DNA of 63,700 nucleotides, the filler included, from Calcarisporiella thermophila CBS 279.70 (taxonomy: Eukaryota > Fungi > Calcarisporiellomycota): the NCBI RefSeq assembly GCF_041956535.1. It is 11 parts of 10 records of this genome, joined end to end, with 100 filler letters (N's around TTAATTAATTAA, not from the genome) between each part and the next. Parts side by side here need not be neighbours in the genome. Positions count along the whole stretch, not along the records: positions 2,173 to 16,994 come from NW_027192193.1; 10 more parts are not named here. One strand, written 5' to 3'. Made by a program: the position numbers and the translations under genes. The notes below the pieces were generated by a model that had not been told where the DNA came from, did not search any database, and worked only from the letters and a program-made list of their open reading frames with translations. Shown piece by piece: positions 1-63,700 of this stretch (positions are counted from its first letter, which is position 1; every line of letters begins with the position of its first letter).

Positions 1-1103
1 ACTTTCGGCATGTCTTCCTCCTCCTCCTCCTCTTCTTCCTCCTCTTCACAATCGCTTTCTTCCTCTCGCAATACCCTCACTGGAATATATGCCTTCACGC
101 CATTCCGCTTTATCACCAACTTCCTCTCGATCAAATCCGGAGTGGCCACGTTCTCCAAACACCAATCCACCCCCAACAGTAATTCCTCCCCCAATCCTTC
201 GAATATCGCCAGGTCCACCCGTGTATCAAAACCATGAACTTGAATTTTGACAGACGAGATAATTCCGCGAGGAATATGTTCTCCCCCATCCGCAGTAACG
301 AGCTTCTTATCAGGTTCTCGATCTTCCCTTAATCCCAGTTCCTCTGCTAACTCAGCATTTATCACGCTCACCGCCGCACCTGTATCCAAAATCGCATTAA
401 TTCTTCTCCCCAATATTTCCACTGTACACTTCACCGCCGTAGTATCGTATTTTCTTCTCCTCTTGTTAATTGGCTCCTCTCTTGTTGCTCCCACTGAGTT
501 AGCTTCGTGTTTTCTCAAGGCTCCCATCAATTCTCTTCTGTATCGAGGCGCGCTTCGAAGTAACTCAAATAAGGTAATCCCAGCCGTAACCGTTTTCAAT
601 TGATTAACAATCGAATATCCGTCCCCATCCTGCTTCTGACCATGTCTATCCATCACCTCCCTAGCTCCCCTATCTCCAATCTTCTCATATCTCTCCACGC
701 CTTTCGCTGCCCCCTCATTCCTACTCTCCTCGAACACTGTCTTCACCTTCCTCCCATCCTTTTCTTCGCTCTCATCCACCCTGTCGCCTGCCAACATCCT
801 CCTCTTCTTTGATTCACCACCTTCGTTCCCAAAAGATTTCCTTTTCTCCATCAACAATAACTTCGCCAATCTCAGCGCTGCTTCTTCCTCGTCCACCCCC
901 TCTTCCATACTGTAAAACTCCATCATCAGATCCTTGCTATCCTCTGCTTCCACCTCATCCACCTCTTCTTCCACCTCATCCACCTCTTCTTCCTTTCCTT
1001 CTTCCTCCGCCTTCCCCATTTCTCTCGTCTCCACGCTGTTTACCATTGTTTTTGGAGGATTTGAACTTGGTCTGGCGCCCGTACCTCCCTCAATGGACGC
1101 CAT
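1..1103 (-). CDS. pol: Pol N-terminal region with aspartic protease, in the -1 frame relative to gag; open to the window edge
   Basis: Hand translation: MASIEGG...YSIVNQLKTVTAGITLFELLRSAPRYR...INAILDTGAAVSVI...LLLGVDW, no stop seen. Confidence 0.85.
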   Translation of the reverse strand, partial: MASIEGGTGARPSSNPPKTMVNSVETREMGKAEEEGKEEEVDEVEEEVDEVEAEDSKDLMMEFYSMEEGVDEEEAALRLAKLLLMEKRKSFGNEGGESKKRRMLAGDRVDESEEKDGRKVKTVFEESRNEGAAKGVERYEKIGDRGAREVMDRHGQKQDGDGYSIVNQLKTVTAGITLFELLRSAPRYRRELMGALRKHEANSVGATREEPINKRRRKYDTTAVKCTVEILGRRINAILDTGAAVSVINAELAEELGLREDREPDKKLVTADGGEHIPRGIISSVKIQVHGFDTRVDLAIFEGLGEELLLGVDWCLENVATPDLIERKLVIKRNGVKAYIPVRVLREEESDCEEEEEEEEEEEDMPK

Positions 1104-1954
1104 TACACTTTTCCCGACCCCTCGGAAACTTCTTGCATCGCAGTTCGTCCACTCATATTGTTGTATGGACAGTTGCGCCTGATATGACCCTCTTGTTGGC
1201 ATGCGTAACATATTTTTGGCCCTTGTCTTCGGCTTCCGTTCAAAAGGTTGATTTTCAGTTTCCTGAATTCGTCAACCAACATTCCAATCTTCTCATCCAC
1301 GGATGGAGGCTGCGTCGCATTTCCCTGCTCAATATATCCTGGATTGGGCACTGTCGTGGTATTTTCCATTCTCTTAGCGCCACCCCTTTCAAACGCGTCT
1401 TGGTTTGCCTGCCTTCGTGAACTTTTGACTGGTGACGCATCAAAATCACCTTGGTCAAATGCCATTTCTTCAACTTGGGCTAACTCCACCACCTCCTCGA
1501 ATGTCGCTGGCCTCCCGCGCCTGATGTTTGTTTGGTACGCTGGCTTCAAAGCCCTCAACAGATATCGCACTTTTTCTTTTTCATCCGTTACTCCCACCCT
1601 GTCGATGAGTTTTTGTACAGAGTGTACCAACTTTCCAACCGTTTCATTTGGCTTTTGTCGTCGGCACTCCAATTCTTGGCGCCAGCGTTCGATTCGCCTC
1701 TCTGTCCTGAACTTTGACAAGAATGACTCCTTTAGTTCTCTATAGGTCGTGAATTTGGTTTCGTTTGTGCGAAACCATGTCGACGCCTCATCCCTGCAAT
1801 AGTATCCAACCATGTCAATGACTGTTTCGTCAGTCCAACGATTGACTCGGCGGATATTGTCCAGTTCCTCCACCCATTCGACTGGGTCTTCGTTCATGTC
1901 GCCGTGGAAAAATTTGGGTCGTACCCAAGACCTCCCTTCGTCGTTAAAGGTCAT
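1103..1954 (-). CDS. gag: Retrotransposon Gag
   Basis: FHGDMNEDPVEWV capsid-like start; zinc knuckle CYACQQEGHIRRNC. Confidence 0.9.
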   Translation of the reverse strand: MTFNDEGRSWVRPKFFHGDMNEDPVEWVEELDNIRRVNRWTDETVIDMVGYYCRDEASTWFRTNETKFTTYRELKESFLSKFRTERRIERWRQELECRRQKPNETVGKLVHSVQKLIDRVGVTDEKEKVRYLLRALKPAYQTNIRRGRPATFEEVVELAQVEEMAFDQGDFDASPVKSSRRQANQDAFERGGAKRMENTTTVPNPGYIEQGNATQPPSVDEKIGMLVDEFRKLKINLLNGSRRQGPKICYACQQEGHIRRNCPYNNMSGRTAMQEVSEGSGKV

Positions 1955-2072
1955 TTCGAGTGTTTGTTTTTTTTTTTTTTTTTATAACCAAAAGAAGAAG
2001 AAAATATAATGGAAGTAAAGCACTGAATTCGGAAACAATAGAAGTTTTCAATTTCTCAGTGGAACCACCACT

Positions 2073-2172
2073 NNNNNNNNNNNNNNNNNNNNNNNNNNNN
2101 NNNNNNNNNNNNNNNNTTAATTAATTAANNNNNNNNNNNNNNNNNNNNNNNNNNNNNNNNNNNNNNNNNNNN
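2073..2172. other. Artificial contig spacer; others at 16995-17094, 22920-23019, 25072-25171, 37091-37190, 41589-41688, 46040-46139, 49976-50075, 55095-55194, 61928-62027
   Basis: Identical 100-nt N-TTAATTAATTAA-N blocks carrying a six-frame stop linker. Confidence 0.98.
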
Positions 2173-2192
2173 CAACAATGGGTCCGGGTGGT

Positions 2193-3125
2193 CTAGTCTA
2201 TCTCTTCCGAGAGAAGCTCGAACTGTACCACGAAGAAGATGATTTTGCCGTCCCTAGTTTTGCACACATAACGCAAGGGCTGCGCCGAAAAACAAAAAAA
2301 AAAAAGAAGAGTGTGTCAGAACATGGAAAGGCAGCACAAAGAGCTCTGTGGACCACTCACCTGCCCGTCCCAGTACCCAAGCACGTTCACCGAGAATCCA
2401 GGCAACCTTATTGCGGCAGAATTGAAGTCCACGTAGGCGTTGAAGAAGTCGAACTGGACCTCTTGATCGGGCCCAAGCACCACCTTCTTGGCCTTCTCCG
2501 AATCGGAGAAGTATTTGCGGCGAGTCGAGACATCCATCGGCGTCCTTGGGGAGCCGCGTGCGCTGAGGCTGGAGGTATCTTCGGTGATGCGCTCCCCATT
2601 GGGGGAGGGCCAAGGACTCAGCTCCAGCTCCCCTTCCACCGACTTGGGGCTATTTCTCTTGTTAGAGGCATCCGAGCTATCGTCGTCCTTCGAGGATACG
2701 TTTTGTATGCGCAGGGTATTGACGGAACACAACAGGGGCGAGAAAGCCCATGGGCGTTCGGAATAGATGTCGGCCTCGAATCCAGGATCGAACCATCGTG
2801 CAAATTTCAAAGCAATTCCGGCACCAGGAGGAAGTCTGAGCGGAGTATCGAACTCATTGCCAAACAGAATCTCACTGGCAACCCATTCTCGCTTCCATCG
2901 CAGCTGGGCTTGGATGGAGTAGCAGTCGCTATTGCCATCGAAGTAGGGCGAGGTGTTAAGGAGGGTGGGGGCCGTGCCATTGAAGTCGCGGATTCGAACG
3001 CAAAGACGCAAGGTCAGGTGTGGAGTATCTATGAGGAGGGGATTGGCATCGTCATTAGGGCTAATGGGAATGAGTTGCGAGGTGTCAGGTCCGGCAGAGA
3101 CGCGGAGCTTTAGGTTGCCATTCAT
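2193..3125 (-). CDS. DUF1769 (UPF0590) family protein, 2 exons (intron 2280-2360)
   Basis: LRVSAGP, VRIRDF, ILFGNEFD, FDPG...PWAFSPL; splicing restores YWDGQ|PLRYVCK. Confidence 0.85.
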
Positions 3126-3570
3126 GGTGTATCGGTAGCTTACTGCTGGGCTTTGGCTCTATGGAATTGGTTCGATGAATGTGGAGAGAAGAGTGAGCAA
3201 ATAATGCGATTCGGATTCAAGCCCTCAAATTTAATTTCGATTGTAAAGGAGCGGAAGAGCGCCATGATTAGAGAGGGTCCTAGACCAGAATGGTGTCCAA
3301 TGGACAGCCCCCAATTTACTATCCAGAACGATCTTATCCAGGTAATAGACGAATTCTTGATAAACCGAGCTTAAGAAAAAAATAACAATAACCACACACC
3401 CATATCCTTGATAACTACATGAAAAAAAAAAAGAAAATGAACAAAGTAAAGAATAAAGTCGCCACCCCCAAGAGCGGAGAAAGAAGTAGAATGGTAGAAT
3501 TAGATCAGGCTAATCATGAATAAACAAAAAAAATAGGAGGTTTTCGTTTGAAAATTTCCAGCTTCTATCT

Positions 3571-4294
<724 letters not shown>

Positions 4295-4347
4295 TTATGC
4301 TCAATATCCAATCACACTCAAATGTGCCAGTCTCAATGGGACGAGGT

Positions 4348-5283
4348 TTATTGAATAAGTGAAGAGTTAAGGGCAAGAGCAAAAGTGTACAGTCTAGAGT
4401 CGATGCGTATAAGGGAGGAATAGGTGCGTTGGAACTCTGTAATTTTGGGTAGAATGGGTTAGAAGGATGCGGCCAACCGGGGGGTGCAATGAAAATACCA
4501 TGAATGACGTCTAGCAAGTCGTTCATGGGCACCTCCACCCGCTGCAGGCTCCATTCATCCGCCTCCAACAGTGGAACTGGGTTCAGGTTCTCGGGAAGGG
4601 TGATATCAATCTAGCGTTGTGAGGAGGATTAGAAAAACGCGGGGGAACATCGAATTAGCGGGGCTCATTTTACCGTCATTTTGACAAAACATGAACACGA
4701 GTCAGACATGCCTGGCTCGTAAGGCACGGGTTCGGAGATGGAAACGACCTCCCCCGTATAGCCAGTCTCCTCCTTAAGCTCACGACACGCTGCTTCTGCA
4801 GGATTCTCGCCTGGGTCAATCAAGCCTTTCACAGCGTTATTATTTTTTCGAAGTTAATTTAACCCCTATCAATACTAATGCAATCGGGATGGCTAAACAA
4901 ACCAGATGGGAATTCTAGAGTGTAGGCCAAGAGGGCAGGACGATATTGCAATACTAATACGCATCTAGGTGAACAATTCGGAGACAGCAGGATGGCGAGG
5001 ATGTCCACACCTAGAGGCCAAAATGTTAATGGTATCGATGGATAGAGAAAACAATAGGGAAATCCAAACCATCGACCATCCCTCCTACCCGAATTTTTTC
5101 ATCCCTCTTGCGACGACATACCTCCCATCTTCTTAACTGTGCGGCCTGACCATCGTGCGCGGGCAACATATAACTTGATTCCTCTAGCATGAGCCAGGCG
5201 CCTTTCCCCAAGATTTTGGAAGAGATTTGATCTAGGGCTTGAAGAGGAATATGAGGAGGAAGTTTGGAATGCGTTGGGGTCAT
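4348..5283 (-). CDS. Nudix hydrolase, ADP-ribose pyrophosphatase (Ysa1/NUDT5)-like, multi-exon
   Basis: Spliced VLVLQYRPAL...LEFPSG|LIDPGENPAEAACRELKEETGY (Nudix box); C-terminal IDSRLYTFA. Confidence 0.85.
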
Positions 5284-6296
5284 GTTGGGATATTTAAGAG
5301 AACAAAGCAAGGGGAGATTTGCTTTTAAGGGGGGGAGAAAAGAGGGACACATGGATCCTAAAAATTGGTAATGTGAGTGTGACTTGCTTTTCATAAATTA
5401 AAGCAAACAGTCACCTTAATAAGAGAGCAGTACTTAAATGCGCAGGGAAGAGATCTGTAGTAGGAAAACACTTATACCCAATAAACTTTGGAATACGATA
5501 TAACATATAATAGAGCAGATACAAGTATTCAGCAAGGCAACGGGAGGGATTTAGAGAAGAAGCGAGATATGGGATATTTTTATGCCATAAGGCCCGAAAT
5601 AGCAGTGTCAGGCGAGATAGCTCCCCATATGACCAAGAGGGTGATCTAGATTGAAGACAGCCGTTCGCTCACTATAGTGCTTTGCTCTGACTTGCAAGTT
5701 GCGCGGATGTATTCACGAAATAGCATGCCACCCCGGTGCTGCCAGTTTCCAACGCGAGACTAGCTCAGAGTTGAACTCCTAGTGTTGTCCTTTCGTAGCA
5801 AGCGGGTATGTAGCTCGTGCTGTAAAAGTAACCCGATTATTTATGCCAGTCGATACAGCGGACTGGGGCCCTCTTCCATCGAAAGGTGTGGCTTAAGCTG
5901 GGCCAAGAAACGCGATAGCGGCAATACAGACGTGGCGGGTCCAGCTTGAGTCTCTGGGCTTTCGGCCGTGGCTGTTGAAGACAAACTCGTGCAAGGCCGT
6001 CGCGAAGGTTGGCGCGGATATGCTTTGGTTGTAGGAAATAAGCCGGGCGCGCAAAAACTGCGTTGCCGCTGATGGGACCAAACAAGGCCCAAACATGCAT
6101 ACGCATGAATGCAAACCGTGTAATCGCAAATGAATGGAAATCCTCACCCCCACGAACCTTATTGCATTCAGCGCACGAGAACAAGAAACACGCTGTCCGC
6201 CGCAGCTCCCGTGGTTCTCTCACAAAAGCCCACGGCGGCTACAACCTTGTTTCCCTGTTTTCTCTCCCCCTCTCTCCCCCCCTTTCGCCTCCATAG

Positions 6297-9200
6297 GATG
6301 AACTAGATAGGACATGTGTTGGTCTGCCTACAATGATCCGCTTTCTTGTTGATCGGGCGCAAACCAAGCGCGAATTGCGATTTCGTAAGTATTTTGCGGA
6401 AAATAAGCAGTATCAAATACAACAGTGGGAGCAGCAGCAACTACAGTCTTCGAACTATGAAGAGCTCCCAGCTATGCTACCCGTCTCCGCGGACAACTCT
6501 CGTTCCGGTGAATCGTTATCAGAAAATTGGCAGACCATTCATAATGACGAGAGATCGGTAGGCAATCCAGGCACTAATGAGCGGACAGCACAAAATGCTA
6601 TTGCGCAAAAACCACAATCTCTACCCTCACTGTCCTCTGCGCCCCAACGACAGGGTTCAATACAGCACCAGGCGCAACAATCCGTAAAATTTCAAGAGCG
6701 ATCCAATTCCCTTCAGAACCAGGCACGACCAGCTCGCAATAGCCTTGCGCAGGGAAATGGTAGTTATTCGAATGATCGGTGACTAGGATCATATCTTGAG
6801 CTTAGGCTTTTCTTTCTAGGCCTCGCCGAACCCCTTTCCGCCCTTTCCTATCAGGAGAATACATTTCAACGTGTCGACTTCATCGGACGAACCAGCGTCT
6901 CTACTATGGAGAGCCCTTCTCACGCCCCAGCCTTGGCTACTGATCCTTTGCCCACTCCTGCCCTTGCGCAACCTATGTCTGTGCCGTCGAATGGCTCTCT
7001 TTCAGCTTCATTTGGCCCCGGCACGCATCCTGGTAAGGATGCGCTTGGAGCATTCCACCCGTCAATCACCCCTCCACCACTCTTACCCCCCATGTACGGC
7101 TCCATTCCTCCACTTCCTCCCGTGATCTCTCCCATGGGAGCAACGGGGATAGCGCCTCTAGCTGCATCGGATTTTGACTTTGATGAAAAGTCGCCCTCAC
7201 CCAAGCCTCCTACTTCATCGGAAACTGCCTCCCGAACAAAGGCTCCGTTAACGAATAGCAGCAGCTCCACCATCTCGACCCCCTCCGTTCAACACAACTC
7301 CGTATCCCTGGAGGCCTATTTGCCGTCTTACGATTCTATGTCAACGGACAGGAGAAATTCCAAGCATCTAGCCGTGGCGTCCTCCCTTCCTCTGCCACCT
7401 CCTTTCTTCTACCTCTACCCATCTCTCCCTAGTTCCTCTCTTCTAATTGAACAGGCCGATAACAATGGGTCGAGTTCAAAGCTGCAGCACCAAGAGCTAA
7501 AAGTGCCCCCGCCCCCGCCCCACTTCTTTATGGGACACTATATATCCGGAGCAAACTATGGCTCGGCATCAGGTGAAAGTGAAGCCACGCGATCCAACCC
7601 GAATCTCACCAATATTGAATCAACCGAATATCAAGCCTCGCGAAGCGCTTCCAATCTGGACATAAGAGAGACAGGAGTTGGTCCCCAAAGTAACTAAAAA
7701 CCTTCTTTTTTATAATAATAATGGCGTGGGCTTCATTGACTCATTCTATTTCCCAGCTTCCACCCACCGCCCCACCAAGAGCCTAAGCCGTAGAAGAGAA
7801 GTGTTCAATGGCCGCAACACCCCTATTTCTGAACGTGCCCGTCGTGCTCTTGGTGGCCATAGTTCCAGATCACAGCCGCAAAATCAGGCACCACTACAAG
7901 TTCTTACGCCGCACCGTGTTTTGAATGGTCACAGTGCTGGGGAAGAAAATCTCGAGTCTTCGGAGGTGTCCGAAAATGAGGACGCCCCGGTGACGCCGCG
8001 TGCCTCCACATTTTCCAACTCCAAGCCCGACAGTGGATACTCTAGCAAGTCACGAGAGTCCTTTACAGACGCTCAAAGCCGAGATTCCACCCATGCAATG
8101 GCACACGGTGCGGCTGTTGCAACAGAGCATTCGCCAGCAGACAATACGCAGCCGTGGTCAGCATCGAAATCTCACCATATGAAGGACGAGCTTGCACAGC
8201 TGCTTCGTATGCAAATAAAGTTGCTGAAACTTCAGCGCGAGGAGTTTTTCACCCAGGAATTGCAACATCGCCGCCGAGAGCGGGAGATTCTTGAGCAACT
8301 AGCCCGGGGACAGGAGGCAATCAATCGTGTCTTGATAAAACGGGGGGCTTATTTCCCCGACCCTATGAGGACTGATGAGGACATAAGAGAGACCGGAAAG
8401 AGAGAAGGGAGAGGCGGGTTGAAGCACCGGCGATCAACCCCCGCTTTTGTTCCCTCCCGGAGTAGAGAGGGTTTCGATTCCGCATCCCCGCTTTCCACCC
8501 CTGTAAGAAGAGGCCGCGACTTGTGGCCGAGAGATTTGGCGGGGGAGAAGAAGGAGCTTGAGGGTGAAGATGGGAGAGAAAATCCACAGGGTATTCATTC
8601 CAAGAAGTATCGAAGTATGAAAGCCGAGGAGCTGAGAGAAGTCTTGAGAATTTTGAGGAGTAGAAAAGATGAGGATGAGACGGAGATGGGGACGGAGACT
8701 CTAGAGGACGAACTGGGCGCAGTGGGAGGAGAGACGGTCGGGGTGGATACGCGGGACGAGAAAGAGACCACGTATAGAATCTCTAGAGAACATGATGAAG
8801 GTGATGGTGAAGGTGAAGGGGAAGATGAGGAGGAGGATGAAGGCGAGGAGGACGAAGATGATGAGGAGGATGAGGATGAATTGGTCTTGGCCGAAATATA
8901 CGATCGATACTCTTTAGACGACTCTCGCTACAACGGCTTCGACGATTATCTCTATTATCCAGAGTACTATCTGCCACCCCACCACTTGTATTATCCTCCC
9001 ACCCCGTTCGCTAGGCACTACCGTTATCCTCGGCATAGGATGCCTAGAGGGATGAACCGAATTGTTCGATCCCCGTACATCCGTAGGGGTCGGTCGAGGC
9101 GGAGGCGATTCTTGGACGAAAATGCGGGATATAGAGAGGAAGGGGGATTCGAAGAAAAATACACTCAGGTTAGGAAAGCGGTCAAAAACATGAGGGTTGA

Positions 9201-9297
9201 TGCGCGCGAAGTTACGAACGGTCCCGCGTATAGGGACGATGATGGCGATAAACCCAACAAGCATCAAAACGAGGAGGAACTACGGCCCTCAATTTAG
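6297..9297 (+). CDS. Large low-complexity protein (Gln/Pro/Ser-rich, coiled coil, acidic tract); multi-exon, 5' end uncertain
   Basis: Consecutive ORFs 6333-6782, 6906-7697 and 7678-9297 separated by intron-like pyrimidine/AG segments; no domain recognised. Confidence 0.6.
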
Positions 9298-9655
9298 TTT
9301 CTAGAGAGAACTCCATGCATCCATATCCTCTATATATCCATTGAATTGTAATTTTACTTTATGTCTTGTCGCATTTATTGGCGAGGGGGGGGTAGCTATT
9401 TTTATTATCACATGGTTTTTTACCACCACATCTATCTTGGTGGCACTTGCTTGCACATCGTTTTTTATCGTGTCACATATTTATTTTAACTATTTTCCGG
9501 AGCAGCTTTGAGTGCTTTATCATTTTGTAACATGATGTATTATGAACTTCAAATGGATATCCGTTCCATTCATTTAATTCCTTGACCTTTCTGACAAACA
9601 AAACTGGGAGAGTCTGCTAGCCTTTACCGGAGGATACTGAGGGACACTTGCGGAA

Positions 9656-10557
9656 TCACCGCCAAAAGGTTAGCCAGTGACTGAACCGTGCACGTTGAAA
9701 TACCAATTCCGTAGGATGTGACGAATGATAGAGCTCATTATTGATGTAGCCAATATAATGCAGACTAAATGCAAGAGAGTAGTCATGGGTGAGAGCGAAT
9801 CGAACTGTTTGGAGAGAGATAGCCTCACCCGCCAAATCCGCCGATATAGTACACTCCTCGTGTTCGCAGGCGGTAAAAGTGAAAATCGTGGAATGGGGCG
9901 CCTTCCTTGTCATCGGGGGGCATCCACCACTTTGTCTCTGGGTGAGCCCGCTGCATACATTTTTTGGCAGCCGGAATCTTCCAATGCAAGATTAGGATCA
10001 AAGGTGGGAGGGGTTATTTTAGAAAATAGAGAAGAAGCATATCCCATACCTCATCAGCCGAGAGAGGCTCCAACTCGCCGTACAGTGTTAGGCGAGCCTT
10101 GGCCACAGGATAAGAGCCGGGTCTCAAATCTCGCACGGTAAGCGAGACCTTGGGCATTGCTTTTGCATTGCGGGTATTCATCTTTGCCAACCTCAGTCGC
10201 TAATTAGTTTTGAATTTCGTAATATCGGTTCACAGAACTGCTCTACCTGAATATCAGAAAGCAGCATAATGGGATCACCGGTTGAGGTGGGGCAAGCATC
10301 GCTGAAGTAATCCACCGAGCCAAACGGATACCCTACGCTCCATCGTGCGATCAGCACTTCTCTCCTGCTGGCTCTTAACATCGCTTACCTTCAAATTCGG
10401 TTCCATTTTTCATAACGCTCATCAAGGTCCCAATCGTGGTATCGCGCACAAGTTCTCGTGCTAGCCGAGCTGCATCTCTTTCTGTCTCTTCTGCAACCAC
10501 AGAATTGGGGTGAATGCAGATCAGAAAAATGAGAAGAAATCCAAGTAGAAAATTCAT
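9656..10557 (-). CDS. Secreted CREG / pyridoxamine-5'-phosphate-oxidase-like split-barrel protein, multi-exon
   Basis: Signal peptide; AARLARELV..IGTLMSV, YPFGSVDY, ARLTLYG, FHDFHFYRL, YYIGGFGG. Confidence 0.8.
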
Positions 10558-11032
10558 TTTCAGGGTTGTAAGAACTGAAAATGAATTCAAAAACGCCTTA
10601 CATAAAGGACTGTTTGCCACTCAAAAATCATTCGATATTGGAAGAAATTGAACACAAATTTGGCCAAACTTGAAGGGAATAGTTAAATGGTTCATAAAAA
10701 GCCCATATACTGCACAGAGTGCTAAATAACGATAGTGGTAGAGACAGGCATTTGATATATATAGAAGTGGTCAAGATAATGGTCGTGATCTTTTTTTTAA
10801 ATAAGAGTTCTTTATTGAATAAGTCATATTTGGATAGACCACTACGACAAAATCGCCCAAATTTTTCTCGATATGCACAAAGGAAATGGTGGGGGATTTA
10901 TTAAATATATTTATCTTATTTATAAAGATGCTGCACCATCGATCCATATTGATAAAATACATATCCCGACAAAAAATATTGTGGGAAATCCCGGTAATAT
11001 AATTGGATTATTGTCAGGTGAATCAAGTCACA

Positions 11033-11181
11033 TTTTTTGTAAATAAGTAGGCATCAGTTAAAAATACGTTTTATTTCTCTCGAACTGTAGAAAAGAAAAA
11101 ATAAAATACATAAAATATGAAAATTTAATTAATATCCTACATTTCCCACATACGTCAGCAAAAATAAATTACTATTACAAC
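11033..11181 (+). repeat. Left arm of a long imperfect inverted repeat
   Basis: Shares blocks AAGTAG, AGTTAAAAAT, TTTATTTCT, TACATAAAATA, TATCCTACAT, CGTCAG, AAAATAAA, ACTATT, in order, with the reverse complement of 13869-14030. Confidence 0.85.
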
Positions 11182-11266
11182 GCAACTCTCTACCCAGCCA
11201 GTTTGCTTAAACTGAAACACCCCGCCAACCCCACCCCAAGTCATATTCCACTCCCCACCCCGATCT

Positions 11267-13867
11267 ATGCCTAAAGCACGTCCATCCACACATACGAGTG
11301 ATGCAGGCACGACCAGACGCGCCGAACGCGGTGCAATTCCGCGCACTCGCCGGCACAGGCCCTACACAAGGCGGATGATGGAAAGTCGGTGCGACCAATG
11401 CGACCCATCTCAGAGCGCCGAGACATCAAATGGAGGGCAACAAAATCATGAACCCATCATCACAGAGTCCCTCAGGACGTGGTGGAGAGAAAAGATGTAT
11501 CCGGTCATGGAACTTGTGGCAGATTATATGCAGCGCACTGGTTATGTCCCACAGCTTAGTACCGGTCGCCAAGTCGCTGGTGGCAGGAAGAGGGAGCAAC
11601 GCGATTTCTCGTGGGCAGACAAATTGCGGACGCGTGCTTATGATACTCAAGGCATTAGCAACGGTGAACGGCGTGTGGATGATAGCGGCAGCCCAACCAC
11701 GCATCTCTGTAACGTTGGGGTGCATGAGTGCCAGGGACACGGTCTGAGTGCTGTGGCTCCTGCTGCCCATTCGTGTTTTCCGCGCCACGTCCCAGCAGGC
11801 CTCTGGGTAGAGCCTATTGAGGCATTTAGATCCGAACCAGAACCTCTGATTGAGTACCGTGACACCCTGCACTTGTGCTTTCGTCTCTCTGCACATCAAC
11901 CGGTCATGAGAGTTGATCTGGCCTGTGGTCTGGGGTCCTCTAGTCTCATGTATGGGCAGCCATGCTCTCACGGCGGTGGAATAAACCGCTTGCATTGTTA
12001 TCGCAGGATGACAGCAGCGAGCTTTGTGAATGCTGTGGCACGCGGGGAACTGCCAAGAGCGTACATTACAGCGCATAACTCTGCCTTGTGGTTGAACATT
12101 GTGGCCGCAGTGGTGACCGCAGCAGGAGGCGCTATGTTCGTTCAAAGCCCATATTCTTGCTCGGCTTGTGCTACTGCGGAAGCATGTGTTGCTGGCGCGA
12201 GTGTGGTATTTGATCCACCACCAGTCCCGCATGCGGTCGGAGAGACAGTTCAAGCTAACCCAATCCCTTTCTGGGAGGCGGTGGCAGGCCCGGACGGATT
12301 TGCAGACCCAGTGTGCGTCTTGGCGATGGACCAGCTCGATGTGACACATGGCCTCCTTCATTCACTCGATTGGGAATGGGGTACAGACAATGGCGACAAG
12401 GAGCTTGCTTGGAGTCTTGTATCGGGAGAGACACTTTTTAGGATACCATCTTTCTATCTTACCCATCACTGTGGCCTGGGTGGATGGCAGGTTGCTAGAG
12501 TGGCTAAATCAAGCCTGGGACTGTTTTCTCTCTTCGCAACGCTAGTGGCCAGCCGTTACGGGGCAGGGAATTTTGCCCATATTGGCATGGCTGGAAGAGA
12601 CGTCTGGCAAGTTCTGAGAGACACTGAGTTGGCCATAGGGTTTGCGCGGATGGTGACTCTCGCGCCCCAGGTTAGTAAGCACGGGACACTAGGCGTCATA
12701 ATAGGTGAAAGGCATGGGGTTGGGCTTCAGCGTATGGAGTTGGCTGCATGCTTGGCACTGGTGAGATTGGTGCCCTTGGTACTGGGGGCTTTTCGACAGG
12801 ATAGTGACTTCACAGCGCTGCGCATGTGGACAACCCTGGCCACTATGGGGTCGAATGTACAGGCTGCCGTGCGCGAGTTGCAGGAACTGGGGTTGACTGC
12901 AGCGCTACTGTATGCGGACAGCTTAGCCGAGGCAGATTTTGACAAGCGGGTGGCCCTCTTCCGGAAATTGGGCTACTCTGTGCCGGTTCACCCTAGCACC
13001 CTAACATTGTATAAAAGAAATGCACTGGCTTACAAGCTGTTTCACTCAGGATTAGCTGTGAATCTGAGAGGGCAGGTGCGAAGCTATTGGGCGGCATTAG
13101 CCTCATTTTCAAGCAACTGGGGCAAGGTTGAAGGACTGCAATTATTCGATGAGGTGTGGGATGAGGTCAATACGGCGGAAGATGATGCTGAGAAGTCGGT
13201 ACTATGGTGGTCACAGGCCAGCCTGCACGTGGAACCGGGGGAAGGGGACATGCTACGGGTATGGTGGAGCGTCCCTGAGGGCACAGCTCCTGTGGTTCAC
13301 CAGCTGCATCCACAGGAGGTGCTGGTGCCTAGTGGCCAGGTCGCCGGTCTGATTGCGGGCAAGTCTCACAGTACACGGGCTAGAGGGGCGAGGTACATGC
13401 CTGCATATGTTGTAGGGACTGCAGGCACACTCGGCAGGGCTTCCTTGCAAGTGGATGCACGAGGGTACGCTCCGGGGAATGCGCTTGAAGGGGACTGTAT
13501 GTGGATGTTGGGCGTGGTCGCAACTCCAGGGACTGGGGGATGGATGTCTGACACATGCATTCCAGACGTGGTGACTCACTGCGTGGATTGCCATCCGCAG
13601 AGAGGGGAAGCCCGCTCAATCATGGACGAGCGTCGCTGTCCGACATGCATCCTCCCCACCTGGGAAGCTGAAGATGGAGTACACGGTCCAGTGGCTCTGG
13701 TGCATGATATGCATCCTGCCTATGCTTTAATTGGCATTGATGCTTGTAGTAGAGGGCACATGGCATATTTCCTCTCCTCTAGGGACATAGGCTACCAACG
13801 GGCTCAGGCGTGTGCTGCGCGTGCGGGGGTGCTGGTGGACCCTCTTGCGACAGTGAGAGTGGGTTAG
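11267..13867 (+). CDS. Intronless 866-aa hypothetical protein, Cys/His/Trp/Gly/Ala-rich; possibly RNA-virus-derived
   Basis: 2.6-kb uninterrupted ORF, G-rich versus AT-rich flanks; CxxC pairs (CDQC, CSAC, CVDC, CPTC); no family securely recognised. Confidence 0.8.
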   Translation: MPKARPSTHTSDAGTTRRAERGAIPRTRRHRPYTRRMMESRCDQCDPSQSAETSNGGQQNHEPIITESLRTWWREKMYPVMELVADYMQRTGYVPQLSTGRQVAGGRKREQRDFSWADKLRTRAYDTQGISNGERRVDDSGSPTTHLCNVGVHECQGHGLSAVAPAAHSCFPRHVPAGLWVEPIEAFRSEPEPLIEYRDTLHLCFRLSAHQPVMRVDLACGLGSSSLMYGQPCSHGGGINRLHCYRRMTAASFVNAVARGELPRAYITAHNSALWLNIVAAVVTAAGGAMFVQSPYSCSACATAEACVAGASVVFDPPPVPHAVGETVQANPIPFWEAVAGPDGFADPVCVLAMDQLDVTHGLLHSLDWEWGTDNGDKELAWSLVSGETLFRIPSFYLTHHCGLGGWQVARVAKSSLGLFSLFATLVASRYGAGNFAHIGMAGRDVWQVLRDTELAIGFARMVTLAPQVSKHGTLGVIIGERHGVGLQRMELAACLALVRLVPLVLGAFRQDSDFTALRMWTTLATMGSNVQAAVRELQELGLTAALLYADSLAEADFDKRVALFRKLGYSVPVHPSTLTLYKRNALAYKLFHSGLAVNLRGQVRSYWAALASFSSNWGKVEGLQLFDEVWDEVNTAEDDAEKSVLWWSQASLHVEPGEGDMLRVWWSVPEGTAPVVHQLHPQEVLVPSGQVAGLIAGKSHSTRARGARYMPAYVVGTAGTLGRASLQVDARGYAPGNALEGDCMWMLGVVATPGTGGWMSDTCIPDVVTHCVDCHPQRGEARSIMDERRCPTCILPTWEAEDGVHGPVALVHDMHPAYALIGIDACSRGHMAYFLSSRDIGYQRAQACAARAGVLVDPLATVRVG

Positions 13868-13868
13868 G

Positions 13869-14030
13869 GTTGTGAATAGTGGTTTATTTTTTCTGACGAG
13901 CTGTCGAATATGTAGGATAATTATGAAATTTCGTATTTTATGTACCTATTTTTTCTAAACTCATCCATAGTTTCACTTCGCAAGAAATAAACGCATTTTT
14001 AACTAGTAGACACTACTTGTTTATAAAAAA
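13869..14030 (-). repeat. Right arm of the long imperfect inverted repeat
   Basis: Begins directly after the ORF stop codon; reverse-complement match to 11033-11181. Confidence 0.85.
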
Positions 14031-14039
14031 GAAACCGTC

Positions 14040-15240
14040 GTTTTCATGATCTTGCATAGCCTTGTGACGTAGCTGCCTTCCTCTGTTTTCACCTTTATCT
14101 CGAGTTAGCATTTCGTGCAGCAATGATTCGTTGGAAGTAGGCCGTTGATTTCTCTCCTTGTTCAGTCCATCTTGCTCTGCTTCGATTACGCAAGGTTTCT
14201 TGTTTTCTCTTCAAGATATGACTCTGTTCTGTCTGCAGCTCCGTCCGTTCTGCTTGTAGTCCTTCTGAGATATTCGTCCCAGTTTTTCCTATCTCTCTTA
14301 GGCGGGTTTGAATCTCCTTGAGTCTATTTCGGTGCCTCTTTGCCCGCTTTTCACTAAATTCCTGTGTGCATGCCTGAAAATTTAGTTTAGTTTCTTCCCA
14401 GAATTTGATCGGATCAATGTTGAATATAGGGTCCTGGATGCGTATTCTCCAGAGGGACTGAATCTGACAAAGGTTTAGCTTCTATTAGGTCGGTGTTTAA
14501 TTTCCACCATCCCGGTCCGCGCTTATTCTGGGTACTTTGATTGATCATAAGGAGTAGGCCTAAGTGGTCCGATGAGGATCTCCCTTCGAATAGGAGTGGG
14601 GTTATGGTTTCCAAGACCTGGGATTTTCTAGGAGGGTTGGTGTGGTATACGCGTGGTCTATACGGGTTTTCACTATTCCTGAGCCTGTGACCGTCTCATA
14701 AGTGAATTGATATGCTCGGGAGGAGAAGTATCTATGGATGTCGTACAGGTCTAAATCCCCTAGTGACTCTTCCAGCGACTTCCATGAAGTTCTTTGTCCG
14801 TTCGACCCTGGGAGGGGTGGCCAGTGGTTTAAGTTGGAGCTTTGGTAGGTATTGAAATCTCCTACCATAACTTGGCGTGCCTTTTGGAGTTGTTTGAAAC
14901 TGGTTTGATAGAAGTTGTTTCGGTCTTGAGGGTTCGCAGGTACATACACTGTTGTAATGTGTAGAGGATCTTGGTTCTGGGTGGTTTTGTTGATGATTTT
15001 TGCTTGGATAATTCTCCTGTCCTCTGACCTAAATGTCTCTTCTAGGCTGATGTGTTCCGAGGTTGAAAGAATGGCATTGTGTTTTGACCATAGGGCGGGG
15101 TAGCACCAATGTTGGGACCACTATTGGTAATCTTTGGAGGCTGTGTGTGTTTCTTGGAGACAGATAATGTTGACATCGAGTGATTTTAACCATAGGAAAA
15201 TATATGATCGCTTTTGGATGGAATTTAGTCCGCGGTGCAT
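14040..15240 (-). pseudogene. LINE ORF2 fragment: APE endonuclease, with stops and frameshifts
   Basis: ICLQETH, VYVPA, VGDFN, RIDHAY, SDH, GPGWWKLN motifs. Confidence 0.88.
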
Positions 15241-15289
15241 GACGGTTTTTTATTTCCTCTAAGGGCGCGGGAACTTGCGTCCTGTGGTT

Positions 15290-15488
15290 TATTTAATATA
15301 TATTACAAATGTAAGATGTGCTTTCGGACAGGCTTATTAAGTACTAGAAGAACATGGGATATAGTTTAAAGAGTTCCGTGCTTGGAAATGTTGGATTAAG
15401 AGTTCTTGGCTTCCTCGAAATCGAATGCTACTTCTTGGCTGTCATCGATCCGGATTAACGAGCACTTTCCCCATTTTTGCTTGAACCC
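15290..15488 (-). mobile_element. Very short LINE 3' end remnant
   Basis: Reads FKQKWGKCSLIRIDDSQEVAFDF..*, similar to other LINE ORF2 C-termini in the window. Confidence 0.5.
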
Positions 15489-15505
15489 TTCATTTCGACG
15501 GGGTC

Positions 15506-16025
15506 TTTTTTTTTTGGGATTTATGGATCTTTATTGAAAAGTATCCTTTTAAGTTAGTATAGTGCCTTGTCAGGAGAATGCTCTCAAAAAGAAAAAAAAA
15601 ATCAGGAGAAATACATGTAAGTAGTGGTTGATCGTATGAATACCATCCTATTTTTCAAGGACGGTATTATACAAGAGAGGAAAAGAATATAGACAACAAA
15701 AAAAAGGGAAAAATTGGAATGCGGGTGGTAGGGTATTCAGCATGGTCGTATTGGAGCTAAGTGTTTTGGTTGAAGGATATTTCGTCTCCTTGGACTTGTA
15801 TCCAACTTCCCTTACACCAAAGCTCTTGGAAATCTTCTTTCTTATCCTTTATGGACGCTGATCACCATTTGGATCTCACGATTTTTTGCATTTCGTGACC
15901 TAGTTGTTCAGCGAGCGCTATTTCGCTTGGTTGGGCGTTATCCATTATTATCGATAATCTTGATCGATATATTATCCAAATTGCTGCATCATGGACCGTT
16001 GACACTACTTCCCGTTGGTAGCCCA
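15506..16025 (-). mobile_element. 5'-truncated LINE (family B) with poly(A) tail and 17-bp TSD TTCATTTCGACGGGGTC
   Basis: TSD copies at 15489-15505 and 16026-16042; closely similar to 48985-49510. Confidence 0.88.
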
Positions 16026-16046
16026 TTCATTTCGACGGGGTCAGCA

Positions 16047-16994
16047 TTTTTTTTGATCAATGCCGAGTCTTTATTGTATAGGAAGACTCTAAAATACAAT
16101 TGTTACATTATTATAAGCAATAAAGTGAAAGGGAAGCCAAAGTTAAAGCTTTGTGTGATATCGTAGATCGAAATGATATGTTGGTCATATCAACTTTCAG
16201 CTCAAATAGGTAAGGGAATGGTGAAACTCAACTAACTGTGGATATCAAAGGATAGCATGAGAAGTGGGGTGGGGAGTAAACAAATGGAAGCAGAGGACAG
16301 GAAGGGGATAAGGTAAGGATTACTGCGTTATCCCAGTATCAGTGCCGCTCCGATCGCTCCTTCTCTAACCGCACCCAGCTTGCACCATCTTCTTCGAAAC
16401 TGTTCGATTTGCCGGTTTTTTCGTGCTCGCATTAGTTCGGCTCCTATCACTTCCTCAATATCTAGTTTGGCCCGGTTGATGATTATTTCGGGTGAAGCTC
16501 GGGTGCTTTCGAAATGAAAGGCGATCCGATCTCGGTGGATTTGCCACAGCACCGAGTCAAAAGTAATTCGGGCTACGTGTCTCGCTGTTCTCGAGGATTC
16601 CATGAGGTCTCCAAGTATGAGGTTGCGAGCAGTCAGCACCGGAGTATTCTGGGGGCCTGTGGTGGTGACGATGCACCTCTCCGCCCATTGCCATACTGGT
16701 GTGAGTTCAGGACATTCGAAGAAAGTGTGCCGAATTGTGTCTCTCGAGGCGTTACATCGGGTGCACTTCGGATCGTGGCCAGGAAATGTCGAGTTAGTGA
16801 TCACTCGTTCCACAAGAATCCGCCAGCGTAGCGCACGGTGTTTTGGGAGGGTGGGTCGTTTGTGGACGGAAGTCCAGATTTTCTTCCAATCCTCGGGTGT
16901 AGATCCAGCCTCTGGCCAGGATTGAGGCACCAATATGTTCGGCTCTAGAGAGCCGTTGCGCCGGAAGTGCCGTCCTTGTCGGGTGGAGTATTCC
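16047..16994 (-). mobile_element. LINE (family A) 3' end with zf-RVT CCHC region
   Basis: CTRC..DTIRHTFFEC motif; tail ATTGATC(A)n; homologous to 46775-48309. Confidence 0.9.
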
Positions 16995-17159
16995 NNNNNN
17001 NNNNNNNNNNNNNNNNNNNNNNNNNNNNNNNNNNNNNNTTAATTAATTAANNNNNNNNNNNNNNNNNNNNNNNNNNNNNNNNNNNNNNNNNNNNTGACAA
17101 TGTAAATAAACTAAAAACCATTTATGTTATTTTGAGATTATGTACTGTCTATAGATTTG

Positions 17160-17694
17160 GTAGCCATCGGAACTACTAACAACTCTCAAGGTGAGCGTAC
17201 TCTCGGGTAAATGCAACACAGGATCTAACGCAACAATCAGTCAATACAGGCTTAATGTCCACATATGCTTGCAACATTTTCTTAATTCTGTATTGACTGA
17301 TGCCACCTATGCCTAATAATTCGCTTATATCTTCATATGCTTCGTCGCTTAGACTGTGTTTGATCTTTAATTTAAACAACTCAATAGCTTTAATAGTCTC
17401 TTCGTCCATCTTATCTATTTGAGACAATTTAGATTAACATGCTGTCCCAGACTTATAACTTGAGTTGCTTTGCATCTTACATAACTCTTCTACTTCTGAT
17501 TCCTCTTCGGAGCTAATATCACTTGGATTTTCGTCATTCGACTCTGAAACTCTTTCGCTCTCTTCTTCGTATTGTGTAGAATCGGAAGATTCAGAACCAG
17601 CTCGATCTTCATGGTCCTCATCCATGAATTGATGGTGTCCAATATCATTATCTGTAGTATAATCAAATGGCTCTTCACTAGATCTGAAAAACAT
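17160..17694 (-). pseudogene. CACTA/EnSpm-type transposase N-terminal fragment
   Basis: Acidic N-terminus, then KHSLSDEAY...DCCVRSCVAFT..YAHLESC followed by premature stops. Confidence 0.65.
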
Positions 17695-18498
17695 TTAGTT
17701 TTAGGATAGCTCGATCATCAATAAAGATGCTCCTTGTGATCAACCTGAAAATTTCTCAATCATTTGCTACTTCTGTATAACAGCCTTCCTCAGAGTGAGG
17801 CAAATTATAAATCAACTCTCGCAGTTGTCGCTCATGTCTCGATCGTGTTGAAATGCTTACCATTTTACCATTGCATAAAGGGCAGAGACATTCGACTTGT
17901 TTTCGAGGCATTTATATGCTATAAACTTGGATTAAAATATGAATCAAGTGGAAAAAAGAATCGATAGTTGCTGACTGATTTTAATTCGATTTAATAGCTT
18001 ATATTTTCAAAAATAGTAGCCCGAAGATCAAATTTGAAAATGAAAAAATCAACCTTTATAGTATATGTCTTTTTAAGACTTGAATATACTGTAATCACAA
18101 ATTATAAGTAACTTAGGTGGTCATGTTAGTTGAAATACCTCCTTTAAATCCACGCCTTTGATCAAATTAGATTGGAATCATTTAACCAGTGGTTGCAATC
18201 TAATTTCTTTGTTAGGAAAATGGCTGATCTGACTTGCTTGATATGTAAATAAGAAATCAATAAAGGACTCAATATGGTTAATCGCAAACTCAAAATGCAT
18301 CTTTCAAAAACAACAAACTATCAAAAAAGTAATAGTGAATAACTTTATTTCCCATGACGTGATGCGTGAGAAGAATAACTTAGTCGTTTAAAACATCGAA
18401 ATTATTTTTGCAATTTTTGCTAAAGAACAATTTGTCTCTTGCTCTAACCCTGATATCCCCACTTTCCATTTATTTTTCTTTATATATTTCCTTTATTT

Positions 18499-19834
18499 TT
18501 GCAGATGCCAACAGAGAAGCAAGATCTCTCCTCGGATTCGAACAAGAAAGAGTTCAATGATAAGCTAGTAAACTTATTAGCTAAAAAATTTACGCCAGAA
18601 ATGGTGTTATCGCTTCTCTCTGAGTGCTTAGGACCAAGTCAACTACTTCCTGAGGAGGAAAATGTCAATATTGATGGTTATGTTGGCTACAGAGACAGGG
18701 ATAGAAGTGCAAAGGAGTCTGCAAAGGAAGACCGATCAAAGCGTATTTTAACTGATGCAAGTTCAAAAATGAATCGGGTAAAATACTCGCTTTTCTGAAA
18801 AAGTTTCTACTAATTCACCTTACTATCCAATGAGTCGTCTTTCAATATTGAAAAGACTGGAGTGCAATGTATCAATAAGCCAGTTCTTTCAGATAAAAAG
18901 AGCTACATAAACGTTGGTGAATATTTAGGACTTTCTTCAATAAAAGTAAGGAGATATCGCGTAAGTTCATCCATTTACTGGAGACTATTTGCATCGCTGA
19001 ATATAGGCTACCATCCTTGTTGGTGTTCTATTTCAGTACAGGTTACGCAGTATCATGGAAAATGTTAAACTTGATTTTAGTAAGTCATTCAAATCTCAGG
19101 ATCCTTTGACAATCAATAGAGTTATTCGAAAGGTAAACTGTAGCAATTGTATTTGATTATTTCATTACAATTTCAATCATAAAACTGTAAAATAGTTTAA
19201 AGAGGATCATAAGGATTTTCCAGCAACTCGATCAGATTGGGCGATACAAGAGTGTATAAAGCAAACCTTTCATAACAAAAGTAAGGGAATATTTTACTAA
19301 TGAAGAAAGTATAAAGTGTTCGGAAAGTATTGTAATTTAATTATCTATGCTAGGATCATACCAGTCGGAAAAAATAAAGGAATACCGCATTGAACCAGAG
19401 CTCAATAATGATGAAAATTCACTCCCAATCGAAATGGAAAAGTGGGCTGTGGACTCGGATTCCACGAATATTTTCAGGAAAATTAAGCTTAAAGGCGGTA
19501 TAGCCATATATTTTTCTTTTAATTTATATCCTCAATCATAGTTACAGTAATTACTTTTTCTTTTGTATTAGGTACATGTACTGAGGGGTATCCACTACGT
19601 TCCAGAATGACAAAAGGAGAAGAAGTAGAAGATTCGGCAGGTACAAAAGAAAAAGATGGTATGCAGAAGGATCCGGTTGCAACAACTGATGCGCGCACAG
19701 GAAAAAGGAAAGCCAAAGGAATCAGCTCCATGGAAGAATTGGGCAACGAGGTAGGCAGGGTCAAGAGGATTACACGAACCTACAGAAAAACGAGAGCCCG
19801 AAATAGTCGAACCACCAGGCAAAACAGGGCATAA
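18499..19834 (+). CDS. Multi-exon hypothetical gene divergent from the transposase; probable transposon accessory ORF
   Basis: Short exon-like ORFs bounded by GT/AG signals; no domain recognised. Confidence 0.4.
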
Positions 19835-20029
19835 TTTGTAAATGCTAACGCAACATTAAAAAGTATTTTTTAATTATTAATTGAATAAATAATTCTATAC
19901 ATTATTGGCTAAATATCGTTTATAAACCTGGTGTAATTGAGCAACAATTACCTTCCATATAAGTGATAGTCAACATAGGGAATTGCTCACTTTCCGTATG
20001 TTTGTTTTACGTCATTTTCCTGCATGTGT

Positions 20030-20340
20030 TTCCGAGTTTATTCCTTACCCCGACTTCCTACTGGGAGGACCGGATTGACTTGAGTACGTGTCCTACCATT
20101 CTTGGAGCTTATAGAAAGTCGCCGAGTAAGATTTGCCTGGGAGTCAGCACCTGGAGGTTCAGGGAACCTACCATATTTTTGACATAATCTCTCTGCCCAC
20201 TGCCACACTGATGTGGATTCGGGATATTCGAAGAAAGTTTGACGGATTGTGTCCCTCGAGGCATTACAGCGAGTACACTTCGAATCGTGACCAGGGAATG
20301 TCGAGTTGGTACACGCTCTGCAAGGATTCGCCAGCGTAGA
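20030..20340 (-). mobile_element. Degenerate LINE family A zf-RVT fragment
   Basis: Nucleotide similarity to 16690-16830 and 47290-47410. Confidence 0.7.
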
Positions 20341-20599
20341 AGTATAAAGTATTTTGGGGTTAAAAATAATATATAGTAGATAGTTATTTTAGTTGAAATA
20401 AATAAATTATCAAATTCGGCATGGAACTATCAGTTTTTCCGCACGTAAAACTGCAAACAGAGTTAAAAGCACTAAAAATATTGGACAAATTTGCCAGTGA
20501 ATCATAATCAGAAATGACTCATAAGATTTGATTATTGTTCACATATTATTCCTCTAATATTTCCAGTAAAGGAGCTCAAAAAGCGGAATGAGAAATCCT

Positions 20600-20970
20600 T
20601 TCTTCCTCCAGCGTCATCATAGATCGCTACAACAGATGCATCAGACATTGGATGTGGCGCGAACTTCGGATCCCTTACCATAGGAGGACCATGGTCAGAA
20701 ACAGAGAGCCAATATCACATCAATTGGAAGGAGCTAAAGGTAGCGAGAGAGATCTGGATAGTATGCCTGTCTCGAGGCATTCGTCCGATAGCAGATTACA
20801 TCACGGGTGCCTCTTATTTCATGCCTTTCCTTGGAGTCATAGGAATTGGTCTTGGAGGACATCTGTGATTGTCCCGGGGAATCTCTATGAATACTATTTG
20901 ATGCCCATCTTCTAATATATCCTGCGCCACTCGTTTTTGAAACTTAGCAACCGTCCTCCCCACAGATATA
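20600..20970 (-). mobile_element. DIRS-like retrotransposon RT N-terminal fragment
   Basis: VGGRLLSFKNEW..ILEDGHQIVF; homologous to 44650-44820. Confidence 0.65.
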
Positions 20971-21240
20971 CAAATGAATAAATTAAAAGATACAATTTAA
21001 GGCTCTGTTGTCAGTAATATTTTAAAAATTAAGTATTTTGAATTTGCAAAAATATTAATCAAACAAACTGATTATAAACGAAGGGATAAAAATAATTTCT
21101 GACCACTTTCCGTAACACTAATAACACCACATATATTCATTTACCGAAGAGATACTGTATAAGGATGAATATTACAAAATGAATTAACATTGATGACTAC
21201 TATATAAAATGGTCCAGGCTACTTAATATTTTATGGCTAA

Positions 21241-21597
21241 TCATTTCTTTCTAATTCTGACAGAAGCGTGATTTTGCTCGACATTGCATTGTTGGGGGAC
21301 TTTAATTACTGAATCGGAAGGGCAAGCGTAAAAACTATACCAAATGGCCCTGTAACCCTTACGAATTTTCCAAGAACCAACATATGTGGAAGTAGTATCA
21401 GAGTGACAACCGAGTTTAGTGATTTTTTCGGCATCACCTTGAAAGCCACACTCTGGCCAGATTACTAGGTAAGCGTCAGTAAATTCATTATCGCCAAGCT
21501 CGTCTTCATTGCTTTGTTCGCACAGGTTAGTAGGTGTTGCCGATATCAGAACAAGGAAACACAAGAAAAATAGGACTATTATTATTGTAGATTTCAT
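21241..21597 (-). CDS. Small secreted protein with beta/gamma-crystallin-like motif
   Basis: Signal peptide; LVIWPECGFQG...SWKIRKGY..IWY...SVRI pattern; intronless. Confidence 0.7.
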   Translation of the reverse strand: MKSTIIIVLFFLCFLVLISATPTNLCEQSNEDELGDNEFTDAYLVIWPECGFQGDAEKITKLGCHSDTTSTYVGSWKIRKGYRAIWYSFYACPSDSVIKVPQQCNVEQNHASVRIRKK

Positions 21598-22675
21598 CTC
21601 TTTTTGTTGACAAATTTTTAAGTAAATATGCAGCTTTTATAATTTTTTGCGGGATGATGAATTTTTTGATTTACAATAAGTATACTATATTAGGATCCAT
21701 ATTTTTTGAATAGCCGCTGAATATAAGAATTTAATAAAAGGTTTGTTAAAATTACGAGAAAGAAATTTAAACCTTCAGCATTTGATGTTGGTTCTCTGTC
21801 GGTGTGTTTAGAATTGAGAATATACATTATAGTAACTTTATAGTGTAAAATAATAGATTTATCATATACAGCGACCTAGAAGAAACATTTGTGAGGTTAA
21901 TGATTTGGATATGGACTGAGTAGCATAAATACATATATAACCGCATATATAATATACTTGTCTTGTGATCAAGATTTTTGCATTTTAATAATAGAGAAAC
22001 CATGAATATCGCAGATTTTACTCATTGATACCTTATCGCTGTTTTAAGTTTTGCCTGCTAGACCGTCCTAGTTGCATATTCATGGAGTTTGGCCTCGACT
22101 ATTGGTCGACCATGTATAGATTATGACACCTGACATACTTATAAAACCTTTCGAACCGCTCGAAATTAACGTTCCGCACAAAGTGATTTTATTTCCATTT
22201 TAACATACTAACAAACCAATTTGAGGTTTGATACCAAGTGCAATTTGCATTTCGCGAGATCTTTTTTGCTGTAAGCGCACTAAAATGTCAAATCTAGAAC
22301 TATTAAACTATTTAAATAAATAATTTATTATATCGCGGTCAAAATATCTACAAAATTTCAACTACCCATTGTGTATTATTATCTCTTTTTATTTGGCCCA
22401 ATTGGAGTAAAAAATTGAACTTAAATCCTACCAAAAAGTAAGTTCTTTTCTTAGAAAATATTGGGAAACAAAGATGCTTTATAAGCCAAGTAAAAATTGT
22501 TATAGGAAAGGAATTTATATAATTAGAATTAATTAATTGATTCTGAAACTTTTTTCACTATTCTATATTCAATAAACCTTATAAGTATGAATGTTAAAAT
22601 ATTTCGCACATTTCTATGCAAAAATCAAATTTCACAATACCATTTGAAAACTATTAAAAAATATTAAAAGCAATC

Positions 22676-22748
22676 CGCCCATGGCAGGACTCGAACCTGC
22701 AACCTTTAGATCCGAAGTCTAACGCGCTATCCATTGCGCCACATGAGC
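22676..22748 (-). tRNA. tRNA-Arg(TCG)
   Basis: GCTCATG...TTAGA-CTTCGGA-TCTAA...GGTTCGAGTCC...CATGGGCG cloverleaf. Confidence 0.95.
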
Positions 22749-23269
22749 TTATATCGAATGTTGGAATCGTATCGAGATATCTGCAGTAGGACAACCAAGC
22801 CAAGCCACGTAATCCCTCAAGCCCCTTGACGGCCCATGGACTAGAGAGTCGCATGGCCAATTGGAGAGGCTCCGCAACCAACTTGCTGCACATGTCGATA
22901 GAAGAACTGAAGCACTGCTNNNNNNNNNNNNNNNNNNNNNNNNNNNNNNNNNNNNNNNNNNNNTTAATTAATTAANNNNNNNNNNNNNNNNNNNNNNNNN
23001 NNNNNNNNNNNNNNNNNNNTATTGTATTTATATTTATATATCATTTTTTAATATCATTTTCAAATTTTCTTAGCTCAGCTAATTATGTATTCGTGGGTGG
23101 GTTCTGTTGCCCAAAATAATAGGTCCATCTCATGGACGGTGTCTTCGTATTTTGTCTCAGCCTCACTTGATCGGTTGGCGGCACATCGATCCTCAGCTTA
23201 TAGTTCTCACACGTTATGTCAGTGATTTTCATATTGAAGGTTGCGAGATAACTTTCAAAAAAGAAAAAC

Positions 23270-23453
23270 TGTTGGAGTACGACCAGGCGTGACTGATAAT
23301 CTGAAATTGTCGGTATTTTAATTAAACTTGATTTTTACTTGTTTGTGTATAAACTATATTACCTGTTTATGATTTCTTGTTATTCTTAAATAGTTTAGCT
23401 ATTTGTCTTTCTTTGAACTGCGTGAAGAATATACTCTGATTGAAATTCCAACA
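23270..23453 (+). repeat. Solo LTR, short TGTTGG type
   Basis: TGTTGGA...TCCAACA inverted termini; second copy at 44445-44618. Confidence 0.8.
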
Positions 23454-23528
23454 CTAAACTAATTGTTATTATAAACTGCCTACATTTCTATCTTCTTAAT
23501 AATACTGTAACTTGCTTGGCATACTCCA

Positions 23529-24782
23529 ATGAAGCAAATCTCGGAAACAGTCAAGTCGAGGATAATCTCATTATGTAATGAAGGTTTATCTAGCAGAGTG
23601 ATCTCGCGTCAACTTGGGATAAGTTACCACACAGTCAATAAATATCGTAGAATATGCGCTCCAGAATCTTCTAAACCAGCTTCCGGTCGCCCACGTGTTT
23701 TTACTGAGAGACAAGAGAAAGTCCTCGTACGAAATTTCAAGGCTGGGATATATGAAGATATACCAGACGCGAAGAAAAAACTTAAGGAAGGTTACAATGT
23801 CGATTTGTCCTTGTCATCTGTAAGGAACGTACTAAAGCGAAGCCGAATGAGCTCGAGATCGTGCGGAAAAAAGCCGCTTTTGAAAGATAGCCATAGGAAT
23901 GCTCGACTAGCCTTTGCGCGTAAATATCGAAGCTGGAGTTTCGTTGAATGGAAGCGTGTTGTATGGTCAGATGAAAGCATTTTTCGAGTATTCGGCACAG
24001 GCAGAAGAAGATACTACTGGATAGCTCCGGGCGATCCTATTCGCGAGCACCATTTCAAAAATACAGTCAAGCACGGCGATGGGTCAGTTAACATGTGGGC
24101 ATCCATTACTTCCAAAGGAGTTGGCTTCATGTGCCAAATAGATAAGAGATTAAGTGCAGAGCTCTACCAAAATATTTTAGGAGATGAGTTAATGAGAACC
24201 CTAGACTGGTATGAACTGGACAAGGATCAAATCATTTTCAACATGATAATGATCCTAAACATACCGCGCGTAGCACAGTAGAATGGCTAGCAAACCATAA
24301 TGTTAACGTACTAGAATGGCCAGCTCAGTCTCCTGATTTAAATCCTATCGAGTTCATGTGGGATGAGTTAGACAGAAGAATCCAAGATCGTGAGCAGCAG
24401 CCGACTAATGCTGAGGCATTTTGAGATATACTGCAGGAAGAGTGGGAGAAGATAGAGCCAGAATTATGTGCCAAAATTATAGGGACAATGCCACAGCGTC
24501 TGGAAGCAGTGATAAAAGCAAAGGGTGGTCATACAAGATTTTGAAATATTTTTATTAATAAAAAAACATGAATTCTATGGGGGTACCGGAGTTTGAAAAA
24601 TTGACTTTTATGGATAACTTTCAAGAAAAAGGGTTTTTTGCAAGGGCATATAGATGGAATGATCGGGCAAGGGTGTTTATAGTTGCTGTATGTAACGCAA
24701 CTTGTTGTATCTTCTTTTGGAGATATAAGATGAAAAATCAGATTATTAAAAAAACATGGGCTCAATTTTTAAGTCCAGCGTA
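23529..24782 (+). mobile_element. Tc1/mariner element; transposase 23529-24544 disrupted by a frameshift near 24237 and an internal stop; right TIR ends at 24780 + TA
   Basis: [33 protein letters not shown] motifs; TIR matches 36686-36711. Confidence 0.92.
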
Positions 24783-25374
24783 AGAAAAATATTTTTTGAT
24801 ACGTGGCCAAAAAATTATATTGAATACAAAATTTTTTGGACCTCTTCTCCCTATGAACCTAATAAACTTTTGGGAGATATTTTAAAAGAAACGAGTATAT
24901 ATACGAAAGAAAATTATTAAATGAATGCAGTGTAAAAGGGGGGTCGAAACTTGTTCGTGTTGCATGTTGGCGGATAGGTGTTGCTTGGTCGTCAATGGGT
25001 CAAGATCGTTGGTAAGTAGAGGTTCTGACAATGAACTTTGCCAAGTTCATTTCCTTACATCAAGTCATGTANNNNNNNNNNNNNNNNNNNNNNNNNNNNN
25101 NNNNNNNNNNNNNNNTTAATTAATTAANNNNNNNNNNNNNNNNNNNNNNNNNNNNNNNNNNNNNNNNNNNNCGGCCGGTGGTCACAGCCGAGCAAAATTT
25201 GACGAATTACTTCAGGCCAAATACCTAATTTCCAAGCCAAAAGGGTAAAGTCACGTGACTTTTCTATATGGTGACCTACCAATTTTCTTATACCTACCGG
25301 TCAATTTTTACCGCAATTCTATAATTTTTTATATTGTACCCTACAATTTTGGCATAGGTTTCTAAGCATTTTCC

Positions 25375-26317
25375 TTAAAAAGACATTTTGTAGGGAGATG
25401 TCATACAGCCCCACATCATTATGCTTCCTCCTCCATGCTTCACCACTGGTTGTATATGGCGCTCTTGCAGTGGTTCATCACGCCTCTTCCAGTACCACTC
25501 TCGCCTTTCGTCACCAAAAATGCGGATTTGGCATTCATCTGAAAAGATGACGTGACTCCAATCTTCAATGGTCCAATCCTTGTATTTTCTTGCGAACTGC
25601 AATCTCCTGAGGCGGTGCTTTTTTGTAAGTAGAGGACTTTTTCTTCGAACTCTTGCAACAAAATAATTGCGATGGAGTGTCCTACGAACGGTGTTCTCGG
25701 AAATACTCTGCTTCGCCGTCTCGTTCCAAAGTTCTTGCGCCTTGACTGCGTTCTTGCATTCTCCTGTCGCCATTCTTCGGCACAATCTGTTTTCATCACG
25801 GCGGGATAACTTGCGCGGGCGACCCATATTTTCTCTTGACGAATTTGTTGGATCATTTTCTTCATCCTGACGTATATTTGATACGGTAGTTCTGCTGGTT
25901 CCTTCATGAGCAGCAATTTCACGTGTGGAATAACCTTCTTCGAGTAGGACCGATATACGAGCGCGTTTAACAGGAGTAGTGCGAGGCATAATGCTTATAT
26001 TATAAGATAATAAAAAGCGAGGCTAACAGAATATATGGGATAATTTTCGGGCGATGGATGCTTTTTGTTGTTGAATTACAAGAGTATTAATCCACACTGG
26101 ACTAAACGAGCAAATATGTCCCAAAAAAATTTCGGTTTAAAACGCATTTACCCTTGAAAAGTTACAAACATAGCACTCCTTGATGTGCATGGAATGAGAG
26201 CTGATGTTATAAGGTTTTGCAAAATATATAATATTTATTTGAAGTTTATCCTTATAGGAAGTATGATTCGTAATATGAAAAAAGGGGGGTGTCAAGAAAC
26301 TTTTGAGAGGCACTTTA
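25375..26317 (-). mobile_element. Tc1/mariner element, 3'-truncated transposase (25375-25989) with 5' TIR
   Basis: GRPRK, FSDEC, VKHGGGSIMMWGCM; terminus TAAAGTGCCTCTCAAAAGTTT..GACACCCC. Confidence 0.88.
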
Positions 26318-27042
26318 AGAGAGCGTGGGGGTCAAAAGAAGAAATGGAGTCAAGGAAATAAAATTCACATTAGAACCCAAGGGGGTTTGGTTGAAGCTGG
26401 GAATACCACCCCGCTCCCTTGGCAGTCTACTGTGGATTTCTTGCCTTGCGCGTTCCTTCATATATATTAAGGGGAAAATTCCTGGCCAGGATAGAGGTTC
26501 GGGAGCAACGGTTGATTTCCTCAGAGGAAATAGGTTAATTTTAATTACTTGTGGGCCAAAACCTTTCCCTCTCTGAGGTTCCTCCTACTTCGAACGCTGT
26601 TTCAGACCTCTCTATCCTGCTAATTAAGGGGTTCAAGAGTGGAAGGAAAAGGCCACCAACATAAGCAGGTGGGTTTTAGGGTAGGTTAGCAACTCTATAC
26701 AACACTACTAGGGGAAGGGAAAATTTTGCATTTGGTTTCCAAAAAGGAGCGGCAAGAAAAGGAGTATTCATTGCATCAAAAATGAGGTCATTTGGGTGTA
26801 TATTGGTAGAGTTATTAGCTTTCAAAAGAAGGGCATAATATTAAAGATATACTACTTAAATATTTCGACCAATCAAATTCCATAATCCAAATTTCTTTAT
26901 ATATTTATTGTCTGAATCATTCTGGAAACTCCCATATCCATAATAGAACGTATCCTCTTACACAGGGTCTGTTTCCTTACATTGACACATTGACTCCAGT
27001 TACATAGGGGCTGTGTTGGCCGAGCTAAAATTATTCAGCTGT

Positions 27043-30000
27043 TTAGCCCCACACATCTTCATTGTATCGACCTGCTTCTACCAAATGATTCATATATTCA
27101 ACTGCTTCTGATCTAGACATCCCTGATACTTGCTCTTTCAGTGCAATAAATGCTCTTCGCACGTCCTTTGCCATGCTGTCCGCAGAGCCACAGACATAGA
27201 CTGAAGCATTGCGATTCTCCAGCAAATCAATAATGAGTTCGGCTTCCCGAAGCAAGCAATGTTGGACATATCGAATCGACTGTCCCGTGCGAGAATAGGT
27301 GACAAATAGCTTAGCCAGAGTCCCATCTTCAACAAAAGAATTTATCTCATTTTTATAAATGAAATCATGCTCTGGATTACGGCAACCGAAAAATAGATAA
27401 GCGTCCGATTTTCCTCCCTTTTCTATGCTTTTTAATCCTTTGGCACGTCGCTCTTGAAGAAAGCCTCGGAAAGGACTCAGTCCAGTCCCAGCGCATATGA
27501 AAATTTGAGGCACAATCTCATCATTGGGTAAATGGAAGTTTGACTTGCATTGTTTAATCTGAGCATGGATTTTTGTTCCAGGCTCTAGGCACTGTAGGTA
27601 CCTACTGGCAAGTCCGTAGTAGACTTTTTCACCATCAACACCCCCGCGATCTTGAACTACTCCAACCGTCTGAGGAAAACAAATCATATGAATAAGTAAT
27701 GCGTGCTCTTAGAAATTATACGCATGATTGCTTACAATTGAAGGGTTGTGGGGATGCACGGAGGGACCACTGCTAATAGAGTATTTTCTCGGCATTACAG
27801 CATTCATTGAGCTTAGAAACTCTTTAAAGCTAAATTCTTTTACCCCAAAAGATCTTAAAATATTTACGGTAGTGCGATGTGAGGATACAAAATCTTTAAG
27901 CCAAACTGATTCTTTGCCGGACTGAAGGGCTGTTTTCAACTGCTCTGCTAGTTCGGGACAGATCTTTTCCAAGTTCTTTGCTATTACCGCCAGAGAATAG
28001 CGGGTAGGGGGTCCAGTAAGATCTGCGTAATAAGTGAGCGCATTGCGAATAGTACATGGTCCTTTGATTGTGGCCGCAATAGATCTTGGAGACAAGTTGA
28101 CAATATTGAGATCTTTAATTTCGAAAACGGAGTCCAGAACAAATCCAAGGTTACTCGCAACCTCTTCTACCAAATTAACGTCATTGATTGGATATATCTG
28201 TAGGACGAAAAAAAAAAAACCGTTCAATATTCAGTGTTTTGGTCTCTCGAAGAATGTTCAATGTCGCATATCAGCTCCCAACTTAAGCTGGAAGCTCAGC
28301 AAGTTAGATAAGGATATATCAAGTTAGTAATCCTACCTCAAGATGATCGCCAGCATTGTATAAGGGTAGTTTATGCTCCGTGATGGGGAATTCGAATTCA
28401 ATATGTCTTGTGCTTCGGCCGCTCTTTTCGGAATATTGGAGTTCAATATTGGACTTGATTGTCACTTGAGATCCTTGTTGGTTCTTGTTTTCCTTGGCCT
28501 CGACTATTTTGTACTTTTGATGCAGTGGCCAAAATTGCAAAATGAAATCGTCGCACGGGTTTGCCATGAGATCGTGACTGATAATTATATCTGCATTTTT
28601 TCCTGAAGGATCTTGCCCATAACGCTCCATCAAGGCGATCCAAAATTGCGCCGACCATTCGCTGAAATCTCCATCTATGTCCTCATTTGCATCACCCACT
28701 CCGGCTGGCAACAATCTTTCACCACCAAGAAACTCAAAACCTTGGTCGATCTTTTTGGGGAATGCTATCGTAAAACTACTTAATTAATTCACATGCAATT
28801 ATACATATTCTGATCTTCTCACATGAACGTACCTTGGAAAGTTGAGTCCCATTGTCGGTTACCGCAACCAAATACTGCATAGAGGATACCATCAAGCACG
28901 GGATTATCGTTCGTATTATTTTCGATTTTGGAAGATAACCACTCATCGAATTGTGTAGCATTATCGGGTGGATTGCCATTGTACGTTGCGGTGGTGATAA
29001 CCACAATTTCAGTTAGCTTGACATCACGCACATTCTTTGGTTGGCTTTCATTTTGGCCGAGTTGCACAGCTGTCCCTCCTTTTACGACCTTCCAATTATC
29101 GAGTTCATCAACGATAATTTCCCTGAACCCAAGGTTTTTCGCTTGGCTCGCAAGCTTACAGGCATACTCCTCAGAAGTATTTGTTTGGGTTCCATACAAG
29201 AAGGTGATACTCGGCAATGGAAATTTCGCTGGCTCCACCGACATACTCGCACACTGTTCTTTGAACTCTGTCTCCTTTTTATTGCTTGAATCTGTGCCAT
29301 TGGGGTAGGATGATTGGTGGAGTTCGACAGGAAACACTTTGACGAAAAAGTCGACTGGACTGTGGCCCGTGGTTATTTGGTAAGTGATCTTCTTGGAAGG
29401 GTCATCCATTGCGAAACGAAACTTTGAAAGCATCATTATCAACGCAAGCTTGCCCTCTTGGAGCGCAAAATATCTGTGTAAATATACAATGCAATTAATC
29501 CGTAAAGCCTATTCACTTCAAGATATCCACCATACCGGCCAAGGCATCCTCGAGGGCCGTCACTGAATGGTATCCATGCCTGATGATGTCTTTTTTTATT
29601 TGCCTCAGGATCGGCGAAACGAGAAGGATCAAAAATTTCGGGTTTTTCCCAAACATTCGGATCTTTATGGGTAGCTTGTATATTCACCCTGATCAATTGC
29701 CCGGCTTTGATTTGGTACTCATTAGCCCGTGCCTTGATGGTACAATCTTTTTTGCATACTTTCGTGACTGAAATGAACGGCGGGTGGTAGCGGAGAGATT
29801 CCTGAATGACCATATCGAGGTAAGTGCACATTTTAACTTGTTCAGGGGTAGGAATCTCGTCAGGCTTAATGCCTGCATTTGCTAACTCGATGCTTATTCT
29901 TTGAGAGATATCAGGATGGCGGCATAACTCTAGGATGGTCCAGCTAAGAAAACCGCTAGTAGTTTCGTAACCTATCATGTCCGAAATCCCATATTAGTGG

Positions 30001-30923
30001 GCACTTAAAAACAATTGGGCATAAAATCTAAGTATAATACCTCCATCAATCAGAGCAACCATGTTGTCTCTAATATGTTTTTCGTTAAGATGCTCTCCTT
30101 CTTTGGTGGAGGTTTTCAGCATATAATCCAATATGTCTTTCTCGTTATCCTCTGTGCGAGGATTGGCTCTGCGCTCCCTGAGAAAATCCTCAATTGTATT
30201 TCTTACAACGGCAAGTTCATGTTTAAACCGAATATTGGCGTCGGTTTGCAACCATTTCATCCAGCTGACGGATTGGTTACGCTTTCTCGCCATTGCTTGG
30301 ACATAGTGAAATGCATGGAGAAATGGGTGTGCTATATTTTTCGGGCCTTTAAGCAAGTTGAACTTGTGGCTAAATCCAATTCGACCAATAGCTTCCATTG
30401 TAAGGGCCATCATATAACGCTTGATGTCGAGTTCCTCTCCAGATTTCTGAAAGGTGTCTAAAATTTGGATGAGTTCTTGTACGCACTCCCCCATTTGAAA
30501 GCGGTAGGCCTTAATGGCTTTTGCAGAGAACGCTGGAACCAAGATCTTGTGTGGCAGAATCCAATCGTGATCGTTTGTTGCTGTTGTGACTACACTTCGA
30601 CCATGGAAAAGAGCGACATCTTGCGTAAAGCCAACCATTTCCTTTGTGAAATATTCGTCATCTTTGCAAACATCCTTAATAGCCTCAGGATCACATATGT
30701 CGATGTATTCGTAGCCGCCAAAGCTGACCCGCATTACTGGGCCATATTTGTCATGAAGCCGGCGAAAATTTGCGATGAAATCTGGAAGAAGATCTGGAGC
30801 ATTTCCTACCAATAGACTTCACATAGATAAGCCTAATTATCCTTTACAGAATTTTTTTCCTATCGGTGGAATGATATACCGGGGCTTGGGACCAGGAATT
30901 TTGTCGCTCTCGAAATACGTCAT
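27043..30923 (-). CDS. Self-sufficient cytochrome P450-NADPH reductase fusion (CYP505/CYP102-like architecture), multi-exon
   Basis: ESLR, FDPSRF, PFSDGPRGCLG heme motif; flavodoxin LYGTQTNTSE, TATYNG; RKYSISS, GTGLSPFRGF, FGCR, C-terminal DVWG. Confidence 0.93.
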
Positions 30924-31550
30924 ATTTGAATAAGTATATTTGTGTAAACTAATTAAAAATACAAATCTTCAAATAGCTTTTATATATACAGTCGTACCGG
31001 ATCTTTACTGCAAAATAAAAAGATTATAAGATATGAATAACCGTGTAGCTTTTATCCGATATAAAGAATGGTTTATTTCCAGGGCTAAATATTCTGTAAG
31101 CCCGCAATTGATTTTCGTAAAACCGAAAAATAAAAACTAGGGTCGCGTTATATAGCAATTGAATTTCAACCTGGTAGTCCTATCATCATTGATTTGGTCT
31201 GACATCCCAAACAAGCAAATTTTTGCAAATCAATAATCCAGCCGTGAGGCAAAATGTTGTGCAAGTTTAATCTACCAAGTTGTGTAGATGATTTGGTTCC
31301 AGAGTGGGCGAATAGAAATGGGAGTTTCCAAGCTTGATCAGACATACCGCATTTAGATTTTGAAGAATTAGTGTTTCAGAACTCTCTGCAACTGTATTAA
31401 TACTTCCTTAAAAATGCAATATATATTCAAGAATATTTATTCTCGAAACCATTTTTACGCTTCTTTGCTCCACATCTTTGAATTCGTTAAAAATCATATA
31501 CTAAATCTTACATCTTTTTATTCTAATTATAACTCGCTTTTATATTCATC

Positions 31551-32361
31551 ATGTCGGCTCTCTCCACATCTATTCCTCGTTTTATTTCCCAGATTAAATC
31601 TCGTTTCTTACTGTCTTCTTCGCAGAAGAATGGTCAGATGAGTTTGGAGGACTTTTCCTCTTCCTCTAGCTATAAAGAACAGCTAGATGAAGTAGCAAGA
31701 TTCTTTTTTGATACACGAGATGGAATGATTTTGTTTCATCATTTACTAGAGCACACGGATAACCCTTACTACCATACCCTTCGTCAACTTGCACTTCTGC
31801 AAGCCGGTGAAAAACCTGAAGCGAGAAAAAAACTGTTTTCTGTAGTCTCTGAGAAGTTTCCCCGGGAATTTCTAAGACAATTGGGCTTTAGATTTGATAA
31901 CAACAAACCGCGAACTGCTCGGGAAGTTGGGTCGAAATCTGTATCGTCCACCTCACAAGGTAATGACTAGTTTGTATACTTTTTTTTCATATCATTTACC
32001 TCTCCTATTTTATTTGCCTACAGACGATACAAAGCTGAAGGGGTGCAGCCAAACAAACAAACAGACTTGACTCCCACTTTAGTGACAAAGCGAGCAGTTA
32101 AACGCAAGAAAGGTAATAATTCTTTAGAAATTTTGAGTTTTACACTCTTTGACTTAATGTGAATTCTCGGTTTTATAGTGCCCAAAATTGTTTTGGATTT
32201 TCTTGTAGAATCCTCTCGGATTGCAGCAAATAGAACGCTCAAAAGTAAGAGAGAGGAAGAGATAGAAGAAGAAGTTGACGAGGGGTATGATAGTGAGAGG
32301 TATATCCAGGTTCTGTATTTAGATGATTCGAAATCGAACATATTTAAAAGATTTAAGACAT
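31551..32361 (+). pseudogene. Probable DNA-transposon-derived ORF fragment, truncated by an LTR
   Basis: Exon-like ORFs (...RKKLFSVVSEKF..., FLVESSRIAANRT) end at the LTR; family not securely recognised. Confidence 0.35.
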
Positions 32362-32600
32362 TTGATGGAGGACTACCAGGCGTAACCTAAGTCTGAAATA
32401 GTTTAGATAATCTTTGTGTTACGACGACTGATATCATGTATATACAAGCATGCACCATACATGTATAAGCATGCATCTCACCATCACTATTACGCCTTAT
32501 CTCTTTTATCTCCTATTCTATTCTATCATGTATATATAGGATGTGATCTACCTCTTTTGAGTTCCTTGGTGTGTGTTAGTTGTGTTTTCCTTTCTGCCCT
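32362..32600 (+). repeat. Solo LTR (long TGTTGG type), 3'-truncated
   Basis: Reverse-complement homology to 42717-42974. Confidence 0.75.
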
Positions 32601-33010
32601 GCAAAAAGTCTTTTTAAGGAAATTGCTTAGAAACCCAGCCATACTGCGTGTATCAAAATTATTTCATACTAGCATTATCTTCAAAATATATAAAATGATT
32701 TATTGATAGAACAACATATTGTACCTGTAATAAACACAAGTAGGGTTCGACATATACTAATGTTTATTACACTAAAATAAGTTCGTAAAAAGACGTAAAG
32801 TCGATTCGTAAATATTCAGTTAAAGATTCGGTAAAGACATGGTAAAGTTCTACAAGTGATTTTATACATAAATTAAAAATATCCAATATTGATTATCGAT
32901 AAATTAAACATATATTAGTTACTGTACTTGTTACAGCACCTCGAAAAAAAAGGATAGATGGAGAAAGCTTGAGTGTAGAACCTAATTGCAACTTGATTCT
33001 TCAGATATTG

Positions 33011-34878
33011 CTAATATCCAATAGGAGTAGAGCTATTTATTTGAAGTGGAATTGTTCCATCTCTTTTCCTCTCTGCAAAGACAATTGCCATGCCAACATG
33101 ATGATGGAAGTTTATATGGCAATGTGCAAGCCAAAGCCCAGGATTAAATGCAACAAAACGATAAGCACGCCAGCCATCCGGCGTATTTGGGGACGGCCAC
33201 TTACTATAAATATCAAAATTTTTCAAATATGGATAGATGACAGTTGTATCACGTAAAATGGGATTTTTGGTGTTGAGCATTCTCGAGCATTTGCTTTGAC
33301 TGTATGCGCCAGGCCCGCCGCCTAGGTCCCAGAAGGAATGGCCATGCTGGTGCCATGGATGGGCTTTCAAGATAGATGAAGTTTGGGGATAATGCATTGA
33401 TGAGTATAACTTATCATTATATTTAGTTATACTAATTAACACTACTTACGTAAAACATACCCGCTGTCGGAGAAAGCATGATTTTGTACAATGACCTGTA
33501 TAACTTCGCCTTGTTGAATTGGGTACGTGTTTGTTGATGGATCATAGCTGTCTTTTAAAGTACTGACATTGATTGCTGTCTTGCACATGATTGTGCTGTT
33601 GTAGATCATTGGTAGGCTAGGCCTTTCGAATGCCATGTCATTGATTTTCCATTGGCCCACGGGGTATTCCGCGGTGGATGTGTTGTTATTCGAAATTCTT
33701 AGAATAATTTCACGAGTATACGGTGGAGGAGGGCGGTAAAATTGGTTGATTTTTGGGCGTAACTGATCAACTATCCAGCCGTTGATAAAGTTAACTTTAG
33801 GAATTAGGGATTGTACAGTGTTGTTGAGCTCAGCTAAATTTTTTGGCAAGACTGGAGGTGGAGCGCCTTTATAGTGGAGCCAGACTGCGGAGCTGAACGG
33901 TACGAGTGTATCTATATTGTGTGTGGCTGTGCCAACAAGATAACTCCTTGGGCTTTTATCTGTACGTAGTAAAAATGAATATCGTTGACCTGAATGGAGC
34001 TCGATTTGAGATACTGTGAGAGGCTCAAGCATACGACCATCTGCTTCCACTAGGATCATGTCATGATCTTCAACCTTCAGGGCTTGATAAGTCTGGCTGG
34101 CTGCATTGATCAAGCGCACTCGGTAGGTCTTTCCTGGCATAACCTCGATAAAATTTGGGGGTCCGATGCCGTTTGTGCAATTTAAAGATCTGCCGTTGAT
34201 GAGCAAACCAACCGGGTTTAGATTTTTATACCGTATCGTATAATTGTACACTACATTGGTGTCAAATGAGCTAATATCTTCAGGATAGTAATCAGACAGG
34301 ACAATTATTTTTTCTTCATCATATTGAAGCTCGTTGTCAGGCTTGCGACCATTCCAGCCCTGTTCATGGATAATGAGGGCGCCATGTACACCTAACTAAT
34401 TTTGTGGCGATTGTGAGCAAATATTCTTATTTCAAGTTATTACATCAATTCGAGATTGATTACTAGTACCTACGATATGCATCTGAGTATGAGCATGATA
34501 TAAATATGTACCAGGCGGATCTCTGACAATGAACTGGTACCGATATGTCTCGTTATAGCCAATTGGATATTGCGTAATGCCTGCAAGCCCATCGGAAGAT
34601 AGCGTTCCAAATTGATGTAAACCATGCCAGTGTATAGTCACTTTGTCTATAGGATCAGGCATTTCGTTTCGAACGTTCACAACTAAAGTGTCATTGAAAT
34701 TCACATGGATAGGAGGTCCGGGCGAAATACCATTAACTGTAACCAGCGTTAAATTCCTACAATCTGAATTAAGCACCGTTCGGGCTATAGTAAAATGGTG
34801 TTCTACCATCTTAGCCCTAACACGTATTGGAAGAGAAATTACTATAAAGAGTAACACAGTAAGGAATTGAATAGCCAT
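33011..34878 (-). CDS. Secreted multicopper oxidase (laccase/ascorbate-oxidase-like), multi-exon
   Basis: Signal peptide; HWHG, YHAH, HPWHQHGH, HCHINFHHHVGM copper motifs. Confidence 0.93.
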
Positions 34879-35159
34879 TGTGAAATCGAATAAAAAAAAA
34901 GTTCAAATGAACAAAAATATTGCATAAAGAAGTTCAAAGTGAATTTTTATCTTTTCTTTGGGAAAACTTGTCTTAAATCGATTGATAATCATAGCTATCA
35001 AATTAATAAACCCACGTCAATCCTTTGAAATTAATCAAATGGAACATTAGTTTACGACTATGTAGATGTCTTTCATATTTGTTTGAGTCAAATCAATTAT
35101 CTAAACCTTGCGCCATATACCCCTGCTTTACTTATGAAATTTCTGCGAATGTCGTAAAT

Positions 35160-35942
35160 TGTAACACGACCAAGCCTCTATCTCCCTTTACAATTAATAC
35201 CTCTTTCCTTTTATATATGTACTGATCACATGCTCATGAAAACGATTTTTTAAGGTTTTTTCCCAGAGATTCATCTTTATTTAATTCTCGGTGTGTTTTC
35301 TATTATTTCCTCACCGTTCTCTTGAATTCATTATTCATTCTCTTGAATTGGATTCATTATTAATTAAGGATTCGAATCATTAACAGTCTCAGAACTGTTA
35401 CATTGGTGTTTTCGTCCGGGTTAAAACAACTACACAGGTTTCCCAACAACATTTATCCAACTAGGATAAACCAACGGTCAAACTCTTCAGGGTATACACT
35501 AAGCGGGAAATAGCTACTCCCCAAACAAAGTATACTATAATGCGTCCAGCTTCCTCTGCATCGGGCCGCGCCCGTGAAGCTCAACCTACTACTCGCATGC
35601 TGCGCGGCGACGCTGCTAGCGCCGCCGAGTCTTCTGATAGTCGTCCTGCCGACTCAACTTTGCCTCCCGAGGCAACTCCAGTCTCTTCTCAAGAAGAAAC
35701 TGCCATCCAACTGCTTCTCAAGCAGCAATCTGAAGTGTTGAAACAACAGTCCATGATGATGGAAAACATGATGACCATGTTCGGGAAATTCCTGGAGAAA
35801 TCCCAAACTCCAATCCACGCAGCCTCCCCCGAATATGCCAGTCCGCTTCCCATTGAAAGTAATCACAGTAATGAACCCTCAGTCATCCAACCGGATAGCT
35901 CGATCAATAGCGACTCTACTGACAAGCCCCGACGTCTCCAAA
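35160..35942 (+). mobile_element. LTR retrotransposon 5' end: LTR 35160-35402, PBS, Gag-like ORF from 35540, interrupted
   Basis: TGTAACA...TGTTACA termini followed by TGGTGTTTTCGTCCGGG (complement of a tRNA 3' end). Confidence 0.75.
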
Positions 35943-36685
35943 TGTCAGGATTTAATTTTTACTTAATTTTTACATACATCTAATTATTACCTGTTTGTTT
36001 GTTTGCAAATGATAAATCCTGTTTATTGTTTTTCTTGTTATTCTTTAAATAGTTCAGCTATTTGTTTTCTGATCCTCACTCCTATTTTTCTCTTTATATT
36101 TTTTACTATTATTATTATAGTAAACTATAGGAGTCCGAAAGTCGAAAACTACTTTCGTTACAAAGTGGTAGCGACGATAAGCATTTTTTTTTTCTCCTAA
36201 TTTCTGACTGTCTCCTTGACAAGTGGCACCAGCTACCATGCCGCCGAAAACACGTCAGCCTGCCATACAAGAACAAGCTGAAGAAGCTTCGCAAGATGAA
36301 ACTTCGGTTGAAAATTTTTCGCCACAAGTGTTGGCAAAATTTTTTGAACTGTTGCAAGGGAGAACGAATCGAAGCGTGTCGCCCGATTCGATGGGTTCAT
36401 CGTCCAAGATCACCATGAAAATGCCTGGTGAATTTTCGGGAGACAAATCTAAATCAGCCTCAGCTTGGCTGAAAGGCGTCAAGTATTATTTGACAGTCAA
36501 TGAAATCCCGAAAGAACGCTGGACAATGACTGTGGGATCATTATTAACTGAGGACGCTATGGATTGGCTTATGCAAACATGCGAACTCAAACCACAGTAC
36601 ATGAACGTGAGCCAGGATACGTTCGAGGAGTTTTCAGCAGAGTTCTTAGCGAGATTCGAGTCTAAAGAAAGACAACTTGACCTGC
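35943..36685 (+). mobile_element. Nested Ty3/Gypsy 5' end: LTR 35943-36221 and gag from 36238
   Basis: TGTCAGGA...TCCTTGACA termini; PGEFSGDK..A.AWL...LTEDAMDW Gag motif. Confidence 0.8.
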
Positions 36686-37090
36686 TACACTGGCCTTAAA
36701 AATTGAGCCCACGAAGGTATATTTTTGACTATTAGTTCTTATAATTTGCTCTACCTTAAAAATATCAATTGGCGATACACAGTGACGATAGCTCTACCCT
36801 TGCACTAAAAAAATTACTACATGGGTTCTAATATAAATCCCTTATACAAGGGTTATGAATCTGAATTATGCACCCATCATTCTCACAATTTTTGCGCCGA
36901 ACCGCTATAAAAATTTTATTGTTCATTTTCACAAAAAATTAACAATCTTTAGCTAAATCAATTGTTATTGTAGGGTTAGGCTTTATGGCAGTTTATTGAG
37001 GACGATGTATATGTTGTGGGGGATGTAGACAAGGAACAATCACAGCAATTGAGCTGAAAAAGGGATAAAGGGGCAATTTCAATGAGGTTT
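36686..37090. mobile_element. Tc1 terminus inserted at TA within gag
   Basis: TACACTGGCCTTAAAAATTGAGCCCA matches the reverse complement of the TIR at 24757-24782. Confidence 0.8.
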
Positions 37091-39014
37091 NNNNNNNNNN
37101 NNNNNNNNNNNNNNNNNNNNNNNNNNNNNNNNNNTTAATTAATTAANNNNNNNNNNNNNNNNNNNNNNNNNNNNNNNNNNNNNNNNNNNNGGTTTATAGC
37201 TCACTTAACGCCTATTCGAATCCTAATACCTAATGCGCCAAACTGAAACAGCTGATGGAGAGTCGTCAAAGGAAAAAAATCGCGTTTTTATAGAGTGGTT
37301 TTTGATGATTTTACAATAGAAAACAGCTATTTTTATGCAATTTAACGTATTTCCAAACCTGGAGTTAAGGTTGAGAGTCCGATATTCAATCAGCGGTCAG
37401 AGTGAAAGATTATTGGGGGAGAGAGGATTAGTTACTTAAGTATATAAGACTCATGGTTTCAATTGGAACTGGAATGGATAGGATTGGGATATTTCTAATT
37501 GGGTCCTAATTTTTGCCAAGTGGCTTGGCGATCGGGGAATTTTTCGCATCGACTGAGAATTAAAGAATCGAATTGTGAAGCAGGGGGATGAACCGGAAGT
37601 CTTTACAACATTAATGTGATTAAATAAATTTAAACAAACGGTACACAAAAAGGAATACAGACCAAATGAAAAGTCTGAAACTTGAAGAAAAGAATAATAA
37701 AGTTTAGAGTCAAAGCAATAGGAAGAAAGCTATGACATCCTGTATATATTTACGAAATGGGTGAATTTAAAATCGATTAAAACAAAAAGTGGTAGAATAA
37801 ATAAAATAGACTTCTATTTCAGACTCCAATGCGAATGTGATTAACTTTTATTCCAGTAGAAGAGCATTTAGCTCCTTGTATTATAGAGTATTGATATATA
37901 TACAGTAGATATTTAAATTGGAAGCAATCTCTGTGCCAAAAAATTGGGTGATAAAAATAAAATTATTGCTTCACGTAGGATATGCTATGAGCAAACTAGT
38001 ATAATCAATCTAAATAACTAGAGGGTTATCCATATAAGATGCTAGCTGTAAATAGATAAGTCGCCACCAATCTAGTATGTTTTTAATTATTTGAAAATCA
38101 TTTAAAAGACGAGGAAGGATACCATCGATTTATAAAAAAAAACCGTATATCGGTGTGAAATAATAGTAGTGATGTGGAATCCAATGAGTGTGGCGTTTAT
38201 AAATAATAAAAAGATTTATAGATATTTAGTAAGACTTGGAGCCGGAAAAATGCATGTTTTCAGTATTTCAATTTCTCGTTTTAAATCCAATACTGTAAAT
38301 ATAAAACCAACGAAAAGAAAACATTTGATCAAAACAAAGCCGTATTAAACTTTGCAATGATTTCTAGAAAGAGAAAGGAAAATATCATATACAGTTATAA
38401 CAACGTTTGAATTTATGAAGGCATTACTGTATTCATCACAATGAAAAGTTTTTTTTTTACTTGTCATCCCCAATACTTAAGTCATCTATTGTATGCTTCA
38501 TACCAACTGGAAAAAGAAAACTGAAAAGTCAACTGAGTCTATCTGGATTTGCACAGTGTGTTATGTAGAGGATTAAGAGATTTGTCGGTAGTGTAGGAAA
38601 GATGGTGGGGTGAAAATCACTGATTAATTCCTTAACTGTAATGATGCACACGCACGATGGTTTTTTTTTTTCAATATTTCGCTGTCGGAAATCTTTAAAT
38701 ATTGCCACCAAAAATGTGCTAAAATAGGAATTTCTCATTATTTGGAATGCAGCCTCCAGTTAGACACTGTGTCTCTTGTGAGCTGAACTACTTTTTAATG
38801 CCTTATCAATTATCCCAAATTCCACCAGTAGCTCCATTTAAAGGATGTTTGCTCTATTTAAAATGAACTCGATCTAAATAATTACCATTGTTTTAGTTTT
38901 CCCCTCGAGCTTCTTTAAAACCCCATTTATCTCGAATGGAGAAAATACTTTATATATACAGAATTGCCTCATTAGAATATACTAGGCCTACCATTCAATA
39001 TATTTGTCAAAAGG

Positions 39015-41588
39015 ATGCTCAAACGCGAGAATAAACCTCACTCACAATGCCAGCGAGAATATTTCCAGCGTGTCATGGCGGACCCTGACAAGGCCGAAAG
39101 AATTCGCGAACAACGACGGAAAAGAGATCGCGCCTATTATGCACGCAAGAAACAACGATTGCAAGCAGTTCATTACAAAAAGAAAATGGAAGATGAGGAA
39201 AACATTACAATAGACCCAAATGAGGTATGGTAAAGGGTGTATTAGCATAGTTCTTGAAGATAACCTGGGGATGTGTACACGGCTATTTATAGTTAGCTTA
39301 TTTTATTTATTTTCATTTTATATTACTCAATATCTCTGAAAATAAGCCTCTATCCCTTCAACCCTCATGCGCCGATATTGCTACAAGTGGGACATTAACT
39401 CAAGACTCTACAACGATATCTCAGACGAGTATGCCAGTGATGGATTCTATGCGATTGCAATCGATATTCTATGAAAATTCAGAAACACCCACATTATCTC
39501 GGGTAGATTCCTTAACAAGTTTATGCCGATACCGGGAACTAAAAGTAAAATATTCTTAATATTTGCAGAGAGTATCTCCAATACCCAATAAGTCACCTGA
39601 ACTTTTCTCTGCCTATGCATCGCAAAATGAGTTGGGTGACTGGGAAGAAACCGCTCCAGCAGTAGTGATAGATGGTGCTGAAGAAAATTCGATTGACGCC
39701 GATGCGCCAATAAAGAAAGGGGAGAAAGGTAATTAAACCATCCTATCTGTTTTATTTTCTCGCTACGTAATCATAACTAACTTGAATCCTCTATACTGGA
39801 ATATTCCTGAAGAAAAGTTGCATATGTGTACCGCGACTAATTCCCCGTCCGATGTCGTTCCCGTCCACGCGTCGCAGAGGAATTCTTCGACATCAATTAG
39901 AGAATCTCCTCTAGTGGACATAAGTACGGGTGGGCTGTCTGGAAAAACATGCAAAAGGTATATATCTACTTTGGTTTAAGATTCCAGTAGTTTGTCCTAC
40001 TCCGTCTCATATTGTTGTCCTAGAGGATATTTCTTCATTGAGCCAATAGCCCATTCCTACTTAATTCGCTGACTCTTTTTTTTGTTCATGTATTGTATCC
40101 CATCGATATACAAAGAATTTTAGGCACCTTTTTAAAGTATAAAACCCCACCGTCCATTGCACGCGATCATCGGCGCTGCTTATACTCACCCAACTGGCTA
40201 AATGATGAAGTCATTAACTACTTTTTCGAAGTATTCCGCGATTATTTGGACAATGGTGCGAACGATGTCTTTATTGGGACTGCAGTGATACGGGGGCTAG
40301 CGTATCTCCCTTCCACACCGGCCTCTGCAGGTGCTGAAAGGGATGAGCTCCTTACCATCTTCCCCCACGCATCTTATAAGCGAGCGGTTTTCATCAACAA
40401 TAGGCTAGGAGAAAACCAACATTGGAATGTGTACTATTTTGACAAACAAACAAAGCAGGCTCGATTTTACTGTACCGTTTCTAGCACACCAGACAAGGCC
40501 GACTATCAATTTTATGGGGGTTTTCTTTGTAATGACCTCGGGTGGAGCATGGATAATGGGTGGAGCTACTCTCAAGAAGCAGAGGCCAGCATCAAGCAGA
40601 CGAATGGCTTTGACTGTGGACCACTTGCATGTATGATCTGCGTTGCTCTTTGCACGGGAATTGATCCAGGCCAGCTAACCATGACTGCGGAGAAATTCCG
40701 TCAATTTATGCTGACTGTGGTGGACACGGGGACAATTCAGACTCTACCTTCCCTCGACGTAATCAGGCTTGAATCTTGCAAGCCTGAGCCAGCATCGAGA
40801 GGGACCCTCGCAGGAACAGATGAAATTGACGTAAGTTGAACCACGGACGGAATAGCTGTAGTCCTCTTTTTTATTTTGTCAAGCCCCTACTTATCTTTCC
40901 GAAGTTATACTTACTCTCAAGCCAACTGATTCCTCTTTTTTGTTGAATTTTTTACCATTTATAAAATTGAAAATAGCCAGATGAAATCGCTAACTGGATC
41001 GAAAGGGGTGCTTCCGATTCGCTCGTGTTTTGCAATTGTCGAATGTTTTCAACGTTGGATGAGGGCTTGCTGATGGATACATTTATGAATTTGAGAGGGG
41101 TTGATTGTGAAAGTGATCCAGTTCATAGAGGTCGAAATGTCGCTAAGAAACCCATGCCAGTGCCAAAAGATTGCATTGATATTTCATTATCTTCTTTTCT
41201 TTCCTATCTGGAGCCCTATTTAGAAGACACCCATAATCTTCTCATTCGAGCAATCGTTGATGGCCAAGATAAAGATGGAAAGAGAATGCGCCTGACTTTT
41301 GACGAGTATTATGATATTAACCCCGATAAAGTAAGCTCCACTTCGATTCTCTCTCGTTTGTAAATGTCTATATAAAGCACATGGGTCGACATTAATCTAT
41401 CACGCATTCCTTTTCATAGATTGAGGCTGTTGCAGACATCGACTCGTTCCTTTGGACTGGCCAATTTATTCCCACTAAAGATGATCTTATAATATATCCT
41501 TTGCCTTCTCGTGCGGCCACTCTCACTCAGCACAATCATATTTACGTTAATCTGCAGATGGAGGATAAAAATGAGGAGGTGCGACTTT
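39015..41588 (+). CDS. Multi-exon protein with basic N-terminus and Ulp1-like (C48) cysteine protease domain; probably transposon-associated; 3' end in gap
   Basis: WLNDEVINYF, HWNVYYFD, QTNGFDCG in ORF 40093-40839. Confidence 0.7.
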
Positions 41589-41724
41589 NNNNNNNNNNNN
41601 NNNNNNNNNNNNNNNNNNNNNNNNNNNNNNNNTTAATTAATTAANNNNNNNNNNNNNNNNNNNNNNNNNNNNNNNNNNNNNNNNNNNNCTCCCATATGCT
41701 ATGGAGATGTCATTATATGACATC

Positions 41725-41761
41725 AAGGGTTCGGAGGTTAAATTTTAACCTCCGAACCCTT
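41725..41761. repeat. 37-bp palindrome (perfect 18-bp arms)
   Basis: AAGGGTTCGGAGGTTAAA-T-TTTAACCTCCGAACCCTT. Confidence 0.95.
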
Positions 41762-42716
41762 AGTCTAACTAAATTGGGCGACCCAATAGAAAGAACAAAT
41801 AAGTAAACTCCGTTAATATCATAAATATGGTGAGATTGGGCCTAAAGGCGACCGCAAAGCTTAGCCACAAATTTATATTCTTTGTTAAAAGCTCTATATT
41901 TCAATAACCTCTTTCAGGGGAACAATGAAAATATACTGAAATAAAACTGCAACCCCTACACTATTTTTAGAGGTCATAATATTCTAGCCTAATAAAAAAA
42001 AGTAACTTAACCTTTTACCGTTTCTTGAAATGACTATATTTTTTCAAATTGGATATTTTTTGCTCATTTATTTGTTACTTTTCTCTCTAAGTACACTAAA
42101 CTAGAAAATTATTCAACTTATATCGTTTTTAGAATCATAACTACGGAAATAATTAAAGTAGGTTTTCAAATATATGACAGATTTCATTATTCACAGCACT
42201 ATTTTACTAAAAACTATTTCTACTGTATGTGCAACATTGGCTTGGCTATTTCCGACTCTACTCTCTAACCCCATTACGTCGCATTTGTCGGGGTAGAGTG
42301 CAAAATTTCTCTTTATCCACAACATAGGTTCGTGATCCCTTTTGTATCCACCCTACACATCTATGGATTGCTTCGATACCAATAAATCCTCTTGAGCTAT
42401 GCGCGTCGAAACTACTTACATTGTATGCATCTATATGATAATCCCCTGTCCGGCGTACGAATGCTAATATATGGTCCTCTTGAGATTTATGATGAAAATA
42501 AAACTATATTGGCAATGGGTTGATAAGTTATTTGCTTATAACACTTTTTATCATTCAATCTACATATTGAATATTTAATGTGTATTCACAGATAATATAT
42601 TATACTTGCTTCAACCTCTGCATAGCATTCCTTCTCCTCCATACTCTCTGGTCTACTGCGGAAGCTTGCATTACGATCCACTTGAACAATAGCCTGTAAA
42701 ACATATATTTAAGTCC

Positions 42717-42974
42717 TGTTGGATTTTAATAAGAATATATTGATAAAAAGGAAAGAAGACAGGCAGAAGGGATAACACAACTCAAACACACCAAAGAACT
42801 CAAGAGAGATAGATCACATCCTATATATATGATAGAATAGGATAGGAGATAAAAGAGATAAGGCGTAATAATGATGGTGAGATGCCTGCTTGTATAAATA
42901 TGATATCAATCATCGTAACACAAAAATTATCTAGTCTATTTAAGGCTTAGGTCACGCCTGGTCGTCCTCCAACA
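42717..42974 (-). repeat. Solo LTR (long TGTTGG type)
   Basis: TGTTGGA...TCCAACA; homologous to 45091-45343 and 48671-48914. Confidence 0.85.
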
Positions 42975-42985
42975 CGATTTAATTT

Positions 42986-43306
42986 TCAGCAAGATTTCTT
43001 CACTTCAGCTGTACCATTATTGTTTGAACAGGCATCGAAGAAGTTTTGCTGCAGATTTTCACAATCGGGGTCGTATCCTTGATAAGTGCAATTCCAGCCA
43101 CGAATAGAATACCGCTCACATTGGTAACCATTGTTGGATAATTCTTTAGCCAAACGAGCGCAATATGCTATGTTAAAGCTGTAGCAAATCGATTTGCCAA
43201 CATCTAAGTTGGCGGTGAGACCACAAGGGCCTGCTTCGCTTACGGAAATACAGTTTAATAAAACCACCTGTATCAAAAGCTGCTGAAAGATGGTTGTTTT
43301 TGCCAT
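42986..43306 (-). CDS. Small secreted cysteine-rich protein, 106 aa
   Basis: Signal peptide MAKTTIFQQLLIQVVLLNCISVSEA; 8 Cys in mature part; intronless. Confidence 0.75.
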   Translation of the reverse strand: MAKTTIFQQLLIQVVLLNCISVSEAGPCGLTANLDVGKSICYSFNIAYCARLAKELSNNGYQCERYSIRGWNCTYQGYDPDCENLQQNFFDACSNNNGTAEVKKSC

Positions 43307-44067
43307 GTCGAAACTAAATAAATGCCGTTTTGGATTATCAAAATCAGAAATATGAAAATTTTTATAAAGATTTAAATAATACCTTGTTGAGAGCATTTTA
43401 TGTTAAATGAACGTGGTCCTTATATAGTTAATAAATTCCGTTACGTTAACACTAAAAATTGCAAGTCATTTGACAGTCGGAATTCGATTTGTGACAACAA
43501 TTAATTACTAATTCGGCGACCAAACCATTTCAAATAAAATATTAATGTGCGTTAACTACTTGAGACGTTTCACATCGCTTGGATATAAATAGATCAGGAG
43601 CCGACATAGGTTTGTGTGATTAAGTTTCATTGCATCAAAATTAAAGCAATAATTTTCTGGTAGAGTCGAGTGTATGCAACCTCCGAAGCGAAATGGCCAA
43701 GAAAGCGTCAGTTTTCAGATGATGAGACTAGCTTATAGGCCAAGATGAGCCGTTTCCTGAGGAAAATGCAGCAAAAATAAAATAAGAAAAAAATTAGTTT
43801 ATGGCAAGTTTCTTGTAGAAAGTAAGGCTAGTTGTCTTGCGACCATTCAATGGTTTCAGAGCTGTAATAGGTTTTGATTTCAGTTGCAGAGGGTCCTAAA
43901 ATTAAAATTTGCCAGTAATTGGCAAATCAAGATAAAATTCTAAAAAGTTTAAATATTTTAATGTAATATTTATGGACTCATGAAACACAGGATTGGAGAA
44001 TATAAATACAGTATACCCTCCAACCTGTGCCATCTTTATTAACTACTTTTCTCCTTAGGATTACGCC

Positions 44068-44388
44068 ATGAAGATATTTACTTGTTTAATAACGTTGGCA
44101 CCATGGTTGCTAAGCTTGCAGCTCAGTAGTGCTAGTGTCACCACAGAAGCCTCTAGCTCGTCAAATTGTACTGAGCTTGTAGCGGTAGGGACGACTTGTG
44201 ACTATAATTTAACCTCTTTTTGTATTGGGGAAATATGTTTCCTACCACCTACAATAGTTAAAGGGAAAGTGTACAGACGTACTTGTACAATCCCGGATTG
44301 GTATTGTGAAGATATCGTTTGTTGTTATCCTGATAATCGTTTTAAATGTCAACCAATGGAGCATGGTTGTAGTCGCACCTCTTCCTAA
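44068..44388 (+). CDS. Small secreted cysteine-rich protein, 106 aa
   Basis: Signal peptide; 10 Cys in mature part; TATAAATA ~65 bp upstream. Confidence 0.78.
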   Translation: MKIFTCLITLAPWLLSLQLSSASVTTEASSSSNCTELVAVGTTCDYNLTSFCIGEICFLPPTIVKGKVYRRTCTIPDWYCEDIVCCYPDNRFKCQPMEHGCSRTSS

Positions 44389-44444
44389 TGTCAGGATTTT
44401 AATTTAAAACCTGATTTTACATGCATTTAATTCATACTTGTTTG

Positions 44445-44618
44445 TGTTGGAGGATGATCAGGCGTGACTGATAATCTGAAATTGTCAGTATTTTAATTTA
44501 AACCTGATTTTTACTTGTTTTTGTATAAACTATATTACGATTTCTTGTTATTCTTGAAGAGTTCAGCTATTTTGTCTTTTTTTTTCGTGAAGATCAATAT
44601 ACACATTAAAATCCAACA
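44445..44618 (+). repeat. Solo LTR, short TGTTGG type, following a TGTCAGGA LTR stub (44389-44444)
   Basis: Homology to 23270-23453; stub homologous to the start of the 35943 LTR. Confidence 0.8.
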
Positions 44619-45950
44619 ACTTCCTACTAGGTCGGTCAGTGCTTTTCTGCCTTCTGGAGTTATAGGATTAGGTCTTGGTGGACATCTGTGATTGTCTCGG
44701 GGAACTTTCATGAATTCTATTTGATAACCATCTTCTAATATGTCTCGTATCCACTTTGGGGAATACAATATATTCTGCGCCACGCGTTTTTGAATCTTAT
44801 AGCAACCGTCCTCCCACAGGTACGCGAGGCTCGACCTGTCGGGGACTTGTTCCGTTCTATACCCATTGGACGGGGGAAGCTGCCTTGCTCCACCCGTCTT
44901 TTTTGAGTTTTTTGGCACGATGTTTCGCGTGCGCGGTGAGTCTTGTGCGCTTTCTTTGAGGACGACCTCTTGTTGCTCTGCTTTGCGATTGGACACTCGT
45001 TTTCTCCTCGGACGCGTGAGCTCTCTCAGCAACTTTAGTTTAGTCAAGTCCTCGGGGAGCTTGTCTTCGACAACGACGAATCTAGATTCCTGTTGGAATT
45101 TTAATAAGATTACATTGACAAAAAGGAAGTAAACAGACAGAAGGGATAACACAAATAACACACACCAAACACACCAAAGGAATTCAAAAGAGAGAAAGCA
45201 CATCCTATATATATGATAGAATAGGAGATGATGACTAATAATGATGATAAGATAATTGCTTATACATATTTGTATAAGTATGAAATAACTGTTGTAATTC
45301 AACAACTATTCAGACATAGATCATACCTGGTCGTTCTCCAACAATTCCTCATTCCTCCATAAGCTATCGGCGCTTGGCTCTATTGCTCGATAGGCTTCAA
45401 TTTGCCGGATCTGGTTTATTTTCCCGGTCATATCGAACAATAGAATTTCGATATGACCAGGTAAGGAATCTGATTCCTTACGTCTAAGCCGCGGTTGAAA
45501 AACCTGCCAAACGCTTGCTCTCCTAGCAAATCCCTGATACTCCAGATATCATGCAATAGCAACTCAAGTGGCCTAGTTACCAGAACGACTTGTGTTGCCA
45601 GACCTGACAAGTATAAGTCGTGCTTCTTGGCGGTTTTACTCATGCAAGAGAGTAAGGATGCGTTCATTGGGGGCGCCTCGTACTTCATGTCTTTCTTTGG
45701 ACGGTCCTCGTCCCAGATCACTTGCCTCTCCTTCGAGGTCAGCTAACAATTTTTCGTGTGCTAATCTTTGCTCAAAAAGTCTTGCAAGTTCCTGGGGAGA
45801 CTCCCACCAGTGTCTCTCGTGTATGGGAACTTTTGGGAGTAGTGCATCTTGCTGCTCCCTCACATAATCGCTACCTGACTCACTAAGAAGAATTTCGGAT
45901 TGGAGATCCACCTTAAACGGAAGTAACCAACTCAAAACGGCCAACACTAC
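44619..45950 (-). mobile_element. Degenerate DIRS-like retrotransposon (ORF1 and RT start), interrupted by a solo LTR
   Basis: YEAPPMN...KKHDLYL...TRPLE ORF1 pattern; PVGGRL and WIRDILEDGYQIEF. Confidence 0.7.
45091..45343 (-). repeat. Solo LTR with 5-bp TSD ATTCC
   Basis: TG...CA termini; ATTCC at 45086-45090 and 45344-45348. Confidence 0.92.
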
Positions 45951-46774
45951 AAAAAACCCATCTGGTGAAAACTGCTAGAAAGCGAATAGGAGCATGTAGA
46001 AAAGATGGAGGGGGTTCGCGATTCCCTAAATTTTTACAANNNNNNNNNNNNNNNNNNNNNNNNNNNNNNNNNNNNNNNNNNNNTTAATTAATTAANNNNN
46101 NNNNNNNNNNNNNNNNNNNNNNNNNNNNNNNNNNNNNNNAACTTCTTTTCTTCTATAACTTTATGCACAATTAGTTTTTGGTACCTTAATAACCTTTCGG
46201 CAAATTACTAGCGCTTTGAAAATTTTATTCAAGTTTGTTCTGTTTTGTTAAACTAGTTGTTTAACCAGTTTGTCTATTCAGTTCGTTTAACCAGTTTGTT
46301 TAATCGGTTCGTTCTATTTAGTTTAATTTTGTTATATAAGAAGAGATTCAAGCGTGAGTGAACGGGGAGGCGGATTAGTTTTTTTTTATATTGAGTAATA
46401 GTCTTGAAATTTATTGTCTTATTTTTTTTAAGAAAATCTTTCATTTGTTTTCTTTACGTACAAATATTCACGATAAACCCCAAAACCCACGTAACATGAG
46501 TGTTGTGTGGAAGATTGGGAGGTGTTGAGATAATGTACGTATCCCGCTTATCCGATTACTATCTTAAGTCTTCTACAGTCCTTGATGCAGAACACGCACT
46601 TAAGATAGTGGGAAGTAGACCAAAAATATAGAAAAATAAAGAACTTGAATCCTGTATTTTCTTATTACAAAAGGAACATTATGACTTATATAGTGTTTCT
46701 AACTAAAACTGAGTATAACTAAAATAAGAGAAGAGTTACATTAAAGAGAAACATCGATAAACTTCTGAGATTAC

Positions 46775-48309
46775 TTTTTTGATCAATCTACGGAGACTTT
46801 TATTAGTTTCCGTAGCTTACAAGAGTTTAATGGTTACAATGAAATAAGAAAGGGGGGAATAAAGGGTAAATTAGATGTATATAGTGATCGGGTATTTGGT
46901 GAAAGGTATGAAGTAAAGAGGAGGGGACGAGGGGAAGAGCGGATTGGGAGAGGAAGGGTTGCTTCGTCACTCGGAATAGCTCTATCTCTCGTTTTTTACG
47001 TGCCTTTATCAGTTCACCTCCGATAGCCTCCTCGATGTCCATTTTGGCACGGAGGATGATCGTCTCGGGTGATGCTCGAATGCATTCGAAATGGTAGGCG
47101 ATTCGGTCCCGATGGATTTGCCATAGCACCGAATCGAAGACGATTTGAGCCGCGTGTCTTGCTGTCCTTGGGGCTTCTGGTAGGTCGCCAAGTACGAGGT
47201 TCCTGGGGCTCAGCACCTGAGTGTTTAGGGGGCCTGATATGGTGTTGATACACCTTTCTGTCCAGTGCCACACTGGAGTGAGTTCGAGACATTCGAAGAA
47301 GGTGTGGCGGATGGTGTCCCTCGGAGCGTTACAGCGGGTACATTTCGGGTCATGACCAGGGAATGTCGAGTTTGTAATTACACGCTCTACGAGGATTCGC
47401 CAGCGTAGTGTGCGGTGTTTTGGGAGTGTCGGCCGTTTTTGGATGGAGGTCCAGACCTTTTCCCATTCCTTTGCCGTGGATGCAACCTCTGGCCAGGATT
47501 GGGGCGTCAGCGTTTCTGGTTCCGGAGAGCCATTTCGCTGGAAGTGCCTTCCCTGTCGAGTGGAATATTCCGGGACGGGCGCGCCAGCCAGATGACAAAG
47601 GTGTAGTGGGAAACGAGGAGGCGGATGTTGTCGGGGTATGGCAGAATAGTTCGTGATTTTCTCTACTAGGTCGGGGGGCAGGATAAGGTATCCGTGTTCC
47701 CATTCTAAGAAAAAATCGTTATAGCGACGTTCGCACGCTCTTTTTAGCCTTTCCGTGGGTTGCGCAGAGTATCTACGCTCCATTTCCGATTGTATCGGCA
47801 TGTTCCGCTCCAAAAAGGCTTGTCGCCTGAGTGATCTACATTCTATCCTTCTTCCATTGATGAGGAAGGTTAGAATATCGTTTAGTAGATACGGCGGTGT
47901 TGGCGGTTTCGGCTCCTCAAATTGTCGACCTTGTCTCGTAATTAAAGGGCATTTGTACAAGGGTAAAGACAGTATATCTGGAGTTGAACAGTTGGGTGAT
48001 GCAACCGGGCCGAGCCTAATAAGCCTCACTTGGATGGTCTGGCATTTGTGTGGGCTTATCTGCTGTCGGAAGGTAAATTGGAATGCCGAGGCAGGTAACT
48101 ATCCCCCCTGCTGGAATGTATTCGCATCTGGGGTTTATCGAGGTGCGAGCACTTAGCGTGAGAGCGACCGCTTCCGTTTTGTTGATGTTGACTTTTGCGT
48201 CCGCAGCTCTCGAGTATATGTCGAGGATTTGAAACAGGTGGTCAGCATCTTGTTGGTCTACAACTCCTACGGTCAAATAGTCTGCGTAGGCGAGCGCTTT
48301 GAGGGGTCG
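46775..48309 (-). mobile_element. 5'-truncated, internally deleted LINE (family A) with 16-bp TSD AAACTTCTGAGATTAC
   Basis: LAYADY (RT), KVNINKT, CLGI, zf-RVT; A tail; TSD at 46759-46774 and 48310-48325. Confidence 0.92.
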
Positions 48310-48670
48310 AAACTTCTGAGATTACGAATATCTTATCCTTATTCTTTATACTATCTTATATTCTACGTAACAATGACACAGAACTGTTGCGTCGAATATG
48401 TCTAATAAGGTCTATCCCGACAATCCTCTAGCTATCCCTAAGCTCGTGATTGTCCTTCCTTAAACACTTCAGAAGACTAATAAACGACACAAGATGGTGG
48501 TTTGAAACGTAATCCGGTTCTATCTCAATACCAAAATAGCACACTATATTCTAACTAAAGATATTCTCCCTTTTATACTAAAGATAATGTATCACAAGAA
48601 GGTAAAATATAAAAAATATAAGGTGATTCTGGATAAATATGTTAAACGTATGATAATAAGTATACTGATC

Positions 48671-48914
48671 TGTTGGAACTGATTAAGAGTATATTAATAA
48701 AAGGAAAGAAGACAGATAGAAGGGATAGCATAATAACACACACCACTAGAGAACTCAAAAGAGAGAAAGCACATCCTATATATATGATAGAATAGGAGAT
48801 GATGACTAATAATGATGATAAGATACTTGCTTATACATATTTGTATAAGTATGAAATAACCGTCGTAACACAACAACTATTCAGACTTAGATCATGCCTA
48901 GTCGTTCTCCAACA
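48671..48914 (-). repeat. Solo LTR with 5-bp TSD TGATC
   Basis: TG...CA termini; TGATC on both sides. Confidence 0.92.
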
Positions 48915-48984
48915 TGATCACCCCACAAAGTATCTATCACACCACATCTTAATGAATAAAAAGAAAAGTAAGTCACGAAATCTA

Positions 48985-49975
48985 TTTTTTTTTGGAATTT
49001 ATAAATCTTTATTGAAAAGTATCCTTTTAAGTTAGTATAGTGCCTTGTCAGGAGAAATACTCTCAAAAAAAAATGTCAGGAGAAATACATGTAAGTAGTG
49101 GTTTATCGTATGAATACCATCCTATTTTTCAAGGACGGTATTATACAAGAGAGGAAAAGAATATGGACTAATATAGAAAGAAAAAAAAAAGGAAAACTAG
49201 AATGCGGGTGGTAGGGTATTCGGCAAGGTCGTATTGGAGCTGAGTGTTTTGGTTGAAGGATATTTCGTCTCCTTGGACTTGTATCCAACTTCCCTTACAC
49301 CAAAGCTCTTGGAAATCTTCTTTCTTATCCTTTATGAACGTTGACCACCATTTGGATCTCACGATTTTTTGCATTTCGTGACCTAGTTGTTCAGCGAGCG
49401 CTATTTCACTTGGTTGGGCGTTATCCATTATTATCGATAATCTTGATCGATAGATGATCCAAATTGCTGCATCATGGGCCGTTGACACTACTTCCCGTTG
49501 GTAGCCCATGGTTTTGTAGTCTGTTCCAAATAGTCTGTCTTCCTTGGTTGACTCGTGGACTCTCCCAGAATGCGGCATACGAAGTTGTCTACCGTTTGCC
49601 ATAACTGGTTTATGGCCGGGCATTCCAGGTAGGCATGGCTAATGGTTTCCACTGCGTTGGTTCTGCATCGCTTGCAAATATTAGGTTCTCCTGTCCACTT
49701 ACTAGTGATGATGTTTGTCACCAATCTGTGTTTCAAGAGTTCCATCTTAGTGTCCTATGCTTGGGTTCGCTCGGCCGCTTTTTCCAGTACATCCAAGCTA
49801 CCTCCCAGTTGATGGAATCGCTTGAGGTCTCTTTCCATTCCGGAGTGATATTCTCTCCTTTGCTTCTCTTGTAGAGTCTCCCGATTTTTGTACGGAAGTT
49901 CTTGATCTTTGTGCCAGCTAGCACACATTTACCCAGCGGGAACGTACATTGTCTTTCAATCTGTGGTATACCCTG
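48985..49975 (-). mobile_element. LINE (family B) 3' end, frameshifted
   Basis: CKRC...ETISHAYLEC zf-RVT; poly(A) tail. Confidence 0.88.
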
Positions 49976-50194
49976 NNNNNNNNNNNNNNNNNNNNNNNNN
50001 NNNNNNNNNNNNNNNNNNNTTAATTAATTAANNNNNNNNNNNNNNNNNNNNNNNNNNNNNNNNNNNNNNNNNNNNACCTTTGCAATTTGTGATCCATTGA
50101 ATTTTATGTCCGCCGTATTCGAAGTTAATAAAACTCAGTTTATTCGGTGATTTTAGCCTAAAAAAAATATACAATACATAGACATGCACAATGA

Positions 50195-50496
50195 TATTAT
50201 TGAGGCAATTTGAGTTAGGAGAGAAAGGTAATAACCCCGCTTCTTATTCCACAATGCAAAATGTCCAAACATATACTCAAAGAACAGTGATATCAGCAAC
50301 CAGTCACAAAATATATGAATTAACTAATACTAAAAAATGTAACAAATGATGTTATGGATAGTTTGAGATAAGAGAGAAAGGTAATAACTCCGCCTATTAT
50401 TCCAAAGTCCAAAAGCCAATATATATATATGCGTTTAATGATGATGTCACAAAGTAGCCACAAGTATAAGACAAGCTGAAACTACGAAACGTAACA
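50195..50496 (-). repeat. Two tandem solo LTRs (50195-50344, 50350-50496) related to LTR 53659-53797
   Basis: Shared GAGAAAGGTAATAAC.CCGC core; T(G/A)TTA...TAACA termini. Confidence 0.85.
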
Positions 50497-50501
50497 ATTG
50501 A

Positions 50502-51280
50502 TGTTACGTTTATTAGTTTTAGATTAGAGATCTTATCTAGATATTGTACTCATTGAAGAATTAAAGCAGATGATTGACAACGGTAGAGTGCGGCCTTCGA
50601 AGAGTCCGTGGGCAGCGCCATTGAACCCAGTGAAGAAGGCAGATGAAGCCACCAGGATGGCAGTCGATTATCGCCGTCTAAACGAAGTAACGAAAAAGGA
50701 TCGTTATCCCTTACCAAACCCGCAGGATTATTTTTCTCACTTGAGGGGTGCGAAGGTATTCTCGACGATAGACCTTGCATCCGGGTTTTGGCAGATTGAA
50801 CTCGAGGAAGCAGATAAAGAGAAGACAGCGTTCACCTCACCGCTAGGCCTATATGAGTTCAACGTTATGCCATTCGGGCTGACGAATGACCCAGCAACTT
50901 TCCAACGCATGATTGACGCCGTATGCACTGGTATGAAATGGAATTTTTGCATGCCTTACATGGATGATCTACTTGTGTTCTCAGCAACGGTCGAGGAGCA
51001 TATAAAGCATTTGACTAGGGTGTTTGAAGCCCTGGTCAGTGGAGGTCTCAAACTGAAAAGGAGCAAATGCAAGTTCTTTCGTAAGGAAGTCAAGTACTTA
51101 GGGCACGTTATTGGAGAAAACGGCATAAGTACAGATCCGGAGAAGACAAAAGCGATCACGGAATTTCTAGAGCCAACAAATCTCACGGAAGTGCGACGAT
51201 CTTATGGGCTATTAAGCTACTATCGTAGATTTATCCGGAACTTTTCGCAATTGGTAAAGCCGTTAAGTGATCTGACGCGG
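50502..51280 (+). mobile_element. Internally deleted Ty3/Gypsy copy: LTR stub (50502-50550) fused to RT
   Basis: TGTTACGTTT LTR start; PSKSPWAAP, DYRRLN, DLASGFWQ, MPFGL, YMDD. Confidence 0.88.
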
Positions 51281-53797
51281 TCAGAACGGTCTAAACTTCT
51301 TAAGTGCCCAACACACTGCAAGTGCCTCCTTTTCCGTAGCAGTGTAATGTGTTCCGCTGGTCGTAGATTACGACTAAGTCAAGCAATCATATGTTCTTTA
51401 CCTCGACCGTCGCGTTGTGCCAATACAGCACCCAAACCAATGTTACTTGCGTCGGTTTGGACATAAAACGGACGACTGAAATCTGGATGTTGTAAGACTG
51501 GAGCTCCCACCAGAGCATCACGAATATCTTTGAAAGCATCTCTGTGTCGTTCTTCAAATTTGAAAACAACGTTCTTCCGCGTTAAATCGCTCAAAGGTTT
51601 GGCCCTTTGCGAAAAGTTTTTGATAAAGCGACGGTAGTAGCTCGATAGCCCATAAAATCGACGCACCTCCGCTAAACTTTTCGGCTCAGGAAATTCAGCA
51701 ATTGCCTGAGTCTTATCAGGATCTGTCTTTATGCCATGCTCTCCGATAATATGTCCTAAGTATTTGACTTCTTTTCTGAAGAACTTGCACTTACTCTTCT
51801 TAAGTTTGAGGCCAGCATTGGCAAGAGCTTCAAACACTCTCCTCAAATGTTCGAAATGCTCCTCCAATGTTGCAGAGAACCCCAACAGATCATCCATGTA
51901 TGGTAAGCAGAAACTCCACTTCATGCCTGCGCATACAACATCGATCATTCGTTGAAAGGTGGCTGGAGCGTTCGTTAATCCAAATGGCATAACATTAAAC
52001 TCAAAAAGGCCCAACGGGAAAGTAAATGCCGTTTTCTCCCGATCCGCTTCTTCGATTTCCATCTGCCAAAACCCTGATGCTAGATCGATAGTCGAAAACA
52101 CTCTAGCGCCTCTCAAATGTGAAAAATAATCCTGCGGATTTGGTAACGGATATTTATCCTTTTTCGTCACCTCGTTAAGACAACGATAGTCAACGGCCAT
52201 CCTAATGGTTCCATCTCCATTCCTCACGGGGTTTAACGACGCTGCCCACGGACTTTTAGAAGGGCGTACTATCCCGTTGTCGATCATTTGTTTCAGCTCC
52301 TCAATTGCTGATTCTCGGAAAGTAGGTGGCAATCGACGCGGAGGAAGAATGATAGGCTTCGCAGTGCCCGTATCAATCCCATGACGAACGACATTTGTAC
52401 GCCCCGGTTTCCTTGGGTTTTCCGCGAAAATTTGAGGGAACTCATTGAGCAGAGTCTCTACCTGCTCGCGTACATCTCCATAATCGCACTCATGCTTTAC
52501 ATCTCCGGCACTCTCCGTAACTTCCTTCATTATCACTTCTGCGTGAAGGGGCACAATGGGCTCTTTGCATTCAGTCATCCTATCGACTTCGTTCCCATTG
52601 CGGTATAGGACACCTTCTTTGCATTCTATAAAAAAGTAATGTCTCCCTAGCGTTGAGAAATCAATGATAATATCATACACTGATACAGGAACCACTAGTA
52701 TTGTTTCCGTCAATGAGGCTGATCCAATCTGCACAGACACTGTAGTCTTCTCTCTGCGCCCGTATCTAATAGAACTCGTACCGACCGACCGCATACATGC
52801 GCGGGGACAGTGAATGTCCTCGGCCCATGAGTTATGTTTACTGCTGAGGTCGCCACAAACTTCTTCGGACAACTTCGCAATAAGTGATTTGGATCACCAC
52901 ATAGATAGCACCTTCTCGGTTCCTTCGTGTCTTTCGCTTCCTCTTCTGTCTTCTCGTCTTTCTCACTCTTCGCATTTTTAACCTGGCGATGCGAACGTCC
53001 CTTTCGTCTAGAATTCCCTTCCTTCGACGACTGTTTCGGACTCGCCTCTGACGCGGTAACACGCTTGCTCGTTGCCTTAGAAGTCCTCTCTTCATAGGTA
53101 CGATATCTATCTTCCGCCTTGCTCACCTCAGCAATTGCGGTTTCAAGCGTATCAAAATTAGCCCAGGGTATATGCTTCGCTAGCAAATCTCGAACAGCAG
53201 AATTCAGAATATCGATTTTATCTTCCTCCTCGAAGATAATGTTGCGTTTGCGCAGGAGCTTCACAAGTTGGGCGCATACAAACGCAACATGTTCCCCTTC
53301 ACGTTGCTTCAAGACGGCGAGCTTATAGAGGTGAGCGCATATAGGCTCCTTCCTTGCGTATTTCTTCTGAAACGCTCTCTTTAACTCTTCCCAACTTGCT
53401 GTCGTCTCACTTGGAAGGTCGCTAAACCAATCTTTGGCATCATTTGTCAACTTCTCGGCGAGAGCACGGGCCTTCAGCTGGTCTGACCAGTTTTGTACCT
53501 TTGCTGCATACTCTAGCTCCTCTAGCCATTCATCCGCATTATTCTGAGTTGCTCCAACAAAAGGTTGAAGATTATAGAGATCGAAAGTCGCTGTGGGGAC
53601 ATATGCTGTATCCTTCTTAGGGAGCATCTTGGGGATTCGATGCAGGTTCTCCACCAAATGTTATTAGGATAGTTTGAGATAAGAGAGAAAGGTAATAACT
53701 CCGCCTATTATTCCAAAGCCAATATATATATATGCATATAATGATGATGTCACAAATAGCACAAGTATAAGACAAGCTGAAACTACGAAACGTAACA
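51281..53797 (-). mobile_element. Ty3/Gypsy element: 5' LTR 53659-53797, PBS, gag, protease, RT, partial RNase H; no integrase
   Basis: PBS TGGTGGAGAA; CYLCGDPNHLLRSC; LLDTGA; YMDD; QTDAS; frameshift after the protease motif and a stop in RNase H. Confidence 0.93.
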
Positions 53798-55754
53798 ATT
53801 GACACAACTAGCAAAAGCCACTTTTTCGAGAGAACTTTATGTAAGCGAGGGTCATTCTGTTAACATACATTATTCCAAGCACCCCTCTCTTCAAAAATTA
53901 ACGACGCTCCGTTGTAGGAAATGACTAACATTGCCAACACTTATACCTTTCATTAATAGAGTCATGACTTTGAATACAATGAAGGAGGCCATCCAGAATG
54001 GCCTTAAGGATTGCTTGAATGCAAATGAACTGTACTAGCAGAATTTCAGAATCAACTTGTCATCTATTCCTTCTATCTACGACATCATTTTCATCACCGA
54101 AACCTCGTATGCTGACGATGAGACGATGCTCCAACATTACGCAAGGCACTTCCAATTACTCTTTCCTTTAACGTGACCTTCGGTTTCCTGACCGCTAGAA
54201 TGGCGAACACTTGGCTATAATCGATCCTCAACTTCAGCTCCGAATCACACAAAACAACATTACTGACTGATCCATCCTCATCACGGTGCAAGATTATGTG
54301 GCATTTAATTCCCTCCAAGAATAGCGATAAACATTCCTCTACAATTCCCAACCCACGCGTGGCAATCGTTAGAATTGTCAAGATAAAATTTTGTGGCCAA
54401 TAAACGAGGCCACTGGAGATAATTGACTTGGTTTGCGAGCATGTGGTCAAGTCGTCCTTAGCATCTTTCACCTTGTGCTCTGAGATAATCAGCTCGAGTA
54501 TGGTAGACCACAGATTCGTTCGATCTCATCTCCTAAATTACTATGCAATTGAACCGCCAATGGATGCTGACCATCTCTACCTTTTGCAATTGGCTGAAGC
54601 TACAATCGGAAACAATGCGCCTAATAGAATGAAAGGGCTAATTGAATTGGTTCATTTATTGTATTTAGGTCAGCATCATGTTTCTATTTATGAGAAGTTT
54701 GAATATCAGGAATGCAAATTACTTCTTCCAGCGGAGCTTCGGCAGCATCGGGAATGGGAAGCTCGAAGCAGTTGCTTGCGGGATGGCCGAGTCAAATGAG
54801 CATATCTTGTTGTTGCATCCTCTAAACTATACATACCTAAGTAATTTGGAGATTGCACTGACATGGAGCTCTTTTCGATCCAATTACTTGCGCTTGACTT
54901 ACATGCTCACGCAACCTCTGACAATCTTTCGTCGGATATTTTTGCTGTGAATTTAAATCTTCATCCCATAGACTCTACGCTCTTTTGAATGAATATAGAG
55001 AATTATGTGTACTTCTGCACTCTTTGAGATGTTCAAACAGATGATGAGATTTTTGCTGCTTTTTGCCAACTCGCGGCCAGAAGAGGTTTAGGTTNNNNNN
55101 NNNNNNNNNNNNNNNNNNNNNNNNNNNNNNNNNNNNNNTTAATTAATTAANNNNNNNNNNNNNNNNNNNNNNNNNNNNNNNNNNNNNNNNNNNNAAAGTA
55201 CTGTACAATATTAGTATAAATTGCCTTAAATTCAATTCAAATCTTAGATAAATCAATTCATGTATCCTCCATTAATCTTTCTCATATATTCGTGTAGAGA
55301 TACCTCTAATTAGACGACGAAAGGGATTGGATAGCATTAGAGCAAATTTAACACAGGAGACACCCGTTACAAAAGGAGAGCAACCTCAGGAGAATGCAGA
55401 GCCGGAAAAACAGAGTAGGAAAAGGGCCAAGAGGAAGAGTGTCAATGACGCAAGTGAAAGCGAAGAGATGGAATCAGCAAGCAGGCCAAATGGATATTTG
55501 ACAAGAGCTGCAAGAAAAAGAAGCGGAACAATGCTACCCTAAAATGTACAACCCATAATAATTGCGAAATAATTAAATAAATATCGCATTTAATTAATCT
55601 GCTATTAATAACGAATGGGTAATATTACAAAGAAATCTATAAAAATAAGGAAAAGGAAAGGGTCGAGAAAAGTTTGAAGTATGGAATAAGAAATCGTAAA
55701 AGAAGGTTCGCGATTGTATATGTTTTCACATCCCTACAATTTCTATAAGATTTT

Positions 55755-56405
55755 TAACTCTTTTCTCTATTGGAGTTTTTTGTAGGGAATGGTATTAAGA
55801 TAGGCTGTTTATGTACATGAAATAACGAAAAGAAGTGAAGGATTGAAAAAGTAAAGGAAGAGGAAAGGAGAAAAAAGAAAAAAAAAGAAAAAGTAGGGAA
55901 AAGAACGATAGAGGAGATGGTATTAATATACAGCAGTGAAGGGTTGGGTGCAGTTCTCAAACCGGAGTTGGGACTGGGATTTGATCTTCAGAGGTGTCCT
56001 GGATGAAAATCACAGAATCATCTATGATGTTCACCCAGTTTCCCCTTGACCATTTATCGATGAAGTCTCTTTTCCGTTCCTGTTTCATTGCCATCCACCA
56101 CTTGAACTTTATTCCTCGCTGTAGTTCGTGGTCAAATTGTTTGGTTATGGCTACCGGATTGGGTTGGACATCGTCCAGCACTAATTCAAGTCTCGAGCGG
56201 TATATTATCCACAGGGCTATTTCGTGGCTCAGAGCAACCACTTCGTCGAAGCGTTGACTTATTTGTTTGTATTGTCCAAACAGTCTGCCTTCTCTCGTGG
56301 ATTCGTGTGGCGGTATTCCAATTATTCGGCAGTTTGTCTCATCAACTCTTTGCCAGAGTTGCGCGATAGCTGGGCAGTCTAGAAAGGCATGGGCAATTGT
56401 TTCAA
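55755..56405 (-). mobile_element. LINE 3' end related to family B
   Basis: ETIAHAFLDC...IALWIIYRSR...FIDKW. Confidence 0.8.
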
Positions 56406-56486
56406 GTATCCCTAGGGAACACCTTTGATCTTTGTAAAATAAGCCTCCAAAGCCACCTTTCCTCCTACTGCGCCATAATTCCATAT

Positions 56487-56820
56487 TGTGCCAAATCTCC
56501 TCACAACAAATGACATAAATTCGGTAGGGATAATCTAGGATAATTGGGACAGGGATAAGGGAATAAAGGATTTATTACAGAAAACCAAGGAAGAGGAATA
56601 TATTCATAGTACTCCGGGGATGATTATTCTCCTGTTACAATGTTCTCTAAGAATATCCCTTTATATAGGGTGAAGTATGACCAATGAAATAAACTAACAA
56701 CGGGAATTCTAATTAATATAATCTTAATACTTGTTTGCGGCTGCACTTGCGTCGTAGTCGGGTGCCGGAAGGTAGTCTTCAATCTCGTTAGGCCTCATAT
56801 CTGATTCAGTTTATGACACA
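56487..56820. repeat. Probable solo LTR ending 10 bp upstream of tRNA-Leu
   Basis: TGTGCCA...TGACACA near-inverted termini, internal TATA-like motif; no TSD or second copy seen. Confidence 0.5.
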
Positions 56821-56830
56821 AAAAAGGCAA

Positions 56831-56912
56831 GGCGAGATGGCCGAGTGGTCTAAGGCGTCACGTTTAGGCCGTGATCTCTTCGGAGGCGTGGGTTCGAACC
56901 CCACTCTCGTCA
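56831..56912 (+). tRNA. tRNA-Leu(TAG)
   Basis: TCACG-TTTAGGC-CGTGA anticodon arm, long variable arm, GGTTCGAACCC. Confidence 0.95.
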
Positions 56913-57112
56913 CTATCTTTTATATTTTTTACCCACATAGAGACAAATACAACATTCAGAATTAGTTTGTTCTAACTCTGAGTAAAAATTCAGGATATAA
57001 ATCCCCGGTTGGGTTGATTTGATTTGTCATCGCACGGTGGCGAAAGTAATTTAATCTTCAACATTCTCGATGACTATTCAGACTTCCAAAAAAACCTCCT
57101 CTTACTAGCAAA

Positions 57113-57549
57113 ATGCCAAGAGCTGAATGGAATGGAAAGGTCCTCGCCGAGGCCACCAGTGAAGAGTGTCAAATAGTGGAGGGGAACATCTATTTTCCTC
57201 CTTCGGCTATTCATAAGGAATATTTCCGTAACAATGACAAGAATACATTCTGCCCATGGAAGGGCCACGCATCATACTACGACGTTGTTGTAGAGGGTGA
57301 GAAAAGATATAATTCCCCCCCCCCCCCCACCCCAATGTTTGATCTCCATTATTTTACTCCTGTTTATTCCACAGGTGAGGTTAACCAGGCATGTGCATGG
57401 TATTACCCAATCCCTTACGATAAGGCCAAGCATATAAAGGATCATGTCGCGTTTTGGCAGGTAACTTAATCAGCCCTCCAGTTATAACTTGGGGTAGTGA
57501 TTTACTAATTCTGCCTTTTGCCTATCAGGGTGTCAAAGTTACACCTTGA
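57113..57549 (+). CDS. DUF427 family protein, 3 exons
   Basis: VEGNIYFPP, TFCPWKGHASYY, AWYYP, VAFWQ|GVKV. Confidence 0.9.
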
Positions 57550-57754
57550 TCAGAATAGGCGTATTTGCACTCATTTAATAGTTGTTAACTTAGTATGGGA
57601 ATTCAGTAAAAATAAATTGGTAGCCGTCTGAATATATTTGAAACCAAAGATAAATGTGGGAGGAAATAGAATTCTCGAGATTAGATATACAAAGTGCTAT
57701 ATAATGGTTAGATAGTATTCAAGGGCCTCTCCACGTTGTGTTAAATAGCTAGGT

Positions 57755-58896
57755 TTACTTATCCTCCTTTGCTTCCTCCTTATTTCCACGGTCGCCCTCT
57801 GTTTTCTTATCCTCTGCCTCAGCGTTGGCTTCCTCTTCTTCGCAGAGCTCCTCTTCCGCATATCGCTTTAACTCCTCCTCCCAGTCCTCCACTTCCTCTT
57901 TTTTATCGTTTGTATTCTTTGGCCGCCTCTGCCCGTTTTTGCTGTCGATGACTGGCAGTGAAGGAGATGTGGGTGAGGTGGGTGACGCGACGCCACCAAA
58001 AAAGCTCTTCATTTTGGTTAAAGCATCATCCATCCATGCATCGAGGTCTTCATCCACTCCCTCCGGTTTCCTGGAAGTTTTCTCGTCGACATCAAAAAGG
58101 ATTTGTGCCTAAATAGATAAATGCTCATTCGCTCAGTAAAACTGGATCAACCCCTTCGTCTCCTATCCTGTTTTCTAATTCACATACATCTTCATCGGTA
58201 TTCTCGTCAGCATCATCCTCGCGATAGAACACTAGTTCTTCCGGTACAGGTTCCCCGCTGAAAAAGCTTCTTTTCACTACGCCTACACGATAGAAGTAAT
58301 TGTGCCAGAATTCCTCCTCTTTAATACTAGGGAGGTGGGCCGATGCCAAGTTGAAATACAGATTAAGTTAGAAATTCACTTCACCACAATACAAAAATCA
58401 AACACTTACACCCTTGGTACCAGCCTATGGCGCATACGGCCCAGTCGCGCATCTGCTTGCATCGTAGCTAATGCACTCTGATAATAGACAGCCATGTCAA
58501 ATGGATCTTCAGGGGGAGGCGGAACTGTGAAATTCCGCTTGTCCTAATAGGATGGTTCTGGATTAGAAGCTGCGATGAAAATGCACGCTGATAAAGTAGA
58601 ATCACTTTTGATATGGCCAAAATCCTCTGCTTGAGCTCCTCCTCTCCCTCAACTCCATGCCATGGCGGCACAGAATCGGTGGGTCTTGGCAATTGACGCC
58701 GATTTTGCTCGACAAACTCTGCATAGGAACGACGAAATTCTTCGGGTGCCTTGCTAACTAAATCGGGCAACTTGGTAAGCTCCTGAGTAGCACGCCGGGT
58801 GTAGGTAGTCAAGGCATTCCACGCGGAAAGACGCTTTTGTGGCTTGTAGTTTGGCGGTTGGTTATTCTCCACCTGTACAGATGCGGTCTCCGACAT
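57755..58896 (-). CDS. BSD-domain protein (SYAP1-like), multi-exon
   Basis: PPW...ILAISK|DKRNF..PPP...MRHRLVP|EEEFWHNYFYRV. Confidence 0.85.
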
Positions 58897-59351
58897 GATG
58901 ATTAGGATTTCTAAGAACGCGCCTGGACTAAAGGCTTGAAATTTTTGGTGGAGGCAAAATTAAGCCACCACTTGACGATGGGATTGAAAAAGAGAAAATT
59001 GACGGATGGAGGCCATACAGAACAAGCGCTTGGAGAAATGGTTGCGTTTATTTATAGACTACACTCACAAACATGAACTAAAGTAGAAATTGGTAATATA
59101 TAGAGATATTTCAGAAAGAGGTAGGTTATAAGGGGGAGATATTGGAGAAAAGCAAAGGAGGGGGAATATTGTCAAGAAAAATCAGTTTTTTTTTGGAGGG
59201 GGTAGGAGGAGGGGGAGGAGGAGGGGGAGGAGGAGGGGATGGGGAAGGAAAGGGGATGGGGTTAGGGGTGGAAAATTTTCAAAGCATTATTCATCCGATT
59301 AATTAGCTGTATATATATATAAATATGGTGTGTATAATGTGAACGTTTGGC

Positions 59352-60314
59352 TTAAAGGAAGTAGGGGAGAGCCGCAGAGGCAGCCGTCGCTGCGATCGCG
59401 ACAGCAGCCCCCACCATCCAGCGTACTTTACGGCGTTGGCTCACAGCACGCTGCTGCAACTCCTCGAATTCGCCACTCTTTTCCGCTTCTACCTCTTCAC
59501 GCAATACATCATCGAGTTTACGTTTGCGACTGGTCTCTTCAGAAACCGCCGTCGTTGTCTCTTCTTTGGTTTCTTCGTCCTTATCCTCCTGAGTATCCAT
59601 GTTTTTCTCCAGGCTTAAGTCAGGCTTGGCTTCCGTCTCCCCGGTGCTGTCCTCGGTGGCTTCGACGGCATTGACATCAGCTTGTGCCTCAGCCTTATCC
59701 ACATTTCCAGTAAGCGGTTCATCCGGCTTTACTTCTACACCACTCCGCTCCATATCGTCGTCGCCTTTCTCCTCTATCTTTTCCACCTTCTCAGCTTCCG
59801 CATCCACCTTTTCCACCTCTTGTACCGATGCATTCTCCTCCACTTTCGCTTGCGAATCCTCTTTAACCTCCTCCTTCTTGTCATACACCAAATTTCTCAC
59901 GGCTCTCTCTATCCCATATTCCTTGGCCAACGCTTGAGCCATTGGTAGGGACACCCAGATGCCCTTCATCTTCCCCGAGATTTCCTCTTCGCCGGTGCCT
60001 TCTCCTTTCAGCCACTGCATCTCCCTTGCCTCGAGCTCTTCACTTGAGGTCGGGAAGGCGGCCCTGAACAGCTGCGTCGCATTCACCCTGTCATTGTCGA
60101 GGCGGCGCAATACTGGCTGCGTCCCATAAACGGTCGGCAAGTCGATACGCTGAACTCGCAGCTTGCGCTTGTTCTCGGCGAGAATCGTCACAGTGCGGGC
60201 AGATGGCGAGGGCGAGGTAGAGGAGTGGAGCAGGTGGTTGCGGAAAAGCGGGAGCTCACGTTCGGTGTTGGCCGCCGTGGGCTGCTGCTGCTGTTGAGGG
60301 GCAAGCGTTTCCAT
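59352..60314 (-). CDS. bqt4: KilA-N/APSES protein with C-terminal transmembrane helix (Bqt4-like)
   Basis: LRRLDNDRVNATQLFRAAFP...GIWVSL..A.ALAKEYGI, acidic linker, tail anchor ending PYFL. Confidence 0.8.
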   Translation of the reverse strand: METLAPQQQQQPTAANTERELPLFRNHLLHSSTSPSPSARTVTILAENKRKLRVQRIDLPTVYGTQPVLRRLDNDRVNATQLFRAAFPTSSEELEAREMQWLKGEGTGEEEISGKMKGIWVSLPMAQALAKEYGIERAVRNLVYDKKEEVKEDSQAKVEENASVQEVEKVDAEAEKVEKIEEKGDDDMERSGVEVKPDEPLTGNVDKAEAQADVNAVEATEDSTGETEAKPDLSLEKNMDTQEDKDEETKEETTTAVSEETSRKRKLDDVLREEVEAEKSGEFEELQQRAVSQRRKVRWMVGAAVAIAATAASAALPYFL

Positions 60315-61411
60315 TTCTAGGGCGTGACAAATAAACAAATTCTAAACAGGCTAGGGTAGGAAGGATTGTGAAGATGATTGCAATGTCGAACAAAAAGGAA
60401 TGGTTAGGGCAGGGTCGCTGAAAGGGAAAAGGGCTTGACCGCACTCCGGAACAAACAAAAACAGGGATGTTTGGTTCGAAGTGATGATCGAAGAAGAGAG
60501 AAAGATGGCTCGGGGAAGTAGGGCGAAGCAACGGCCAAGGGGAAATATTGCGAAAAAAAAAAAATGGTGCTCGTGTTACGTGGTCCTAACGCTGATTTGT
60601 GTGCGGCATGTGGGGCTGCTTGCCTCGTCCCCAACACTCAGATTGGCACAAGGGATACGGCCGGAGAGGAACACCATAGGGAGGAGCTGTCAAAGCTTTT
60701 TGAACCACCCTCGACCAAAGCGGGCTACTAGAGCGCTGCTCGGCCCTGCCCGCCCGAAGACGCGACCATCCTCGCCCAAGTGCCGGCTGGACTGGGGCAA
60801 ACCCTGTTCCTCGGCAATCGCGTCAGCGCTGTGTCCCCGTCAATATCCGGCCGGGGATGGCAGTGCTTGCCGCAGGCTGTGTGCGAAATTGAAGCCCGCT
60901 TAGATGAAGAAGAGTGCCCGTGGAGAGAACAGAGTACCCAAGCCTCGATATAACGCATCAGCAGTTAAACTTGCATTTATTTATTGCATTCGAGCGCATA
61001 TGGTAGGCGCTTCTTCCCGTGGCTAGTAAGAATTGAGATCAGCACGGGTAATCGAGATCGCAAGCCGGCGGGGAATAGGAGAAATACAAGCTTATACAGG
61101 CTAAATCTATAGGAGTGTACTTTGTGGTCATATTAAGAAGCCGATAAAATTCACAATAGTTTCACATATTCCAGGCTTGTGAGTTATTTAATTCTCCTCC
61201 ACATTGCTGATGTTGAAACCTTTGTTCACCGTAGTGACTCCCAGCTTTATATTCGCCCATTGCATCCACAAAAGTTCTTGATCCAAACTCGTGAAATTTA
61301 TTATCAGCTCCTTTTCTGGGAAAATTAATCGATTAGCAAGTAGCTCTGTCATTTAGAGCAAGGCTTTATGAATATAGAAAAAAAAAACTAATTCCACTAG
61401 AGAAAACAATG

Positions 61412-61484
61412 CGCTCAAGCCAGGACTCGAACCTGGAATCTTCCGCTTAGGAGGCGGACGCGTTATCCATTACGCCACGTGAGC
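61412..61484 (-). tRNA. tRNA-Arg(CCT), one acceptor-stem mismatch
   Basis: TCCGC-CTCCTAA-GCGGA arm; GGTTCGAGTCC; C6:T67 mismatch. Confidence 0.9.
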
Positions 61485-61567
61485 CAATCACCCGGATTTG
61501 TTAAGGCAAAGTTGATTTTTGGAATGAAAAAATTACACAAGCAGTCACTCTGATACTCGGGACACAT

Positions 61568-61906
61568 GGGGGAGGGTTAGTGTAGTGGACTATCCCTGGG
61601 ATGCCGATGAGAACGGCGTGGGTTCGAATCCCACCTCCCCCACCAGCACTTACTCTTAGTTTGTGACTGCTGTCCACTTGATCAGAAGCTGAGTCTTGAT
61701 TATTGAAAAGATCGCCCTTACGATAAGTACAAAAGATTACATTGGTTTCACGTACATGCTATTCACGTCAACTACGATACACGCATATCGATTGAACGTC
61801 TATCGATCCAGGACCTATATCTCGTTATGTTAAGTCCATTGACATAAACTTCATGTAATATATGGAAATTAAATAAAAGTTTCCATTGATTGATCAAAAA
61901 AAAAAA
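61568..61906 (+). mobile_element. tRNA-derived SINE with poly(A) tail and 16-bp TSD
   Basis: A box TAGTGTAGTGG, B box GGTTCGAATCC, A11 tail, GATACTCGGGACACAT at 61552-61567 and 61907-61922. Confidence 0.88.
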
Positions 61907-62138
61907 GATACTCGGGACACATATTGGNNNNNNNNNNNNNNNNNNNNNNNNNNNNNNNNNNNNNNNNNNNNTTAATTAATTAANNNNNNNNNNNNNNNNN
62001 NNNNNNNNNNNNNNNNNNNNNNNNNNNGGCTTATTGTTTTCTAAGCTTGCTCGAAATCCTCCCAGCGCAAATAATATCCTTCGCACAGTACCCCCCCCCC
62101 CCCCTAAGACGTGTGTGTCCTAACAAGAACAGAGCACA

Positions 62139-63695
62139 ATGGCGGACAAAATGCAAGTCGAGAATGTTGCGGGCGATAACAGCCTCACCGACAGCAATGT
62201 GGTCACCAAGTACCGCATGGCTGGCGACATTGTACACGGTAGGTAGATCGCGTCTTGCAGATAGGTCTTTTGTGGGTCTAGCGCGAGGGGAGAAGGCTTA
62301 CTGACACGAATTCCCGTTGTATTTAACCAGAGGCGCTCCAGCAGGTTGCCAATGCCGTGAAGCCCGATGTCTCTGTCCTTGAGCTGTGCAAGTTTGGTGA
62401 TGAGCTGATTTTGTCTATGGTGAGTGAATTGCTGCAATGGTGAGCGCAAGTACGTGCGTGTACATGCGCGCGTGTTTGTGCATTGATGGCTCCAACATTG
62501 GAGGAAGATAAGCTGACGCCAGTGCTTTTTGTCCTGTGCAGACCTCCAAGCTCTTCACAAAGAAGAAGCAGATCAAGAAAGGAATTGCATTCCCCACGTC
62601 GGTGTGCGTCAACAACACGGTCCAGAACTTCTCGCCCGGAAGCGAGCAAGATTCCGCGATTATCCGAGCAGGCGATGTGGTCAAAATGTAAGCGTGATGC
62701 TAGGGGGGTTTTTTGGGGAACATGGCAGCACAGTTTCTTTGAATTCTAACCGATGGCGTGTAGTGAGCTAGGTGCACAGGTTGATGGATACGTGGCCACA
62801 GCAGCACACACGGTGGTTGCGAACCCCACGGCCGACGCGGCTACGGGACGCGTTGCAGATGTGATCTGCGCCGCTCACTTCGCTATGGAGTCGGCAGTGC
62901 GCGTGCTCAAGGCTGGAGCCAAGAGCACGGACGTCACAAAGGCGATTGCGGATGCAGCAGCAGCGTTCAACTGCCGTCCCGTGGTGAATGCCTTCAGCCA
63001 CCCCATCAAGCGATTCGAGCCGACAAGCTCGACTCGGGTGATTCCGTGCGGAGAGGACCGCGAACAGCCGGCGGAGGAGTTCACGATTGAGGCGGGAGAG
63101 GTGTACTCGCTGAACGTGGTGGTGAGCACTGGCGAGGGTAAGGCCAAGGAGACCGGTGACAAGCCCACGATCCTCCAGCGGAATGCAAGCAAGACGTACT
63201 CGTTGAAGCTGAAGACGGCACGTGCGGTGTTCACAGACATCAACGAGCGCTTTGGAGTGTTCCCCTTCCCCATCCGGTGAGTGGAGTGTACCCAGTCGAC
63301 TCCTTTCTGGAGCTCGGGCTATGCATGGCGTTGGAAAGAGATGAATGCTGATGTGTGTTTCTCTTGGTATTTCTAGGGCCTTGGACACCCGAAGCCGCAT
63401 GGGACTTACAGAGTGCTTCACCCACGAGCTTATTGTCCCGCACATGACACGGGTCGAGCGTGCTGGTGAATTCGTTGCTCAGCTCAAGACCACCATCCTC
63501 TTGGTACCCACAGGAGGCTCACGGATTGTGGCGCCGCTGGCCCTTCCCAATGTGCACTCGGAGTATCAGGTTCCCGAGGCCATCACTGCGCTTCTGAGGA
63601 CCTCTGGAGCCAAGACGGTGAAGCATGCCAAGGTTGCAGGAGCCACCGTGAGTATGGGTGAGAAGAAGGATGGGGATGCAATGGACCTTTCTTAA
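62139..63695 (+). CDS. PA2G4/Ebp1/Cdb4-like M24-fold protein, multi-exon
   Basis: VVTKYRMAGDI, KGIAFPTSVCVNN, ELGAQVDGY, VSTGEGK, YSLKLKTAR, GEFVAQLKTT. Confidence 0.9.
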
Positions 63696-63700
63696 AACGC

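Follow-up and report, generated by a model that had tools for sequence, protein, structure and literature searches.

Architecture of the cassette and its junctions

The window analysed here, i.e. the whole 63.7-kb stretch of Calcarisporiella thermophila DNA, harbors at positions 11033-14030 a real unit, namely two diverged inverted arms with one intact gene between them. This cassette of 2998 bp lies entirely within the gap-free piece 2173-16994, which is bordered by N-linkers on both sides. The ten linkers of the form N44-TTAATTAATTAA-N44 (2073-2172, 16995-17094 and eight more) account for the top, false repeat families of the repeat scan. The features of the locus are as follows.

10558-11032, no strand assigned: left flank, DNA upstream of a CREG-like host gene that lies on the minus strand and has its ATG near 10557
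11033-11181: left inverted arm, AT-rich, starting with T6; a putative old terminal inverted repeat (TIR)
11070-11075, minus strand (outward-reading): AATAAA of the left arm, 31 nt inside the terminal A-run
11182-11266, plus strand: leader of 85 nt, C-rich, without a (CAA)3 run
11267-13867, plus strand: main ORF, 866 aa, intact single frame, one of a family of five proteins
11954-12220, plus strand: conserved domain (aa 230-318), a predicted beta-alpha-beta-alpha-beta unit
13691-13840, plus strand: possible degenerate second copy of the domain at the C-terminus, with the same predicted element order (hhalign probability 4%, E 0.01)
13869-14030: right inverted arm, beginning right after the stop codon and ending in A6; it would form the 3' UTR
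13986-13991, plus strand: AATAAA of the right arm as candidate polyadenylation signal, 33 nt upstream of the terminal A6
14031-15120, minus strand: right flank, 5' fragment of a LINE ORF2 from the endonuclease region, with three frame changes

This layout, with the arms at exactly 11033-11181 and 13869-14030, the ORF between them and a C-rich leader, agrees with a preliminary description of the locus. According to an ORF scan the cassette carries a single ORF, and the 2.6-kb frame is open over all 866 codons, intron-free as described before and with zero frame changes; its stop codon is a TAG two bases upstream of the right arm. The G-rich composition noted earlier is not distinctive: for 12001-14000 in the cassette, GC is 0.53-0.56 with a GC skew between +0.15 and +0.20, against 0.52 and +0.17 for a neighbouring host ORF in 8001-9000. 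On the opposite strand an antisense ORF of 311 aa (11426-12361, minus), its codons aligned in register with those of the main ORF, does not span the gene and has no match in Pfam. A telomere-like GGGTTAGGGTT at 13861-13871 overlaps both the stop codon of the ORF and the right arm at its inner end, and lacks a mirror in the left arm.

The arms measure 149 bp (left) and 162 bp (right) and align with 71.5% identity over 165 columns (E 2.9e-15, blastn in the 63.7-kb window), which by arithmetic corresponds to 118 identities, 28 mismatches and 19 gap columns and bears out the many substitutions and indels reported earlier. Their local alignment score is 153, including a weak extension beyond the arms, versus a mean of 36.7 (sd 6.7, maximum 75) for 1000 shuffles of the right region. 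Counted by hand, about 7 indel events separate the arms in about 310 bases, and the longest perfect stretch common to both is about 11 nt. If an RNA panhandle were maintained, an excess of transitions that create G-U pairs would be expected for one of the strands; in the well-aligned blocks the transitions are distributed 5:5 between the strands, a G-U bias is absent, and transversions as well as indels are found (by hand). The divergence of the arms thus looks like neutral drift of DNA repeats. When folded, neither the arms alone nor the left arm together with the leader (z +0.80) perform better than shuffles. Neither a third copy of an arm nor a second copy of the ORF is found in the 63.7-kb window, and one exact 24-base pattern of the arm has no match in the JGI metagenomes and IMG/VR. 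Since the AATAAA of the left arm is the mirror of that in the right arm, it does not constitute independent evidence. The 3' ends of LINEs in the window likewise contain AATAAA followed by A6-A10, and because the arm ends resemble them a retroposition route stays open.

On the right side, the LINE reading frame ends exactly at the outer T-run of the right arm. The LINE endonuclease is recognised by a Pfam match under the cut-off (E 6e-4), while the LINE frames after the endonuclease are presumed to be such from L1-type motifs. On the left side, no recognisable continuation of the LINE is found in the three minus frames of the flank. For the CREG-like gene beyond it, weak Pfam matches are spread over three different frames, consistent with introns and with the earlier statement that the host neighbours mostly carry them; this is the one host gene examined.

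No target-site duplication was detected: the 10 bases to the right of the element find no match near its left end with up to 2 mismatches, other registers having been compared by eye, and a 16-mer of the left flank is not repeated in the window. The right-flank 10-mer agrees with one LINE target at 8/10 positions; two other LINE ends differ from it and the likeness was attributed to chance. A LINE insertion 1.5 kb from the cassette did produce a perfect 17-bp duplication (15489-15505 and 16026-16042); this LINE is 5'-truncated and sits directly behind the A-tail of another LINE. The cut LINE at the right arm, the unrelated left flank and the missing duplication together exclude a simple insertion at a single site. 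Either the unit has since lost or exchanged one of its flanks, or it became linked to LINE sequence upon arrival.

The encoded protein and its family

A phmmer search with the 866-aa protein against 1.84 billion representatives (E<=0.001) returns three matches, namely the protein itself and two further proteins of Calcarisporiella thermophila. Profile searches add another two proteins of this species (4/5152 and 4/7996 candidates passed, earlier matches included). The four relatives comprise 249-745 aa, are encoded on three contigs, are all annotated from the Mucoromycota fungus C. thermophila and share 25-35% identity with the 866-aa protein. The label 'orphan' given in the preliminary description is accordingly too strong, and the existence of four relatives identifies the ORF frame as a real coding frame. 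The longest relative (P0003, 745 aa) is colinear with the 866-aa protein up to the C-terminus at about 27% identity, whereas P0002, P0004 and P0007 are shorter and stop at or diverge beyond a shared domain. For the two pairs compared among these three, identities are 64% and 49%; the former value refers to P0004 and P0007 (242 columns), which lie nine gene numbers apart on one contig and form a local cluster. The family is thus dispersed and looks as if it were turning over.

In the libraries searched, the family is without a named member. The 866-aa protein matches no family in Pfam (E<=1) and none in either PHROGs or NCBIfam (E<=10), a result that covers known profiles, and it has no match in PADLOC and none among PDB sequences, a match to a receiver domain with an E-value of 0.44 having been rejected. 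In particular, no recognisable DDE, tyrosine-recombinase or HUH transposase domain is present in the ORF (Pfam, PHROGs, NCBIfam, PDB sequences), in agreement with the previous report of no transposase-type motif, and the cassette is devoid of reverse transcriptase, RNase H and tyrosine recombinase (ORF scan, Pfam). None of the three phmmer matches is viral, and the profile searches contribute only fungal proteins. Sequence matches to RdRp, capsid, P3 or P4 are likewise absent (Pfam, phmmer), the fold models being too poor for such a comparison. A tblastn search against phages and plasmids gave no match; protein-pattern matches in IMG/VR (30), JGI metagenomes (361) and GTDB genomes (56) yielded none that was confirmed; the ESM Atlas offered no usable match (best 0.86, unnamed clusters); and the one Rfam match is due to chance and lies outside the cassette.

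All five proteins share an alpha/beta domain of about 90 aa bearing Cys and His residues. Gly230, Pro232, Cys233, Gly236, Gly238, His270, Trp275, Ser299 and Cys301 are invariant in 5/5 sequences, and His235 and Cys298 are present in 4/5. As judged from the Cys/His motif, the domain is predicted to be a likely metal binder. The alpha/beta unit of aa 230-318 is predicted with a pLDDT of 53-71, and the folding models (pLDDT 33.5 for the full length, 47.5 for the domain) are too poor to decide on a fold. With these low-confidence models, fold searches return only generic Rossmann-like alpha/beta matches (best Z 5.7 and 6.0), Foldseek gives no match with a meaningful TM-score, and the matches listed include no deaminase, transposase or viral capsid. 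An internal repeat comparable to the possible second domain copy is absent from P0007.

The arrangement TAH...CxxC recalls zinc-dependent deaminases of the CDA fold. This assignment is not supported, as the catalytic glutamate of the HxE...PCxxC motif is missing: two places after the histidine, the family has Ser or Asn, never Glu, in 5/5 proteins versus HAE in 3/3 E. coli deaminases. Comparison of the deaminases with the family by hhalign gives probabilities of 0.2% and 0.1%, the profiles being shallow. The N-terminus of the 866-aa protein is basic. Among the five proteins, three of which lack the C-terminal half, there is no invariant acidic residue.

Possible origins of the cassette

Indels are distributed unevenly over the locus, with about 7 events between the arms (hand count) and three frame changes in 1.1 kb of LINE sequence but none in the 2.6-kb ORF. 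Hence, either selection acts on the ORF, or the unit is young and its arms differed from the start. The cargo gene has probably been kept open by selection.

As a tentative explanation, falling somewhat short of probable, we favour an old, now immobile and non-autonomous DNA element with long TIRs, the cargo of which outlived the arms under selection. The arms would once have been near-identical terminal repeats recognised by a transposase encoded elsewhere in the genome. A promoter would come from the left arm, with the ATG 85 nt inside of it, and a 3' UTR with its poly(A) signal from the right arm, and thereby the gene could travel as a self-contained unit. Tc1-type TIR transposases are present in the genome, as seen from two truncated Tc1/mariner ORFs in the window (23529-24281 and 25375-25989, Pfam HTH_Tnp_Tc3_2). 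The present copy would have inserted into a LINE and lost one flank later on, either by end-anchored deletion or by recombination between two copies. Such a history would lead to the exact cut of the LINE, to a left flank of unrelated DNA and to the lack of a target-site duplication.

A non-autonomous mobile cassette had already been proposed in the preliminary description. Its anatomy, the cut LINE frame and the dispersed, partly truncated family speak for this proposal, and mobility is what we infer from them. Relatives on three contigs, one of them colinear and three shorter, with pairs at 64% and 49% identity, correspond to the pattern of a family that is copied and decays as DNA. The arm lengths fall into the range of MULE TIRs and the ORF is hugged on both sides. 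On the other hand, a duplication is missing, the arms are less than 80% alike, and a second arm copy is absent from the window; moreover, T6/A6 ends with an inner AATAAA fit retroposition equally well, and no host parent gene was found.

The closest functional parallel is provided by Pack-MULE and Pack-TYPE elements, in which long TIRs surround non-transposase cargo (PMC3310237, PMC6446971), as do the arms of 149 and 162 bp here. MULE TIRs are given as about 100-500 bp and can drive Pack-MULE cargo as promoters (PMC3310237), and MULEs and Pack-MULEs are described with an 8-11 bp target-site duplication outside the TIRs (PMC3310237, PMC6446971). Contrary to these, the cassette has no 8-11 bp duplication, its arms (71.5%) lie below the 80% similarity threshold used there for a MULE TIR library (PMC3310237), and it carries a single complete ORF of 866 aa from an unknown family instead of host gene fragments. 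The cassette would therefore work like a Pack-MULE and was nevertheless not filed as one, given the missing duplication and the similarity of the arms below threshold. In fungi, hAT-borne histone H3 copies of Dothideomycetes illustrate that a DNA transposon carries and amplifies a gene; there, the transposase is kept and the housekeeping cargo is inactivated by RIP, whereas the cassette has no transposase, an unknown cargo and an intact frame (PMC6710886). Among openly accessible papers found on cargo TIR elements, none concerns the present family as judged by title.

The genes Spok, within Enterprise, and wtf are selfish cargo of fungal mobile elements. Like the cassette gene they are lineage-restricted, multi-copy and fast-diverging genes linked to repeats, while a sequence match with the cassette cargo is absent. 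By analogy, the protein might persist through a selfish-cargo role of the poison/antidote or anti-silencing type, which we consider possible but rather unlikely. DIRS1-like elements have imperfect inverted ends that start with T's and cause no target-site duplication, both of which are also seen in the cassette; they differ from it in that the cassette is devoid of reverse transcriptase, RNase H and tyrosine recombinase.

If the tentative explanation as a long-TIR element is true, the locus represents a gene-carrying TIR cassette in Mucoromycota, the cargo of which is a complete protein of a family without a described member. With its cargo kept intact after the ends had decayed, it would provide one example of how lineage-specific genes of fungi originate and spread via mobile DNA, and the gene would be a candidate selfish or defence gene. 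In a broader version, to which we assign a rather low likelihood, the cassette would be one of several copies of an undescribed mobile unit of early-diverging fungi, i.e. either a TIR element whose Cys/His protein of 750-870 aa is a new mobility enzyme, or integrated segments, with complementary ends of 150 nt, of an RNA-virus lineage absent from all databases. An ORF that proves to encode a mobility protein would define a new element, and one that proves to be a relic of a virus would define a new virus lineage.

An unlikely alternative is a DNA copy of an unknown RNA-virus segment with naturally imperfect complementary ends, made by a LINE reverse transcriptase. In this scenario, reverse transcription would have begun at the A-tail of one of the strands before switching to LINE RNA, giving rise to a LINE-cassette chimera. 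The 5' part of the LINE does join the arm at a shared T-run, in the orientation that such a chimera predicts. The cassette is intronless, monocistronic and 3.0 kb long, in keeping with Chrysoviridae, whose segments are monocistronic and of 2.5-3.6 kbp (PMC5882088), and the relatives, being 25-35% identical, could stem from integration events of their own. Fungi are known to contain integrated genes of RNA viruses on which purifying selection acts (PMC2805616), and the cassette shares with these and with the Chrysoviridae (PMC5882088) an intronless, monocistronic unit of about 3 kb with a frame kept open. It differs from both in that no viral homology was found (0/3 phmmer matches among 1.84 billion representatives, only fungal proteins from profiles). 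Furthermore, chrysovirus segments possess a CAA reiteration of 30-50 nt in the 5' UTR and ends that are conserved between segments and not described as inverted repeats of 150 nt (PMC5882088), whereas the reiteration CAACAACAA is absent from the cassette and matches twice elsewhere in the window. The missing G-U strand bias and the short perfect match between the arms also count against a viral segment, as does the AT content of the arms, which equals that of host intergenic DNA. LINE insertions in this region give a 17-bp duplication, while the left-flank 16-mer is unrepeated in the window, though the LINE 5' end may lie past a gap. With non-viral phmmer matches, a leader without CAA reiteration and 5:5 transitions, the mycovirus-like segment and its panhandle suggested earlier receive no positive support. 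Among openly accessible papers, none was found on viral relics in Mucoromycota or early-diverging fungi.

A retrogene generated by copy-back is distinctly unlikely. Here, a copy-back step of reverse transcription would have given a processed copy of a host-family mRNA a second, inverted version of its 3' UTR and A-tail at the 5' end, the two versions then drifting apart while the ORF was kept. The right arm extends exactly from the stop codon to A6 with AATAAA inside, the same AATAAA plus A6-A10 anatomy occurs at LINE ends in the window, the gene is intronless, and such an event would account for the absence of both a transposase and further copies. However, the search for a parent gene of higher identity returned only the four distant relatives (closest 27-35%), a flanking duplication is missing, and copy-back of this kind by a LINE is our own proposal.

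That the ORF itself encodes the protein which mobilises a TIR element of an undescribed class, with the shorter relatives as decayed copies, appears improbable. One ORF between long TIRs is the anatomy of an autonomous element, and the basic N-terminus, the Cys/His domain and the truncated, dispersed relatives would suit it. Against this stand the lack of any Pfam, NCBIfam, PHROG or PDB sequence match and of an acidic residue invariant across all five proteins, though three are without the C-terminal half. In addition, it would be unusual for a transposase to stay intact when its ends are 71% identical and a duplication is missing.

Quite improbable is that the ORF is simply a lineage-specific gene without introns that has come to lie between two independent, oppositely oriented insertions of a short repeat (a MITE or the truncated 3' end of a retro-element): the window is repeat-rich and lineage-specific genes are expected where an order is represented by one genome, but the arms are equal in extent, abut the ORF (2 and 85 nt) and have no further copy in 63.7 kb.

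Other sequences in the window

The window is rich in repeats. Two regions of Ty3/gypsy-type reverse transcriptase (50552-51280 and 51577-52305) are inverted relative to each other, 76% alike over 729 nt and 296 nt apart. Three related direct repeats (42746-42902, 45120-45343 and 48699-48914) are spaced by 2.4 and 3.6 kb; an ORF close to them (44535-45203) has no match in Pfam and, in our assumption, recalls the N-terminus of a DIRS-type reverse transcriptase. Two tRNA-like sequences (22667-22748 and 61403-61484) are 77% alike. ORFs at 27043-30734 on the minus strand are read by us as a cytochrome P450 with a flavodoxin/reductase region after it, presumably forming one fused P450-reductase gene.
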